From a bacterium (lineage in GTDB: Bacteria > Bacillota > Sulfobacillia > UBA995), in assembly GCA_031082145.1 (NCBI GenBank), contig JAVHLP010000001.1, forward strand, positions 508,885 through 572,884: DNA of 64,000 bases, read 5' to 3'. Positions 1 to 64,000 of this stretch are shown one piece after another. Below the pieces are notes generated by a model. The model did not search any database. It saw nothing but the letters and a program-made list of their open reading frames with translations, and was not told the DNA's origin. The stretch's first letter is position 1. Each line of letters starts with the position of its first letter. The position numbers and the translations under genes are program-made.

Positions 1-252
1 GTAACCCTTCACGGCACCCACCAAGGCGAGAGCGGTCGCCGTATTCCCGGTGCTGGCCTCAACCACTCGCATGCCGGGGCGCAACCTGCCGGACCGCTCC
101 GCGTCGTCAATCATGCGTAAGGCAATCCGGTCCTTAATGCTCCCGCTGGGGTTAAGGTACTCCAGCTTCACGAGGACTTCGGCCCCGACCCCGTCCGTCA
201 GCCTGGCGAGACGCACCATCGGCGTATTGCCTATCAGGTCCAACACGGCCAC
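1..252 (-). CDS. cysK: Cysteine synthase / O-acetylserine sulfhydrylase, N-terminal part only (gene runs off the window start)
   Basis: Reverse-strand translation of 1-300 reads VLDLIGNTPMVRLARLTDGVGAEVLVKLEYLNPSGSIKDRIALRMIDDAERSGRLRPGMRVVEASTGNTATALALVGAVKGY, the PLP-enzyme cysteine-synthase N-terminus with its SIKDR and TSGNT motifs. GTG start at 252 preceded by GGGGAGGG. Not in the ORF track because it is truncated by the window edge. Confidence 0.8.
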   Translation of the reverse strand, partial: MAVLDLIGNTPMVRLARLTDGVGAEVLVKLEYLNPSGSIKDRIALRMIDDAERSGRLRPGMRVVEASTGNTATALALVGAVKGY

Positions 253-419
253 TTCTGACGCCCTCCCCTGGTCCGGCACTGCAAGCAAGTTGTATACAAT
301 ATGTAACATACTACATCGGCTTGCTGTATCCTGCTAACCTTGAACAAGTTTTCCTGGGGCAGACGGGCGGGGGGTGGAAGGGGGCGGGCCCGCGCACGCC
401 GGCGGGCCCGCCCCCTCTT

Positions 420-1664
420 CTAGCGGCAGAGGTCCGGGTAAAGCGGGTACCGGGATACCAGTTCCCGCACATCCTCCCTGGTGGCGGCCAGGACGGCATC
501 GTCGGCAGGCGCCTTGAGCACGCGGGCAATAATGGCAGCCACTCGGTCCATGTCGGCGGGGGTGAAACCCCGGGTGGTCACGGCCGGGCTCCCCAACCGG
601 ATCCCCGAGGTCACCTTGGGCGGTCGGGGATCAAAAGGGATGGAGTTCTTGTTCACAGTGATCCCCACCTCGTCCAGGACCCGCTCGGCCCGGACACCGG
701 TGATGTCCAGGGCCCGCAAGTCAATGAGCATGAGGTGATTGTCGGTACCACCCGAGACCGGGCGCAACCCCCGGCCATCCAGGCCCTCGGCCAGGGCCCG
801 GGCGTTGGCCAGGATCGCCTCCTGGTAGGCCTTGAAGCCCGGCTGCAGGGCCTCCTGGAAACAGACCGCCTTGGCGGCGATGATGTGCATCAGCGGGCCT
901 CCCTGGGTCCCGGGGAACACGGCCCGGTCGATTCTGGCCGCCAGGTCCTTCCGACACAAGATCATCCCCCCGCGGGGCCCGCGCAGGGTCTTATGAGTGG
1001 TGGTCGTGACCACGTCGGCGTGGGGGACCGGGCTCGGGTGCAGCCCCGCCGCCACCAGCCCGGCGATGTGGGCCATATCCACCATCAGCATGGCCCCGAC
1101 CTGATCGGCCGCCCGGCGCAGGCGCCCGAAGTCTATCACCCGGGGATAGGCGCTGGCCCCGGCAACCACCAGCTTGGGCCGGTGCTCAACGACCAACTGC
1201 TCAACCGCCTCGTAGTCGATGGTCTCGCTATCCGGCCGCACCCCGTAGGGGACGAAGTTGAAGTAGATGCCGGAGAAGTTCAGGGGGTGGCCATGGGTCA
1301 AGTGGCCGCCGTGGGCCAGGTTCATGCCCAACACGGTATCCCCTGGTGTGAGCAGCGCGAGGTATACGGCCACGTTCGCCTGGGCGCCGGAGTGGGGTTG
1401 CACGTTGGCGTGCTCGGCCCCGAACAGGCGCCGGGCCCGCTCTCGGGCCAGGCTCTCGGCCACGTCCACGAACTCGCAACCGCCGTAGTAGCGGGCGCCG
1501 GGATAACCCTCGGCGTACTTGTTGGTGAGGGTCGAACCGGCAGCCTCCATGACCGCCCGCGACACGAAGTTCTCCGAGGCGATCAGCTCGATGTGATCGT
1601 TCTGGCGGCGGGTCTCCCGCCGGATGGCCTCCAGGATCTCCGGGTCAACCTGACTCAGCTCCAC
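420..1664 (-). CDS. glyA: Serine hydroxymethyltransferase
   Basis: 414-aa ORF with SHMT hallmarks: [23 protein letters not shown], and the [14 protein letters not shown] block with the PLP lysine. GTG start with GAAGGAGG RBS. Confidence 0.95.
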
Positions 1665-1789
1665 TGCCCGGCCTCCTTCTGACTGTCGGCGAGGGCCCCT
1701 CGGCCCCCCCTGTATGGGTATGCCCCGCCACCTCGGCGGGCATCTCCCCGCGCCCCTAGTTCCCTGTGACAGAGACCAACCCCTGCTTC

Positions 1790-2719
1790 CTATCTGCCGC
1801 TCGTCCCATCAAGGCCTGCCGGCGGCCGGGGCCGGGGCGCGCGACGCCCGAGATCGGTCACCTGCAGCAGCAGGATACCGCCGACGACGGCCGCCGCGCC
1901 GAGCCATTGCAGGGCCTCCAGGCGCTCGCCAAGCAAGAAACGGGCCGCAGCCGCCCCCGTCACCGGTTCAACGGCAGTGGTGATGCTCGCCCGGGTGGCC
2001 TCGATATGGGCCAGAGCCCGGGTGAACGCAGCATAAGCCAGCAGAGTGGGAAAGAGGGCCAGGAGGACGACGCCCCACCACACCCTGGCCAGCCCGGCTA
2101 TGTCGCCCAGGTCGCCTACCCGGCTGGCCAGAAGAACGAGGCCCCCAAAACCGAACCCCCACAACGCCACCGTCCAGGAGTTGTACCAGGCGGTCGCCTT
2201 CTTCCCGATGATGCTATACAGCGCGAACGCGACGGCGGACCCCACGCCGCTCAGGACGCCCTTGATGTTGAGCAGCAGTGCTTCCCGGTTGTAGGCCTGC
2301 GCGACGAGGAAGCAGCCGGCGAGGGTCAAGGTGAGGGCCAGGCACTTGCCCAAGTCGAGCCGTTCGCCCAACGCCCGGCCGGCCAGCAGGGCCACAAACA
2401 AGGGATAGGTGCCCATCAGGACAACGGCCACGGTACCGGTCGTCCACTTGAGGGCGTAGAAGTAGAGGGCGTAGTTCAGGGCCACGCAGGTCCCGCAGGC
2501 CAGGAACAGCGGCACGTCTCGCAGTCTCAGGCAGATCAGCCGCCGGTTGACAACACCCAGAACTGCGGCCAGCATGAAGAAGGCCGCGGCCGCCCTCAGA
2601 CCGACGAGGATAACCGGGTCGATCCCGGTGGCCATCAGCAGCTTGCCGAGGACTACCAGCGAAGCCCACAGGCACCCGGCCAGAAGGGCGAGGGAGTAGC
2701 CAAGGGCCGATGAAGGCAC
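1790..2719 (-). CDS. EamA/DMT-family membrane transporter
   Basis: 309-aa polytopic hydrophobic protein with two EamA-like halves. Confidence 0.7.
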
Positions 2720-2816
2720 GGAAATGGTGATCCTCCTCGCGTCTTCCTTTCGCCGGGCCGGCCGCGAGTCCTACCTATTCGGGAGTCGAAAAAGGGAGTG
2801 GCGATTTCGGTCCGGC

Positions 2817-2845
2817 TCTTGCCCGCCACCCCGGGGTCTGCTAGA
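2817..2845 (+). promoter_or_regulatory. Sigma-A-type promoter for the proC T-box leader
   Basis: TTGCCC (2817-2822), 17-nt spacer, TAGAAT (2840-2845). Predicted TSS near 2852. Confidence 0.5.
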
Positions 2846-2851
2846 ATGGAC

Positions 2852-3125
2852 GTCAAGAACATAGGAGCGATGAAGGGGAACAACGAGGGTGTCGCCGGCA
2901 CCCCCAGAGAGCCGGTTCGCGGGCTGAGAGACCGGCAAGCCGGGCCCCTCCACCCACCCTGGAGTTGGCTGCGAAGAGCAGTCCGGATGCCCCGCCGTTA
3001 ACCGGGGACGGGTATCGCCCGTATTGGGCCGTACCCGCGAGAGGGCTGGGCAACCGGCCAAGCAAGGTGGTACCGCGGAAGTGACGCCTTCCGTCCTTGT
3101 CGGACGGAGGGCGTCTTCACTTTGG
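2852..3125 (+). promoter_or_regulatory. T-box riboswitch leader (tRNA-sensing), probably proline-specific, controlling proC
   Basis: Canonical T-box sequence AGGTGGTACCGCGG at 3066-3079. It overlaps the 5' arm of a strong terminator: GACGCCTTCCGTCC / loop TTGT / GGACGGAGGGCGTC (3083-3115), then TTCACTTTGG. Leader is about 295 nt before the proC ATG at 3147. AGAGA and GA-type motifs occur upstream. Confidence 0.7.
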
Positions 3126-3146
3126 GACAAGGAGGTGAAGCAGCCG

Positions 3147-4001
3147 ATGTGTGCCCAACCAACCCTCGGCTTCATCGGGGCCGGCGCCATGACCGAGGCT
3201 CTGGTTCAGGGGGTGCTGGCCGCAGGCTGGACCGCTCCCGGCCAGATCCATGTCACCAACCGGTCCCATCATGGCCGCCGGGCTGCCCTGGCAGCCCGTT
3301 TCGGGGTGCGCGCGCATCCCGGCAAGGGCCCGGTACTGGAAGCCTGCTCCACCATCGTCCTGGCGGTCAAACCGGTTGACATGGACGAGGTCCTGGGCGA
3401 GGTCGGCCCCGTGCTCCGGCCGGAGCACCTGGTGATCAGCGTGGCCGCCGGGGTGACCCTGGCCCGGCTGGCTCGAGGTCTCGGCGGGCACCCCCGGTTG
3501 GTGCGGGCCATGCCCAACACCTCCTGCCAGGTCCGTCAATCCGCCACGGTTCTGGCAGCCGCCCCCGGTGCCGATAAGGCCGATCTCGAGGTGGCACGGG
3601 CTGTTTTCTCGGCGGTGGGGCAGGTCCTGACTCTCCCCGAGGAAGCTATCGATGCCGTCACCGGACTGTCGGGCTGTGGACCGGCCTACGTCTACCTGAT
3701 GATCGAGGCCCTCGCCGAGGCAGGCCGGGAAGTGGGCCTGCCGGCCGAGGTCGCCGGTTCGCTGGCCGCCCAGACGGTGTTCGGCGCCTCGCTCATGGCT
3801 CTGCGCACCGGTGAAGGCCCGGAGGCGTTACGGCTGCGGGTGGCCTCCCCCGGCGGGGCCACCCTGGCCGGCCTGCGCACCCTCGAGGAGGCGGGGTTCG
3901 CCGCCGCCGTCCGGCGGGCGGTCCAATCGGCCAGCCGCAGGGCCTCGGAACTGGGCTCGGCCCCACCCCGGCGCGGTGCCCGGGTCCGCCGGCATCCCTG
4001 A
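3147..4001 (+). CDS. proC: Pyrroline-5-carboxylate reductase
   Basis: Rossmann N-terminus LGFIGAGAMTEAL, and AVKP, MPNT, GSGPAY motifs typical of P5C reductase. AGGAGG RBS 8 nt upstream of ATG 3147. The track ORF starts earlier, inside the leader. Confidence 0.9.
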   Translation: MCAQPTLGFIGAGAMTEALVQGVLAAGWTAPGQIHVTNRSHHGRRAALAARFGVRAHPGKGPVLEACSTIVLAVKPVDMDEVLGEVGPVLRPEHLVISVAAGVTLARLARGLGGHPRLVRAMPNTSCQVRQSATVLAAAPGADKADLEVARAVFSAVGQVLTLPEEAIDAVTGLSGCGPAYVYLMIEALAEAGREVGLPAEVAGSLAAQTVFGASLMALRTGEGPEALRLRVASPGGATLAGLRTLEEAGFAAAVRRAVQSASRRASELGSAPPRRGARVRRHP

Positions 4002-4064
4002 CGGATTCCCCCCGGCCGGGACTGCCGTGGTACAATAGGCGCAAAGGTAGGAGGTGCCGGGAAG

Positions 4065-4491
4065 GTGGATTTGGCAGCCCTGTACACGCCGGAGTTCAAG
4101 GAGTTTTGCCGCCGGCGCGGCCTCCGCCTCGTAGTCCTCTTTGGCTCCCGCGCCACCGGCCGGGCGGGCGCGCGGAGCGACGTTGACCTGGCCGTCCAAG
4201 TGGACGAGCCGGAGACGACACCGGCAGCCCGGCCGCGCCAGGAGACGTCTGCTGCGAGACTTGGTCTCCTACCTCCGGATCGACGCTATCGACCTGGTCT
4301 TCCTGTGCCGCTCCACCCCTTTCCTGAAGTTACAGGTGGCTCGAACCGGCAAGCCGGTCTACGAGGCGGAGCCGGGGCTGTTCGCCGCTTTCTGTTCCCG
4401 GGCCGCGCGTGAACAAGGTGATGGGCGGGTGCTTGAGCGGGGTGCAGACGAGTATCTGCGCCGGGAAATCGAGGTGGAGCCTGGTGGTTGA
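4065..4491 (+). pseudogene. MNT-type nucleotidyltransferase antitoxin (HepT/MNT family), frameshifted
   Basis: Frame 0 gives LVVLFGSRATGRAGARSDVDLAVQVDEPE (NTase fold GS...DxD). The conserved C-terminal half (LLRDLVSYLRIDAIDLVFL...KLQVARTGKPVYEAE) continues in the +1 frame from about 4245, so there is a frameshift near 4215-4245. This could be a sequencing error or a real pseudogene. Confidence 0.6.
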
Positions 4492-4688
4492 CACTGCCGT
4501 CATCCGGCGCAAGCTCCACCGAATGGCCTGGCTATCTCCGTGAACTGAACGAGTTGAGCCGGATCACCCTAGAGGAGTACCTCGGCGACTTCCGGCACCG
4601 GCGGGCGGTGGAGAGAGTAGTCCAACTGCTGGTGGATGCCGCCGTGGACGTCAACACCCACATTCTAGTGGATCAGGTTGGTTCGTGA
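4488..4688 (+). pseudogene. HepT-like (DUF86) toxin, C-terminally truncated
   Basis: 66-aa ORF with the DUF86/HepT N-terminal signature ...RAVERVVQLLVDAAVDVNTHIL.... It lacks the C-terminal Rx4HxY catalytic region. ATGA overlap with the MNT gene is typical of a TA pair. Confidence 0.5.
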
Positions 4689-4741
4689 CTTTCTCAGCTT
4701 CGGCAGGAGGCGACCGGCCGGCAATAAGCCTGCTTCGGGCT

Positions 4742-5962
4742 CTAGTCGACATCGCTGCCTCCTTCACCGAACGGCGCCCGCTGCATGACCAGGTGCAAGG
4801 CACGTCCCTCGGGTTCGAAGATGGCGGTGTACATGTTCATGGCGAAAGAGTCGGTCATGCCGCAAACGTAGTCGGCCACGACCCTGGCCCGGGCCGCTTC
4901 CGAATCGTCGGCTTCCCACAGGGCCCGGGTCAGGGGATGCAGGAGTTCGGGGTGGTCCAGGAAGGCCCGGAATAGCCCGCGGACGATGAGCCGTCCCTTG
5001 TGATTCATGACCTGCACCAGGTGGCTACGGTAGACTCGCTCCATGAGAAAGCTCTTCAGAGCCGCGAAGTCGCCGGTCAGGCCCGACGGGAGTCCGATCA
5101 TTGTCGAGGCGCACTCGCGCACTTCAGGCAGACTCGACACCCCCTTCAGGTTCTCCCCCGACCACCGGGTCGCATCCTGGATGAGGGTGTGGATAAGGTG
5201 GCGAATTACCCTCCGGCCCAGCACCCGGGGATCGGCCGGGGGAGACCGCCTGATTTCCTCCCGGGCCAGCCGTTCGGCCCCGGCCACCATTGGAATACCT
5301 TGGGCCCGGAGTTCAGCCAGGGATGTCATCCCTCCGACCAGAGCGTCATCCAGATCGTGGGTGCAGAATGCGATCTGGTCGGCCAGGTTGACTATCTGCG
5401 CCTCCAGCGACGGCTGGTGATGGACGGCAAACTCCGGGGGAACCCGGGGGTTGTCGTAGTCGGTTACGTGCCGGGCCAGCCCCTCCCGGGTCTCGTAGGT
5501 CAGATTCAGACCGGGGAAGCTGGGATAGCGGAGTTCCAGTTCATCCACGATCCGGAGGCCCTGAAGGTTGTGATCAAAGCCCCCTCCCACCAGTGCCCCC
5601 AGTTCCTGCTCGCCGGCATGGCCAAAGGGCGGATGCCCCAAGTCATGCGCCAGGGCAATAGCCTCGGCCAGATCCTCGTTACAACCGAGCGACCGGGCCA
5701 GGGTCCGGGCGATCTGCATGACCTCCAGGGTGTGAGTGAGCCGGGTGCGGTAGAAGTCGCCCTCGTGCAACACGTAGACCTGAGTCTTGTACTGCAGCCG
5801 GCGGAAGGCGGTGGAGTACAGGATGCGGTCGCGGTCCAACTGGTACGCCGATCGCCCGGACTCTTCCTCGGGTGAGTCCGGGAACCTCCTCTCGGCCCGG
5901 TTCGAGAACGCGGCGTACGGGGCCAGGGTCTGCCGCTCCCGGTCTTCAACCACCTCGCGCAT
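4742..5962 (-). CDS. dgt: dGTP triphosphohydrolase-like HD-domain phosphohydrolase
   Basis: 406 aa. RTRLTHTLEVMQIART, HDLGHPPFGH and FCTHDLDD motifs of the dGTPase (Dgt/SAMHD1-like) HD superfamily. Confidence 0.85.
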   Translation of the reverse strand: MREVVEDRERQTLAPYAAFSNRAERRFPDSPEEESGRSAYQLDRDRILYSTAFRRLQYKTQVYVLHEGDFYRTRLTHTLEVMQIARTLARSLGCNEDLAEAIALAHDLGHPPFGHAGEQELGALVGGGFDHNLQGLRIVDELELRYPSFPGLNLTYETREGLARHVTDYDNPRVPPEFAVHHQPSLEAQIVNLADQIAFCTHDLDDALVGGMTSLAELRAQGIPMVAGAERLAREEIRRSPPADPRVLGRRVIRHLIHTLIQDATRWSGENLKGVSSLPEVRECASTMIGLPSGLTGDFAALKSFLMERVYRSHLVQVMNHKGRLIVRGLFRAFLDHPELLHPLTRALWEADDSEAARARVVADYVCGMTDSFAMNMYTAIFEPEGRALHLVMQRAPFGEGGSDVD

Positions 5963-5977
5963 GTCTCCCCTCCCCGT

Positions 5978-6378
5978 TCACCGGCCCCCCGATTGCCGGC
6001 CGGGGTTGCGGATCATCATCCCGGTGTTCTCCACCATACCGAACTGCCGGTAGAAGGGAACCAGGCCCCGATCGCAGACCAGGTCGACCATGTAGAAGTG
6101 GCTGAGACGGGCCAGCATCCGGCGCGCGAGTTCCCGGCCGATTCCCCGCCCGCGGTACTCCGGTAGTACCTCCAGCAGCGGGATGTAGGCGGTCAAGACC
6201 CCGTCGCCGACCGCGTTGACAAACCCCACCACCCGGCCGGAGTCGTCGTCCACGGCCAACACGACGTGGGCCGAGTTCTCCAGCAGGAGGAGGTGGGTCG
6301 CGGGGTTAGGCGCAGCCGGCCATCCCTCGAAGAAACCCTCGAGTTGCTCCGGGGCCACCCCGGCCGTCGTGTCCCGGT
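5978..6378 (-). CDS. GNAT-family N-acetyltransferase
   Basis: GNAT acetyl-CoA motif LEVLPEYRGRGIGRELARRMLA. Start reassigned to GTG at 6378 (RBS GGAGGGG), which removes the overlap with the upstream gene stop at 6385. Confidence 0.75.
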
Positions 6379-6384
6379 AGGTGA

Positions 6385-7509
6385 TCACGGCATCCCCTCC
6401 ACACTCTGGGCCCCTTGCCAGCGGGCCCATTCCTCAAGGGCGTCCCGGAAACCCCCCTGGGGTTCCCGTTGCCACCATACACCCTCCACCTGAAGGACTC
6501 CCTGCCGCCGGTTCAGCCGGGGCGCGAACCGGCCGACCAGTTCCTCCCCGGCCAGGATGGCCATGGTGTAAGGCCCGTACGTTCGCCGCGCGGGGGGCAG
6601 GTAGGCCTCCCAGGTGTAGTCGAAGCCAAAGATGGCGGCCGTCCGCCTCCGGTCGATGATGAGGTTGTCCAAAGGGGGGAGGAAACGCAGGCCGCCTTCC
6701 GCCGGCCGCCCGTTCCGCAGCTCTTCCTCCTCCCCGGCCGGCAGGTAGTACAACCCTCCCCCGTCCTCCATCGCTACCGGTAGCACCTCGCCCCGAGCCA
6801 CCGCCTCTTCGGCTAGCCGCTTTCTTTCCGGGGCCTTCAAGCGTCCCCAGGCGAAGTGAACGTCCCGCGGATCGGCGAGGCCCACGGCCGAGAAGTACAG
6901 CCGCGCCAGGTGACCGTCATCGCCCCGGGGCTCCACCGGCCCCAGCACGCGCTCGGGCAGGTCGAAGTAACGCAAGTTGCCTTCGCGGTGGTGGATGACG
7001 ATCCGCCCAAAGTGCCAGAGCCACTCTAGGGCCTGGCTGACGGCACGGGTGCCGGCCTCGCCATCCGGGTCCCACCACCCCTCAACCTTCTCGCGGGAGT
7101 CGAAACAGCGGGGGCTCATGGGTCCCCTTTCCGTGATGGTGCCCAAGACGGCTTCCAGGGTGGGCTCCAGCGCACTCAGGCCGGGCCGGTAGCGGGCCTC
7201 CAAGGCCCGGAAGCGGGTGAGGAAGAGGGGGAAGGTCTCCACCGGCACGATGCAGCGGACGGTGGTCACAACCTCCACCAGCTCACGTTCCCGGTAGAGA
7301 AGATGGTCCAGTTGCTCCGGCTGGTAGCTGGGAACCCGGGCCCGCAGCACCAAGTGGTGGTTCCGTTCCACCACCTGAATGGGGTCGACCTGCACGTAGC
7401 CCAGACCCCGGACCGCCATCAGGGGGCCGGCCCAGCGTCCCCCGAAGCCGGAGCGGTTCACCAGGAACCGCCGGGCCTGTTCGCGGCTGACTCGCAAGGG
7501 CATAGCCAT
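6385..7509 (-). CDS. Winged-helix YcaQ/AlkZ-like protein (HTH_42 family; candidate interstrand-crosslink DNA glycosylase)
   Basis: 374 aa. N-terminal ...ARRFLVNRSGF...GLGYVQVDPIQVVERNHHLVLRARV... pattern characteristic of the YcaQ/AlkZ family. Family call is from recalled motif similarity only. Confidence 0.65.
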   Translation of the reverse strand: MAMPLRVSREQARRFLVNRSGFGGRWAGPLMAVRGLGYVQVDPIQVVERNHHLVLRARVPSYQPEQLDHLLYRERELVEVVTTVRCIVPVETFPLFLTRFRALEARYRPGLSALEPTLEAVLGTITERGPMSPRCFDSREKVEGWWDPDGEAGTRAVSQALEWLWHFGRIVIHHREGNLRYFDLPERVLGPVEPRGDDGHLARLYFSAVGLADPRDVHFAWGRLKAPERKRLAEEAVARGEVLPVAMEDGGGLYYLPAGEEEELRNGRPAEGGLRFLPPLDNLIIDRRRTAAIFGFDYTWEAYLPPARRTYGPYTMAILAGEELVGRFAPRLNRRQGVLQVEGVWWQREPQGGFRDALEEWARWQGAQSVEGMP

Positions 7510-7623
7510 GAGAGGTTGGTTTCGCGGACCCGCTCCAGGCTCCTTCCGGGCAGCGCGAGTTCGCTGCCCTAACCCGGTGGGCCCCCGGTGAGGAAGGCGC
7601 GGGGGGTGCCGCCCCGGTTCGGG

Positions 7624-8463
7624 CTAATCCGGCGGCGCCAGCAGCCACGGCGCCCGGGGGTCGTGGCGGGCCAAGTTGCGACGGGCCGCCCGGCCCCGGG
7701 TGGCGTAGCAGTAGAGACAGCCGTGCAGGCAGGTGTCATAGGCCCCGATATCCCGGCTGGCCACGCAGCGGCAGGCCGGCCGCTGGCCCGGATCCTTGCG
7801 GGCGGGCACGGCCACCCCAGAGAGTTCGCTTACCAGCCCATCATCCACGCACTTGCCCTCCGGCTCCAGGCCCTCCGCGCACGTCTGCAGCCGTATGCCG
7901 TGCTCGCCGGCAATGCCGGCCAGGCGGCCCAGGAGGTCGGGGTCCGGTGGGTCCCGGTTCACCTTCAGCCGCCGCATCACCCGCGGATAGGGATCGAGGA
8001 AGCTCACGACCACCCGCTCGGTGGCCCCCTCCAGGGCCCGGGCCAGGGCGGTGAAGGCCTGGAGGTGATAGGCGGCGTCGAGTTCTCGGCTGAGGATGAT
8101 CGGGTCATAGCGCCATATCACCCGGCGGGGGCCGATCAGCCGGGAGAGGCGGCTGAATGAAGCCACGAGCTGGCCGAGGGGCGGCAGACCCGGCTCGAGG
8201 TGACGGGGATAGGCGGTGAGGGTGAAGAGGAAGTAGTGGCGGAAGCCTTCCAGCTCAGGCAAGGCCGGCAGCAGGGGCCGGGGATCGCGGGTCCACAGGA
8301 CCAGGACCGTCTCCCCCGGCGCCAGCGCTACCCGGGTCACCTGCCTGGGGTTGAACGGGTTCGAGGTCAGGCAGTAGCCCGCTCGCAACCGGTTGAGCAG
8401 CCACTCGGCATAGAAGGCGGGGATATCGGTGCGGCGGCTGGCGCTGACGACCTGGATCACCAT
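7624..8463 (-). CDS. DUF1848-like protein with C-terminal cysteine cluster (CRC...CxxxCxxC)
   Basis: 279 aa. N-terminal SASRRTDIPAFY, C-terminal CRCVASRDIGAYDTCLHGCLYCYA. The DUF1848 assignment is tentative. Confidence 0.5.
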   Translation of the reverse strand: MVIQVVSASRRTDIPAFYAEWLLNRLRAGYCLTSNPFNPRQVTRVALAPGETVLVLWTRDPRPLLPALPELEGFRHYFLFTLTAYPRHLEPGLPPLGQLVASFSRLSRLIGPRRVIWRYDPIILSRELDAAYHLQAFTALARALEGATERVVVSFLDPYPRVMRRLKVNRDPPDPDLLGRLAGIAGEHGIRLQTCAEGLEPEGKCVDDGLVSELSGVAVPARKDPGQRPACRCVASRDIGAYDTCLHGCLYCYATRGRAARRNLARHDPRAPWLLAPPD

Positions 8464-8530
8464 CGCTGTTCCCCCCGGTCAGGATTCAACCCGCGCGGGT
8501 TCGACCCTTTCTCCGGGGAATACTTGAGCC

Positions 8531-9658
8531 ATGGCTCAGATCATCATCGTCGGAGGAAGCCATGGCGGCGTCAACGCCGCCCACACGCTAGCCCATCGCC
8601 TGGGCCGGGAGCACCGGATCATCCTGATCTCGGCGGTCGACGAATTCGTCTACCGCCCAACACTAGTTCACCTGGCGATGGGGCTCCGGACCGCCAAGCA
8701 GATCCGCCGGCCGCTGGCCCCCGGTCTCCGGCGGAGGGGCATCGAGTTCGTGCAAGACACCGTGGAGCACATCGATCCCCAGGCCCGCCGGGTAACCGGC
8801 AGGACCGGCGAGCACGACTACGACTTCCTGGTCGTGGCCCCGGGAGCCCGGGCCGACTGGTCTGGCCTCCCGGGAGGGGCCGAGCATGCTCACACCCTGC
8901 TGTGGATGGACGATGCCGTGAGGCTCAGGCAGGCCATCGACTCCTTCCGCGGCGGGTCGGTGGTCATCGGCATGCAGCGGGGGGGAGAACTGCCCTGCCC
9001 GTTGTACGAAGTGCCCCTGCTCCTGGACGCTTACCTGGTGAGACGAGGGCTGCGGGGGCAGACCACGATCACCGCCTTCTCCTACGAGAAGACCCCCTAC
9101 GCGCTGGCAGGCCCTCGTGCATCAAGGCTGGGGGCAAGGATCCTGCGCAACCGGAACATCGGCTTCATCGGCGGAACAACGGCAACCCGGATCGAGCCGG
9201 GGAGGGTGCGGCTGGAAGACGGTGCCGAGCTCCCCTCCGACCTGACCTTCATCATGCCGCCGTACAAGGGGCGGGACGTCGTGCAGGGGCTGGAACCTCC
9301 CACCGCCGACGGCATGCTACCGGTGGACGACTACATGCGGAGCACCCGGCACGACGACGTCTACGCGGTGGGCGACGCGGTTGACGTGGACGGGCCCAAG
9401 ACAGGACGGATCGCCCAGCAGCAAGGCAAGGTGGCCGGGTCCAACATAGCCGCCCTGCTCCAAGGCAAGAAGCCCGTCGCTCTGTACAACTCCGAATACC
9501 TGTGTGTGCTGGACCTGGGGCTTGGGGGTGGCCTGGGCTGGCTGCGGCGCCCTTCCCCGGGCCAGGGGCGGCCCGTCAACTACCTCGGCGTCTCGGGGCC
9601 GCCCGTCAAGTGGGGCAAGCTGGTGTTGGAACGGGCCCAACTGGCTAAGCTGCGCTAG
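8531..9658 (+). CDS. FAD/NAD(P)-binding pyridine-nucleotide-disulfide-type oxidoreductase (SQR / NDH-2-like)
   Basis: N-terminal IIIVGGSHGG dinucleotide fold. Second dinucleotide motif near YAVGDA. Confidence 0.7.
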   Translation: MAQIIIVGGSHGGVNAAHTLAHRLGREHRIILISAVDEFVYRPTLVHLAMGLRTAKQIRRPLAPGLRRRGIEFVQDTVEHIDPQARRVTGRTGEHDYDFLVVAPGARADWSGLPGGAEHAHTLLWMDDAVRLRQAIDSFRGGSVVIGMQRGGELPCPLYEVPLLLDAYLVRRGLRGQTTITAFSYEKTPYALAGPRASRLGARILRNRNIGFIGGTTATRIEPGRVRLEDGAELPSDLTFIMPPYKGRDVVQGLEPPTADGMLPVDDYMRSTRHDDVYAVGDAVDVDGPKTGRIAQQQGKVAGSNIAALLQGKKPVALYNSEYLCVLDLGLGGGLGWLRRPSPGQGRPVNYLGVSGPPVKWGKLVLERAQLAKLR

Positions 9659-10758
9659 TTCCCGACCAGGCTCCGGATTTCCACGCTCCCCATGCTGTTG
9701 ATCACGTCCAGTATCTTGGCGCCATCGCCAATGGTTCCCTCGGCATGGTCGGTTGAATCCTCCCGCGTGACCTCGAGCGGGAAGTCGGATGAGAAGAAGC
9801 CGTGGGAGACGGAAGCCTGAACCCGGTAGCCGGCCTCCGGGCGCAGCAAGATCCGGATGTGACTGCCCGCACCCCGAATGCAGACGTCCTCGACCGGGCC
9901 GAAGAAGGTGACCCCCCCGTAGGTGGAGCCAATGTCGGCCGGGCCACCCACGTCGCGCAGGCTGATGTGGGTGAGACGGCTCTGGATGCCGACCTCACCC
10001 CGCACACCGCTCACTTCGAGACTGCCGCCCAGGAAGTGGCCGCTTAAACCGCCGCCCACGTCCCGGATCTCTGCCCGGCTGGCCACCCGGGCATCCACCT
10101 GGACCGCCCCGCCGACGTTGATCAACACGACGTGGCCACCCTGAGCCTCCACCGTGGCCGAACCGGAGACACCGTTCACCCGCAGGCTGCCGACGGTCAC
10201 CGTGGCGACCAGGTCGCCTTGCAGGTCCTCAATCACGGTCGGCCCGAAGTTATGCGCTCGCGTGGACCCGGCCCCGCGGATCGTCAACTCGTAGGCCGCA
10301 TCCACCTCCAGGGCCAGCCCCCGGGGAACCTGGACCAGCAGGTCCACCTCCACTCCGCCCACGGGAGAGGGCCGGGTCGGGGGCTCGGTGACCGTGAGCC
10401 GGCCCCGGTCGCCATCCGCCGTCAGGGCAACCATGATCGTCTTGGCGTGCAGAACGGCCTGAGCCGGGTCGGACGCCAGCACCCGGACGCGGTAGTTCAC
10501 CCGGATCTCGCCGGTGTCGGCGCCGATGATCTGGATCGATGCCGTACCGGTATTGACCTCGAGGACGGACAGGCCGGGACCGGCGGTCAGCACGCCGTCC
10601 CTGAGGTGTTCGGCGGACCGGCGGTCGGGGTGATCCAACCTGGCTTTGAAGCCTAGCATGAACCCGTCAATTACCCGCAGACCGTGGGCGGAAACGTCCG
10701 CCACCATCAGCGCGGTCAGGAGGACCAGGATAGCAATGCCTATCGTGGACCTGGTCAT
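9655..10758 (-). CDS. DUF4097-like beta-strand-repeat protein (LiaG-like putative adhesin) with N-terminal membrane anchor
   Basis: N-terminal TM/signal segment, then repetitive G/V/S-rich beta-strand repeats (VxVxxxxGxVxV pattern). Confidence 0.55.
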   Translation of the reverse strand: MTRSTIGIAILVLLTALMVADVSAHGLRVIDGFMLGFKARLDHPDRRSAEHLRDGVLTAGPGLSVLEVNTGTASIQIIGADTGEIRVNYRVRVLASDPAQAVLHAKTIMVALTADGDRGRLTVTEPPTRPSPVGGVEVDLLVQVPRGLALEVDAAYELTIRGAGSTRAHNFGPTVIEDLQGDLVATVTVGSLRVNGVSGSATVEAQGGHVVLINVGGAVQVDARVASRAEIRDVGGGLSGHFLGGSLEVSGVRGEVGIQSRLTHISLRDVGGPADIGSTYGGVTFFGPVEDVCIRGAGSHIRILLRPEAGYRVQASVSHGFFSSDFPLEVTREDSTDHAEGTIGDGAKILDVINSMGSVEIRSLVGN

Positions 10759-10770
10759 GCCGATCCCTCC

Positions 10771-11535
10771 CTACACGTCGACCTGGCGCTCCAAGAGCCA
10801 GGCGGCCAGACAGAAATACAGGACACCCACGACCAGGGTCGAGAGGACCGGGGCGGGGCTAAGGTAAATGGGTCGTACCTGGTGCACTCCCCGGGCCACG
10901 GTGGCGACATCCCGCAGGACGAGGGGCGGGACCCAGGCCAGCATGGCGTTCAGCACGGTGCCGATCCGGATCAGGCACCACGTGCTGAGGACCAAGGCGA
11001 GGGGCAGGACCAGGGGCAGCCACCGGTGTGCGAGCCGGCCCACCAGGTAGGCCATTTGCACGGTCACCGAGCCCGCCGCCAGCAGGACAAAGACCACGAA
11101 CAGGAGTTGGGGGACGTTGATCCAGCCGGCGGCCAACAGGATGCTCCGGGTGGGGGCCTCCACCTCGCTGGGGAAGAGCCGGGCGATCAGCGGCAGGCCG
11201 GTCAGTACGGCCACCGTAGCGTAAAGGGTCACCTCGGTCAGGACCGCCAACGTCTTGGCCAGCAGCAGCGACCAGGCGGCGACGGGCAGGGACCGTGCGA
11301 GGTAGATCGTGTTGTCCTGCCACGGCCGGCGCCAGGCCTGCATAGACGCGATGGCCGCCCAGGGGATGGCCAGCAAGAGCGGCACTATCGGCAGCCTACC
11401 GACCACTAGCAGGGGCCAGGAGTTCAGCCGCGAGAACAGGAAGAGGTTCCAAAGCCCGATCAGGCAGGGGACGGTGATGACGAAAGCGCGGGACGCCCCC
11501 AGTTCGCGCCGGTACAAGGTCCACAGGTGGGACAT
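10771..11535 (-). CDS. Polytopic membrane protein, probable permease partner of the adjacent ABC ATPase
   Basis: 254-aa hydrophobic protein with about 6 TM segments. Start coincides with the upstream ATPase stop. Confidence 0.55.
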   Translation of the reverse strand: MSHLWTLYRRELGASRAFVITVPCLIGLWNLFLFSRLNSWPLLVVGRLPIVPLLLAIPWAAIASMQAWRRPWQDNTIYLARSLPVAAWSLLLAKTLAVLTEVTLYATVAVLTGLPLIARLFPSEVEAPTRSILLAAGWINVPQLLFVVFVLLAAGSVTVQMAYLVGRLAHRWLPLVLPLALVLSTWCLIRIGTVLNAMLAWVPPLVLRDVATVARGVHQVRPIYLSPAPVLSTLVVGVLYFCLAAWLLERQVDV

Positions 11536-12230
11536 CAGGCGTACACCTCCCCGAAAAGTGCCTCCAGGGAACAGTTGTGGCGGCGGCGGAGTTCCTCGGC
11601 TGCGCCGGCCAGCTTGACCCGGCCGGCCTCGAGAAAGACCACCCGGTCAAAGGCGCCCTCGGCGTGAAGGACCTCGTGGGTAGAGATGATCATGCTCTGA
11701 CCGTCCTTGTACTGGCGGATGCAGGCCTCGACGATGCGGGCCCGCGACCGGGGGTCGATGCCGGCCAGCGGTTCGTCCAACAGGAACAGGGCCGCGTCGC
11801 GGGCCAGGGCTAGCACCAGCTTGAGCCGCGCCCGCATGCCCCGCGACAAGGTCCCCACCACCGCCCGGGGGTTGAGATCCATGAACTCCAGCAGTTCGAC
11901 CGCCCGCGCCGGGCTCCAGTCGGCGAAGAAGGTTGACACGTAGGCCAGGGTGCCCGCCACCGTCAGGTCGCGGTACAGGCAGTCGACCTCCGGTAGGTAG
12001 GCCAGGCGGGCCCGGGCCGCCGGACCCGGCTTGAGACCCAGCACGCGCACCTCGCCGGCATCGGGCCGGGTCAGGCCGGCCACGATCTTCAGAAGGGTCG
12101 ACTTGCCGCTTCCGTTGGGGCCCAGGAGGCCCAAGATGCAGCCGGGTTCCAGTTCGAGGTCCAGGTTATCCAGGGCCCGGGTGCGGCCATAGCGCTTACT
12201 GATGCCGGTCGTCGTCAGAAGAGGTACCAT
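11535..12230 (-). CDS. ABC transporter ATP-binding protein
   Basis: Walker A GPNGSGKST, signature LSRGMRARL, Walker B LFLLDEP, H-loop STHE. Start among the ATG cluster 12230-12242. Confidence 0.9.
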   Translation of the reverse strand: MVPLLTTTGISKRYGRTRALDNLDLELEPGCILGLLGPNGSGKSTLLKIVAGLTRPDAGEVRVLGLKPGPAARARLAYLPEVDCLYRDLTVAGTLAYVSTFFADWSPARAVELLEFMDLNPRAVVGTLSRGMRARLKLVLALARDAALFLLDEPLAGIDPRSRARIVEACIRQYKDGQSMIISTHEVLHAEGAFDRVVFLEAGRVKLAGAAEELRRRHNCSLEALFGEVYA

Positions 12231-12600
12231 CACCATCGTCACCTCGCTTGATCTCGTCTTCCAGCGCCCGCAGGATATCTTCCCGGCCGCAGGCCAGTGA
12301 TCGCATCTCGCGGGCGAACCCCGTCACCGCCCGGCGCAACATCTCCTCCCGTAGAGAGCCAATGAGGTCCGGGGCGGCGCGGATGAAGGTTCCCTGCCCC
12401 CGCAGCGTATGTACCACTCCCAGCGCCTCCAGGTCGCGGTAGGCCCGCTGAACGGTGTTGGGGCTAACCCTGAGCAGTTGGGCCATCTCCCGTTGGGAAG
12501 GGATCTGGTCGCCCGGCACGAGTTCACCCCGGACCACCTTCTTGGTGATGCCGTCCATGATCTGCTGGTAAATCGGCTGGGAAAGGTCGATCCGGATCAC
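12196..12600 (-). CDS. GntR-family transcriptional regulator (short YtrA-like subfamily)
   Basis: HTH LPSQREMAQLLRVSPNTVQRAYRDLEALGVV. Start reassigned to GTG 12600, preceded by GGGGAAGGAGG. The track ORF extends upstream through a shadow. Confidence 0.8.
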   Translation of the reverse strand: MIRIDLSQPIYQQIMDGITKKVVRGELVPGDQIPSQREMAQLLRVSPNTVQRAYRDLEALGVVHTLRGQGTFIRAAPDLIGSLREEMLRRAVTGFAREMRSLACGREDILRALEDEIKRGDDGDGTSSDDDRHQ

Positions 12601-13928
12601 CGCGGCAGCCTCCTTCCCCTCGATCGCCAGAACCATCGGCCCAGGGCGAGCGGAGCCGCCAGGGCTAGCCCTGCCACCGCCAGGAAGACCGGCACGTTGT
12701 CGACCGGCGGTTTCCCGGGAAACAGGTCCAGAGCCGCCGGCAGCCGCCAGGACAGGCTGGCCCGCCAGGCACGCTCCAACTCCTCCAGCGTCCTGCCGGT
12801 GGCCTCGAGGACGGCGGCTTCGAAGCCGGCGGGACCGGCAACCCACAGCCGGTGGACGGCTTCCAGCCCGCAGCACTTCCGGACGTAGTCCACGAACGAC
12901 CCCGCGGCTGGGTAAGACACCCCGCCGGGCACAGCGCACCTGCCATGAGGGGAGATGAACTCGGTCAGGGCGGGGATCTCCCCCCGGTCGCGCCTGTAAC
13001 GAGCCCAGGCGTGGGCCGAATTGCGGTACCATCCGTCCGCCGCCACCGCCACCCCCTCGTTCATGAAGAGCGTGCCCGGCGCCCCCCACATGTGGCGCGC
13101 CAGCAGGTGCATGCTCTCATGGCAACCCAGCGGACCCCGAACCAGGTGAAACTCCGCCCCGAAGAGGGGGGCCGCAAAGGCGCTTGGGTCAGACGCCCGT
13201 ATGGCTTCCATCAGCCCGGGATCCGGCAATAAGAAGGCCCGGATCCGGCCCGGGTAGTCGCCCCCAAGGTAGCGGCTCGCCTGGCGGTAGCCGCCTTCAA
13301 GCTCGAAGGCCGCCCGGTCGAGATCAATGGCCGACCCCGCCGGCCGGTACAGGACGTAATGCTCGGTCACGAGCGATTCCCATTGCCCCGGCGGAGCTAG
13401 CCGCAACGGCGCCGGGTCGTCGAAGTCGCCATGCAGGGGAGGTTCCTCCGCCCGGTGGCGCAGGGTGAAGTCATGGTGACCATGGTAGGTGGACATGATG
13501 GCGTCGGCATGGCGGGGGTCGCTGGCGGCGAGGAGCCGAACCACGCAGCCCTCAGCATCGGGGTGGGGGAACTGGGCGGCCAGGGCCCAGGGGGGTTCGA
13601 AAGTCGATCCCTTCAGCACCAGCGAGTTGTCTTCCGCCACGGCGAACGGCAGCCGGTCCAGGAGGGAGGCGAAGTGGCGGTGCCGGTGGGGGAGGCCCAG
13701 CAGGTAGACGGTGCCCTCGCCGGGGGCGAAGCCCCGGTCGCTCACGACCACGGTGCCACCCAGCCAGGCGGCGAGTTCCCGGGCGACGCGTTCAAGATCA
13801 GCGGTCTCCGCGGCGGTACCCAGGGTACCGTAGGTGATCATCACCGGCTCCCGGGGGTCGTCCCACTCGGCAGCCCGGGCCGGCGCCGGCAAGAGCCCCA
13901 CCCCTATCAGCAAGATTGCCACTGTCAA
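12597..13928 (-). CDS. Secreted hypothetical protein with HExxH motif (possible zinc peptidase-like)
   Basis: Signal peptide TVAILLIGVGLLPAPARA after a TTG start at 13928 (AGGGAG RBS). Contains CHESMHLL, an HExxH motif. Start is uncertain; the first ATG is at 13975. Confidence 0.5.
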   Translation of the reverse strand: MTVAILLIGVGLLPAPARAAEWDDPREPVMITYGTLGTAAETADLERVARELAAWLGGTVVVSDRGFAPGEGTVYLLGLPHRHRHFASLLDRLPFAVAEDNSLVLKGSTFEPPWALAAQFPHPDAEGCVVRLLAASDPRHADAIMSTYHGHHDFTLRHRAEEPPLHGDFDDPAPLRLAPPGQWESLVTEHYVLYRPAGSAIDLDRAAFELEGGYRQASRYLGGDYPGRIRAFLLPDPGLMEAIRASDPSAFAAPLFGAEFHLVRGPLGCHESMHLLARHMWGAPGTLFMNEGVAVAADGWYRNSAHAWARYRRDRGEIPALTEFISPHGRCAVPGGVSYPAAGSFVDYVRKCCGLEAVHRLWVAGPAGFEAAVLEATGRTLEELERAWRASLSWRLPAALDLFPGKPPVDNVPVFLAVAGLALAAPLALGRWFWRSRGRRLPR

Positions 13929-14063
13929 GCGCAACTCCCTGTTCCCTCCCTGTGCATCAGTGCATTGGTGCACCATTACTCTATCACGCCGCCCGCAGCC
14001 CGTCAAGAGGGAGGGAGGACTGGTGGGGGGCCCCGGGGAAGACCTCCGCCTGGAGGTGAGATC

Positions 14064-14270
14064 GTGGAGGCAAGCGAGCACGAGGTGGCAGGCCGGAAGC
14101 TAGCCTGCCCTTTCTGCGATCACAACCGCTTCTGGACCCGCCGGACGCTCATGAACACCCGGGGGGCCACCTTCTTCAACCTCGATTGGGCCAACCGGGA
14201 AGCCCACAACTACATCTGCGAGCAGTGTGGCTACGTGCTCTGGTTCATGCCCGGCTACGGCCAGACATGA
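14064..14270 (+). CDS. Small zinc-ribbon protein (two CxxC pairs)
   Basis: About 68 aa with CPFC...CEQC. GTG start with GGAGGTGA RBS. Stop overlaps the next gene's start (ATGA). Confidence 0.45.
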   Translation: MEASEHEVAGRKLACPFCDHNRFWTRRTLMNTRGATFFNLDWANREAHNYICEQCGYVLWFMPGYGQT

Positions 14271-14869
14271 ACAGGGCTGAAATGCGGAGGCGCCTCACCG
14301 CTGAGGACTGGCGGGAGCGGCTCGGCGCCCAGTACGCCGTGTCGGTCTGGCTGGCCGGGGACTTCGAGACCGCCTTCGCCTTGGTGCTGGAGTGCGCCGC
14401 GACGGACGACCCCTGGCTGAACACGGGGGCCGTCGCGCCCTTTGGCATGAAGGATTTTTGCCGCTCCCACCCCGACCGGCTCCCCCGGATCATGGCGGTG
14501 CTGGAGGACCAACTGACCAACCGGGCCGACCCCGTCCGGCGGAATCACGGCCCTTACGCCCTGGGGCTGCTGGCGCGGACCCACCCGGCCGCCGTCCGGC
14601 CCTACCTGGAAGAGTGGGCCCGGCGGGATGACGAGCAGACCCGGTGGAACGTAGCCTCGGCCTTCACCCAGGCCACCGGCAGACACCAACCCGACCTGGC
14701 CCTCCGGGTGCTGGCCATGCTGGTGGACGACGGCCGGGGGTACGTGAGGCGGGCGGTGGCCCGCGCTCTGGCCAACGTGAGCCGGCACCACCCCCGGAAG
14801 GTTACGGCCTTCCTCAGCCCAACGGGCGAGGGCCGGGCCCTCGCCGCCCTGATGAGGGACAAGCGCTGA
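14267..14869 (+). CDS. DNA alkylation repair enzyme family protein (AlkD/AlkC-like HEAT-repeat)
   Basis: About 200-aa helical-repeat protein resembling the 'DNA alkylation repair enzyme' family. ATGA-coupled to the zinc-ribbon gene. Confidence 0.55.
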   Translation: MNRAEMRRRLTAEDWRERLGAQYAVSVWLAGDFETAFALVLECAATDDPWLNTGAVAPFGMKDFCRSHPDRLPRIMAVLEDQLTNRADPVRRNHGPYALGLLARTHPAAVRPYLEEWARRDDEQTRWNVASAFTQATGRHQPDLALRVLAMLVDDGRGYVRRAVARALANVSRHHPRKVTAFLSPTGEGRALAALMRDKR

Positions 14870-14873
14870 GTCT

Positions 14874-15551
14874 TCACTCCTCTATGGCCGCGCCGAGTTC
14901 CCGGAGGTGGCGGCGGAAGTCGTGGGCAGGGTCGGCCGCCCGCCGGGCCAGGTAGTCGTCGAACCGGAACTGATCCCGCAGCTTCCGGCCTTGCCGTATG
15001 GCCTCCGCCTGGCGGCGCTCCGTTGTCCGGATGCTCAGTGCGATTGACCGCAGTTCTTCCCGACGGCCGGCGGGGAAGAAGACCGCCCCGTCGGCGTCGG
15101 CAAACACCCAGTCCTCCCTGCTCACCTCGAGATCTCCCAGCCGGGCGGAATCGAGCGCCCCGGCGGGCCGCGGGTCCAGCCGGCGCGGACCGGAAGGGCA
15201 CCGGCCGTAGCTGAAGACGGGCAATCCCAGTTCCAGGAGTTCAGCGGTGTCGCGGTGAAAACCCCAGACCAGGATGCCGGCCAGCCCGCAGGCTTGGGCC
15301 TCCAGGACGGTAAGGTCGCCGATGCAGGCCTCGTCCTGCCTTCCCTGGTTGTCTATGACCAGGACATCGCCCGGCTCGGCGTGGCCCATCGCCTCCAGGA
15401 ATACATCGACACTGCCGTGATGCCGGGCGGGCAGCACCCGGCCGGTCACGGCGCTGCCGGGCAACAGGGCTTGGAGCCCGGGAGGGGCCAGGCGCAAGGG
15501 GGTTCCCAGCCGCAGGCAGGCATCGGCGAGCAGGGGAGTAGTTAGCTCCAT
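14874..15551 (-). CDS. RraA-family protein (RNase E regulator / 4-hydroxy-4-methyl-2-oxoglutarate aldolase-like)
   Basis: RraA-like core motifs: VLVIDNQG, ACIGDL, GILVWGFHRD. Confidence 0.75.
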   Translation of the reverse strand: MELTTPLLADACLRLGTPLRLAPPGLQALLPGSAVTGRVLPARHHGSVDVFLEAMGHAEPGDVLVIDNQGRQDEACIGDLTVLEAQACGLAGILVWGFHRDTAELLELGLPVFSYGRCPSGPRRLDPRPAGALDSARLGDLEVSREDWVFADADGAVFFPAGRREELRSIALSIRTTERRQAEAIRQGRKLRDQFRFDDYLARRAADPAHDFRRHLRELGAAIEE

Positions 15552-15619
15552 GGTGGTGGACACCTCCTGAGTGCCGGGGCTTCCCGCCGGGGTGGGAGTT
15601 ATCCTGCAGGGCCGGCCCG

Positions 15620-16207
15620 TCAGTGCCGGGCGGGCTGGACGGGGACCGTTTCGGGGGCGGGCCGGGGCGGGCGCCGCCGCCGTCGGAGCCTCCTGCTCTG
15701 CTCCGTCGTGGGGACAGTCGGCTCCATGTAGTCACTCAGGGGTTTGGTGTCGTACAGGCTGGGATGTCCCAGGTGGACCGCCACGGCTCCGGCCGTCAGG
15801 CCGTAGAAGGCGTGGGCGACCATGTAGGAGAGGTTGCTGGCCGCATCCTTGGGGCTGACCTTGTTGGTAGGGAGGCCGCTCAGCATGGCGTTCACCATCG
15901 ACCCGAAAGAGAGGCCGAAGATGAAGGACTTGGGCAAGTAGTGGTCGCGGCCGGTCCGGGTCAGCAGGTAGACCAGGCCCACGCCGCCCAGCGAGGAGAG
16001 CCCAAAGTCGAAGATGCTACCCAGGATCTGGCCCCTTAGTTGGCTGGCCTCCTTCCGGCTGGTTACCCAGATCCCCGACGCCGTCATCCTGAACGGACGC
16101 TGGGATACCTTGTAGCGCAGGGATACCTCGTCAACGAGGGTCTTGACGGTGTTGCCCGCCAGCCCCGCCAGGATGCCCAGCATGACCCGATCCTTTATGC
16201 CCTTCAT
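15620..16207 (-). CDS. Small membrane protein of unknown family (paralog of 42916..43365)
   Basis: Start moved to the MKGIKDR ATG at 16207. Shares GxxAGxxGNxxK...YxLTRTGxDxYLxK and YGxxxxxVAxxL blocks with the 42916 gene. Confidence 0.5.
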   Translation of the reverse strand: MKGIKDRVMLGILAGLAGNTVKTLVDEVSLRYKVSQRPFRMTASGIWVTSRKEASQLRGQILGSIFDFGLSSLGGVGLVYLLTRTGRDHYLPKSFIFGLSFGSMVNAMLSGLPTNKVSPKDAASNLSYMVAHAFYGLTAGAVAVHLGHPSLYDTKPLSDYMEPTVPTTEQSRRLRRRRRPPRPAPETVPVQPARH

Positions 16208-16289
16208 GGCGGGTAGTCTTCCGCCGGAAATACGCCTCATGCCTGGAAACGCGCAGGAACAAGTCCCCTCCGCGGCCAAGAGAGAGCGG

Positions 16290-17183
16290 ATGAAGACCTC
16301 GACCGCTTGCCTGCTCCTCCTCCCGGTGACCTTGATCTGGGGCGCCCACTTCGCGGTGGTCAAGCACGCTTTGGCCACGGTCGATCCCATGGCCTTCGGC
16401 CTGGCCCGCTTCGGTCTGGCCGCTTTGCTTCTCTTCGCCCTGACCCGGGTGCGGGAAGGCAGCGTGGGCCTTGACCGCCGGGACTGGGGGGCTATGCTAT
16501 GGCTTGGCATCGCCGGCAGTCTCAGCCAGGTGTTCTGGCTCTATGGGCTTAGCTACACCACTTCCGGCAAGACCGCCCTGCTCATGGCGACCTCTCCCAC
16601 CTTCGTGGCCCTGTTGCGGGCGGCGGCCGGAGAGCGGCTGGGCTGGCGGGCCGCCCTGGGGTTCGTGGCCGCCCTGGCGGGAGTGGCCCTCATCGTGGAT
16701 GCCGGAGCGGTTGGGGCCGGCCCCCTCGCCGGCGACCTCCTGGTGTTGGCGGCGGCGGCCGGCTGGGGCCTGTACACCAACGGCGGCCCCCGCCTGCTCC
16801 GGCGTTATTCCGCCCTACGCGTCACCGCCTACGTGTTCGCCCTGACCGCCGCCGTGATGGCCGTGCCCGGGCTAGGCCTGCTGGCGGCTACCCCTCGGGC
16901 CGGACTGGGGGCTGGCGTCTGGGGAGGTCTGGCCTATTCCGCTCTCCTGGCGGGGGGCCTGGCCTGGGTCCTGTGGTACCGGGGAGTCAACTCCCTGGGA
17001 CCGGTCCGGGTCATGCTCTACCAGTACCTCGTTCCACTGGTGGCCCTGGCCATCTCGCTGGCGGTCCTGAGGGAGCCCTTCCGGTGGGCGCAGGGGCTGG
17101 GGGCAGTCCTGGTGCTGGCGGGGACCCTGGCCGCCAGGTTGTCGCTGCCGGCGGGCGCACCTGGCAAGACTACCGCCAACTAG
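16290..17183 (+). CDS. EamA/DMT-family transporter
   Basis: About 10 TM segments in a two-EamA-repeat layout. Start at MKTSTACLLLLPV (ATG 16290). Confidence 0.75.
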   Translation: MKTSTACLLLLPVTLIWGAHFAVVKHALATVDPMAFGLARFGLAALLLFALTRVREGSVGLDRRDWGAMLWLGIAGSLSQVFWLYGLSYTTSGKTALLMATSPTFVALLRAAAGERLGWRAALGFVAALAGVALIVDAGAVGAGPLAGDLLVLAAAAGWGLYTNGGPRLLRRYSALRVTAYVFALTAAVMAVPGLGLLAATPRAGLGAGVWGGLAYSALLAGGLAWVLWYRGVNSLGPVRVMLYQYLVPLVALAISLAVLREPFRWAQGLGAVLVLAGTLAARLSLPAGAPGKTTAN

Positions 17184-17835
17184 CCCGCTCTCCGGCCGGG
17201 CCACTGGCGGTCAGCCGGCCTTCCTCCAGGCAGGCTACCCGGTCGCCGGGCTCCATGGCCGACGGGTCGTGGGTGGCCAGCAGGACCGTCTTGCCCGAGG
17301 CCAACCGCCGGATGAGGTCCATTACGGCTATGCGGGTCTCGGGGGCCAGGCCGGCCGTGGGCTGATCCAGCACCAGGAGGTAGGGGTCGTTCAGCAAGGC
17401 CTGGGCCAGGCCGAGCAGTCTCCGCCGGCCGGGTGAGAGCCGGCCGGCCGGGGTGGAAGCCTGTTCCTCCATGCCGACGAGCTGGAGAACGGCACGGGCG
17501 CGCCCCGCGGCCAAACGGCGGGGTATGCCCTTGAGCAAGGCCAGGTGGCAGAGCAGTTCCCGGCCATCCAGGTCCGGGTAGACGACCGCCCGCTGCGGCA
17601 GGTAACCCAGGCTGTCCTTGAGGGTGAAGGGATGGACGGCCGCGTCCAGGCCCCACCACCGCAGCCGGCCCCGGGAGGGCCGCATCACCCCGGCCGCCAC
17701 CCGGCATAGACACGTCTTACCCGAACCGTTAGGCCCGATCACCCAGGTGATACCGGGACCGCAGGCCAGATCTATCTCGTGCAGGACGGCGGCTCCGCCC
17801 AGGACCAGGGACACCTGCTCAAAGCGCAGGCTCAC
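17170..17835 (-). CDS. ABC transporter ATP-binding protein
   Basis: Walker A GPNGSGKT, signature LSPGRRRLL, Walker B LLVLDQP. Confidence 0.85.
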   Translation of the reverse strand: MSLRFEQVSLVLGGAAVLHEIDLACGPGITWVIGPNGSGKTCLCRVAAGVMRPSRGRLRWWGLDAAVHPFTLKDSLGYLPQRAVVYPDLDGRELLCHLALLKGIPRRLAAGRARAVLQLVGMEEQASTPAGRLSPGRRRLLGLAQALLNDPYLLVLDQPTAGLAPETRIAVMDLIRRLASGKTVLLATHDPSAMEPGDRVACLEEGRLTASGPAGERASWR

Positions 17836-18668
17836 CTTCCCTCAACCTCCCCCACCCGGGCCCGGGTGATGGCCAGGCCGGCCCCCGCCTGACGCAGGGA
17901 CATCAGCGTGAAGAAACCGGCGACGGCAAGCCCCACCACCTGCAGCAGGGGCCAGGCCGGATCGCCGGGGCCGGCGAACAGGCTGACGCCGAGGCCGAGC
18001 CGTCGCACCAGGACCTGGGCCACCCAGAAGCCGGCGGCCAGGGCTCCTGCCGCGCCGGCGCTCAAGGGCAGGACCACACAGAGGTATAGCGCGAAGCTGG
18101 CGGTGAGCAGGAGGGGAGTCAGCCAACTGAGGACCAGCGCGGACAACAGGAGCGGCGGCGACCCCCACCACACCACCAGGCTGGCCGTCGCTCCGAGCAG
18201 GATGTCATAGGCCACGACCACTACCAGGCGGCCCAGGGTCAGGTGGACCGGGCTGATGGGGCAGGCCATCTCCACCTCCCAGGCGCCGCTGCCCGCGGCA
18301 CGGAAGGCGTGGGCCACGCCAAGCGCGGTCAACACCGGCACCAAGGTAGCCAACAGCGTGGTCGCGCTGCTTCCGGTCAGCACGATGAAGGCCAGGCCTC
18401 CGGCCACCGTCACCAGCGAGGCCAGCCAGAACCAGGGGCGGAAGAAGCCTACCTGGGCGAGGGTCAACTGCAGGATACCCAGGGGTGAACCTCCGGTGGA
18501 GGGCCTGGCACCCCGTTCCCGTTCCATCTGGACCCGGAAGGGTCCCGGCCGGGGCAGATTTCGCACCAGGGCCACCAGCTCCTCAGTCTGGCCGGGGGTG
18601 GGGGCCGCGACCCGCCAGGCCTGGAGCGCGCGCGTGAGTGCGCGATCCCGCCTCATAACCCCTGCCAC
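17832..18668 (-). CDS. Membrane protein downstream of ECF sigma (putative anti-sigma factor and/or ABC-2-type permease)
   Basis: About 90-aa cytoplasmic N-terminus followed by about 6 TM helices. Overlaps the sigma gene stop and the ABC ATPase start. Confidence 0.45.
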   Translation of the reverse strand: MAGVMRRDRALTRALQAWRVAAPTPGQTEELVALVRNLPRPGPFRVQMERERGARPSTGGSPLGILQLTLAQVGFFRPWFWLASLVTVAGGLAFIVLTGSSATTLLATLVPVLTALGVAHAFRAAGSGAWEVEMACPISPVHLTLGRLVVVVAYDILLGATASLVVWWGSPPLLLSALVLSWLTPLLLTASFALYLCVVLPLSAGAAGALAAGFWVAQVLVRRLGLGVSLFAGPGDPAWPLLQVVGLAVAGFFTLMSLRQAGAGLAITRARVGEVEGR

Positions 18669-19225
18669 CTCCCCTTCAGAACTACCGCCGGGGTCTCCCG
18701 GCGCAGCCGGCCGGCCAGGGCGCGCTGGGCATGGTGCAGGCGGGACTTCACCGTGCCCAGGGGCAGACCGGTAACCTTAGCGATTGCGCCCAGCGTCATA
18801 TCCTCGTAGTAGCGCAGGATGATGACTTCCCGGTGGGCCGGCGAGAGCGTCTCCAGGGCCCGCCGGACCCACTCGCCTTCATCCCTCCGGATGGCGGCCT
18901 CCTCGGGCCCGGGACCGGGCTGCTCGCGGCCGTCAGATTCCGGCCGGATCGAGACTCGCCGCCAGTACCAGCTCCGCCGGTGGTCCAGGAAGAGGTTGCG
19001 GGCCGTCCGGTACAGCCACACCCGGAAGGCCTCCGGCTCCTCCAGCGAGGCCAAGTGGAGGCACACCCGGCAGAAAGTCTCCTGCGCCAGGTCGAGCGCC
19101 AGCTCTCGATCGCCGCCCAGGCGGATCAGGTAGGCGGTCAGGGGGCCGTGAAAGCACCGCACGAGTTCCCCCAACGCTTCCCCATCGCCGTCCCGGGCCG
19201 CCCGGACCAACGCCTCCTGCTCCAT
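18653..19225 (-). CDS. ECF (sigma-70 family, group 4) RNA polymerase sigma factor
   Basis: Start at ATG 19225 with GAGGAGGAG RBS. Region 2 (FHGPLTAYLIRL...AQETF, YRTARNLFLDHRR) and region 4 HTH (LTLGAIAKVTGLPLGTVKSRLHHAQ). Confidence 0.85.
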   Translation of the reverse strand: MEQEALVRAARDGDGEALGELVRCFHGPLTAYLIRLGGDRELALDLAQETFCRVCLHLASLEEPEAFRVWLYRTARNLFLDHRRSWYWRRVSIRPESDGREQPGPGPEEAAIRRDEGEWVRRALETLSPAHREVIILRYYEDMTLGAIAKVTGLPLGTVKSRLHHAQRALAGRLRRETPAVVLKGRWQGL

Positions 19226-19233
19226 GCTCCTCC

Positions 19234-20137
19234 TCAGAACGCCGCCGCCTTGCTCACGCAGTCCACCGCGGCGGACCGGATGGTTGCCAGGTAACCGTCT
19301 TCCACCGTGGGTGTGGCCGCCCGGACCTCCCCGGGAGGGGTCTTGTCGCCTACCACCCGGAGCAAGAAACCGCCGTCGGCCGCGGCCCGGGAGGCCACGA
19401 CCTGGTGGCTGAGCCGGACGCGCTCGTAGCCTTCCCGGTCGGTGGCCACTTCCCATACCCGGCCGGAGGCCCGCTCGGCCAGGGTGAGCGGCGGGCCCTG
19501 AAAGGCCACCCGGCCTTCGAATAGCAGGGCCAAGTCGCCGCAAGCCCGTTCGACGTCGGCCACGATGTGGGTGGACAGCACAACCGTCCGGTCCTGCCCC
19601 AGGTCAGCCAGGAGGTTACGGAAGCGCACCCGCTCCTCGGGATCCAGCCCGGCGGTGGGCTCGTCCACGATCAACAGGGGCGGGCTCCCCAGCAGGGCCT
19701 GGGCGATTCCCAGCCGCTGCAACATACCGCCGGAGAAGGTCCCGATCCGGGCCCGGGCCGCCCGGGCCAACCCAACCTGCTCCACCAACTCCCCGATCTC
19801 CCGGCCGCGCCGGGGGTTGTCCAGGCCCTTGAGCAGGCCCACGTAGTCCAGGAACTCGAGCGCCGTCAGCCGCCGGAAAGCGGCGAAGGCCTGGGGAAGG
19901 TAACCCAGCCGGCGCCTCACCTCGCCGGGGTGCTTCCGGCAGTCCAGGCCGCCTACCGTCACCTGGCCCGCGGTGGGCGTGTCCAGGGTGGCCACCAGCC
20001 GCAGCAAGGTGCTCTTGCCGGCGCCGTTGGGGCCCAGAAGGCCGAACATGCCCTTGCCCACGCTCAGGGAGACTCCATCCAGCGCCTTTACCCCACCGCG
20101 GTACACTTTGCTGACATTGCGGATTACCACGTCCAAC
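19234..20137 (-). CDS. ABC transporter ATP-binding protein
   Basis: Walker A GPNGAGKST, signature FSGGMLQRL, Walker B LLIVDEP. TTG start at 20137 after GAGGAGAGAGAG. Confidence 0.85.
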
Positions 20138-20150
20138 GCTCTCTCTCCTC

Positions 20151-20846
20151 TCACTGACCCTGCCGGCCGTAGAGCCAGAGGGCGAAGGCGGCCAGGGCCG
20201 CGCCGGCCAGCCCGAGGGCCAGCCGATTGGCCACCAAATCGACTCCTTCCATCGGGTTGCCCCGCTGGAACAGGTATAGCGGCCCGGTGAGCACACCCGG
20301 CCGCAGCAGATCGGAAGCCCAGACGGCCATGGCGGCGGCCACCCCGGCGGGATAAGATCGCAGCAGGGTGGCGGCGGCCAGGACCAGGCCGGTCAGGAAG
20401 GCGGCGGGAGCCAGGGGGGCGACCGCCACCGGGGCCACGTCGAAGCCGGTGGAGGTCACCAGCCCGGCGAGGGCCGGCACAACCGGCACCGCCAGGACGA
20501 AGGCGGCCCAACCGGCGGCCAGGCGGCGGAGCGGAATCGCCGGACGCCAGGGGGGCAGGGACCGGACGACCTCCCCCGCCCGCGCCTCGTCGTCCAGGGT
20601 GGTGGCGTGACCGGCGGCGATGACGGCCAGCGGCGCCAGGGTGATCTCCGCCACCCGGACGGCCCGCGCCCCGGCCAGCAGCCGGGCCGCCCCGGGGCCA
20701 ATCCCCTCGGCCACCACCAGGAGTTCGGTCCGGCTCTCCCGCAGCACCACGGCCAGGATGAAGAAGGCCAGGAACAGGGTCCCGGGGAAGCCCCAGGAGA
20801 GCATGAGCCGGGCCTCGTGCCGGAGGAGGGCCGCCTCTTTCCTCAT
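20151..20846 (-). CDS. ABC-2-type permease-like membrane protein
   Basis: Start at MRKEAALL (ATG 20846, RBS GGAGAGGGGGG). About 6 TM helices. Confidence 0.5.
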   Translation of the reverse strand: MRKEAALLRHEARLMLSWGFPGTLFLAFFILAVVLRESRTELLVVAEGIGPGAARLLAGARAVRVAEITLAPLAVIAAGHATTLDDEARAGEVVRSLPPWRPAIPLRRLAAGWAAFVLAVPVVPALAGLVTSTGFDVAPVAVAPLAPAAFLTGLVLAAATLLRSYPAGVAAAMAVWASDLLRPGVLTGPLYLFQRGNPMEGVDLVANRLALGLAGAALAAFALWLYGRQGQ

Positions 20847-20847
20847 C

Positions 20848-23103
20848 CTAGCTACCCCCCTCTCCGACCGCCCGGAGCAGTCCCGCCAGGTCCAGACTGC
20901 CGGCCCGGATAGCGGGGTATAGATAGGCGCCAAGGCTGAGGGCAGCCTCCGGGCCGTACCGGTCAACGTACCCGAAGAGGGCCTCGACCGCCTGGTGGTA
21001 TTGCTCCCGCTCCAGCCCGGGGTTACCGCCCTCCGGACGCCAGGGATGGTTCGGCAGAATTGATCGGGCCCGGGCGGCCTCCCGGGCCGCCAGGTAGAAG
21101 TCGTCTCCATATGTCCGGCCGAGGAAAAGAGCACGGAGCAGCTCCTGGCAAGCCTCCCGGATCATGGCCGGCTCAAAGGAGTCTTCTACCCCGAAATCCA
21201 GCCAGTCCAGGGTCCGCCCGAAAGCCCAAGCAAAGACCCCCTCCAACTGGGCCAGCCGCGAGGGGCCGCCGGGACCGGCGGGCGAGGCAACGAGGCCGGC
21301 CTGGTTAACATCCAGGTTCAGACTCCCCCCCAGGGCCGGCCCCAGCCATTCCGGAGCGCCGGCCCGGGACAGGACGGTGATGGTGGGGGGTGCGCTGGGA
21401 TGCTCGCCGGCCAGGGTCCGCATCAGGGCCAGGGCGGCCTCGGCGTGCGCGGCCAGGGCCTGGAGGTGGTCACTGCACTCTCCGGCGCCGACCACTTTAA
21501 GCCCCCCGGCGGTGGTCAGTCCCACCGCATCCGGTGCCCCCAGTAGGTAGCACCCGTTTTCGGCCAGACCCGAGAACCGGGTCACGCCCTCCGCCCGCTC
21601 CCGCAAGGCGAGGTTGCTCTCCAGGACTTGCCCCGGAGGGGCGTGGACGGTCAGGGCGAAGGGCACCGCTTCCAGGTAGTGGGGCACGAAGCTGAGCCCG
21701 GTAACAACGGCCCGGGGATCATGATGCCCCGGCGGCCCGAATCCCCAGAACACCGGCGGTGTCAGCGTGGCCGGCTGGCGACGGTCGAACGCGAACGCGC
21801 CCGCTTGGCCGGGAAGGGGATACCAGGCGAACCCGGCGGGCAACAGCGTCCCCCGGCCCCAGGTGCCCGCCACCAGATGGGGGCCGGCCAGGCCCCGACG
21901 GTTCCAGGTCCCCGGAGTGCCCCGGTAGCGGAGATAGACCCAGCAGCCCGCGCTGGGCTCCAACGGCCGCGGCAGGTCCAGGTCCAAGCGGTGGCCCCGG
22001 GCCTGGAAAGACACTTCCACCCCGCCCGCCGCCGCCGACTCGACCTCGAAGACGCCGTTCAGGATGAGAGGCAGGGCCGCCAGGGGTTCGGCTCCCCCGT
22101 TAACCACTTCCAGGACGGCCTCGGCGCGGAGCGTTCCGTCCCTCTCCAGCCAGACCGTGACCTCGTAGCCGGTCACCCGGACGACTCCCGGGACCGGCAG
22201 GGCGGCGGCTCCGGCGGCGGCCCGCTCCAGTTCCACTTGACGGTCGATGCTGGCCAGGCGTGCATCGAGCCGGTGCAGGTAAAGACGCCCGGCGGGCAGG
22301 GCCAGGGCCACCGCCAGCAGCAGGACGGCCGTCGTGCGCCACCGTGGCCGGCCGGGCTCTCGCCCCCCCGCGGAGGCAAGGATAGCCACCGCCACCAGGG
22401 CGACGCTCGCCGCCGTCACGAAGGCGTACTGGGGCAAGGCCAGGGGAAGGTCGGGCCAGGCGCCCCAGAGGCTATCGGTGCGGTGATAGCCGACCCCGGC
22501 GGCGAAGCTGAGACCCAGCGACGCCCGGGTGAAGCCCAACCCGTATACCAGGTAGTTGCAGGCGAAGCCCGACCCGACCCAGGCCGCCGGTGCAGCGGCG
22601 TAGCCCAAATTCGAGCGCCCCAGAAGAACCGCCGCCAGGACCGCTGAGGCAACGGCCAGACCCAGATTGGCAACCAGGAAAGCGCCGTGGTAGAGGAGCA
22701 GCCCCGGCAACTCGGGGCGGCCCCAGCCCAGAGCCATCCCCAGCAGCAGGGGTTCGGCCACCAGGCCCGCCCCGGCCAGGGATGCCGCCAGGACCTTGCC
22801 CCACAACTCGGGGGCGGGGCGGGTGGGTAGGCCGGCCAGAGTCTCGTCGACTCCCTCCAGCCGGGCTCGCCGCAGGCTGTGGACGGTGTAGACCGAGATT
22901 ACGACCGCCAGTACGAGGCCAAAGCTGCTGACAAGGTCGGCCAGCAGCGGTTCGATCGGGCGGTCCAGCCCGTAGTGCAGGACATAAAGTGCCAGAGCCA
23001 GCTGGCAGAGGACGAAGAGTCCCCGGAAGGCGGGGTCCCTCAGGATCAAGATGCATTCGTACCGGGCCGTACTCGCCAGCTGGCGCCAAGCCGAATTGCG
23101 CAT
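20848..23103 (-). CDS. Large membrane protein: N-terminal ABC-2-like permease domain fused to a large extracytoplasmic M1-aminopeptidase-like domain that lacks HExxH
   Basis: About 750 aa. The first 300 aa are polytopic. The remainder is soluble, with an M1-C-terminal-like helical region, and I found no HExxH(18)E zinc site. Start at MRNSAWRQ (ATG 23103). Confidence 0.5.
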   Translation of the reverse strand: MRNSAWRQLASTARYECILILRDPAFRGLFVLCQLALALYVLHYGLDRPIEPLLADLVSSFGLVLAVVISVYTVHSLRRARLEGVDETLAGLPTRPAPELWGKVLAASLAGAGLVAEPLLLGMALGWGRPELPGLLLYHGAFLVANLGLAVASAVLAAVLLGRSNLGYAAAPAAWVGSGFACNYLVYGLGFTRASLGLSFAAGVGYHRTDSLWGAWPDLPLALPQYAFVTAASVALVAVAILASAGGREPGRPRWRTTAVLLLAVALALPAGRLYLHRLDARLASIDRQVELERAAAGAAALPVPGVVRVTGYEVTVWLERDGTLRAEAVLEVVNGGAEPLAALPLILNGVFEVESAAAGGVEVSFQARGHRLDLDLPRPLEPSAGCWVYLRYRGTPGTWNRRGLAGPHLVAGTWGRGTLLPAGFAWYPLPGQAGAFAFDRRQPATLTPPVFWGFGPPGHHDPRAVVTGLSFVPHYLEAVPFALTVHAPPGQVLESNLALRERAEGVTRFSGLAENGCYLLGAPDAVGLTTAGGLKVVGAGECSDHLQALAAHAEAALALMRTLAGEHPSAPPTITVLSRAGAPEWLGPALGGSLNLDVNQAGLVASPAGPGGPSRLAQLEGVFAWAFGRTLDWLDFGVEDSFEPAMIREACQELLRALFLGRTYGDDFYLAAREAARARSILPNHPWRPEGGNPGLEREQYHQAVEALFGYVDRYGPEAALSLGAYLYPAIRAGSLDLAGLLRAVGEGGS

Positions 23104-23164
23104 GCTTTCCGTTTCCCCCTTCCCACCCGTCTGGACGAGGGAGGGGGCGCGGGGGTTCACCTGT

Positions 23165-24616
23165 TCATGAAATCCCCATGCCGGCCAGGACGCGGGCCGC
23201 TTGCTTGCACTCCTCGAGCGGCGCCGTCCGGGCGATCACGACCCGCTGGGCCTGCGGCGAGCCCGCGCCGTGCAGTGACTCCGGCAAGTAGCTGGCGGCG
23301 CCCCGGCCCAGGGTCAGGTGCTCGATAAGCCGCAAGACTCGCATCCGGTCCTCGACCGTCACGCCGGGCACGCCCTTCAGGTACTTGCGGAGGACCGGCC
23401 CCGTCAGCGGGTGCTCGAGATCCCGGGCCGAGGGCAGAGTGCAGACCAGGCCACCCGCCAAGTCCTGGGCCAGCCTGGCTATCTCGTAGGGGAGCCGGGT
23501 CACGTTGTGCTTGCAGACGTTGGCCAGGAGCGGGTCCACCATGTAGGAACCGGCGGGGGTCAGCCTCCCTTCCAGCGAACAGGCAAGTCCACAGGAGTAG
23601 ATGGTCTCGTTCAGGTGGACCATCTCCACCAGCTTGTCTCGTACGTGGGCCGCCCCGGCCACCCCGTTGTGCTCCGCCGCCAGCGCGGCGGCGCCGATGA
23701 GCACGTCGCCCACACCCGCCTTGCAACCGCCGTAGCTCTGGCGGTGGAAGGCTGCGAATCGCTCGACCAGCCGGCCGCTGTGGGCGACCTCGCCGGCCAT
23801 GAACACCCGGTCCAGGGGAACCCGGACATCGTCAAAGACGGTGAGCGCCTCGTGACCCCCGAAACAAGCGTTGCCCCGATCCAGGAGCGGGTCATATAGG
23901 CAGCGCTGGTCGCCCACCTGCCGGCCGACGACGTGGCTGATGCCGGGGGTGGTGGCGGGGATGGCGAAGGCGATGGCGTACTCCTCCTCGTCCTCGCGTA
24001 GGGCCAGAGTCGGCATGACGATGATCTCGTGCGAGCACAGGGCCCCGGTCTGATGCGCCTTGGCCCCCCTGACCACCAGGTGGTCGGCGCCCCTGCCGAT
24101 GACTCGAAGGTAGAGGTCTCGATCCTCCTGGGCCCCGGGGCGAGCGGATCGATCCCCCTTGACGTCCGTCATCGCCCCCTGGCAAACGAGGTCCTCCTCC
24201 TGCACGTGTTCGAGAAAGGCCTGGAACCGCCGGTGGTAACCGGTGCCCAGCTTCTCGTCCATCTCGTGGGTGGTGATGAAGAGGGCGTTCAGGGCGTCCC
24301 AGCCCACACAGCGCTGGAAACAGGCGCCGGTAGCCCGGCCCAGGATCCTCTGGAGCTTGACCTTGTCCACCAGGTTGGTGGCCGACCGGTGGATGTGGGT
24401 GAACCGGTTGACCGTTCGCCCCCCTGGGGTCACGGTGGTGGCCAGCCGACCGTGTTCCCGGTGACCGGTCAGATCGTAGGTGGCTGCCACCGACCGGGCC
24501 GAGAGGCCGATGAAGGGATGGTCAACCGCTTCCTCCACCCTCTCCCCCAGGAAGTAGGCGGTCAACTCCCGTCCTCGCAGGCTCGCCAGGTACTCGCTTC
24601 CCGTCTTGAGGGCCAT
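23165..24616 (-). CDS. abfD: 4-hydroxybutyryl-CoA dehydratase / vinylacetyl-CoA delta-isomerase family flavoprotein (HpaB-like fold)
   Basis: 483 aa. Collinear with Clostridium aminobutyricum AbfD as I remember it: NRFTHIHRS, FQRCVGWDA, DLVCQGAMTDVKGDRSARP, VRGAKAHQTG, YHRQSYGGCKAGVGDV, AGSPQAQRVVIAR. Confidence 0.8.
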   Translation of the reverse strand: MALKTGSEYLASLRGRELTAYFLGERVEEAVDHPFIGLSARSVAATYDLTGHREHGRLATTVTPGGRTVNRFTHIHRSATNLVDKVKLQRILGRATGACFQRCVGWDALNALFITTHEMDEKLGTGYHRRFQAFLEHVQEEDLVCQGAMTDVKGDRSARPGAQEDRDLYLRVIGRGADHLVVRGAKAHQTGALCSHEIIVMPTLALREDEEEYAIAFAIPATTPGISHVVGRQVGDQRCLYDPLLDRGNACFGGHEALTVFDDVRVPLDRVFMAGEVAHSGRLVERFAAFHRQSYGGCKAGVGDVLIGAAALAAEHNGVAGAAHVRDKLVEMVHLNETIYSCGLACSLEGRLTPAGSYMVDPLLANVCKHNVTRLPYEIARLAQDLAGGLVCTLPSARDLEHPLTGPVLRKYLKGVPGVTVEDRMRVLRLIEHLTLGRGAASYLPESLHGAGSPQAQRVVIARTAPLEECKQAARVLAGMGIS

Positions 24617-24893
24617 CCCGCTCCCCCTCCCCTGGCCCCTTCTTCCTCGCGGCGCTCGCCCTTCCTGCCGCGACGGTTGCGGCTCTCTGATGCGGTGAGC
24701 GCGGGCTCGCTACCCGCTTGAGCAGGCAAATGCCGTGCGAGGTCGGGACGCAGGAGGGATTCCTCACGCCCGTCGAAGAACTTGTCTCTTAAGGCCTGGT
24801 GCTCCCTGAGACGAGGGGAAGCTATTGCGAGCCCGCGTGGCACCGGATGCTACCTCCTGGTGCAACCGGCGAAGACCGTCCGCAGCATGAGTT

Positions 24894-24930
24894 AGCGCTG
24901 TGGGGGTGCGGCTGCGGCCGCACCCCCCGC
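24894..24930 (+). promoter_or_regulatory. Terminator-like hairpin in the 5' leader of the epimerase gene (possible attenuator)
   Basis: GGGGGTGCGGC / TGCG / GCCGCACCCCC, an 11-bp GC stem, followed by CGCTTTC. It lies about 30 nt upstream of ATG 24958 and its GGGAGGGAG RBS. Confidence 0.35.
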
Positions 24931-24957
24931 TTTCATCGCGGTGGGAGGGAGACGCAG

Positions 24958-26031
24958 ATGCGGATCCGATCCATCGATGTCCGGCCCAGGAACCTCAAGT
25001 TGAAGAACCCCTTGCCCATCTCCCTGGGCACCTTTCACTCTGCCGCCAATGTGCTGGTCACCGCGGAGGTGGAGGCTCCCGATGGCCGGAGGGTAACCGG
25101 ATACGGCGAAGGCGCTCCCATGGCCGTGATAACCGGCGAGACCCAGGAGGGAGTGCTGGCCTTCGCCCGCCTTGCCGCGCCCTCCTTGATCGGGCTCGAG
25201 GCAGCAGACCTGGAGGCGGTGCACGACCTACTGAACCGCGCGAGCCCCCGTCACGGTTCCGCCAAGGCCGCCATCGACCTCGCCCTGCACGACGCCGTGA
25301 GCCGCGCCCTGTCCATACCATTGGCCGCCCTGCTGGGCGGATCGACCCGGCCGTTCCTGACCGACATGACCATCGGTATGGCCGCCCCGGAGGTCATGGC
25401 TGCCAAGGCTGAACAGGAGGTCCTGGCCGGCTTCTCCATACTCAAACTCAAGCTGGGATCGGGCGAGGACGACGACGTAGCGCGGGTAGTCGCAGTGCGC
25501 GGCCGGGTGGGCGGCTCGGTGACGCTGCGGGTGGACGCCAACCAGGCCTGGACTCCGCTTCAGGCGCTGCACATTATCGAGCGCATCGCCCCTCTCCGTA
25601 TCGAGCTGGTCGAACAGCCGGTACCGGCGAGCGACATCCAGGGCCTGGTTGAGGTATCCCGGCGCTCGGCCGTGCCCATCATGGCCGACGAGAGCATCTT
25701 CACCCTTGAGGACGCCTTCCGGCTGGCGAGCGAGCAGGCATGCCACGTGTTCAACATCAAGTTGATGAAGTCCGGGGGGCTTCACCCGGCCCGGAAGATC
25801 AACGCCATAGCGGAGGCGGCCCGGATCCGGACTTTCGTGGGCTGCATGCTGGAGAGCAGCGTGTCCGTGGCCGCGGCGGCGCATTTCGTGGCGGCTCACC
25901 GCAACGTCATGGGGGCCGATCTTGACGCCCACCTTTATCTGGACCCTGACCCGGTCACAGGCGGGCCTCGGGTGGAGCGGGGTACGTTCCAGTTCCCGGC
26001 CGGCCCCGGCTCCGGCGCCGTACCACTCTGA
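24958..26031 (+). CDS. Dipeptide epimerase (L-Ala-D/L-Glu epimerase-like), enolase superfamily (MR/MLE)
   Basis: Enolase-superfamily layout with the KxK motif (ILKLKLG) and metal ligands (RVDANQAW; IMADES). Start ATG 24958 with GGGAGGGAG RBS. Confidence 0.8.
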   Translation: MRIRSIDVRPRNLKLKNPLPISLGTFHSAANVLVTAEVEAPDGRRVTGYGEGAPMAVITGETQEGVLAFARLAAPSLIGLEAADLEAVHDLLNRASPRHGSAKAAIDLALHDAVSRALSIPLAALLGGSTRPFLTDMTIGMAAPEVMAAKAEQEVLAGFSILKLKLGSGEDDDVARVVAVRGRVGGSVTLRVDANQAWTPLQALHIIERIAPLRIELVEQPVPASDIQGLVEVSRRSAVPIMADESIFTLEDAFRLASEQACHVFNIKLMKSGGLHPARKINAIAEAARIRTFVGCMLESSVSVAAAAHFVAAHRNVMGADLDAHLYLDPDPVTGGPRVERGTFQFPAGPGSGAVPL

Positions 26032-26057
26032 GCAGACCCTTTGGGGATAGCCGAAGC

Positions 26058-26095
26058 GCGGGGCAGGGTGTGCCAGAGGGGTCACCCTGCCCCGC
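26058..26095. terminator. Bidirectional stem-loop between convergent genes
   Basis: 13-bp perfect stem GCGGGGCAGGGTG ... CACCCTGCCCCGC with a 12-nt loop. No clear U-tract. Confidence 0.45.
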
Positions 26096-26110
26096 ATTCA
26101 GGGACGGCAC

Positions 26111-26596
26111 TCAGTTCAGGATGCCGGGCTTCCGCTCGCACAGGTTAGCCATGGCCCACACCAGGTCACCCCGGCTGATGATGCCCACCAGCTTGCCCTG
26201 GCGAAGCACGGGCACCCGGTTGATCTTGCGGCGCCCCACCAACCGGGCGACTTCTTCCAGGGAGTCGTCCTCGCTCACGGTGACGACCTTCTTTGTCATC
26301 ACCTCTTCGACCCGGGTGTCCCCCACCTCACACAGGCCCCGGGTGAACTGCGCGATCTCCTCCAGGGTGGTGTGGGGCGAGAGCCACCCGAACGGCTCCC
26401 GGAGCATCTTGACCTGAAGCCGCTGGCTCCTGGTGATCAGATCGTGCTCGGAGACGATCCCGACCAGTTCTCCCTGTGGATTGACCACCGGCATGCCGCT
26501 GATCTTATTCTCGTCAAGCAGCCTGGCCACCTCGGCCAGGGTGGCTCCCTGCCGGACGGTGATCACCGGGCTCTTCATCACATCCCTGGCCTTCAC
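26111..26596 (-). CDS. CBS-domain pair protein
   Basis: Two CBS repeats. GTG start 26596 (VKARDVMKSPVITV) with AGGAG RBS. Confidence 0.75.
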   Translation of the reverse strand: MKARDVMKSPVITVRQGATLAEVARLLDENKISGMPVVNPQGELVGIVSEHDLITRSQRLQVKMLREPFGWLSPHTTLEEIAQFTRGLCEVGDTRVEEVMTKKVVTVSEDDSLEEVARLVGRRKINRVPVLRQGKLVGIISRGDLVWAMANLCERKPGILN

Positions 26597-26601
26597 CCGC
26601 G

Positions 26602-27576
26602 TCACTCCTGTCGTGTGGCTGATAGGAAGGGATTCCCCCCCGGGCGACGGAGTTCCTTCCGGGGCCCGGAGCAACCGTACTTCGCCAGATAGGCCGGGAA
26701 GCTCCAGGTCTGGAGAAAGCGCCGCGCCGCTTCCCGCCCGGCGGCAAAGAGCTCGCGTTTGCGCTGTGAACTCAGGTCGAACTCCAGGGTGCCCACGCCC
26801 AGAGTGGGGATGGCGACCGTCCGTACCCAGTCCCGCTCTTCCAGGTGGCGCTGGTCGTGCGCCTGCAGCATGGTGCTGACAAGGGCCAACGTCAGGCTCA
26901 ACGGGCCCCGGATGGGTGTGGGCCGGCCGGATGACGGCTCGATCAACCGGAAGCCAAAAGCTGGATGGGTGGGCTTGCCGTTGGTGTCGACCAGCCAGAT
27001 GGGGAAGTTCGAGAGCAGTCCCCCGTCGACGATCACGCTCTGGCCGGAGAACCTGGCCAGTCGCACGGGCTCGTAGAAGAAGGGGACCGACGCGCTCATG
27101 CGGACCGCCCGGGCCACATCCAGGCGATCAGGATCCAGGCCGTATCTCGATGCATCCCGCGGCAGCACCAGAACCCGTCGCAGGCTAAGGTCGGAGGCAA
27201 TCACCTGCAAGGGATATTGTCCTCTTGGGTGCTCCCCGACCTCCAGGTCCCCGAAGCAGCGAATCCCGCGCGCAGCCAGCAAGTCCCGGAGCCAAGCCTC
27301 GAACCGGAGCCCCCGGTAAACCCCCCCGCGCATGGCCAAGGCAACGACGGGCGGCAGGCAGTCACGGTCCGCGAAGCGTCGGAAGTCCTCCTCGTGAAGC
27401 AACTGCCCCATCTCGGCCCCGGTGTAGCCAGCAGCCAGCAGGCTGGCCACCAGGGCCCCGGCCGAGGTACCCGCCACACGGAGCCACCGGTAGCCGGCTG
27501 CCTCCATCTCGGCCACCGCCCCGGCCAGGCCGATTCCCTTGACCCCGCCTCCCTCAAACACGGCATTGGCCCGCAA
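26602..27576 (-). CDS. Patatin-like phospholipase
   Basis: Oxyanion GGGVKG, nucleophile GTSAG, Asp of the dyad in DGG. Confidence 0.85.
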   Translation of the reverse strand: MRANAVFEGGGVKGIGLAGAVAEMEAAGYRWLRVAGTSAGALVASLLAAGYTGAEMGQLLHEEDFRRFADRDCLPPVVALAMRGGVYRGLRFEAWLRDLLAARGIRCFGDLEVGEHPRGQYPLQVIASDLSLRRVLVLPRDASRYGLDPDRLDVARAVRMSASVPFFYEPVRLARFSGQSVIVDGGLLSNFPIWLVDTNGKPTHPAFGFRLIEPSSGRPTPIRGPLSLTLALVSTMLQAHDQRHLEERDWVRTVAIPTLGVGTLEFDLSSQRKRELFAAGREAARRFLQTWSFPAYLAKYGCSGPRKELRRPGGNPFLSATRQE

Positions 27577-27627
27577 GACAGCGCCCCCCCCGGCAACCTA
27601 CGCGCCCGGGGGACGAGGAAGACCTTG

Positions 27628-28806
27628 TCAGCGAGTGGTGAGGACCCGGACGAGCTCAGCCAGGCCTTCCCGCCGGTAACGGCCGGAATACAGGCCGGCG
27701 GCAGGCCGGACAACCGCCACCGAGCCCTCGCCGCAGGAGGTGTTCTCGAACACCCACACCTCCTGTTCCTGTTCACCCACGGTAAAGGTGAGGACCGCGG
27801 CCGCCGTGCCTTCCTCCTCATAGAGGTTATTGAGAGTCCCCGCGAGGATCAGCCGGGCCAAACCCGCCACCCGACCGAGGCTCTCCGGGCCGCTCGCGCA
27901 GTCGAAGACGACAGGAGCCTCGCCGCCGATAAGCACCTTCACCCGCGTCGCCCGTAGGAGGCCACGGGGATCGTATTCCGGCCGGGGCGGTGGCTCGAGG
28001 ATCGCCTGGGCCAACTGCCAGAGGGGCGCGGCCCCGGCCAGCCGGGTGCCGGCCACCACCAGGTGTTCGGGGTCGCTCAAGCCGATGACGACCGGCCGGG
28101 CCCGGGAGGGCTTGTCGGTGTACACGTAGAGCGCGTAGTCGGGGAAGGCTGCGGGCCATCCACCGGGGGCGGGAGGTCCCACGCCTTTCATTGCCGCCTG
28201 TAGGGAACTCACGTAGTGGGGATCGAGGTCGCGGGTCACGGCGGGCAGGTCACCGGCCACCAGCACCACCCGGCCGGCTCCGGCTAGCAGTGAGGTCAGG
28301 CCGGCCGGGGAATCATCGACGGCAGGGCCGGGAACGGTGACCACTTGCAGGTCGACGCGGTAGATGGCGCTGTTCACGGCGAAAGCGGGATCCGCGATAA
28401 CCAGGCCGTATTCCCCCGGAGGCAAGTCGGCCGGCAAGATGAAGCGGGCAAGGCCGCCTTCCCTGAAGACGACCAGGGGCTTTGCCGACAGCTCACCAGT
28501 GGCCAATCCGAGTGCGAGCAGGGGCCAGTGCCGGCGGGGCACCTCAGAACCCAGCTCGACCTCGATCTCCTCCCCCGCGTGGACCAGCAGTTGAGGCCAG
28601 GCATCCTGGGTCCAGGAGAAGGTCTGTGGCTGGCCTCCGTCAACTCGCAGGGTCATCACACCATGTCGGGTCTCCTCACCATCAAGAGGACAGCAGATCT
28701 CAGGCGTGGCGGTTTCCGGCGCCTCGACGTCTCTCACCGGCGCTCGAGAGCAGCCGGCGATCAGGAAGACGGCGGCTACAGCGGCAATGCTCTTGGCGCC
28801 TCGCAT
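27628..28806 (-). CDS. Lipoprotein, function unknown
   Basis: Start at MRGAKSIAAVAAVFLIAGC with lipobox LIAGC. RBS GGAGAGAGG. Confidence 0.5.
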   Translation of the reverse strand: MRGAKSIAAVAAVFLIAGCSRAPVRDVEAPETATPEICCPLDGEETRHGVMTLRVDGGQPQTFSWTQDAWPQLLVHAGEEIEVELGSEVPRRHWPLLALGLATGELSAKPLVVFREGGLARFILPADLPPGEYGLVIADPAFAVNSAIYRVDLQVVTVPGPAVDDSPAGLTSLLAGAGRVVLVAGDLPAVTRDLDPHYVSSLQAAMKGVGPPAPGGWPAAFPDYALYVYTDKPSRARPVVIGLSDPEHLVVAGTRLAGAAPLWQLAQAILEPPPRPEYDPRGLLRATRVKVLIGGEAPVVFDCASGPESLGRVAGLARLILAGTLNNLYEEEGTAAAVLTFTVGEQEQEVWVFENTSCGEGSVAVVRPAAGLYSGRYRREGLAELVRVLTTR

Positions 28807-28922
28807 GTCCGACCTCTCTCCAAGGAGTCGGGCAGGGTTTCCCCGCCGCACGCCTCCGCACCTTCGGGTGCGCGAAGGAAACCCCCAGCTGTCAGGGATG
28901 GATGGGGAACTCGGTGCGGAGT

Positions 28923-31900
28923 TCAGCCGCCTTCTCCCATGCCCGCCCTGGCCTGAAAGACCAGGCTGCGGATGAACTCCTCGCGGTTGGGGTTGTTCTT
29001 GCCGTCATAGTAGACGGCGATCATGGGCAACCCGGTGTCTCTCCGCAAGGCAGTGAGCTGAGCCTCGACCACCGAGCCGGGCATGCAGTTGAAGGGAGCC
29101 ACGAAGATGATCCCCTGGATCTCCCCCTGACGCGCCAGGGCCAGGGGCCGGCCAATGGTCATGGGAGGCTCGCCACCGTAGTGGTTCGACACGTAGGCGG
29201 CGGACAGCTCCCGCAGTTCGGCCGGGGCGGGCTCGCGTCCCATCCCGCCGGCGACGGCGATGCGGTGCTCTTCGCGGTGGGCCAGGGCGTCCAACCCCCT
29301 GAAAGCCAGTTGGCGCATGAACCCGCCCGGCCCGCGGCTCTGCCGGTAGAAGGTTAAGGCCTCCTCGTAGTTCACGTAAGCGCTGAACTGGAAGAGCTCT
29401 GAAGCCGGGGAGAGCGAGACCTCACCCCCCGCCTGCTCCACCTTGCGGATGAGTTCCTGGTTGCAGCGATCATCCAGGCGCACGTAGAACTCACCGGACA
29501 CGGCGATGCGGGGGCGACGCTCGCCGGTGCTGGGGAGCCGGGCGAAGGCGGCCGCGGCCCGCCGCACCAGGTCCTCAAAGGGTTCGCGGTAGCTGCCGGA
29601 GACCACCCGGGAGAGGTTCATCCGGCTGCGGGCCAGCAGGCCCACCAGTTCGGCGGCGTACTGCTCGAAGCAAGCCTCGGCCGACCCCGGCTCCCGCTCA
29701 TAGGGTCGCGTCGCCAGCAGCAGCTTATGCAGGGCGTCCATGGCGAGGAGGCCCGCGTAGGTTCCGGCGGCGAAGGTCAAGCCGAAGCGGCCGACCGTCT
29801 CGCCCAAGGTCACCGAGCAGACGCGGCGGTCGCCGTGACCGGCCCGGTTCAGAACCAGGGCCTGGGTAGGCGCATACAGCCCGTAGCGGCAGGGACCCCA
29901 AGCCCCACCCTGGAAGAAGGTCACCCTCTCCTCACCGTTCCGCTCCAGGTACTCCAGGTAATCCTGTACGTTCTGGATGAGGGGCAGGCACTCGTCTCCG
30001 TTGACATGGCGGCGGGCCAGGGAGAGGTCCGGGTCGGCGCTGCGGGGCAGCAGGCCGGCGGGTACGCCGAAGCGCTCGAATAGGGCGGCAAAGACGCGGG
30101 CATGGGGGCTAGGCTCAGGCACCAGGATCTTGCCGTCCAGCTTCGCCAGTGACGCCGTCCGCGAGGAGAGGACGGTTGGCCCGGAGCCGGCCGGCCGGGC
30201 CCGGCAGGTGTTCTTGAACGCCTCCAGTCTGGTGATCATGCCGGCGGGGGCGGTGTGCTCGTCCATGGTTAGCCGGAGGCCAATGGTGACCATATCCAGG
30301 TAGTGCCGCAGCATGGCGTTGGGCCCGCACTTGAAAGGATCCTGCAAGACGGTGTGTAGGACCGGCAACCCGGCGGCGGCCCGCTGGTTCAGGTAGCGGG
30401 CCACGAAGGCAGCCGACAACATCCGCTGGGCCTGGGCCGGGTAGATGTGATGTACGCGTTCCCGGAAGCGGCTGAACTCCCGCTTGAAGTCCTCGCGCGA
30501 GCCCAGCCAGGGCGATGGCAGCCGCCCCTCGTACCAGCCCGCCACGTAAGCAAGCAGGTACTCCTGGGGCAGCGCGATGATGCCGGCCTGCCGGGCGTAC
30601 CGGAGCGATCGCTTGGAGGCCTCCTCGTCGTAGACGGTGTAGGGCCTGCCGACGAAGACGGCGGCGATGACGTCACCCCGGGCGTGGCGGGGGAGTTCCT
30701 CCTCCACCGCCCGCCTCCCCTCGCGCTCCATGGCCCGGTCGAATCCTGTCTGCTCACGGTACGCGGCAGCCACCGCCCGGGCGAGTCGCTCCTCGGTGTA
30801 GCGGCCGCCCAAGACCTTGCGGGCCAGAGGACGGAGTTGCTCCCTGACCGCTCGCCGGCCCCGCCGGTAATTGAGCTGCGCGTAGAGGACCCGGCCGGGA
30901 GGGAGGTCAACGGCGGCGGTGACCGTTCCCCACGCAGTCTGCAGCAGCGGGCAGGTGAAGCCCCGGGGCCAAGGCCGGGCCCAGGGCAAGGGTTCCAGGT
31001 CCACCACATCGGGGAGGAACACGTAGTCAAGCTCTCTCTCGGCCAGTTCCTGGTACTGCCCGACCAGGATCTCCATGGGGTAGCACATCTCACCGTCCAG
31101 CCGCCGCTTGCCCTCTTGTAAGGAGTGGTCGGCACCACCCTGGGCTACGACCACCCGCAGGCCCAATTCACGCAAGAAGGCGGCCCAAAAAGGATAGAGG
31201 TCGAAGAAGAGTCCCCCGCGAGCGAGCCCCACCGACGGCCCCTCGGGCAGCACCTCAATCTGCCGAAAGAGGTCGTTGCGGCGGGCCACGTAGTCGGGGA
31301 GGTGGGAGTACCGGGAGGCCCGCCTGGCTTCAATGCCGGAGTAGCGCCCACAGCGGTCGCCATAAAGCGTGGAGCCGCCGTCGGCAAAGGTCAGGACGTC
31401 CAGTAGGCAGTTGTGTCCCTGCTCACACCGGGCACTGCAATTGCGCTGGCCGCGGGTGAATGCGTGCAGGGTGTCCAGGCCACGGAACTCCTGGTCCGCC
31501 GGTTGTCCCCGTTCATGAAAGCGTTTGGCCATCAAGGCGCTGCCCAGGGCGCCGGTGAGTTCCGGCGAAGGCGGCACGGTGACGTCTCTGCCCGCCTCGG
31601 CCGCGAATGCGCTAGCCAGGGCATGGTTCTTGGCCGTGGCGCCGGTGAAGATGATCCTGCCCTCGAGGGGACGGTTCTCGGCCGTCTTGCGGAGGTAGTT
31701 GCGGGCGGCCGAGTAGGCCAAACTAGCCAGTTGGGCGGAGAGGGGAAGGCCCTGGGAAGCCGCCGCGGCCAGCGCCGATTGGGAGAGCAGGGTACAGGTG
31801 TCCCCAAGGTCGATGGCGTAATCGGCGGCGAATGCCTCGGCCGAGAACCCAGTGGCGATGTCCACTCCCAACAGGCTGGCCAGGTTCTCCAGGAAGGTAC

Positions 31901-33269
31901 CCGTTCCCGCCGCGCAGACCGGGTTCATGCGGTAGTCATGCAGGACTCCCTGCTTGAGCAGGAGGAACTTGGCGTCCTCGCCTCCAATCTCGATAATCGA
32001 GAGGTCCTCACCATCACCGCAGGCGTACTTGACGCCCTCCGCCTGGCACGTGATCTCGTCCACCGCGTACTCGGCCCCGATCGTCTTCTGGGAGAGGAAT
32101 CTCCCCGAGCCGGTGGTGCAGGCGATGATGCGGGAGCCCGCGACCAGGCTACCGAACTGCTCCCGGACCTGTCGCATGAGCTCCAGCACCTGTAGCGCGG
32201 GGCGGCCGGCGGTGGGCAGGTAGACACCCCCGATGACCGTGCCCTGGCGGTCCAACAGGGCGCACTTGGTGGACACCGACCCGCAGTCTACTCCCAGGTA
32301 GATGAGAGAGGTGTCCAATCCCCGGGGGCGCTCTGCCGCCGGCTGCATGTAGTGTACCTGCCCCGGGTTAAGCCGGCCGAGGGGGTTGAGACAAGCATAG
32401 GGGCGGGCCAGCATACCCGCGAAGTCAAGCTGCTCCAGGGTCGTCGCCGGGCCCTCCCCCGCCGCCCCCCGGGCCGGAAGGTACTCGTGGTCAGGGGGGA
32501 CGACTACCCGGCCGTCACCGCAGCACTCGCCGAGGTAGTGAAGAACTGCCGGGTTATTGGCGACTCCACCCACCACGGCCACCCGGCTCCGGGTCCGGGG
32601 CCGGCCCTGGGCGACGCTGTGGACAACCATCTCGGCCAGGGCTTGGGCCAGGCCGGCGGCTACCCCGCTCCGGGTGGCTCCCTCGTTGATGGCGTGGGTC
32701 ATGTCCGATTTCGCGAAGATGGCGCAGCGCCCGGAGATCCGCACCGGGGAGTCGGCGGCTAGAGCGAGGTCGGCCATCCCCCGGTCGTCAAGCCCCATGC
32801 GGGTGGCCTGCTGGTACCAGAATGACCCGCTTCCCGCGGCACACTGGCCATTCCGGTTGAAGAAACTCGGCGCCCCTCCGGGCCCCAGTTCCAGGTAGTA
32901 CATGTTCTCGTGCCCGAGCGACAGGACGGCCTCGGTCCGCACCCCGCCGGCGACCAGCCCCCTGGCCAAAGCCTCTATCTCCAGTACCGGCTCGGACCCG
33001 AGTTCACCGGCCAGGAGGTGGGCGTTGGCCCCCGTCAGGCCCAGACGGAAGCGGCGGGTGCGGTCGTCTCCGAGGAGACGGGTCAGGCACTCCCGGGCAC
33101 TCTGCACCGGCCGGCCGGCGGTGGGCACGATCGCCCGCCGAACCGTCTCCCCGTCCACCAGCACACCCTTGACGGCGAAAGTCCCCAAATCCAGCCCGAG
33201 GGCTGGCAGATCACTGGTAGTTGCTGCCAAGCGGATCACCTTCCCGGCCTTTCTTCTTCCACGGAGCAT
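28923..33269 (-). CDS. Fusion protein: two BadF/BadG/BcrA/BcrD (HgdC-like) activase ATPase domains plus an HgdB-like (2-hydroxyacyl-CoA dehydratase D-component) domain
   Basis: 1448 aa. Two ASKHA-type ATPase repeats (LGLDLGTFAVKG...; YLGVDCGSVSTKCALLD...IIACTTGSGR...). Long C-terminal region with conserved Cys spacing as in HgdB/DUF2229. Start ambiguous between 33240 and 33269. Confidence 0.75.
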   Translation of the reverse strand: MLRGRRKAGKVIRLAATTSDLPALGLDLGTFAVKGVLVDGETVRRAIVPTAGRPVQSARECLTRLLGDDRTRRFRLGLTGANAHLLAGELGSEPVLEIEALARGLVAGGVRTEAVLSLGHENMYYLELGPGGAPSFFNRNGQCAAGSGSFWYQQATRMGLDDRGMADLALAADSPVRISGRCAIFAKSDMTHAINEGATRSGVAAGLAQALAEMVVHSVAQGRPRTRSRVAVVGGVANNPAVLHYLGECCGDGRVVVPPDHEYLPARGAAGEGPATTLEQLDFAGMLARPYACLNPLGRLNPGQVHYMQPAAERPRGLDTSLIYLGVDCGSVSTKCALLDRQGTVIGGVYLPTAGRPALQVLELMRQVREQFGSLVAGSRIIACTTGSGRFLSQKTIGAEYAVDEITCQAEGVKYACGDGEDLSIIEIGGEDAKFLLLKQGVLHDYRMNPVCAAGTGTFLENLASLLGVDIATGFSAEAFAADYAIDLGDTCTLLSQSALAAAASQGLPLSAQLASLAYSAARNYLRKTAENRPLEGRIIFTGATAKNHALASAFAAEAGRDVTVPPSPELTGALGSALMAKRFHERGQPADQEFRGLDTLHAFTRGQRNCSARCEQGHNCLLDVLTFADGGSTLYGDRCGRYSGIEARRASRYSHLPDYVARRNDLFRQIEVLPEGPSVGLARGGLFFDLYPFWAAFLRELGLRVVVAQGGADHSLQEGKRRLDGEMCYPMEILVGQYQELAERELDYVFLPDVVDLEPLPWARPWPRGFTCPLLQTAWGTVTAAVDLPPGRVLYAQLNYRRGRRAVREQLRPLARKVLGGRYTEERLARAVAAAYREQTGFDRAMEREGRRAVEEELPRHARGDVIAAVFVGRPYTVYDEEASKRSLRYARQAGIIALPQEYLLAYVAGWYEGRLPSPWLGSREDFKREFSRFRERVHHIYPAQAQRMLSAAFVARYLNQRAAAGLPVLHTVLQDPFKCGPNAMLRHYLDMVTIGLRLTMDEHTAPAGMITRLEAFKNTCRARPAGSGPTVLSSRTASLAKLDGKILVPEPSPHARVFAALFERFGVPAGLLPRSADPDLSLARRHVNGDECLPLIQNVQDYLEYLERNGEERVTFFQGGAWGPCRYGLYAPTQALVLNRAGHGDRRVCSVTLGETVGRFGLTFAAGTYAGLLAMDALHKLLLATRPYEREPGSAEACFEQYAAELVGLLARSRMNLSRVVSGSYREPFEDLVRRAAAAFARLPSTGERRPRIAVSGEFYVRLDDRCNQELIRKVEQAGGEVSLSPASELFQFSAYVNYEEALTFYRQSRGPGGFMRQLAFRGLDALAHREEHRIAVAGGMGREPAPAELRELSAAYVSNHYGGEPPMTIGRPLALARQGEIQGIIFVAPFNCMPGSVVEAQLTALRRDTGLPMIAVYYDGKNNPNREEFIRSLVFQARAGMGEGG

Positions 33270-33311
33270 TTCCCTTTGCAGGGAAGATAACCCCCATTCG
33301 GCTGGTACCCG

Positions 33312-34880
33312 CTAGCCGAGGAGCATCCGGGCCACGGCGTGTCCGGACGCACAGCTGACCCCGATTCCCGGGTGGGTCGAAGCCCCCGTCATGTACAGGC
33401 GCCGGAAGGGCGTCCGGAAACGGGACCAGCCCGGCAAGGGACGGAAGAGGTAGAACTGATCAAGCAGGTGGCTGCCGGCACCGGCATCGCCTCGGACGAA
33501 GTTGGGGTTCAGCCGCTCCAGATCGGCCGGGGAGAGAACGTTGCGCGCCAGGATGCACTGCCGGAAACCCGGAGCGTAAGTCTCCAGCAGTGCTACCCGA
33601 TCGGCGAAAGGTTCCTTGATGCGCTCCCAGGGGCCCGGAGGTATGACCCCGGCGGCGTCGCCGGCGACTGCGAAGGGGACGGAGCGGGCCTCCACCCACA
33701 GGACGTGCCGGCCAGGAGGAGCGCGGCCGGGATCCACCACTGTAGGCTGGCTCACCAGGAGTAGGGGCTCCTCTGGCAAGTAGCCGCGCAGGGCCTGGTT
33801 GCAGGCAAGGGAGATGTCGTCCACGCTGCGGGTCAGATGCAGGTTGCCGGCTTCTCCGGCCTCGGCGGCAATCCAGGCCGGGCGGCAGCTCAGGGCAAAA
33901 TCCAGCTTCACCACTGACGGGCCATAGCGATAGGCCCGGACGAGCCGGCCAAATCCGGGCGGGAGTAGGTCCTCGCCGATCAGGTCCAGGAAAAGGTGAG
34001 TCGGGGGAACGCCCGCTACGACGGCCCGCCTCGCCACCACCCGGGCGCCGCCGGAGAGCTCCACGCCACAAGCGGTGGTGCCACGGAGGAGAATGCGAGT
34101 CACCCGTGTGCCGGTGCGGACTTCGCCGCCGAGCGACTGCAGTAACGCGGCCAGTGCCTGGGTAAGTCGCCCGCTACCTCCCTCGGGTATGGCTAGGCCG
34201 GCCCGGGGATCCTGGGCCGCGGCCAGGGCGATCCAGGCCAGAACGGCACCGCCCGCCGTTTCCGGCGTGTGGTCGGCGTGGAAAGCCCAGGGGGCGAACC
34301 AGGCTTTGGCCTTCTCTTGGGTGAAGAAGCGGTCGGCCATGTCCCGGACGGACATGGTCATCAGGTGAGCGAAGTCGACGTTCCCGCGAGACCCCAGCCT
34401 GAGACGCGCGTTCGCCAGCGCCTGCAGTGATCCGGCTGCCGGTACGGGGGAGTTGAGCAGGGCGCTGATGCCCGCCCGCAGGTTGGAGTAGAGGCGATAG
34501 AGACGGCGCCAGCCGTCGGCGTCGGCCGCCGACTGCCGGGTGAGGCTGGCCAGAGTGTGGCTCAAATCCCGGTGCAGGGCGACGAGATCGCCGTCGGGGA
34601 ACAGTGTGGCCGCGGGGAGATCAAACCGCAGGTAGCGCAGCCCGTGGCGCCGGAGTTGGGGGGCGAACTGGCGGTAGAAGGAGGTCAGAAAGATGAGGAG
34701 GTGGCGGTTTGCGAAGGAGTCATGGTGAAACCCCGGCAAGGTCCACTCCGCCGTCCGAACGCCTCCCCCCACCTCCCTGGCTTGCTCAAAGACGACCACC
34801 TTCCACCCCGCCCGGGCCAACACTACGGCCGCCGCGAGGGCGTTGTGCCCCGAGCCGATGAGGATGGCGTCGTAAGTCAC
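33312..34880 (-). CDS. Phytoene-desaturase-family FAD/NAD(P)-dependent oxidoreductase (COG1233-like)
   Basis: N-terminal YDAILIGSGHNALAAAVVLARAG dinucleotide fold, then FExxxxxGG. GTG start at 34880 overlaps the upstream paralog's stop (GTGA). Confidence 0.75.
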   Translation of the reverse strand: MTYDAILIGSGHNALAAAVVLARAGWKVVVFEQAREVGGGVRTAEWTLPGFHHDSFANRHLLIFLTSFYRQFAPQLRRHGLRYLRFDLPAATLFPDGDLVALHRDLSHTLASLTRQSAADADGWRRLYRLYSNLRAGISALLNSPVPAAGSLQALANARLRLGSRGNVDFAHLMTMSVRDMADRFFTQEKAKAWFAPWAFHADHTPETAGGAVLAWIALAAAQDPRAGLAIPEGGSGRLTQALAALLQSLGGEVRTGTRVTRILLRGTTACGVELSGGARVVARRAVVAGVPPTHLFLDLIGEDLLPPGFGRLVRAYRYGPSVVKLDFALSCRPAWIAAEAGEAGNLHLTRSVDDISLACNQALRGYLPEEPLLLVSQPTVVDPGRAPPGRHVLWVEARSVPFAVAGDAAGVIPPGPWERIKEPFADRVALLETYAPGFRQCILARNVLSPADLERLNPNFVRGDAGAGSHLLDQFYLFRPLPGWSRFRTPFRRLYMTGASTHPGIGVSCASGHAVARMLLG

Positions 34881-36460
34881 CGCAGCAGGAGGCGTGCCGT
34901 GATGTAGCCGGGGTTGGTGCTTATGCCCAGGCCGGGATGGGTGGCCGCCCCGGTCAAGTAGAGCCTGCGGATGGGGGTCTGGCCCCTCGACCACCCAGGG
35001 AAGGGGCGGAACAGGTAAGACTGGTCGAGCAGCATGCTACCTGCGGCCACGTCTCCCCGTACCAGGTTGGGGTTGAGTCGCTCCAGGTCATCGGGAGAGA
35101 GTACGCACCGGCCAAGCACACTTGCGCGGAAGCCGGGGGCATAGCCCTCCAGCAAGCCGGTGACCCGGTCGGCGAAGCGGTCCTTGATACGGTCCCAGGG
35201 GCCCGGCTGGATCTCCCCCCCGCTGTCGCCCTTGACCAGGTGGGGAACAGACCGGACGACAACCCAGAGGGTGTGCTTGCCGGGAGGAGCCCGGGTGGGG
35301 TCCAGCACCGTAGGCTGGCTCACGATGAGCAGGGGCTCATCCGGAAGGTACCCCCTGAGGGCCTGGTTGTGAGCATGCGACATGCTGTCCACCCCGGAAG
35401 CGAGGTGGAGATTGCCCGCCCGCCCGACTTCGTCGCCGGCGATCCAGGCGGGAGCCCGGTCCAGGGCATAGTCGATCTTGACCACGGACAGGCCATAGCG
35501 ATACCTGCGGACCAGTTCGAGGAAGGCCCCCGGGAGGTGCCCCTCCCCCACCAGGTCGAGGAAGAGCTTGGTGGGAGCGAGTCCGGCCACTACCGCCCGG
35601 TTTGCTTTGACCCGGGTACCGCCGGCCAGTTCCACCCCTTGGGCGGTCCTGCCCCGCAGCAGTATCCGGACCACCTCTTGGCCGAGATGGATTTCCCCTC
35701 CCAATGACCGGAGTAGAGAGGCGAGGGCTGCGGTGAGCGCCCCGCTGCCCCCTTCGGGGATGGCCAGGCCGGCGCCAGGGTCCTGGGAGGTGCCGAGGAC
35801 GATCCACGAGAGCGCTCCTCCGCCGGCGGTCTCGGGGCTATGATCGGGGTGCAGGGCCCACGGTACGAACCAGGCCCTGGCTTTCGCAGTGGAGAAATGC
35901 CGGCCGGCAAAGTCACCCGCAGACATGATGAGCATCTGAGCGAATTCAACGGTCCCTCGGGGGCCTAGTCCCAGCCGGGGCCGGATCAGCCCGGCCAAGG
36001 CCCGGACGGAGGGGAGAGGCGAACTGAAGAGGGCCACGAAAGTCTCTTGATACCGCTTGTAGAGGTCGTAAAGGAAGCGCCAGCCGTCCGCGTCTGCCGC
36101 GGACTGTTTCCCCAGGCTGCCCAGGGTCTGCTCCAAATCCCGGTGCATGCAGACGGCGTCACCGTCGGGGAAAACACTGGCCAGGGGGACGGGGAACCGC
36201 AGGTACTTCAGCCCGTACTTCTCCAGTTCGGCCCGCATCTGCCGGTAGAAGGGGGATATAAGGATGAACACATGCGTGTTGGCGAGAGCGTCATGCCGGT
36301 ATCCGGGCAGGGTCCACTCGGCAGTGCGGATCGCGCCCCCGACGTCCTGGCCCCGCTCGAAGATGCCGACCCTCCAGCCGGCCTTCGTCAGGAGAATGCC
36401 GGCGGTCAGGGCATTGTGCCCGGCCCCGATCAGGACGGCGTCGTAGACGACCGCGCCCAT
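34877..36460 (-). CDS. Phytoene-desaturase-family FAD/NAD(P)-dependent oxidoreductase (COG1233-like), tandem paralog
   Basis: YDAVLIGAGHNALTAGILLTKAG. About 55-60% identical to the downstream paralog over the full length. Confidence 0.75.
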   Translation of the reverse strand: MGAVVYDAVLIGAGHNALTAGILLTKAGWRVGIFERGQDVGGAIRTAEWTLPGYRHDALANTHVFILISPFYRQMRAELEKYGLKYLRFPVPLASVFPDGDAVCMHRDLEQTLGSLGKQSAADADGWRFLYDLYKRYQETFVALFSSPLPSVRALAGLIRPRLGLGPRGTVEFAQMLIMSAGDFAGRHFSTAKARAWFVPWALHPDHSPETAGGGALSWIVLGTSQDPGAGLAIPEGGSGALTAALASLLRSLGGEIHLGQEVVRILLRGRTAQGVELAGGTRVKANRAVVAGLAPTKLFLDLVGEGHLPGAFLELVRRYRYGLSVVKIDYALDRAPAWIAGDEVGRAGNLHLASGVDSMSHAHNQALRGYLPDEPLLIVSQPTVLDPTRAPPGKHTLWVVVRSVPHLVKGDSGGEIQPGPWDRIKDRFADRVTGLLEGYAPGFRASVLGRCVLSPDDLERLNPNLVRGDVAAGSMLLDQSYLFRPFPGWSRGQTPIRRLYLTGAATHPGLGISTNPGYITARLLLR

Positions 36461-36510
36461 CCCCCTCCCCGGCTATTATCCCCAGACGGGGGAACACCGG
36501 CGGGGGGCGA

Positions 36511-36558
36511 ACAAAAAAGCGAGGAGGCTGGCCACTCCCGTCCGGCCCGGCCCCCTCG
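36511..36558 (-). terminator. Rho-independent terminator after the lipoprotein gene
   Basis: Minus-strand read: GCGAGGGGGCCGGGCC...GGCCAGCCTCCTCGC, then UUUUUUGUU. Confidence 0.65.
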
Positions 36559-36564
36559 CTAGTA

Positions 36565-37302
36565 TCAGCGGGTCACGACCGCGGTCACCCTAAACACAAA
36601 CCCGGAGTCGGCATCATCGCGGTCCACATCGGTTGCCACGATCATCTGGAAGGAGCCGAAGTCGGCGACCGACCAGAGACCGACCGACAATCCCGTGTCC
36701 TCATCACTGACCTTCACGGTAGTGACTTTGGCCGCGACGCTCCCGAAGTTCACCTGTTGGGTGTCAACCACCTCAACGCCGTACCCGGGCCTCCCGTCAG
36801 CCAAGGCCTTCCTGACGTCGAACAGGTCGGCCGTAACCCAGGGCAGGAACAGCGACCCCTCGAAGACGTAGCCGGCTATCCACAGCTCCCGCGCCGCACC
36901 GTCGGTCTCGAACTTGACCGCTTCGCCGCCGGCATCCACCCAGATCGTGTTCATCTCTTCGGGGTTCACGCCATCGGCGATCCGGACCGACACCTTGCTC
37001 ACCTTCTGGCCGCCCACCGTGTCCTCACCGAGGAATTGGTACTCGATCTCCATCTGGTCGACCTCATCACCGGCATCGAGGAAGGCCGAGGTGTAGGTCA
37101 GACCGCTGAGGACGCCCATCAGTTCGGTGATGTTGGTGGGGTTGAAGAGAGCAGGAAACATCGGGGCGGGAGCCTTGGCCGGCGCGTCGGGAACTACCGG
37201 TCCCGCGGCCTGCCCGTCGCCGGCTTTCCTGCAACCGATCGTCATCAACATCAAGGCCACCAGGATCAAACCGGTCAGCAAACGACCACGCTTTGACATC
37301 AT
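36565..37302 (-). CDS. Lipoprotein, function unknown
   Basis: Lipobox LMTIGC after a hydrophobic N-terminus. Confidence 0.5.
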   Translation of the reverse strand: MMSKRGRLLTGLILVALMLMTIGCRKAGDGQAAGPVVPDAPAKAPAPMFPALFNPTNITELMGVLSGLTYTSAFLDAGDEVDQMEIEYQFLGEDTVGGQKVSKVSVRIADGVNPEEMNTIWVDAGGEAVKFETDGAARELWIAGYVFEGSLFLPWVTADLFDVRKALADGRPGYGVEVVDTQQVNFGSVAAKVTTVKVSDEDTGLSVGLWSVADFGSFQMIVATDVDRDDADSGFVFRVTAVVTR

Positions 37303-37381
37303 GTCTGGTCCTCCCTTCTCGCGGCCTCTGGAGTATTCGACCGCGAGGCGACGATTCCTGCCCTCACGGCCTCAGCAGCAG

Positions 37382-38005
37382 CTAGTGGTCACTCTCACTG
37401 GCGGCCCCGGGTCGGCTACCGGCCCGGAGCCATGCTCCGGCGAAGGCAGCCGATCCCAAGAGGGTCAATGGCTTTCCCGCCGCCAGCCCGGGGCACCGTA
37501 CCCCGGGCTGGCCGGCAACCAGAGGGCCACCCTCGGCCAGGACCCGGCTGGAGAGCCACACAAACCCCTCCACGGTATCCCGGGGACTGCTGATCGGCTC
37601 GCCGCTCGCGACGCGAACCCGGTAGACCGCACAGACGTATCCATCGAGGTCGATCGGCGAACTCGGGGTCTGCTGCCGCCATATGAAGGCCGGCCGGGGT
37701 GTCTCTCGCTCCGGAAGCTCGACGGCTAGAGGTCCTGCATCCAGGAACAGGTGGGTCAAGGGAGAGTCCTGAACCGCCGCCGCCAGGCCGGCTTCCTCCC
37801 TGATCTCCCGCCTCAAGGCTTCCACCAAGGTCTCCCCCGGCTCGGGCCGCCCGCCCAGCCCAAATACCAGGCCGTCCCCGGTTCGGGCGAAGAGCCAGTG
37901 TCCCGCCCGGCCGATCATGGCCCCGGTACTGATCCTGGACCCCAGGAGTTTCAGTGCTTCCTGGAGCCCCTGCCGCCGCACGAGTTCAACCCATCCCTTG
38001 GTCAT
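37382..38005 (-). CDS. NUDIX hydrolase
   Basis: Nudix box GGRPEPGETLVEALRREIREEAGL. Confidence 0.75.
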   Translation of the reverse strand: MTKGWVELVRRQGLQEALKLLGSRISTGAMIGRAGHWLFARTGDGLVFGLGGRPEPGETLVEALRREIREEAGLAAAVQDSPLTHLFLDAGPLAVELPERETPRPAFIWRQQTPSSPIDLDGYVCAVYRVRVASGEPISSPRDTVEGFVWLSSRVLAEGGPLVAGQPGVRCPGLAAGKPLTLLGSAAFAGAWLRAGSRPGAASESDH

Positions 38006-38703
38006 GGCCGGGCGGCGAAAGTGGCCAGCACCGTCTCGGCGCCCCGCACCCGGTCACCCACCCGGCAGTGCACGGTGACCGCGGGATCGAAGATCACCAG
38101 GTCAACCTGTGACCCCCGGTCGATGAAGGAGATCTTCTGCCCTGCCGCGACCCGGTCACCCTCCCGCACGAAGCAGGTTATCCGGTTCACAACGCGATCG
38201 CAAATCTCCACCGCCGCCACCATGCGCTCCCCGGCCTGGAACACGATGGTGTTCCGCTCGTTGACCAGACGGTAACGGGCCGTCAGCAGGTCGGCCGGCC
38301 GGCGCAGGAAGGTCAGGCGGAAGAAACTGAGCAAGCCAACCATGGACAGGTTGATCCCGGTTGGGGTGTAGACCACCCGGGTCACCTCGCCGGCCATGGG
38401 GGCGTAGTTAAAGTGCACGTCCAGGGGGGACATGTAGATGCCTACCAGCCAACCTTCTTTCTGGGGCAGGTCCAGGCGGAGGATCTCCTCCACCTGGATC
38501 CGGGTCCCCTGCTTTTCGGCCACCACCTCACCACCGGCGAAGGGACGGACATAGAGGACGATGCCGTCGGCAGGGGAGACCACGGTGTCAGGCCGGTCCG
38601 GGGCACGACGGGGGGGATCGCGATAGAACCAGACCCGTTGCAGGAAGACATAGGCGCCCGCCAGGGCCGCCAGCGTAACTACCAGGTATGCGAGCAGTTC
38701 CAT
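38002..38703 (-). CDS. Phosphatidylserine-decarboxylase-related protein (Psd / archaetidylserine decarboxylase-like)
   Basis: N-terminal TM helix, PADG, and a GS-like processing motif region as in small Psd-like proenzymes. Start at MELLAYL. Confidence 0.6.
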   Translation of the reverse strand: MELLAYLVVTLAALAGAYVFLQRVWFYRDPPRRAPDRPDTVVSPADGIVLYVRPFAGGEVVAEKQGTRIQVEEILRLDLPQKEGWLVGIYMSPLDVHFNYAPMAGEVTRVVYTPTGINLSMVGLLSFFRLTFLRRPADLLTARYRLVNERNTIVFQAGERMVAAVEICDRVVNRITCFVREGDRVAAGQKISFIDRGSQVDLVIFDPAVTVHCRVGDRVRGAETVLATFAARP

Positions 38704-38711
38704 TCCTCCTC

Positions 38712-39710
38712 TCACCACTCCCGCCAGGCCTTCTGGGCCTTGTAGGGGAGCCGCGGCAGGTAATACCCCACCAGACCGCTCAACACCTGGTGGGGGTGCC
38801 CGCGCCCGCTGGGCAGGTGGCCGGGCCGGAGCGGCCCACCTCGGTAGGCGCTGTCCAGAGCGCTGTAGGCCCCCACTATCCCGTACTCCCGGACCAGGTC
38901 CACCATGACCACCGCCGGTGGGACGGCAAAGAGCCTCTCGTCAACCGGGCAGAAAGCGGACAACTCTCGGTAACGGGCCGCCAGTTCGGGCGTGTAGCCG
39001 GCTGTGGCCGCCTGGTGCCGCAACCGGGCGTAGTCTTCGAGGTCGATTTCGATGTCGGGGCCGTGCAGGACCACCCTGAGCGCGCAGTCGGCCAGAACCC
39101 GCAGGCGATCAAGGTCCCAGGTGGGATCGAACACCCGGGCCTCCAGGGTACCCAGCCGGCGGGCGAGGATCAGGTCCTGGAAGCGGTAGTACGGGTCCGG
39201 CCGCAAGGGACCGATGGCATAGGAACAAGCCATGCGGTAGGACACGCCCCACTGCCTGCCTCCCCGGAAAGGGGCGTTGGCGGTCAAGAGGGCTAGCAGC
39301 GGCAGGTACCGGGCCAGCCGCCGGTAGGCCCGGAGCGGCTCGGCGAGACCCCCCAGGTGAAGATGCAGGCCACAGGTATTGGTGGGGGTATCCCCTTCCG
39401 CCAGATGGCCCAGGGGGACGACGAGAGCCGCCCGGCCGCAAGCGCTGGCCAGGGCTTCTCTTCGCCCGGCGAGGTCCGCCACCAACGCGTCGGGCGAGGA
39501 ACAGGGAAGGGTCGAGATCTCCACCCCGCTCATCATGCCCTGCCTCAGGTCGGCCCCACGGGAGAAGTTGGAGTCGCTGTGCGCGTAGTAGAAACGGGGC
39601 TCCCGCCAGAGAAGGCGGGTCAGGAAGTACAGGGAACGCAACGAAGGCCGGGAGGGTTCGGTCAGGAAGACCTCCTCTTCCAGTCCTAGTAAGAGACCTT
39701 GCACCCTCAC
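38712..39710 (-). CDS. GCS2-family carboxylate-amine ligase (YbdK-like)
   Basis: 332 aa with a glutamate-cysteine ligase family 2 layout (HLHLG region). Confidence 0.65.
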   Translation of the reverse strand: MRVQGLLLGLEEEVFLTEPSRPSLRSLYFLTRLLWREPRFYYAHSDSNFSRGADLRQGMMSGVEISTLPCSSPDALVADLAGRREALASACGRAALVVPLGHLAEGDTPTNTCGLHLHLGGLAEPLRAYRRLARYLPLLALLTANAPFRGGRQWGVSYRMACSYAIGPLRPDPYYRFQDLILARRLGTLEARVFDPTWDLDRLRVLADCALRVVLHGPDIEIDLEDYARLRHQAATAGYTPELAARYRELSAFCPVDERLFAVPPAVVMVDLVREYGIVGAYSALDSAYRGGPLRPGHLPSGRGHPHQVLSGLVGYYLPRLPYKAQKAWREW

Positions 39711-39788
39711 ACCTCCCGGGCCTGGAGTTTTCTCTGCCTGGTGCGGCCCATCCTCCTGGACGACTTCTCAATGCGGAGAGGCCGTCCG

Positions 39789-41504
39789 TCAGCTGCGCCT
39801 CAGTACCCGGCCTGCCCGGACCCCGTTCGGCTCACCTCCGGTCACCACCGGCCTGCCGTTCACCACCACGTGGGTGATACCGGCAGGATAGACGCGTGGC
39901 TCCAAGTGGTCGCCTCGCTCGGTCACCTCGTCGGGGGAGAAAACCACCACGTCGGCCGCGGCCCCGGGGATGATGCGGCCCCGGTCGGCCAAGCCCAGGA
40001 CGGCGGCGGGCCGGCCGGTCAGGCGGGCCACGGCTCCGGCCGGGCCCAGTTCTCTACCGTAGACCCTGAGAAAACGGGCGACCCCCCCGTAGGTGTTGGG
40101 ATGGGGCAGGTAGTAGGGGGGAGTGTGCACCTGCCAGCCGGTGTCGAGGGCGAAGGTATCCTGTCCCACCATGGCCAGGGGATGCTCGTAGAGCAGTTGC
40201 ACCGCCACTTCGGAGAGGGCCGGGGCGTAGCGGAGGCGGGCCCGGGGTGAGGCCGTGATCAGGTCGAACATGGTCTCCAGGGGATCGCCTGCCGCGGCCG
40301 TTTCGGCCAGGTTTCGCCCCGTCTCCGGCAGCTCTACGCGACAGGCCCAGTCCGGATCCAGCAGGGGATTGAGGGCATACCAGCGGCCGGCGGCGATGTA
40401 GTCCCGGATCTCCCGCCGCAGGTCGGCCGCCCGGAGATTCCGGGCCAGTTGCTCCGGCGAGCCGGCATCGCGGAGCCAGGGGGTCAGCAACGAGACCAGG
40501 TAGGGCGCGGTGATCACGCCGCCGTCGGTGTTGGGAATGACGTCGAAGGCCAGGTCAACCCCGTGATCACGGGCCTCGTCGATGACCCCCAGGGTAGCCG
40601 CGGTGACGGCCCGCCACACCTCCTGCGGGGGCGCCGGGTAGACCTGGTAGGCGGGCATGAGGTGGGAGATCTGCAGTCGCCCGCCTGTCCGGGCCGCCAT
40701 CTCTACCGCCTCATGCAATCCCCGGACCAGGGCCCGGGCTCCCGTGCCCTTCCTTATCCCGGTGCGCCGCCAGTGGGTGGCGTGCAAGGCCCCTGCGCCG
40801 GCGACCGTCTGCAGCAGCGCAAGCAGCTCGGACGGCTCGGCGTGGGCCCCCGGCTCGTAGTCGAGGCCGGTGGACAGGCCGTGGGCGCCGGCGGCCAGGG
40901 CTTCGGCAAGCAGGTCCTGCATCTGCCGCAGTTCACCCGGGGTGCAGGGGCGGTCGTGGTCGGCGCCCATCGCGGTCACCCGCAGGGGGTTGTGACCCAC
41001 CAGCGGAACGTAGTTCACGCCGGGGTGGGCTCTTTCCACCCGGTCCAGGAACTCGCCGAAAGTCCGCCAGTCGATCGCCAGGCCGTTGCGCTCGGCCGCC
41101 AGGCGGCGGATGGTCTCGAGGTCGGCCGAGCCTGCCCGATCGTACTTGCCCGGCACCAACTCGTCCCACCAATCAAACTCCCAGAAGGACAAGAGCCAGC
41201 GCTCGCCCAGCGGGGCGGGTGAGAAACCGCAGTTCCCTCCGACCACGGTGGTGACCCCCTGGCGGATGAAGTTGTCCGCCCCCGGGTAGAGCAAGATGGT
41301 CTCGTCGGCGTGGGAGTGAATGTCGATGAAGCCGGGAGCCACTACCTGGCCCTCAGCCTCCAGCACCACCGTGGCGTCCGCCGCGCCCAGATCGTCAACG
41401 GCGGCCAGGCGGTCGCCCCGGACGCCCACATCGGCCAGGCGGCCCGGCCGGCCTTGCCCGTCGAATACGGTGCCGCCCCGGATGATCAGGTCAAACCCCG
41501 TCAT
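39789..41504 (-). CDS. N-acyl-D-amino-acid deacylase (D-aminoacylase) family amidohydrolase
   Basis: DLIIRGGTVFDG, GFIDIHSHAD, and a second metal-binding region. Start at MTGFDLII (ATG 41504). Confidence 0.8.
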   Translation of the reverse strand: MTGFDLIIRGGTVFDGQGRPGRLADVGVRGDRLAAVDDLGAADATVVLEAEGQVVAPGFIDIHSHADETILLYPGADNFIRQGVTTVVGGNCGFSPAPLGERWLLSFWEFDWWDELVPGKYDRAGSADLETIRRLAAERNGLAIDWRTFGEFLDRVERAHPGVNYVPLVGHNPLRVTAMGADHDRPCTPGELRQMQDLLAEALAAGAHGLSTGLDYEPGAHAEPSELLALLQTVAGAGALHATHWRRTGIRKGTGARALVRGLHEAVEMAARTGGRLQISHLMPAYQVYPAPPQEVWRAVTAATLGVIDEARDHGVDLAFDVIPNTDGGVITAPYLVSLLTPWLRDAGSPEQLARNLRAADLRREIRDYIAAGRWYALNPLLDPDWACRVELPETGRNLAETAAAGDPLETMFDLITASPRARLRYAPALSEVAVQLLYEHPLAMVGQDTFALDTGWQVHTPPYYLPHPNTYGGVARFLRVYGRELGPAGAVARLTGRPAAVLGLADRGRIIPGAAADVVVFSPDEVTERGDHLEPRVYPAGITHVVVNGRPVVTGGEPNGVRAGRVLRRS

Positions 41505-41555
41505 GGCGATCCCCCCTCCCCCCGGAGGATATGCCACCCGGGGGCGTTGTCCTGC

Positions 41556-42760
41556 TCAGTGATCCCTTATCCCGGGGATGAAGGGGACGAACAGGACGCT
41601 GGCGGTCATCCCCAGCGCAAGAACTAGCAGCACCAGGGGGGCGGAGGTGGCGTCGATAGCCAGCCCGGTCAGGGCATAGGCCAGCGGGCCCAGCGCCATG
41701 TTGACGCTGAGCAGCAACCCAAAGACCCGGCCCATCACCTCGGCGGGAATCGACTGCTGAAGCAGAGCGCGGGCGTTCACGCTGCCCACGGCCAGCGCGA
41801 ACCCCCAGGCGGCGACCAGCCCGGCCAGGACGGGAAGGGATCGGGCAAGGGCCATCGCGGCGACCAGGACGCCGGCCCCAAGCAAGGCGCCCAGGGTGAC
41901 CCGGTACTTCCTGCCTTCCTGTTTCAGTCCAAAGAGCAGCGCCCCGCACAGCATACCCGCAGCCAGTGCAGAGCCCAGAATGCCGGCCTGGATGGCGTCG
42001 GCTCCCAGTACCAGCCGTAGCATCGTCTGTAGCGCCAGCAGCACGGGGGTGGAGAAGAAAGCTATGGCGCAAGAGACGAGCACAATATGGTGGACCAGAG
42101 GGCGGGAACGGACGTAGCGCCAGCCGTCCGTCCACTGGGCGGCGAACCCTCCGGCCCGGCTCCCCGCCGGCGGTCCCAGCCGGATGAAGGTCTCCGAGAA
42201 AGCGGACAGGAGAAAGGCGGAGCCGCTCACGAGGGCCAGACTGCCCAGGCCGGAGACCCCGTAGAGGAGACCGCCCAGAGCCGGCCCCAGCAAGCCGCTC
42301 AACTGGGCGGCAATCTCGGCAAAGGAGTTGGCCCGGGTGAGCTGCTGCCGGCCGGCAACCTGGGGGATGGCAGCCTGGCCGGCGGGGTTGAAGAAGGCGG
42401 CCAGGGTGCTGGAGCAGGCAACTACGGCCAGCACATGCCAGGTGTCCAGCGACCCCGAGGCCACCAGGCGCCAGACAATGACCATGAGCAGGCCCCGGAG
42501 AGCGTCGGCGGCCACGATGATGGTCTTGCGGCTCACCCGGTCGGCCAGTACGCCGGCCAAGGACCCGAAAACGATCAGGGGAGCGGTGAAGGCGGCCATA
42601 ACGGCGCCGGTGATCGCGGCCGAACTGGTCGTTACCAGCACCCACCAGCTCAGACCGAACAGGCACATGCGCTCTCCGAGCTGAGAGACGGCCAAGCCGG
42701 CCAAGAGCAGGAGAAAATCCCGGCCGAGAAGCGAACGGGCGCCGGCATCGGCTCTCAGCT
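41556..42760 (-). CDS. MFS transporter
   Basis: 12-TM MFS layout with RNRDF-like N-terminus (LGRDFLLLLAGLAVSQLGE). The exact start is uncertain because no clean start codon/RBS was found. Confidence 0.65.
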
Positions 42761-42915
42761 GACCGCCCCTTTCAGGATTACCGTTGAGTGCCCGGAGGCA
42801 CGCGACAGGGCCCGGACCTTCAGGGGGTTTCAACAGAAAGCGACAAGATCCTCCGAGACACTGCGGTGGTATTGATTGCCCCCAGCGGCCGAAGAATAGC
42901 GGGGGAGGGCGGCCA

Positions 42916-43365
42916 ATGATAGGCGACACGGTGACTCTCGGGATGGTGGCCGGCACCATTGGCAACTTGGCCAAGGACCTGTCAAACTACTTGCTCTACC
43001 GGCGGAAGGTCACCACCGAGGTTTACCCCAGGGTGGCAGCCTCGCTGTTCACGGACAGCGGCAGCGCCCGGCGCCCGGCGGGATTCGCCGTCGGGCTCAT
43101 CACCGACGGCCTCATCGGCGCGGGAGCAGGCATTCCCCTGGCCTATGTCCTGACCCGCACCGGCAAGGATAACTACTTGCTAAAGGGCATCGGCGTTGGC
43201 CTGGCCCTCTGGTCTCTGTTCTACGGGGGGCTGGGCGGGAAGCTCTCTATCCGGCCCCGGGACCCCCCCACGCTTCTCTCCGGCTTCTGGAATAACGCTC
43301 TCTACGGGGCGGTGACGGCCTTTGCCATCACTCGCCTCGCCAGCCCCCGGCTATTCCGGCGTTAG
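42916..43365 (+). CDS. Small membrane protein of unknown family (paralog of 15620..16207)
   Basis: ATG 42916 after GGGGGAGGG. Shares conserved blocks with the 15620 gene. Confidence 0.5.
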   Translation: MIGDTVTLGMVAGTIGNLAKDLSNYLLYRRKVTTEVYPRVAASLFTDSGSARRPAGFAVGLITDGLIGAGAGIPLAYVLTRTGKDNYLLKGIGVGLALWSLFYGGLGGKLSIRPRDPPTLLSGFWNNALYGAVTAFAITRLASPRLFRR

Positions 43366-43436
43366 CCCGCCCCAGCCCACCAGGAGATCGACTCCCTGCT
43401 CAGCCTGGCCCAAGCCGGACGGCGAGGCGGATCATC

Positions 43437-44528
43437 CTATTCGCGGAGGGAAGCTGAATCCCTGGCCGGACCGAACCTGCCGGCGGTGGCCAGGCAGACC
43501 CGGACCAGCATTAACATGACGGGGACCTCTATCAGCACTCCCACGACGGTGGCCAGGGCGGCACCGGACTCCAGGCCGAACAAGGTCACCGCGGTGGCTA
43601 TGGCCACCTCGAAGTGGTTGGAGGCCCCGATCATACCTGCCGGGGCGGCGTCCCGGTAGGCGAAGCCCAGGAGCCACGCGGCTAGATAGGTGAGCAGGAA
43701 GATGAGAACGGTCTGCAAGAAGAGGGGAACTGCGATCAGGGCCACCACGCCCGGGGCTCTGATTATGACATCGCCCTGCAGGGTGAACAGGAAGATCAGG
43801 GTGGCCAGCAGGGCCAGGATCGACACACCCTCCGTGCGCTTGAGAAACACACCCTCGTACCAGTCGCGCCCGCGGGCCCTGAGTAGGCCGACCCGGCTGA
43901 AGTAGCCCGCCACCAGGGACACGCCGACGTACAGGAGCACACTCCAGAGGATGGTGAGGAAGGGGATGGGCATCCGGGCCACGCCGAGGAGGAAGTTGCC
44001 CAGGGGAGCGTATAGAACCAGCATGGTCAGGGAGTTGATGGCCACCATGACCAGGGTGAGGCCCATGGAGGCGCGGGCCAGGTAACTCCAGACCAGCACC
44101 ATCGCCGTGCAAGGGGCAATCCCCAGCAGGATCATTCCCGCCACGTACTCGCGAGCGGCCTCGGCGTCGATAAAGGGGGTCCAAAGGCGTTGCAGGAACA
44201 GGGTGGCGAGCAAGAACATGGTGAACGGCTTGATGCCCCAGTTCACAACCAGAGTGAGCAGCACCGGCCGGGGGGCCCGGATGGCGTTGGTTACCTCGCT
44301 GAAGTCGATACGGACCATAATTGGGTACATCATCCCGAATAGGAGCACTGCCACCGGCAGATTCACCTGGGCCAACTGGATCGACTTCAGGTATTCGGCT
44401 GCTCCGGGGAAAGCACGGCCCAGGGCGATTCCCGCCAGGATACACGCCCCCACCCAGACGGTGAGGTACTTCTGGAAGAACCCCAGACCTTGCTCACGTC
44501 CGTGCTCCGCCTTGGCTGCCTCTCTCAC
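43437..44528 (-). CDS. acr3: ACR3-family arsenite efflux transporter
   Basis: 363 aa with the ACR3 (ArsB/Acr3, BART superfamily) pattern. Includes the conserved Cys in GIAPCTAM. Confidence 0.8.
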   Translation of the reverse strand: MREAAKAEHGREQGLGFFQKYLTVWVGACILAGIALGRAFPGAAEYLKSIQLAQVNLPVAVLLFGMMYPIMVRIDFSEVTNAIRAPRPVLLTLVVNWGIKPFTMFLLATLFLQRLWTPFIDAEAAREYVAGMILLGIAPCTAMVLVWSYLARASMGLTLVMVAINSLTMLVLYAPLGNFLLGVARMPIPFLTILWSVLLYVGVSLVAGYFSRVGLLRARGRDWYEGVFLKRTEGVSILALLATLIFLFTLQGDVIIRAPGVVALIAVPLFLQTVLIFLLTYLAAWLLGFAYRDAAPAGMIGASNHFEVAIATAVTLFGLESGAALATVVGVLIEVPVMLMLVRVCLATAGRFGPARDSASLRE

Positions 44529-44594
44529 CGCTCGCGCTGCCTCCCCTGGTCCAACCTGAACACTGCCCGCTCGCTTACCCTGGCTGCCCCCCGC

Positions 44595-44846
44595 TCACGC
44601 CTCGCCCACCTCTTGGATCCACTTCTTGATCTCGCCCGTCCCGGCCACCCGGCCCGACACTCTCACCTTGCCGTCGATGGCCAGCCCGGGGGTGAGCATC
44701 ACGTACGCGGCGATGGCCGATGGATCGCTCACCTTCACCACCTCGGCTTCGAGCCCTGTTTCGGCCAAGGCCTGCCGCACGTTGTCTTCCAGGAGCTTGC
44801 ACTTGGGACAGCCAAGGCCCAGGATCTTGATCTCCACCCTCGTCAC
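44595..44846 (-). CDS. Thioredoxin-fold 'redox-active disulfide protein 2' (TM0996/MTH895-like)
   Basis: 83 aa with KILGLGCPKC (CxxC) near the N-terminus. Confidence 0.7.
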   Translation of the reverse strand: MTRVEIKILGLGCPKCKLLEDNVRQALAETGLEAEVVKVSDPSAIAAYVMLTPGLAIDGKVRVSGRVAGTGEIKKWIQEVGEA

Positions 44847-44850
44847 CTCC

Positions 44851-46041
44851 TCAACCCACCAGTTGACCGAAGACCAGGCCGCTGATCGTGGCCATGGTCA
44901 CCACCAACAGCACGAATACGAGTGTCTTGCGAATGCCGATCACACTACGAATAACCAGCATGTTGGGCAGGCTCAAGGCGGGACCCGCCAGGAGCAGGGC
45001 GAGTGCCGGTCCCTGGCCCATGCCGGACCCGATCAGCCCCTGTAAGATGGGGACCTCGGTGAGGGTCGCGAAGTACATGAAAGCTCCCGCCAGGGCGGCG
45101 ACCAGGTTGGCGACGAGGGAGTTGCCGCCGACTAGAGAGGTTACCGCTCCGGACGGCATCAACCCCCCATCGGAAGCCGGTCGCCCCATCAAGAGCCCGG
45201 CGAGCAACACGCCGGCCCCGAGCAGGGGAAGGATCTGTCTGGCGAATTCCCACGTGGAGTTCACCCACTGTCCCAGTTCCTCCCGAGCGAACCAGCGGTG
45301 CAGCATCACCGCCAGCGCGACCAGGAGGACGACGACGAGGTGCCACTTCGCCGCGTACACGGCGGCCCAGAAGCCCAGCGGATGGGCCGGGCGGCCCCAG
45401 GCGGCGGTGATCAGGATCAACAGCAGGAGGACGAAATAGACGATGTCTTGCCAGGGGCGGCGGCGGTCGCCGGTCTCCTCCGGGACCTGCGGCGCCAGGC
45501 GGGCCCGCTCCGCTTCCTCCCGGTGGTACAGGGCGGCCATGGTCAGCCCGATAACGATGGCGAAGAGCACCGCCCCGACAGCCCGGGCCACTCCGAGCTG
45601 CCAGCCCAACACCCGGGCGGTCAGGATAATGGCCAGCACGTTCACAGCCGGACCCGAGTACAGGAAGGCTATAGCAGGGCCGATGCCGGCGCCGCGGCGA
45701 TGAATGCCCGCGAACAACGGCAACACCGTGCAGGAGCATACTGCCAGCACGGCGCCGGAGACCGAGGCTACCGCGTAGGCAAGCCACTTCGGGGCACCCC
45801 CACCGAAGTAGCGGATGACCGACCCCTGGGAGACGAAGTTGGCGACGGCCCCGGCGATGAAAAAGGCGGGCACCAGGCAGAACAGGACGTGCTCGCGGGC
45901 ATACTCCTGCAGCATGAGGAGAGCTTCCAGCAAGGCCCCTTGGACCCGGGGATGCCCGAAGGGGATCAGGTAGGCGCCCAAGAAGAGCGCCACCACCACC
46001 AAGCACCTTGGCCATTCTCTCAGTGCTCCCCCACCTCCCAC
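44851..46041 (-). CDS. Predicted permease (DUF318/YraQ-like), commonly paired with redox-active disulfide protein 2
   Basis: 396-aa polytopic protein with a CSC motif in a TM segment (AVCSCTVLPLF). Confidence 0.65.
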   Translation of the reverse strand: MGGGGALREWPRCLVVVALFLGAYLIPFGHPRVQGALLEALLMLQEYAREHVLFCLVPAFFIAGAVANFVSQGSVIRYFGGGAPKWLAYAVASVSGAVLAVCSCTVLPLFAGIHRRGAGIGPAIAFLYSGPAVNVLAIILTARVLGWQLGVARAVGAVLFAIVIGLTMAALYHREEAERARLAPQVPEETGDRRRPWQDIVYFVLLLLILITAAWGRPAHPLGFWAAVYAAKWHLVVVLLVALAVMLHRWFAREELGQWVNSTWEFARQILPLLGAGVLLAGLLMGRPASDGGLMPSGAVTSLVGGNSLVANLVAALAGAFMYFATLTEVPILQGLIGSGMGQGPALALLLAGPALSLPNMLVIRSVIGIRKTLVFVLLVVTMATISGLVFGQLVG

Positions 46042-46352
46042 ACCCCTCCCTCATCCCGCCACCGGCCCCGCAGGAACTCCCGGGCCAGGCCGGTGATAGC
46101 GGCGGCGCGGGGATCGGCCAGCCGGTAGATCACCCGCAGCCCCTCCTTGCGGCAGACCACGACGCCCTCCCGGCGCAGCACAGCGAGGTGCTTGGAGAGA
46201 GTCGGCTGCTCGACCCCGAGGGCCGGCGCGATCTCGCACACGCAACGCTCACCCTGTGCCAAGAACTCGACCACGGCCACCCGGGTCGGGTGACCTAAGG
46301 CTTTGAGCAGGTTAGCCGTTCTCACGATGATCCTTTGTTCCTTCATGGCCAT
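46020..46352 (-). CDS. arsR: ArsR/SmtB-family metalloregulator
   Basis: HTH ...LKALGHPTRVAVVEFLAQGERCVCEIAPALGVEQPTLSKHLAVLRREGVV, including the metal-binding CVC. Confidence 0.85.
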   Translation of the reverse strand: MAMKEQRIIVRTANLLKALGHPTRVAVVEFLAQGERCVCEIAPALGVEQPTLSKHLAVLRREGVVVCRKEGLRVIYRLADPRAAAITGLAREFLRGRWRDEGGVWEVGEH

Positions 46353-46360
46353 CCAGGAAT

Positions 46361-46390
46361 ATAGTAGGTCCAGCAGTCAGCCGGTGTCAA
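46361..46390 (-). promoter_or_regulatory. Promoter of arsR operon
   Basis: Minus strand TTGACA, 18 nt, TACTAT. TSS falls at or near the arsR ATG, giving a leaderless or very short leader. Confidence 0.45.
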
Positions 46391-46405
46391 GCTCTGACGG
46401 GGAGA

Positions 46406-46897
46406 TCAGCCGCCGCCGAAGGGGCAAACGCCGGCGCAGGGGTCATCCTGTTGCCGAATCGCCCGCAGGGGAGCGGACGCCATCTTGCCGGTCAGCCGGC
46501 GAAGGTGCCACCAGCCCCCGGCCAGGCCAAGCCCCATGCCGGCGGCGGCGCCGAGGTCGGTCCCGGTCAGCCAGGCGCCGGCGAGGGCGCCGGCCAGGGC
46601 GCCGGCCAGGGGAAGGCCAAACCCCAGGGCCCACGACCCGACCACGTGCCTGGTCTCGGTGATGACCAGCACACTATCTCCCGGGGCCAGGTCGCCTACC
46701 GCCTCCGCTTCAACCTCCAGGTGATCGTCGCCGGGAAAAAGCCGCAGGTCCACGGCCCAAGGACATCTGTGGGTGCGCCCGCAGGCGCTGTGGCGGCGCA
46801 CCTTGACAATGGCCCGGGAGTCTCGCACGCTCAGCACTTCTCCCGGAACAGAGGTGGTTCCACCCATTACGAGGCCTCCCGCCCTGGAGTATTCCAC
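46406..46897 (-). CDS. RseC/MucC-like small protein (SoxR-reducing-system RseC family)
   Basis: N-terminal IVKVRRHSACG...C motif and two C-terminal TM helices. Confidence 0.45.
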   Translation of the reverse strand: MEYSRAGGLVMGGTTSVPGEVLSVRDSRAIVKVRRHSACGRTHRCPWAVDLRLFPGDDHLEVEAEAVGDLAPGDSVLVITETRHVVGSWALGFGLPLAGALAGALAGAWLTGTDLGAAAGMGLGLAGGWWHLRRLTGKMASAPLRAIRQQDDPCAGVCPFGGG

Positions 46898-46919
46898 CGC
46901 CGGGACCGGTGACTCTCGC

Positions 46920-48266
46920 TCACGACTTCCCCGCCATGGTGAGCCCTTCGATCCGGATGGTCGGCGAACCCAGGCTGCCGACCCAAGTCAGGTCATTGCC
47001 CACCCCACTGATCTGCTGGAGCATGGCCTGGAGATTGCCGCCAATGGTGAAGGGATCCAGGCACTCCGCCAGCTCACCCCGCGTGATGCGGCGACCGGAG
47101 GCGGCCACCGAGAAGTCGCCGCTGAGCCCGCTGACTCCCCCCGTGTCGGTGAAGGCGACCACGTGGACGCCGCGTTCCACCGCCCGAACCAGTTCGCCGG
47201 GGGAGGCGGTGCCGGGAACCATGAAGGCGTTGGAGGGGGCGAGCTGGGGCAGGGCGCGGTAGCCCGACCGCCGGGCGTTGCCGGTGGAGACCACCCCGTC
47301 CTTGCGCGCCGAACGCACGTTGTGGAAGAAGGAGCGGAGCACGCCGCCGGCGATGAGGGTCGTGCGCCGCCGGGGCACGCCCTCACCGTCCACCGGCAGG
47401 GTGCCCGGGCGGCCGGGCAGGAGCCCGTCGTCGATGAGGTCCACCCCGGGGGCGGCGACCGCCTGACCCAGGCGGCCGGCGAACATGGACTGGCCCAGTT
47501 GCGCCCGCTCGGCGCTGAGGGCGCTGACCACCGCCGCCAGGAAACTGAACGCCGCCTCGGGCTCGAAGACCACCGTGAGCACCTCGGTGGGAGGAGGCAT
47601 GCCCTCCAGCGCAATGAGGGCCTTGCGGGCGGCCTGGCGGCCAATCGCCCGCCCTTCGACTGCCCGGAAGAACCGCTCCTGGGCCTGCCCCACGCCCATT
47701 GTCCCCTTGCCCTCACCCCGGGCCGTGCATATGGCAAAGGCCCCGCAGGCGGTATCGGTGTATTCACTGTCCAGTCCACGGGAGTTGACGATGCGGGTCC
47801 GGGTCACGGCATCCTCATAGCGGCAGAGGATCACCGAGTTCACCCGGGGGTCTTGATCCAGGCAAGACTGCTCCTGCTCCAGGGCAAAGCGGATCTTGTC
47901 CTCCACGTCCAGGGCGGCCAGCACGGGATCCCATAACCCGGTCACGCCGGCGGCCGGGCTCACCTCGGGCAGCGCAGCGTACTCATCCGGGGTCGCGATA
48001 CGGGCGGCGCCGAGCGCCCGATCCACGAGAGCTTCCAGGGAGGCCCGGTCGAAGTCGGCTGCGTAGGAAAAGCCGGTGGCCCCGTTGAGCAGGATCCGGA
48101 GACCTACCCCGGCCTGTTCGGCATGGGTGAGTTCCTCCACCTGGCCCCGGCTGACCTGTAGCTTGGTCTCCCGGGCGACTTCGAGAAAGGCCTCGGCGTC
48201 GCCGGCTCCCCGCCGCCGTACCTCCTCCACCAGGAAGGCAGGCGCTTCCTGCACCGGAATCTTCAT
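46920..48266 (-). CDS. pmbA: TldD/PmbA-family metallopeptidase (PmbA/TldE-like)
   Basis: About 448 aa. Start at MKIPVQ (ATG 48266), ATGA-overlapped with the tldD stop. Confidence 0.75.
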
Positions 48267-49681
48267 GATCCCGCCCCCCCCACCGTCATGGCCCTGATCC
48301 GCACCGTGGGCTGGCCAAAGCTCACGGGGGCGGTCTGCAGCTTGCCACAGCGCCCCCGCCCGCCGGCGTCGAGGGCGAAGTCGTCCCCCAGGGCGTCGAT
48401 GCTGAAGAGCACCTCCCGGCCATTGCCCACCAGCGTGCACCGCCGCACCGGCTCGGCTAGCTTACCATTCCGGATCATGAAGGCTTCGGGGGCGCTGAAC
48501 ACGAACTCGGCTCCGGCCAGGTCACCCCGGCCGCCACCCATCCGGTGCACGTACAGACCACGGTTCACGCCTTCGATGATCTCTCCGGCCGGCATTGAAC
48601 CCGGTTCGATGGAGGTCACGGTCATGCGGGGGATGGGCACCGACCGGTAGTCCTCGCGGCGGCCGTTGCCGGTGGGCCGGCGGCCGGCCTCCCGGGCCGT
48701 GCCCAGGGAGTCCATATAGCCCCGGAGAATCCCGTTCTCGATGAGGACGCTCCGCCGTCTGGGGGTGCCCTCGTCGTCGATCCGCCCGGAGCCGGCCCGG
48801 AAGGGCACGGTGCCGTCATCCACCACGCTAACCTGCTTGGCAGCCACCTGGTGGCCGAGCTTCCCCGCGTACATGGATGACCCCTTGTTGACGAAGTCCC
48901 CCTCCAGGGCATGGCCGATGGCCTCGTGAATGAGGATGCCCCCCTCGCCGGCACAGATCACCACCGGCATCTCCCCCGATGGCGCGGGACCCGCTCCCAG
49001 CATCAGGATGGCCGCGGCGGCGGCCTCCCGAGCGACGTCTTCGGGAATGGTCCCGGAGTAAATATCGAGGCCCCGCTGTCCTCCCCGGGCGCGGATGGCC
49101 ACCTGACGCGTTTCACCCCGGCGGGCGGTGACCACGACCTGGTACTCCACGAGAGAGCGTTCGTCCTCTTCCCAAAGGCCTTCCGAGTTGACCACCAACA
49201 CCGCCTGCAGGTAATCCTCGTACCTTACGTCGACCTGCGTTATCTCCGGACCTTCGGCCCGGGCGACGCGGTTACCCCGCTCGACGAGATCCACCTTGGC
49301 GGCGGCCGGCTCGGCGGCGGCCGGGCGGTCAACCCGCCAAGCCGGGGTGGCTGCCTCGAGCCGGGCCGCGACGACATCGGCACCGTCTCCTCTCCGGGCG
49401 ATGGCGCCGGCCACCTCTGCTGCGCGTCTGAGGCCCTCCGGGCTGAGGTCGGTGGTGTGGGCATAGCCGGTGCTGCCCCCGCTAACCACCCTGACCCCCG
49501 CCCCCTGGTCGTCGCCCAGGGCCACCGCCTCAATGCGGTCCTCGGCCAGGCGAATGGAGGTGGACTGCCGGCGCTCCAGGAAGATCTCGGCGAACTGGCC
49601 GCCCTTCGCGAGGGCCCGCCGCAGCACCCCGGCGGCCGTAGGACCGTCCAGCCGAAAACACCCACCCGTGCGTTGGTTCAT
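48263..49681 (-). CDS. tldD: TldD-family metallopeptidase
   Basis: 472 aa with [11 protein letters not shown], an HExxxH zinc motif typical of TldD. Confidence 0.85.
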
Positions 49682-49831
49682 GTCAACAACCGGCCTCCCT
49701 CATCCCCTAATGGTCTTCCAATTCGCCTCCGGCAGCGGTCAAGCCTTCTCACCCATGGGAATTGTTGGCTCTCCTGCAGCATCACCCGTCAGTATAGGAT
49801 GCAATGGCCGGGGAACGCCCGGCCGGAGGTT

Positions 49832-51083
49832 CATGGGCAGGAGCCATCGTTACCGTCTATCTCCCGCCAGAGGGAGCCACGGTCGCTACCGGCCGTTGCT
49901 CCTTCTCGTCCCGCTCGTCCTGCTGGCCCTCGTCCGGCCCCTCTGGCTCCCGGCCGCTCCCCCTACCCCCCGCCTGGTCCAAGTAGTCATGGGTTTTGCC
50001 TGGCCCGAACTCGGCCGCACGGCAGTCTTCGGTCAGGCCTGGCACCTGGCCGGGATCGAGCCCCTGCTGGATGGGGGTGAGAGGCTACCGGCAACCCCGG
50101 ACCACCGTTTTCCCTACTGGACGGTCTTACTGCATTTCAGTGACGGCTCCGCCACAGAGTTCATCCTCTCCCGCGAGCTGGCCATCTTTGACCCGGAAGC
50201 GGCCGCCCAGTTGCATCATCCGCGGCTAGAAGCGCAATTCGGTCTCCTGGCGGGCGAACTGGCCGGCCAGGTCTTCGGCGAGGAGTTGACCTGGAGCGAG
50301 GTCAACCGGCTGTTCCCCCCCGGCGCGGAGGCGGAGGTGCAAGACCTGGAGACCGGGCTGGTCTTCAGCGTCCGCCGGCGCGGCGGCGACGCCCATGCCG
50401 ATGTGGAGCCGGTAACGGCGGTCGATGCGGCCGTGCTCCGCCAGATCTACCAGGGGGAGTGGAGCTGGAAGCGCCGGTCGGCCGTAGTCTCCGTGGCCGG
50501 CCACCGTATCGCGGCTTCCATGAACGGGATGCCCCACGGTGAGGGTAGCATCCGCGATAACGACTTCCCCGGCCACTTCTGCCTCCATTTCTCCGATAGC
50601 CGGGTGCACCGGACCTGGCGGGTGGACCGCGGTCACCAGTTGATGGTGGTCAGGGCCGCCGGACGCCTGGCCGAACTGCTGGAAGCCGCGTCTCCTCCCG
50701 AGTTGGTCGCCTGGTTGCTCACGGCCGTCGCCCACCATGAGCGGGCAACATACCGGTACGCCGGCAGGGAGCCCGCCTCCGGGTTGTGGGACGACCTCGC
50801 GACTGCCATCCGCCACCTGGACCTGATAGCCGTCAAGGCGGTTGTGTGCGAGGGACTCACGGCCGTCGTCGAGGCCGACGTTCTGGTCTACTACCGCGAG
50901 TCCGACCCCGACCGGCCGCACCGGCTCACGCTGGCCATTCCCCTCAGCCGGAACCACCCCTGGGGAGGCTGGCGGGTGGACCTCGAAGCGCTCCGCCCCC
51001 TGCTGGCCGTTCGGGCAACGGCGCTGCCCGGCCCCGGGGCTGACGTGGAATGCGGCTGCGAGCTCGAGGGCCATCAGTCGTGA
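49832..51083 (+). CDS. Secreted hypothetical protein
   Basis: ATG 49832 (GGAGG RBS). N-terminal signal/TM LLLLVPLVLLALV. No family recognised. Confidence 0.45.
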
Positions 51084-51184
51084 GCCAGCAGTCAACGCAT
51101 GCCACTCTTCCCAGGCGGTCCCGCGAAAAGGTGATCGGAGGTCGTCATGTTTCCCCGCCTACACTTGAGGCGAGGTGATGCTCC

Positions 51185-51826
51185 GTGAACAAGAAGATCT
51201 CCCTTCCCCTGTCGGCCCCGCCAGGAACCGAACCCGAGTGGCCCGGGCAGTTCGACTCCTGGCTGTGCCGCCTGCTGCCGGTGGGACTACCCGTCTACAT
51301 GATCACCACCAAGAACGAGAACGGCACCGACAACGTACAGCTCAACGCCTGGACTCTGCTAACCGGGCGCGCTCCCGCCGAGCTGTTCCTGATGGTGCTA
51401 TGGGGTGGTCATACCTTGCGGAATGCCCTGCGGACCGGCGAGTGGGTGGCCAACGTGGCGCCCCGAAGCATGGGCGACCGCATGTTCGAGGTCGTGCGGC
51501 ACAACCAGCCGGAGACAGACGAACTGGCGGCTTCCGGCCTGACCGCCCTGCCCGGAGAGGCCGTTGCCGCCTCCCGCGTAGCCGAAGCGGTGGCCCACTT
51601 TGAGTGCCGTCTGGACTGGCACCGGGAAATCGCACCGGGGGTAGCGTTGGTAGCCGGCCAGGTCGTGGCCGCCTCCGCCGATCAGGCCATCCTGGAAGGC
51701 ACCCCGGAGCAGCGTGTGAACGCCCTCGATATTTTGTTTTACCTACCATCGCTCTTCAACCTGGCCTCGGCAAGGCTCGACGGTGAGCGGTATGCCAGCC
51801 TGACCCCGCCCGACGCGGGCGTCTAG
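51185..51826 (+). CDS. Flavin reductase-like (FMN-binding split-barrel) family protein
   Basis: About 213 aa with a flavin-reductase-like domain pattern. GTG start. Confidence 0.6.
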   Translation: MNKKISLPLSAPPGTEPEWPGQFDSWLCRLLPVGLPVYMITTKNENGTDNVQLNAWTLLTGRAPAELFLMVLWGGHTLRNALRTGEWVANVAPRSMGDRMFEVVRHNQPETDELAASGLTALPGEAVAASRVAEAVAHFECRLDWHREIAPGVALVAGQVVAASADQAILEGTPEQRVNALDILFYLPSLFNLASARLDGERYASLTPPDAGV

Positions 51827-51865
51827 CAACTGCTTCGGGGAAACCTGGGGACGAGGTGAGGGCAC

Positions 51866-52078
51866 GTGAAGGAAGCCAGCTTCTCGATCCAGGGAATGGC
51901 CTGCCCCGGCTGTGCCGGCATTGTCGAGTCCCGGCTGCGCGAGATCCCGGGCGTCGCCGAAGCCCGGGTGGACTTCGCGGCCACCCGGGCCTACGTGCGC
52001 TACGACCCCGCGCGGGTAAACCGCGCCGACCTGGGGCGGGCCGTCCTGGCAGCCGGCTACCGGGTCCTGGAGTCCTAG
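51866..52078 (+). CDS. copZ: Copper chaperone CopZ (HMA domain)
   Basis: GMACPGCAG metal-binding motif. GTG start. Confidence 0.85.
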
Positions 52079-52133
52079 GAGGAGGGCCAGACCGCAGGAG
52101 AAACGGTGCCAACCGGGAAACCTGGAGTCAGGG

Positions 52134-54611
52134 GTGAACCCGGTGAGCGGCCTCATCGAACAGAGCCTGGCTATAGACGGCATGACCTGCGCCGCTTGTG
52201 CGCGGCGGCTCGAGGCACAGCTAGGCAAGACGCCAGGAGTCATTAGAGCCCGGGTCAACCCGGCGACCGCCCGGGCCCACGTCACCTACGACCCGGCCAC
52301 CATCACCCTCGCCGGGCTGGCCCGGGCGGTGGAGGCGGCCGGCTACCGGGTGCGGGAGGAGACGGCTACCGTGGACCTTCCCATATCCGGCATGACCTGT
52401 GCCGGCTGCGCCGCCACGGTGACCCGGGCCCTGGAACGGAGCCCGGGAGTGCAGGCGGCGGTGGTGAACCTGGCGACGGCCACCGCCACCGTGACCTACG
52501 ACCCGAGAGTCACCGACGCCGGCCGGCTCCGGGGCGCCGTCGAGGCCGCCGGTTACGGTGCTTCCGCGACGGCGGGAGACAGGGCCCGCGCCGTAGTCGA
52601 CCCGGACCTTGCGGACCTGGCCGCTGCCCGGCGGCGAACGCTGGTAGCCTGGGCTTTGACGGCGCCCATCGTGCTCTGGATGATCCCCGAGATGTTCTTC
52701 CACTACGTCCCCTTCGGTCATCTGACCATGAACCTGGGCATGGTCGTCCTGGCGGCCCCGGTCCTGTTCGTGACCGGGCGCAACACCTATTCCTCGGCTC
52801 TCAGGGCTCTCGCCCACCGCTCAGCCAACATGGACGTGCTCATCACCATGGGGACAGGGGTGGCCTTCCTCACCGGCCCCGCCTCCTTCATCTTCCCCAT
52901 CGCCAACTACTCCGGGATCGCAGCCATGATCATGGCCTTCCACCTGACCGGTCGCTACTTCGAGGCCCGGGCCCGAGGCCGGGCCTCGGAGGCAATACGC
53001 AAGCTGCTTGAGCTCGAGGCGGATACCGCCAGCGTCATCGTCAACGGTGACGAGGTGCTGGTACCCATTGACCGGGTCCGCGCGGGCGACCTCATGGTCG
53101 TGCGCCCGGGCGAGAAGATCCCCACCGACGGGGTGATCGTCGAGGGGCAGAGCGCCGTGGACGAGTCGATGGCCACCGGTGAGTCGCTGCCGGCCGGCAA
53201 GGGACCGGGCGACGAGGTCATCGGCGCCACCATCAACCGCCAGGGCCTGCTCAAGATCAGGGCCACCCGGGTGGGCGGGGATACCTTCCTGGCCCAGGTA
53301 ATCCGGCTCGTCGAGGAGGCCCAGGGCACCCGGGTCCCCATCCAGGAGTTCGCCGACCGGGTTACGGCCGTGTTCGTCCCCACCGTCCTGGCCCTCGCCA
53401 CCCTGACCCTGGCTGCCTGGCTGGCCTTCCCGGGAGTCTTCGGCCCGGTGGTGGCCGCGGCCGCCCCCTACCTCCCGTGGGTCAACCCCGCCCTGGGCCC
53501 GTTCACCCTGGCGGTCGGGGCCACGGTGGCAGTCCTGGTAATCGCCTGCCCCTGCGCCCTCGGCCTGGCCACCCCCACCGCCCTCATGGTAGGCAGCGGC
53601 CTGGGGGCCGAGAACGGCGTGCTCATCCGCCACGGGGCCGCCATCCAGGTCCTGCAAGAGGCCCGGACCATCGTCTTCGACAAGACGGGGACCTTGACCA
53701 CCGGAAGACCGGCGGTGACCGCCATCGAGGCGGTGGCCGGCTTTGACCGGCGAGAGCTATTGCGCCTGGCCGCCGGGGCCGAGCAGGGTTCCGAGCATCC
53801 CCTGGGCCGGGCGGTAGTGGCCCGGGCCAGGGATGAGCAAGGCCTGGAGTTGCCCTCGCCGGACGAATTCGAGGCCATCCCCGGCAGGGGCATCCGGGCC
53901 CGGGTTGAGGGCCGGCAAGTGGTGCTGGGTACCCGCGCCCTGCTCCGGGAGGCCGGCGCCGATCCCGCGGCTCTGGAGAACCTGGTCCGGGCCCGGGAAG
54001 AAGAGGGTGACACCGCCACCCTGGTGGCGGTCGACGGCCGGGCGGCGGGGATCATCGCCCTGGCCGATACCTTGAAGGAGGACTCGGCGGCGGCCGTCGC
54101 CGAACTGGAGCGCCTGGGCTACCGCACGGCCATGATAACCGGGGACAACCGGCGTACGGCCGAGGCCGTCGCCCGCAAGGTAGGCATCCGGAGGGTCCTG
54201 GCGGAAGTCCTCCCCGCCGACAAGGCGGCGGAGATCCGCCGGCTGCAGGAGGCGGGCGAGAGGGTGGTGATGGTGGGGGACGGCATCAACGACGCCCCCG
54301 CCCTGACCCAGGCCGACGTGGGGATAGCCCTGGGCACCGGTACCGACATTGCCATCGAATCCTCCGACGTGACCCTGGTCCGGGGGGATCTCAAGGCGGT
54401 GGTGGTGGCCATCAACGTGTCCCGGCACACCTTCCGCAAGATCCGGGAGAATCTGTTCTGGGCCTTCTTCTACAACCTGGTTGCAGTCCCCCTGGCCGTA
54501 CTGGGCCTCCTGCACCCGGTGATCGCCGAGATCGCCATGGCCACCAGCTCCATCAGCGTGGTCGCCAACGCCAACCGGCTGCGGGGGGCACCGGTCCGGC
54601 CGAGGTCTTGA
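52134..54611 (+). CDS. copA: Copper-translocating P1B-type ATPase with three N-terminal HMA domains
   Basis: Three GMTCAxC motifs. [22 protein letters not shown]. Confidence 0.95.
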
Positions 54612-54659
54612 CTCTCAACCCGGGATCATGGTTTATGCTGGCCCCAGGAGGTGGCTGTG

Positions 54660-54923
54660 ATGGCCAAGCGGCAAGTTGAGGTTTTCATCGCCGGCTGTCC
54701 CCTGTGTGAGCAAGCGGTCCGGCTGGTGCGGGAACTGGCCTGCCCCGAGTGCGCGGTGCAAGTCCACGACCTGCGGCAGGAGGGAGAGGCGCGCCGCCGG
54801 GCGGCCGTCCTGGGGATCCACCGCCTGCCCGCCGTCGCTGTGGACGGACGCCCGGCCGGTTGCTGCTCAGGCCAAGGCCCCGTCACCCGGGAAGACCTCC
54901 AGGCGGCCGGGCTGGGAGGGTAG
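54660..54923 (+). CDS. Small thioredoxin/glutaredoxin-like CxxC protein
   Basis: AGCPLCEQ near the N-terminus. GGAGGTGG RBS. Confidence 0.55.
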   Translation: MAKRQVEVFIAGCPLCEQAVRLVRELACPECAVQVHDLRQEGEARRRAAVLGIHRLPAVAVDGRPAGCCSGQGPVTREDLQAAGLGG

Positions 54924-54928
54924 GCGGG

Positions 54929-55386
54929 TGCGGATCGGCGCCCTCAGCCGGAAGACGGGGATCCCCCGGTCCACCGTCCGTTACTACGAGCGGCTGGGAC
55001 TCGTGGACCCGCCTCCCCGGACGGCCGGGGGCTACCGCCGGTATGGCCCCGAACACGAGGCCCGGCTCACTTTCGTCCGGCAGGCCAAGCTGCTCGGGTT
55101 AAGCCTAGATGATATCGCTTCCCTGATCCGGCTCCGGACGCAGGGTCTTCCGCCCTGCGCCCGGCTGCGGGAACTGGTCCGCGAGCGCCTGGCGGAAGTC
55201 GACGACCGCATCCGGGAACTAGTCGCCCGGCGGGAGGCAATGGCCCGCCACTACGAAGGACTCCCGGCGGCGGAACAAGCCCCGCCGGGGACCGTCTGCG
55301 GTCTCGTGGAGGCCGTGGCCGGCGCTACGCACCCGGACGGGCAGGAGCATTCCCCGCCTCCCCCGAGCATCCCCGCCCCCCGGTGA
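54929..55386 (+). CDS. MerR-family metal-responsive regulator (CueR-like)
   Basis: HTH IGALSRKTGIPRSTVRYYERLGL and a C-terminal Cys-containing segment. GTG start. Confidence 0.8.
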
Positions 55387-55392
55387 CGATTA

Positions 55393-56328
55393 TCACCCCA
55401 CCATCTCACTCAGCCGGGCCCGGACGGAAGCATCCCCCAGGCACTGACCCAGCGCGGCCAGGGCCAGTTCGGCCACCAGCCATCGTAATGCCGCCGGCTC
55501 CAGCACTTCGGCCTCGTCCCCCAGCGAGACGATGGCCCGGGCCAGCCAGGGCAGCTCCGGCGCCGGTAGTTCGAGGGCCAGCAGTCCGGGTCCCACATGG
55601 GGGGCCAGGTAGGAGGAGTCCCTGAGCCGCATGGCGGCCGCCCGGCTGAGCGCCACCCGCACGGGGACATCTCTCTCGCGCATCCCCGCCTCGGGGGAAG
55701 ACGGCGGCGAGAAGCGCCGACCGGTACGGCGGAGGGACACGACGCGGTCCACCCGGAATACCCGCTCCGCTCCCCTGAGGTGACAGTGGGCCTCGAAGTA
55801 CCAGAAGCCGTCCCGGCTGTGGAGTTCGTGGGGGTCTACCTCCCGGGCTGTTCTCCCGCTGCCGGGTGACTCGTACTCGATAGCCAGGGTCTCCCGCTCC
55901 TCGACCGCCCGGTTCACCTCGTCCAGGGCCGGGCCCGGATCGGGGCGGGCGCTCATAGTCATCGCCGGCCCGGGAGACGACGTCCGGGCCGCCCCCAGCA
56001 GGGCTCTCACCTTGTCCGCAGCCTGGACGAGGTCGATCTGGTAGGGGCTGCGTCCATGGCTCATGAGCAAATCGGCCGCCACCAGCAGCGCGGCCGCCTC
56101 GCCGGGGGTGAAAGCCCGGGTGGGAAGGAAGTAACCCTCCAGCAGCCGGCACCCGCCGCCCCGGCCGGGCAAGGCCACCAGCGGTACCCCCATCTGCCCC
56201 AGGGCGTCGAGGTCGCGGAGAATGGTCCGCCGGGCCACCTCGAAACGCTCCGCCAGTTGGCGCGAGGTCAACTGCCCCCGGGCCTGGAGTTCAAGCAGGA
56301 TGCCGAGCAGACGGTCGGTCCGGTTCAT
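55393..56328 (-). CDS. YafY-family (HTH + WYL domain) transcriptional regulator
   Basis: Start ATG 56328 (MNRTDRLLGILLELQARGQLTSRQLAERFEVARRTILRDLDAL), then WYL and WCX-like domains. Confidence 0.75.
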   Translation of the reverse strand: MNRTDRLLGILLELQARGQLTSRQLAERFEVARRTILRDLDALGQMGVPLVALPGRGGGCRLLEGYFLPTRAFTPGEAAALLVAADLLMSHGRSPYQIDLVQAADKVRALLGAARTSSPGPAMTMSARPDPGPALDEVNRAVEERETLAIEYESPGSGRTAREVDPHELHSRDGFWYFEAHCHLRGAERVFRVDRVVSLRRTGRRFSPPSSPEAGMRERDVPVRVALSRAAAMRLRDSSYLAPHVGPGLLALELPAPELPWLARAIVSLGDEAEVLEPAALRWLVAELALAALGQCLGDASVRARLSEMVG

Positions 56329-56617
56329 GGGATCCCCCCCGGCCGAACTCTCGTTCCCAGCATAACACCTGGTGGCGTCCTCTGCCCAGTACCCCCGGCC
56401 GAGACATGACACACCCGGGCCGGGCATAGGTTGTGGGTTGCGTCCTGGAACCCCGGACGAGCGGGCTCAGCATACCGGCCGGGCTCCGGTTGACTGACCC
56501 TACTGCCGCGCGTTAGCCATTGCCTACCCGCAAACAGCGATCCACCACGCCCCCCGATTGTCCGTCCTGGCAGACTCGGAGAACGAACGGCAGGCAACAC
56601 AGCAGGCAACATATGGG

Positions 56618-56650
56618 TTGACAGCCAAAAAGCGGCACTGCTAAGATCCG
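56618..56650 (+). promoter_or_regulatory. Strong sigma-A-type promoter
   Basis: TTGACA, 18-nt spacer, TAAGAT. About 240 nt upstream of the 56891 start codon. Confidence 0.55.
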
Positions 56651-56890
56651 GGCAGAAGGGACGACCCACCACCCCCAGGTGGCGGTGGCGGCGTACCATG
56701 GCCCCCACCAGACACATTCCCATGCAGTGAGCCGGGTGCCGGCGCTCCAATCGAGCCCTGGTGACCAGGTGAGAGAAGGACGTCGGTTCCCGGTAGGTGC
56801 TTCAGGCAGGGTGGCGGTCGCCCGTCGGCGTAATCCTCCCGCGGCGGGCGCCGCCCTGCCCCCGGCAGTCGATGTGAGGAGGGATCCCGC

Positions 56891-58639
56891 GTGCGACAGG
56901 TATTCGTGGCCGCTCTGGTTGGACTTGCCCTGGTCCTTGCATCCGGCCCGGCGCTTGCCTGTGGCACCGGGTGGTCCCCATATCCGGCGGCCATCCGGCC
57001 CCTACAGCCCACCCTGGTGACGCTCGAGACCTTGGACATCCGATTCAGGGTGTTGTTCAACGGCTCCGAGGTAGAGGCCGTCTTCACCCTGAGCAACATG
57101 GGGCCTGCCACCACCGTGCTGATGGGGTTTGCCGAGGAAGAGCCGCCGACGAAGTGGTATGACCCCGTCCCCCATGACTTTCGGGCCTTCGTGGACGGCC
57201 TGGAGGTTCCCGTCCGGCGCGACCCCGACCTGGTTCCCGAACCCCCCGGAGACGCTGTCGCCTGGTACGTGTGGGAGGTCAACTTCGCCGCGGGGCAGAC
57301 CCGCCAGGTCCGCTATATATGGTGGTCACATCACGCCGGCTATTACCTCAGGCCCGCCGCCGCCTGGCACGGCAGTATAGGCAGGGTAAGGGTGCTCTTC
57401 GAGCTAGCGTCGTACCTCCCCTACGTCCTGCGCGTTCACGTCGCGTACCCTCTGGACCCGCGATACCGCTTCGAGGGGGATAACGTGGTCTGGGAGTGCC
57501 ATGATCTTGAGTTCGAACCCGGGCATGGCGGCATCGACCTTGGCCTCACCATCAGCGAGCGTCTCCTCAATAACGTGCAGGATACACCGGGGGCTTACGC
57601 ATCCGACCTCGCCTGGCAGTGGGAGGCACTCAGCCGGGCGGGCAGCTACGAGGAGCTCCTGACCGAAGTCGAGAAGCACCGGCACGACGAGGGCATGAAG
57701 GCGAATCCCTTCCTGGTGCCGCTGTACGAGGCGAGGGCCCAGAACGGCCTGGGCCGCACAGAAGACGCCGTGCAGAACTGGCACAGAATCCTGGAGCTCA
57801 CGCTGCCGCCGGACGACCCCTACTGGCGGCTCCACCCGGCACAGGACGAGGCCTACTACCACCTCGTACGGTACTACCACGCCGCGGGTGACCAGGACCG
57901 GGTGGTAGAGCTATACCGGGAGCTTAAGCACAGGCCTCTCCCCCGACATGGCGAGCCGCCCTTCGTGCTGCTTCAGTGGATGCAGTCTATGCTCCCGTCG
58001 GAACTGAGGGTTGGCGTGCCGCCGACCGTCGCAGCCGTCCTCTTGCCGGAGGAACCGCCCAGCTACAGCAATGAGACACGCAGCTACTCCCTGACGTATC
58101 ACGCCCAGGATGCGGACGGCGACCTCATCCGCGTGGGATGGTCCGTCTGGCACACAGGAGACGACCCGGAGCACCCGGCCGCCAAGGGGGGCTGGGAGAC
58201 GGGTCCCAGGGGCAAAAGCTCAGGCTCTCTCCGCGTATGGGTCCGGCCCCATGAGCGCGTCTGGTACCGCGTCGACGCCGTTGACCTGAAAGGGAACCGC
58301 GGTTCGACCGGGATCCTGGAGTACGTGCCACGAACCACCCCCGCCGCGCCCGGGGATGGGCCGGTCACCCCCGCCGCGAACGGGGATGGGCCGGTCACCC
58401 CCGCCGCGCCCGGGGATGGGCCGGTCACTCCCGCCGGACCCGGGGATGAGCCGGCCACTCCCGCCGGACCCGGGGATGAGCCGGTCACGCCCGCCGGACC
58501 CGGCGATGAGCCGGTCGCGCCCGACCCTCCTCGCCGATCGGCCTGGCGGCTGGTCGGCTGGGGAATGCTCGCTGCCGCCCTGGTCATGGCCTGGCGGCGC
58601 CGCCGCGCCCGCAGCCTCCGGGCCGGGCCGGGCGCCTGA
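56891..58639 (+). CDS. Secreted/surface protein with six 10-aa proline-rich tandem repeats and a C-terminal hydrophobic anchor plus basic tail
   Basis: Signal peptide LVGLALVLASGPALA. PGDGPVTPAA-type repeats. C-terminus WRLVGWGMLAAALVMAWRRRRAR. GTG start with GAGGAGGG RBS. Confidence 0.6.
   Translation: MRQVFVAALVGLALVLASGPALACGTGWSPYPAAIRPLQPTLVTLETLDIRFRVLFNGSEVEAVFTLSNMGPATTVLMGFAEEEPPTKWYDPVPHDFRAFVDGLEVPVRRDPDLVPEPPGDAVAWYVWEVNFAAGQTRQVRYIWWSHHAGYYLRPAAAWHGSIGRVRVLFELASYLPYVLRVHVAYPLDPRYRFEGDNVVWECHDLEFEPGHGGIDLGLTISERLLNNVQDTPGAYASDLAWQWEALSRAGSYEELLTEVEKHRHDEGMKANPFLVPLYEARAQNGLGRTEDAVQNWHRILELTLPPDDPYWRLHPAQDEAYYHLVRYYHAAGDQDRVVELYRELKHRPLPRHGEPPFVLLQWMQSMLPSELRVGVPPTVAAVLLPEEPPSYSNETRSYSLTYHAQDADGDLIRVGWSVWHTGDDPEHPAAKGGWETGPRGKSSGSLRVWVRPHERVWYRVDAVDLKGNRGSTGILEYVPRTTPAAPGDGPVTPAANGDGPVTPAAPGDGPVTPAGPGDEPATPAGPGDEPVTPAGPGDEPVAPDPPRRSAWRLVGWGMLAAALVMAWRRRRARSLRAGPGA
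58341..58520 (+). repeat. 6 x 30-nt in-frame tandem repeat
   Basis: Six units of ccgccgcgcccggggatgggccggtcaccc, with progressive point divergence. Confidence 0.9.
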
Positions 58640-58735
58640 CGCGGACGGGATGTCGGGCACCCCCGGCACTGGCCGGACTGAGGGCGGTCAGAGAGCTCAC
58701 GTCACCCAGCAACCCTGAGGGTACGCCCCCTACCC

Positions 58736-58765
58736 CTTGACACGGCCGTCCCTGCCCGGCTATAC
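58736..58765 (+). promoter_or_regulatory. Promoter of GntR-ABC operon, with candidate operator
   Basis: TTGACA, 18 nt, TATACT, followed by inverted repeat ACTGTG-N13-CACAGT spanning the −10/TSS region. Confidence 0.55.
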
Positions 58766-58801
58766 TGTGTATACGCTACATGCACAGTCGGAGGTGGACC
58801 T

Positions 58802-59181
58802 TGCTCTCCATCTCGCCGGCAAATCCCCAGCCCCTCTACCTGCAAGTGGTAGACCAGTTGCGGGCCCTGATCCTGGCCGGCGACCTGTCGCCGGGCGATC
58901 CCCTGCCGTCGGTGCGGCAACTCGCCATCGACATCGCCACCAGTGTCATCACCACCCGCCGGGCCTACCTGGAACTGGAGCGGGAGGGGCTGATCGTGAC
59001 CCGCCCCGGCCGGGGTACCTTCGTGGCCGAACTCGACGCGCATCAGCGGCGTAGCGCAGCCCTGGCCTTGCTCCAGCGGGAGCTTGGCGGATGGCTGGCC
59101 CGCGCCCAAGCGCTGGGGGTAGAACCCCGTGCACTACAAGATCTCCTGGACTCAGCAATCGAAAGGGAGGTGCGCCGGTGA
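58802..59181 (+). CDS. GntR-family transcriptional regulator (short YtrA-like subfamily)
   Basis: HTH LPSVRQLAIDIATSVITTRRAYLELEREGLI. TTG start after GGAGGTGG. Confidence 0.75.
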
Positions 59182-60077
59182 GCGAACCACTGCTCCGACT
59201 CGAAGGGGTAACCCGCGATTTTCCGGGCTTCCGGCTGGATCGGGTCAGCTTCACGCTGGAGCCCGGCTATGTGATGGGGTTGGTGGGACCCAACGGAGCC
59301 GGCAAGACAACCACCATTAAGCTCATCCTGGGCCTGCTCCGGATGAGGGAGGGCACGATCACCGTGTTCGGCATGGATAGCAGGAAGGACTCCCTGGCCA
59401 TAAAGAGGCAGGTAGGCTACCTGGGGGAGAGAGTCGCATTGCCGGAAAGTGTGACCTCGCGGTGGGTGGCGTCCTTCCTGTCCCGCTGCTTCCCGGATTG
59501 GGACGACTCCCGGTTCGAGGGCTACCTCAACCGCTTCGGCGTCCCCCGGGATAAGCCGGTACGCGCCCTCTCCAAGGGGAATCGCACCAAGCTGGCCCTG
59601 GCCGCCGCTCTGGCCCACCGGCCCCGCTTGGTGATCCTGGATGAGCCCACCTCGGGGCTCGATCCGCTGATCCGTCACGAGGTGATCGAATCACTCCGGG
59701 ATGTGGTCGCCGGCGAGGACCGTTCGGTCCTCTTCTCTACCCACATCGTGTCTGACCTGGAGGCCATCGCCGATTTCGTCACCGTGATCAACGATGGGCG
59801 GGTTGTCGCCTCCGAGCCCCGGGATCGGCTCACCGAACGCTGGCGCCGGCTGACCTTCCGGGTGGAAGACGCGACCGGGAGGCCGGACGCCCGGCTCCTT
59901 GACGTGCGCCGCCAGGGGGCAACGGTGACGGCGGTCACCGGAGAATACGGTGTGGACCTCTTGCAGACCCTTCGCCAGGTGGCGACCGGCCCGGTGGAAG
60001 CGGCCGCCATGGGGCTGGAAGAGGTGTTCCGCTATCTCGTCGGGCGTAACCGCCCCAATGGAGTGGATGACCGTTGA
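59177..60077 (+). CDS. ABC transporter ATP-binding protein
   Basis: Walker A GPNGAGKTT, signature LSKGNRTKL, Walker B LVILDEP. GTGA overlap with the GntR stop. Confidence 0.85.
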
Positions 60078-60724
60078 TCTTCCAGACCTGGTCCGATCTC
60101 TCCCTGCAGCACCGCTCCTCGCTGGGGCTGGTGCCGCTGGCAGCGGTTCTCATGGCCGTCCTGGCGCTGGTTATGGGCGTCCATGAGGCTACCGCGTTCC
60201 CCGTTGTCCTGGTGAGCATGATGGCTTGGGGCGCCGGTCTGCGGGCCGCCTACGAGGACGACAAGGCGGATACCTGGACCTTCCTGCGGACCCTGCCCGT
60301 CCCTCCCGCCCAGGTGGTGGCTGCCCGCTACCTGTCAGGCTTCCTGCTCACCATCACCTTTGGCTTGACTATCGCCCTACCCCTGATCTTGCTGGGCGGG
60401 GGTGCCTGGCCGGCGGCCGGTGTGGGAACGGGAGCCGGCGTGGCCCTGACTGGCCTGTTCAACGCCGTGTACTACCGGTTCGGCTATCGTGCCGTGTCCA
60501 CCTGGTTCCGCTACGGCCTGCTGCTGGTTGCCCTGGGTGGCGTTCTGCTGGCGCGGCTGATCCTGCCCGGCGTGGATTGGCCCTTACTGCTTGGGGAAGT
60601 CGGCACCTGGCTGGCAGCCAACCCCGCACTCATGCCCTGGCTAGCGGGGGCGGGAGTTCTCGCCCTGTACACGACCTGCTGGGCCTATGCCACCTGGGCG
60701 TTTTGCCGTAAGGAACTACTGTGA
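60074..60724 (+). CDS. Membrane protein (putative ABC-2-type permease), paralog 1 of 3
   Basis: TTGA-coupled to the ATPase stop. 6-TM hydrophobic protein. Confidence 0.5.
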   Translation: MIFQTWSDLSLQHRSSLGLVPLAAVLMAVLALVMGVHEATAFPVVLVSMMAWGAGLRAAYEDDKADTWTFLRTLPVPPAQVVAARYLSGFLLTITFGLTIALPLILLGGGAWPAAGVGTGAGVALTGLFNAVYYRFGYRAVSTWFRYGLLLVALGGVLLARLILPGVDWPLLLGEVGTWLAANPALMPWLAGAGVLALYTTCWAYATWAFCRKELL

Positions 60725-60763
60725 GCTGGGAGTCCGGAGTGGCGGGAAGGGAGTCGGTGAAGG

Positions 60764-61429
60764 ATGCTGTGGCTGCTCTGGTTCGACCTGTCGGTACAGC
60801 ACCGGTCCCCGATCAAGCTGCTGCCGGTCCTGGCCCTGGTCACCAGCTTGCACTACTTGGGCGGCCCGGTGGAAGCCATCGCTTTTCCCGCCTTCTCAAT
60901 CGCCACCCTCGCCTGCTATACCGCACTGCGAGCGGCCCGAGAGGACGAACTGGCTGATGTCTGGACTCACCTGCGGGTGCTGCCCATCTCTCCGGTGCGG
61001 GCGGTGATCGCGCGTTATCTCTCGGTGCTCCTGTTGGTCCTGGCGGCCGGCCTGGCCGTGGCCGTACCCCTGATCCTCCTGGGCCGGCACACCTGGGCGA
61101 TCTCCGTGGCCGTGGGGGCAGGACTTGGCCTGACCCTGACCGCACTCATGAACGCCGTTTACTTCAGGTTTGGGTACCGTACGGCAGCCTCGGAGTTCCT
61201 CACCCTCCTAGGTCTTGGCGTATCGGCCGCCGGCCTTTGGCTGGTGCACCTGTCAGTGTCAGCAGGGCAGTCGCCAGAAGCCACCCTGTCTCCCGTCCTG
61301 CGGCAGGTCTGGGCCTGGACCGGATCCGGAGCGGCGGCCGGTCTCTTGCCGGCGGCGGCGATCGCCGCGCTGTACGTGGGGAGCTGCATCTACGCCGCGG
61401 CGACCTTCGCAGGGAAGGAACTGCTATAG
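60764..61429 (+). CDS. Membrane protein, paralog 2 of 3
   Basis: Collinear with paralog 1 (conserved ...AREDE/DDKAD.W.FLR.LP...NAVYYRFGYR... blocks). Confidence 0.5.
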   Translation: MLWLLWFDLSVQHRSPIKLLPVLALVTSLHYLGGPVEAIAFPAFSIATLACYTALRAAREDELADVWTHLRVLPISPVRAVIARYLSVLLLVLAAGLAVAVPLILLGRHTWAISVAVGAGLGLTLTALMNAVYFRFGYRTAASEFLTLLGLGVSAAGLWLVHLSVSAGQSPEATLSPVLRQVWAWTGSGAAAGLLPAAAIAALYVGSCIYAAATFAGKELL

Positions 61430-61443
61430 GGGAGGTGGGTGTC

Positions 61444-62097
61444 ATGCCGGTCGCCGCCGCCGGACGGGGGCATCGGCCGGGCTGCCGTCTCTTGGGGGTA
61501 ATGGGGTGGGAGCTCCTATTGTGCTACCCTCTGGCGGGCTTCCTTCCCGTTGTGGTCTTCGCGGTGGCCATCCTGGCCCTGATTCTGGGTCAAGCCGCCG
61601 ACCTGCCGGTCTTCTTTGTAGCCGTGCCGGCCTGGATGTTTGCCCGATCGGCGGCAGGCCAAGATGACCGGGCCGGCACCTGGGCCTTCACGCGGGCCCT
61701 GCCCGTCGCCCCGGCTCAGGTCGTAGCCGTCCGCTTCTTGGCCAGCCTGCTCGCCACCTTGGCGTTGGCCCTAGCCGTGGGGCTGCCGCTGGTTTGGCTG
61801 GGTGGGGGAACCTGGCCCGCGAACACCGGGATGGGATTCGCGGCCGGTGTCGCCCTGAGCAGCTTGTTCAACGCCGCCTACTACCGCTTCGGATATCGCT
61901 TCGCGGCGGCCCCGGCCCACTTCGCCTGGCTATCTCCCGCCGTATGGCTGCTTGGCCGTCTTTCGCTCTCCTCGCCCGCCCCAGAAGCAATGACCCTCGC
62001 CCGCGCCACTTCGACCTCCCTGATCGCGGCCGCAGTCGTCTGCGCGGCCGCCTGGGTGTACGCCTCGATGGTCTTCGCCGATAAGGACATAGCCTGA
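61444..62097 (+). CDS. Membrane protein, paralog 3 of 3
   Basis: ATG 61444 with GGGAGGTGGG RBS (alternative start at 61504). Shares the same conserved blocks. Confidence 0.45.
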   Translation: MPVAAAGRGHRPGCRLLGVMGWELLLCYPLAGFLPVVVFAVAILALILGQAADLPVFFVAVPAWMFARSAAGQDDRAGTWAFTRALPVAPAQVVAVRFLASLLATLALALAVGLPLVWLGGGTWPANTGMGFAAGVALSSLFNAAYYRFGYRFAAAPAHFAWLSPAVWLLGRLSLSSPAPEAMTLARATSTSLIAAAVVCAAAWVYASMVFADKDIA

Positions 62098-62147
62098 GCG
62101 GGGAAGGAGAAGCCCGGCGGGGGAGTAGAATGAAGGCCAGAGGTGAG

Positions 62148-62813
62148 CACATGCCCTCCCCTGTCACCGTCTTCGTCACCGCGTTCGTGGTTGGACTATC
62201 CGGCGCCCTGATGCCGGGCCCACTGACCGTTGTCGTCTTGCACGGAGCGATCACCTCCGGCCCACTGGCCGGCCCCCTGGCCACCCTGAGCCACGGCCTC
62301 CTCGAACTGGCCATGGTAGCCGCCTTGGTGGCCGGCATGAGCCGGGTGCTCCGGCGCCGGGGCGTCGCCGCAGCCCTGGCCCTCGTTGGCGGGCTGGTGC
62401 TGTTTTGGATGGGCTGGGGTATGGTGGCCACTGCGCCGGCGGCGGCGCTCCCCGCTTCCGGGGCGGCCGCCCCGGCCGGCGCGGGTCCCTTCGTGGCCGG
62501 TATCGCCGCCACCCTGGCCAATCCTTACTGGTTCTTGTGGTGGGCGACGGTGGGCGCATCCCAGTTGGCCTGGGCCCGTTCGGTGGGCAACCAGCTTGCC
62601 TTCTGGGGCGGGCACGTTCTGGCCGATCTGGCCTGGCTCACCCTGCTGGCGATTGCCGTCGCCGGCGGGCGCACCCTGCTCACCGACTCCACCTACCGGG
62701 GGGTGCTGTTTGGCCTGGGTGGAACGATCATGCTCCTGGGGGGCTACTTCCTGGTCAGCGCCGGCCGGCTCAGCCGGCCGGAACAGCGTCCCCGGTCCCG
62801 GCCAAGCGCCTGA
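62148..62813 (+). CDS. LysE/RhtB-family amino-acid exporter
   Basis: N-terminal ...GLSGALMPGPLT... LysE-type motif and 6 TM helices. ATG 62148 after GGTGA. Confidence 0.7.
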   Translation, partial: HMPSPVTVFVTAFVVGLSGALMPGPLTVVVLHGAITSGPLAGPLATLSHGLLELAMVAALVAGMSRVLRRRGVAAALALVGGLVLFWMGWGMVATAPAAALPASGAAAPAGAGPFVAGIAATLANPYWFLWWATVGASQLAWARSVGNQLAFWGGHVLADLAWLTLLAIAVAGGRTLLTDSTYRGVLFGLGGTIMLLGGYFLVSAGRLSRPEQRPRSRPSA

Positions 62814-63471
62814 GCTGGTCAAGGTGCTCCTGTTCGTGCTCCAGGCAGCGACGAAGCACTTTGCGGAGGCTCCAACCTGTCTGCCCCACGGCCGGCGGCG
62901 CCGGCGGGTGGGATAGCGCCTGAGCCGCCAGTTCGCAGGTCTGCCGCCTGATCGCGTCGAGAAAGGGGACGATCACCTCATCCCCGAGGAGCTGGTGCCA
63001 GTACCACATCTCGGCCTCGCCAATATGGGCCACTACCCGTCCTGGCGGCCAACCGGGGCCCGTCCACTTCTCGCTCGGGGTCTGAAGATGAGGGGATTCC
63101 GCTAACAGGCGCTTGAGTTCGTTTCGGGACTGCTCAAGGCGCCGCAACAACAGGGCCAGGTCGTCCCGGCTGACTTCGACCTGGTCCCCGGGCAGCATTG
63201 GCTCCCGCACCGTCGAGCGATCGAACCTGGCCACCACCTCCACCGCCGAGCCGGCCAGGACGGCCCAGCCCGCGGGGACCTCCTCGCCGGCGCTGATCAG
63301 CCACTTGAGGTAGGCCCGCACGGCTTCCGGCGTCTTGTGCAGCAGGGCAGCCTCGTCGTCGGCCTTGACCACACAGCCGGGAAGACCCACGACATGGCCC
63401 AGGAGCCTGGGGCGGCCCGACTTGGCGTCGTAGTTGGCTTCCAAGACAAGGCCGATCGTCCGTCCGGCCAT
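62770..63471 (-). CDS. Hypothetical protein with N-terminal HicB-like (UPF0150) domain and C-terminal DinB/DUF664-like helical domain
   Basis: N-terminal ...LLGHVVGLPGCVVKADDEAALLHKTPEAVRAYLKWL resembles the HicB antitoxin fold. C-terminal half has spaced His residues (HIGEAEMWYWHQL...HEQEHLDQL). Confidence 0.4.
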   Translation of the reverse strand: MAGRTIGLVLEANYDAKSGRPRLLGHVVGLPGCVVKADDEAALLHKTPEAVRAYLKWLISAGEEVPAGWAVLAGSAVEVVARFDRSTVREPMLPGDQVEVSRDDLALLLRRLEQSRNELKRLLAESPHLQTPSEKWTGPGWPPGRVVAHIGEAEMWYWHQLLGDEVIVPFLDAIRRQTCELAAQALSHPPAPPAVGQTGWSLRKVLRRCLEHEQEHLDQLRRLAGTGDAVPAG

Positions 63472-63605
63472 GGCTCACCACCCCCCTCCCGTCATTCGGC
63501 GGCGATGATAACTCACCTGCCCGGCGTCGTCCCCGGCCCGGGGTGAGCCTTCCGAGAAGGGATCCTCTCCCCTGCGGGGAAACCCGCTACCGGAGGGGAT
63601 GGACG

Positions 63606-64000
63606 GTGGCCGCGAGAGTGCGTTGGATAGCCCCCTTGGGGTTGCTGCTCTGGCTTGCCTGGTTCTTCAGAACGTGGTTCCATGACGTTCTGCTGTTCTT
63701 CTTCGCCCGGCCGGAGATCCTCCAGGGGACCCTGGCGGGTGTTATCTGTTGGCGTTTCCTGCTGCCACGCTGGAGTGCCCTCGCCCGGGTGCGGAAGATC
63801 ACGACCAGTACTGCGACCCCCGGCGGGGTCAGGCTAACGGAGATGCATTTCCGCTGGCTGCACTGGGCCGGCGGCTCGCTCACGGTGATCCTGATCCTCT
63901 TGTTCTCCCTCTTCGGTGGCTGGCTGCGAGCCGCCTACCTGGCCCGGACCCTGGAATACCACCGGATTGCCGGCTTACCGGAGTCGGTCGAGAACGTGCG
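63606..64000 (+). CDS. Membrane protein, N-terminal part (gene runs off the window end)
   Basis: Open frame from GTG 63606 (RBS GGAGGGG) to the window end with no stops. Two hydrophobic segments. Not in the ORF track because it has no stop within the window. Confidence 0.4.
   Translation, partial: MAARVRWIAPLGLLLWLAWFFRTWFHDVLLFFFARPEILQGTLAGVICWRFLLPRWSALARVRKITTSTATPGGVRLTEMHFRWLHWAGGSLTVILILLFSLFGGWLRAAYLARTLEYHRIAGLPESVENV

Follow-up and report, generated by a model that had tools for sequence, protein, structure and literature searches.

Large bacterial proteins that fuse two electron-activating ATPase modules to dehydratase-type modules already include enzymes with an assigned substrate, contrary to what the original prediction had supposed for the locus described here. 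[quoted passage not shown] PlsA/PlsR corresponds to CPE1194-1195 in C. perfringens and to a single gene in E. faecalis (EF1327), Listeria, Lactococcus and Bifidobacterium. Single-gene plsA sizes range from 4248 to 4311 bp (PMC12838417), and active pls orthologues have been reported in Listeria (PMC9702350). An architecture termed 'BBD', with two activase modules and one PF09989 domain, has been described for Ger/PlsA (PMC13159169), and the pattern was published for Ger-type enzymes that form alkyl ethers. The latter, also referred to as 'modified PlsA', include T. maritima Tmari_0479 and D. alkenivorans SHJ90043. In E. coli, expressed family members function on their own (PMC13159169, PMC12838417), and Ger produces alkyl ethers with no flavoprotein-type partner (PMC13159169). 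In published screens the Bacillota with Ger homologues include Symbiobacteriaceae, Syntrophomonadaceae and Dethiobacteraceae.

The window, by which we mean the whole stretch of 64,000 nucleotides that was analysed, belongs to a MAG of a Symbiobacterium-related member of the Bacillota, has a G+C content of about 68% and carries a fusion gene of this general kind within a run of six genes on one strand, with the following features.

38002..38718, minus strand: phosphatidylserine decarboxylase (family match), 5' of the FAD1 side of the locus
about 36522..36558, minus strand: terminator-like hairpin with T-run, intrinsic type
34877..36460, minus strand: FAD1, 527 aa, Amino_oxidase/CrtI-superfamily flavoprotein
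33312..34880, minus strand: FAD2, 522 aa, paralogue of FAD1
28923..33269, minus strand: PlsA/Ger-family fusion ORF, 1448 aa, two PF01869 and one PF09989 matches (Pfam)
27628..28806 (alternative start 28851), minus strand: lipoprotein, 392 aa, lipobox FLIAGC, no family match (Pfam)
26602..27576, minus strand: patatin-like phospholipase (Pfam match)
26111..26596 (alternative start 26674), minus strand: CBS-pair protein (Pfam match)

The six minus-strand genes lie where they had been placed, including the FAD1 stop and FAD2 start that overlap as GTGA, and the assignments of the paralogous flavoproteins, the patatin, the CBS protein and the lipoprotein all hold. The terminator proposed upstream of FAD1 is also present, as a hairpin at the end of an upstream lipoprotein gene, between that gene and FAD1. 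As for the promoter suggested just before 36460, a GATAAT does occur immediately 5' of the FAD1 start; a promoter scan yielded no full -35/-10 site there. The intergenic gaps downstream of the fusion amount to 116 nt before the lipoprotein gene, 51 nt between lipoprotein and patatin genes and 5 nt between patatin and CBS genes. Between FAD2 and the fusion no terminator was detected in a gap of 42 nt, measured from the ORF start, or of 81 nt from TTG 33230. The latter start, giving 1435 aa, is the likelier one: it is preceded by the Shine-Dalgarno sequence GGAAGGTGA and agrees with the NCBI model of 1435 aa. A MAG contains an annotated protein identical to the fusion. With either start, a length of 1435–1448 aa matches the single-gene plsA sizes.

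The modules of the fusion protein are listed below; the original prediction recognised the two activase modules correctly, but the catalytic part consists of two BCR/HAD-type modules rather than one HgdB-like domain.

32400..33212, minus strand: activase module 1, about residues 20–290, full-length alignments to MbdQ (9GAI) and HadI (4EHT)
31515..32312, minus strand: activase module 2, about residues 320–585, alignments to HadI (4EHT) and DCCP-R (7YYL_E)
31350..31439, minus strand: four-cysteine linker (C611, C615, C621, C640), invariant in 26 superfamily sequences
30180..31262, minus strand: catalytic module 1 'Red1' (DUF2229/PF09989), about residues 670–1030, triad C729, C773, C981
28926..30137, minus strand: catalytic module 2 'Red2' (PlsR-equivalent), about residues 1045–1448, triad C1094, C1127, C1395

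Two stretches of the fusion match PF01869 (BcrAD_BadFG; E 2.6e-51, Pfam), and each activase module carries its pair of cluster cysteines, namely C143 (RNGQCAAGSGSF) and C182 (ISGRCAIFAKSD) in the first and C452 (MNPVCAAGTGTF) and C492 (LGDTCTLLSQS) in the second, which, in alignments with HadI, MbdQ and DCCP-R, fall on the CAAGTG and C-T-x-F-A-E-S motifs of these proteins. Fourteen cysteines are invariant in 26 sequences that span the sampled superfamily and the window fusion retains all of them. Those of the linker align with the Listeria motif SRCNLCSNTC...GNRC and probably form an extra Fe-S or metal site. PF09989 is matched over residues 680–903 with 112.7 bits against a cut-off of 29.4, and the AF2 model of catalytic module 1 (pLDDT 86) finds its fold matches among BCR/HAD catalytic subunits. 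Catalytic module 2 gave no Pfam match; its high-confidence model resembles BzdN/HadC/DCCP and it aligns with the C-terminal part of the Listeria protein. From the cluster cysteines in both activase modules and the BzdN/HadC/DCCP-like fold of the C-terminal half, the fusion is predicted to be an ATP-driven, low-potential Fe-S enzyme of the 'archerase' type, belonging to the BCR/HAD superfamily.

Within that superfamily the ATPase modules are homologous to those of HadI/HadBC, HgdC/HgdAB, BzdNOPQ and MbdONPQ, with equal cluster cysteines, and 2-hydroxyacyl-CoA dehydratases and class I benzoyl-CoA reductases perform the same ATP-coupled injection of low-potential electrons that we propose for the fusion. 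The latter differs in being a single fused chain with an extra four-cysteine linker and its catalytic part shares only 10–14% identity with theirs; moreover, the substrate of PlsA/Ger is a membrane lipid ester and not a CoA thioester. Identification of the fusion as a 2-hydroxyacyl-CoA dehydratase or benzoyl-CoA reductase proper was rejected: PF06050 (HGD-D) gave no match to the fusion even at E up to 10, the benzoyl-CoA reductase equivalogs scored far below their cut-offs, and the fold alone is shared. DCCP and DCCP-R (6ENO, 7YYL) rank with the best matches, by fold and by sequence, to the catalytic and ATPase parts, although in DCCP these are separate subunits, and the window fusion carries two three-cysteine triads as in HAD/BCR.

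The modules of the fusion and of PlsA/PlsR both occur in the order of two BcrAD-type ATPases, PF09989 and a second BCR/HAD-type module, the overall length is equal, all 14 invariant cysteines are kept and, in most genomes, the fusion is a stand-alone gene. BLASTP against L. monocytogenes WP_014600632.1, the sole fusion homologue within the 2.9-Mb record of that organism, gave 25% identity over 1347 columns (E 2e-87) in a collinear alignment from residue 25 to 1309, and the Pfam architecture is common to the Listeria, Collinsella and window proteins. There are also differences, in that the window fusion is 23–25% identical to the Listeria/Collinsella/Paenibacillus PlsA type, lacks an upstream TetR regulator and matches PF09989 about 2.5-fold more weakly (113 bits) than the Listeria (286) and Collinsella (292) proteins. 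With Ger it has the 'BBD' pattern in common, and its hosts are anaerobic Bacillota of the kind listed in published Ger screens, a likeness drawn from Pfam pattern and hosts. The PF06050 fragments that enter into the comparison with Ger were not detected in the window fusion; a few members of its clade do have them.

The window clade forms a single cluster at 50% identity and a separate branch in a neighbour-joining tree that did not include the validated enzymes Q8XL48/Q8XL47 (C. perfringens), Q835P9 (E. faecalis), AGL49404 (T. maritima) and SHJ90043. Homology to Q8XL48/Q8XL47, Q835P9 and AGL49404 is accordingly traced indirectly; the hits listed did not include the E. faecalis protein. The next relatives are only 28–35% identical to the clade, and a group that contains a Ca. 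Brocadiia protein stands somewhat closer to it (29–32%) than the PlsA type does. It is characterised by the motifs FF[NS]RNGQC and GSG[SA]FWYQ, and some MAGs carry two clade copies (L055/L077 and L079/L080). We consider the fusion to be a divergent, deep-clade member of the PlsA/Ger family and, since its identity to other members is 23–34%, its exact product is a prediction.

Comparison of gene neighbourhoods revealed that flavoprotein homologues are absent from all 80 loci with fusion orthologues, 53 of which include at least 3.2 kb upstream. Conversely, none of 88 loci with flavoprotein relatives contained PlsA-like, phosphatidylserine decarboxylase or patatin genes. The co-conservation that the original prediction had made its own test is therefore lacking from both sides. 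A patatin gene lies near the fusion in a single locus (L002, 1/80). Phosphatidylserine decarboxylase is located directly 5' of the fusion in relatives L001 and L002, Lgt occupies this position in 28 of 80 loci, and one or other of the two adjoins the fusion in 30/80. Most neighbours are non-lipid genes, for example RNase H, thiolase, ornithine carbamoyltransferase and nitroreductase. The relatives P0002 (71% identity) and P0003 (70%) show the order nitroreductase, fusion, enolase-superfamily gene, CBS, with no lipid-related neighbours. Of the genes downstream of the fusion, CBS persists best among the closest relatives, where the enolase-superfamily gene, on the opposite strand, lies between the two, and a weak homologue of the window lipoprotein occurs downstream of the fusion in an S. 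thermophilum MAG. In the window, NUDIX, lipoprotein, FAD1 and FAD2 genes lie between phosphatidylserine decarboxylase and the fusion; since the closest relatives have a nitroreductase or phosphatidylserine decarboxylase directly 5' of the fusion, it is the window that carries an insertion.

FAD1 and FAD2 are 63% identical and pass only the broad Pfam models Amino_oxidase, NAD_binding_8 and DAO. They share the Amino_oxidase fold and N-terminal FAD-binding motif of the CrtI/CrtO superfamily, and the closest solved structure is CrtI (4DGK), but their scores fall far below the family cut-offs: 109.4 and 112.7 bits for FAD1 and FAD2, respectively, against 238.1 for crtI_fam (TIGR02734), and 266 and 251 bits against 1000 for CrtO ketolase (NF045689), the latter model giving the best NCBIfam alignment, at full length. 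Family scans of the window ORFs matched no carotenoid or isoprenoid genes. Among the closest flavoprotein homologues, five each occur as a single gene, every one in a different and unrelated context, and the family is common in aerobes without PlsA (Egibacter, Marinococcus, Tabrizicola). More distant relatives adjoin GcvT-like, Rieske, aminotransferase and permease genes, a setting suggestive of amine catabolism. FAD1 is thus an adjacent gene, possibly co-transcribed with the fusion, and not a conserved partner.

With a probability of roughly 0.6, we favour a mosaic locus in which the fusion is a stand-alone ether-lipid enzyme of the PlsA/PlsR-Ger family and the flavoproteins are a lineage-specific insertion rather than partners. 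This reading draws on the architecture, fold, conserved cysteines and homology of the fusion and on the lack of co-conservation. The fusion is the only component that we assign to the enzyme; patatin, lipoprotein and CBS proteins are neighbours. By analogy, its lipid substrate, electron path and product can be pictured as follows. A ferredoxin- or flavodoxin-like low-potential donor would reduce a [4Fe-4S] cluster held between the fused ATPase modules (C143/C182, C452/C492), and ATP hydrolysis would push the electron, possibly via the four-cysteine linker, to [4Fe-4S] clusters of the catalytic modules, presumably held by the triads C729/C773/C981 and C1094/C1127/C1395. In a membrane glycerophospholipid, the carbonyl of the sn-1 acyl ester would then undergo ketyl-type reduction in one-electron steps, followed by dehydration. 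The outcome would be a plasmalogen, with its vinyl ether, unless further reduction led on to a saturated alkyl ether. The sequence of the fusion cannot tell these two products apart, although 'BBD' is the Ger-type pattern. On this reading FAD1 and FAD2 are a tandem duplicate, inserted in the window lineage at a variable site 5' of the fusion, and their substrate is most likely unrelated to that of the fusion.

The fusion could instead represent a paralogous clade that retains the PlsA/Ger architecture and acts on a non-glycerolipid substrate, such as another ester, a CoA thioester or a small molecule (compare the double-cubane cluster proteins). The deep, separate branch with 23–34% identity to all others, the clade-specific motifs, the weak PF09989 score, the paired copies in some MAGs and the mostly lipid-unrelated neighbours are all in keeping with this. 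We nevertheless judge it unlikely, given that every invariant cysteine and the full domain order are retained, that PlsA and Ger are themselves strongly divergent and yet act on one substrate class, that Lgt or phosphatidylserine decarboxylase adjoins the fusion in 30/80 loci, the latter gene also being present in the window, and that the host families of the clade already figure in published Ger screens.

Very improbable, and largely refuted by the comparative data, is the original proposal that the six genes work together as a single operon encoding an undescribed pathway, in which flavoproteins, fusion and patatin share a substrate, be it a lipid, an isoprenoid or a CoA-ester: the common strand, tight or overlapping junctions, terminator before FAD1 and absence of a detected one between FAD2 and the fusion are outweighed by the 0/80 and 0/88 co-occurrence counts, the solitary patatin, the other genes found at these positions in the closest relatives, the single-gene occurrence of the closest flavoprotein homologues and the activity of family members alone in E. 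coli (PMC13159169, PMC12838417). Overall, the earlier observations were confirmed and their interpretation, though it fails for the most part, was partly supported, in that lipid redox-dehydration agrees with a PlsA/Ger role while an isoprenoid or CoA-ester pathway shared with flavoproteins and lipase finds no support in co-occurrence.

A link confined to this lineage has also to be weighed, since the short FAD2-fusion gap (42–81 nt) and the absence of a detected terminator make co-transcription and a local functional connection possible. The CrtI superfamily takes in C=C saturases and isomerases, and the pair lies immediately 5' of the fusion on the same strand, such that a CrtI/RetSat-like pair might saturate the plasmalogen vinyl ether to an alkyl ether, or desaturate alkyl chains. 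[quoted passage not shown] It is therefore highly doubtful that, in this Symbiobacterium-related lineage, the fusion is co-transcribed with a newly acquired FAD pair that converts vinyl ethers to alkyl ethers, or the reverse. If this were true, FAD1/FAD2 would be the long-sought vinyl-ether saturase, and bacteria would have a way of making alkyl ether lipids in two steps.

The six minus-strand ORFs put forward in the original prediction were all found in the window, which has a G+C content of about 68%, and their domain content was upheld by HMM searches against Pfam and NCBIfam. They are, in order of transcription:

34877-36460, minus strand, flavoprotein FAD1, 527 aa
33312-34880, minus strand, flavoprotein FAD2, 522 aa, the GTG start overlapping the FAD1 stop as GTGA
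28923-33269, minus strand, fusion ORF, 1448 aa
27628-28806, minus strand, lipoprotein with lipobox FLIAGC
26602-27576, minus strand, patatin-like protein, 324 aa
26111-26596, minus strand, CBS pair, 161 aa

FAD1 and FAD2 are paralogues sharing 63% identity. The terminator claimed upstream of the cluster corresponds to a hairpin with a T-run preceding FAD1, and a consensus scan of the region upstream of FAD1 yielded no full sigma-70 site. For the fusion, TTG 33230 is the more likely start: GGAAGGTGA lies ahead of this codon, and the resulting product has 1435 aa. This shorter model is annotated, with 100% identity, in a 588-kb MAG contig. Co-transcription of FAD2 and the fusion gene is possible in the window genome because the gap of 42-81 nt between them contains no detectable terminator. 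When a terminator was sought by folding the intergenic RNA between the fusion and lipoprotein genes, no evidence of special structure was obtained (z = -0.33). The only hint that the patatin and CBS genes might serve in defence came from weak NCBIfam matches (CBASS lipase, DS11) that fall far under the cut-offs.

Both N-terminal ATPase modules of the fusion align over their full lengths with HadI, HgdC, DCCP-R and MbdQ/P and keep both cluster cysteines, C143 and C182 in the first and C452 and C492 in the second. Two further modules are seen when residues 590-1448 are modelled with AlphaFold2 (pLDDT 86, pTM 0.85), and Foldseek agrees with this two-module view. The fusion thus unites in one polypeptide an entire activator and an alpha/beta catalytic pair. 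Fourteen cysteines are invariant in an alignment of 26 sequences comprising the window clade, distant representatives and proteins of the Listeria/Collinsella/Paenibacillus type: the four activase ligands, a four-cysteine linker (C611, C615, C621 and C640) and the triads C729/C773/C981 and C1094/C1127/C1395. The two triads are consistent with each catalytic module having a single three-cysteine [4Fe-4S] site, as occurs in the HAD/BCR enzymes. The predicted complement of clusters is one bridging, two catalytic and perhaps another at the four-cysteine linker.

The premise that such large fusions have no assigned substrate is out of date, since exactly the domain architecture of the fusion, with a pair of PF01869 domains, a single PF09989 domain and C-terminal parts that vary, has been published for plasmalogen synthase (PlsA/PlsR) and for Ger, a glycerol ester reductase found in T. 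maritima and D. alkenivorans (Sahonero-Canavesi et al. 2022, PMC13159169). Each of the two Ger enzymes, when produced alone in anaerobic E. coli, generates 1-alkyl glycerol ethers (PMC13159169), and single-gene plsA, of 4248-4311 bp, leads to plasmalogen synthesis in E. coli (PMC12838417). [quoted passage not shown]

Sequences for comparison were obtained by a tblastn search of a plasmid collection, which led to Listeria monocytogenes and Collinsella aerofaciens records as large as chromosomes. The single L. monocytogenes homologue, WP_014600632.1 (1475 aa), is collinear with the fusion (25% identity over 1347 columns, E 2e-87) and has the same Pfam architecture; active pls orthologues have been reported in Listeria (PMC9702350). 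The Collinsella gene is preceded by a TetR-like gene, as has been described for pls of E. faecalis. Among the matches listed in a Listeria-seeded search, which derived mostly from Paenibacillus, there were no Enterococcus proteins, and the clusters of distant fusion representatives consist mostly of metagenome proteins. Pfam scans of the window ORFs for a membrane-spanning lipid synthase (Mss) partner revealed no radical-SAM family. Several records of the plasmid collection (NZ_CP030101.1, NZ_LR134399.1 and NZ_OY725717.1) are chromosome-sized or chromosome fragments, including 2.9 Mb of Listeria and 0.9 Mb of Collinsella, which is a caveat for plasmid statistics.

Within this family the fusion is divergent. 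Searching 1.84 billion representatives exhaustively with HMMER yielded 848 clusters at E <= 1e-30, in which the window clade constitutes one 50%-identity cluster, and the next full-length relatives show only 28-35% identity. The clade forms a separate deep branch in a neighbour-joining tree, at 29-32% identity to a group that includes proteins of Ca. Brocadiia and Aerophobetes and 23-24% to the Listeria type, and the PF09989 score of the fusion is 113 bits compared with 286-292 for the Listeria and Collinsella proteins. Published screens detected Ger homologues among Bacillota in Symbiobacteriaceae, Syntrophomonadaceae and Dethiobacteraceae, matches which may represent the window clade. Because Ger and PlsA are at present inseparable by sequence, according to the authors of the Ger literature, we infer a lipid-ester substrate for the fusion, on good grounds and with a probability of roughly 60%, rather than regard it as demonstrated. 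That the clade consists of paralogues acting on another substrate is the leading alternative, which we consider rather unlikely.

For a lipid-ester substrate, the family suggests a scheme in which a low-potential donor would reduce the cluster common to both ATPase modules, ATP hydrolysis would push an electron into the catalytic clusters, and reduction of a phospholipid at its sn-1 acyl carbonyl would proceed via intermediates of the ketyl type, with dehydration giving a vinyl ether; after further reduction, the end product could instead be an alkyl ether. In the literature, producers of alkyl ethers (the Ger type) are linked to the BB+D Pfam pattern, a weak rule given that two activase stretches are present in the Listeria protein as well.

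The original prediction that the fusion and the flavoproteins make up a new radical-enzyme system was examined from both sides. Scanning of 185,579 species genomes produced 80 loci with fusion orthologues (51-71% identity), all of them in Bacillota MAGs, including a MAG of Symbiobacterium thermophilum and members of Dethiobacteria and Syntrophomonadaceae. The orthologue in the S. thermophilum MAG is 69% identical, and that in a MAG of Dethiobacter alkaliphilus 58%. Two Syntrophomonadaceae MAGs each carry two window-clade copies on different contigs (L055/L077 in CAZDKY01 and L079/L080 in SLRT01). In tblastn searches, homologues of FAD1 and FAD2 occurred at none of the 80 loci, 53 of which extend at least 3.2 kb upstream, and a patatin gene and a weakly matching lipoprotein gene were each found near the fusion at a single locus. 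The commonest immediate upstream neighbour on the same strand was lgt, encoding prolipoprotein diacylglyceryl transferase (28 of 80 loci, e.g., L005 and L049); others were RNase H, a thiolase with ornithine carbamoyltransferase, and thiE.

The reciprocal sample comprised 88 loci (0.99 Mb) with flavoprotein relatives, and PlsA-like, phosphatidylserine decarboxylase (PSD) and patatin genes were present at none of them. The closest homologues of FAD1 and FAD2, 54-63% identical, each occur as a single gene, and their five contexts are unrelated. Aerobes appear in the next tier (about 40% identity). Tandem pairs occur in the wider family at 23 of the 88 loci (e.g., L124 8286-11563 and L153 10001-13167), and recurrent neighbours are a GcvT-like aminomethyltransferase, a Rieske oxygenase, a class-III aminotransferase and an APC permease. 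This suggests that the distant relatives act in amine catabolism, and hints that the tandem pairs constitute a two-subunit or two-step amine-catabolic flavoenzyme. With co-conservation at 0/80 and 0/88 loci, the outcome that the original prediction itself named as refuting it, the proposed partnership does not hold, and therefore no new mechanism is indicated in the window. A CrtI/RetSat-like saturase would be chemically plausible; that FAD1 and FAD2 are such an enzyme, linked to the fusion and converting vinyl into alkyl ethers, is nevertheless highly improbable because association is totally lacking elsewhere. A carotenoid or isoprenoid role was also rejected, as ORF scans of the window detected no such genes and the scores fall far under the CrtI and CrtO cut-offs.

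Gene order in the closest relatives, two of the orthologue loci (L001, L002) and two relatives looked up separately (L171, L172), is as follows:

L001 and L002 (71% and 69% identity): GCS2-like, PSD, fusion, (lipoprotein), ..., CBS
L171 (P0002) and L172 (P0003) (71% and 70%): TldD, PmbA, RseC, nitroreductase, fusion, opposite-strand enolase-superfamily gene, CBS

The backbone common to the window and its relatives consists of TldD/PmbA (46920-49681), the enolase-superfamily gene (24799-26031) and CBS (26111). Gene content of the stretch from TldD/PmbA(-nitroreductase) to the fusion varies strongly among these close relatives (window 26111-52000 against L001, L002, L171 and L172), from nothing additional in L171 and L172, through a minimum of the GCS2-like and PSD genes in L001 and L002, to about ten genes in the window. 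By this comparison the window has gained, upstream, transporter and amidohydrolase genes (ArsP, SBF, MFS, amidohydrolase), NUDIX, a lipoprotein gene, FAD1 and FAD2 and, downstream, the patatin gene and the lipoprotein gene beside it. Common to the window, L001 and L002 (68-77% identity) are the GCS2-like and PSD genes, which may be a head-group-modifying pair (window 38002-39710, L001 8217-9879, L002 1831-3494). The GCS2/YbdK-like carboxylate-amine ligase homologue overlaps the PSD start.

Further downstream, a 483-aa HpaB-family protein (23165-24616, minus strand) matches both Pfam HpaB halves and, in an anaerobe, may be a radical enzyme of the 4-hydroxybutyryl-CoA dehydratase type rather than an oxygenase. 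Two large minus-strand ORFs at 20151-23160 (770 aa and 327 aa) have gene-like codon G+C and no Pfam family. They adjoin a gene for an ABC-transporter ATPase and probably encode the membrane proteins of a transporter that is itself uncharacterised.

Overall, the locus is an unremarkable mosaic centred on a divergent and uncharacterised protein from an enzyme family that is already known. That family, PlsA/Ger, was recognised as recently as 2021-2022, and bacterial ether lipids are relevant both to the 'lipid divide' and to the origin of the brGDGT palaeoclimate proxies. To this family the window adds a well-defined, deep-branching clade, hosted by Symbiobacteriia, Dethiobacteria and Syntrophomonadaceae and carrying its own motifs, which would offer a helpful further data point for specificity.
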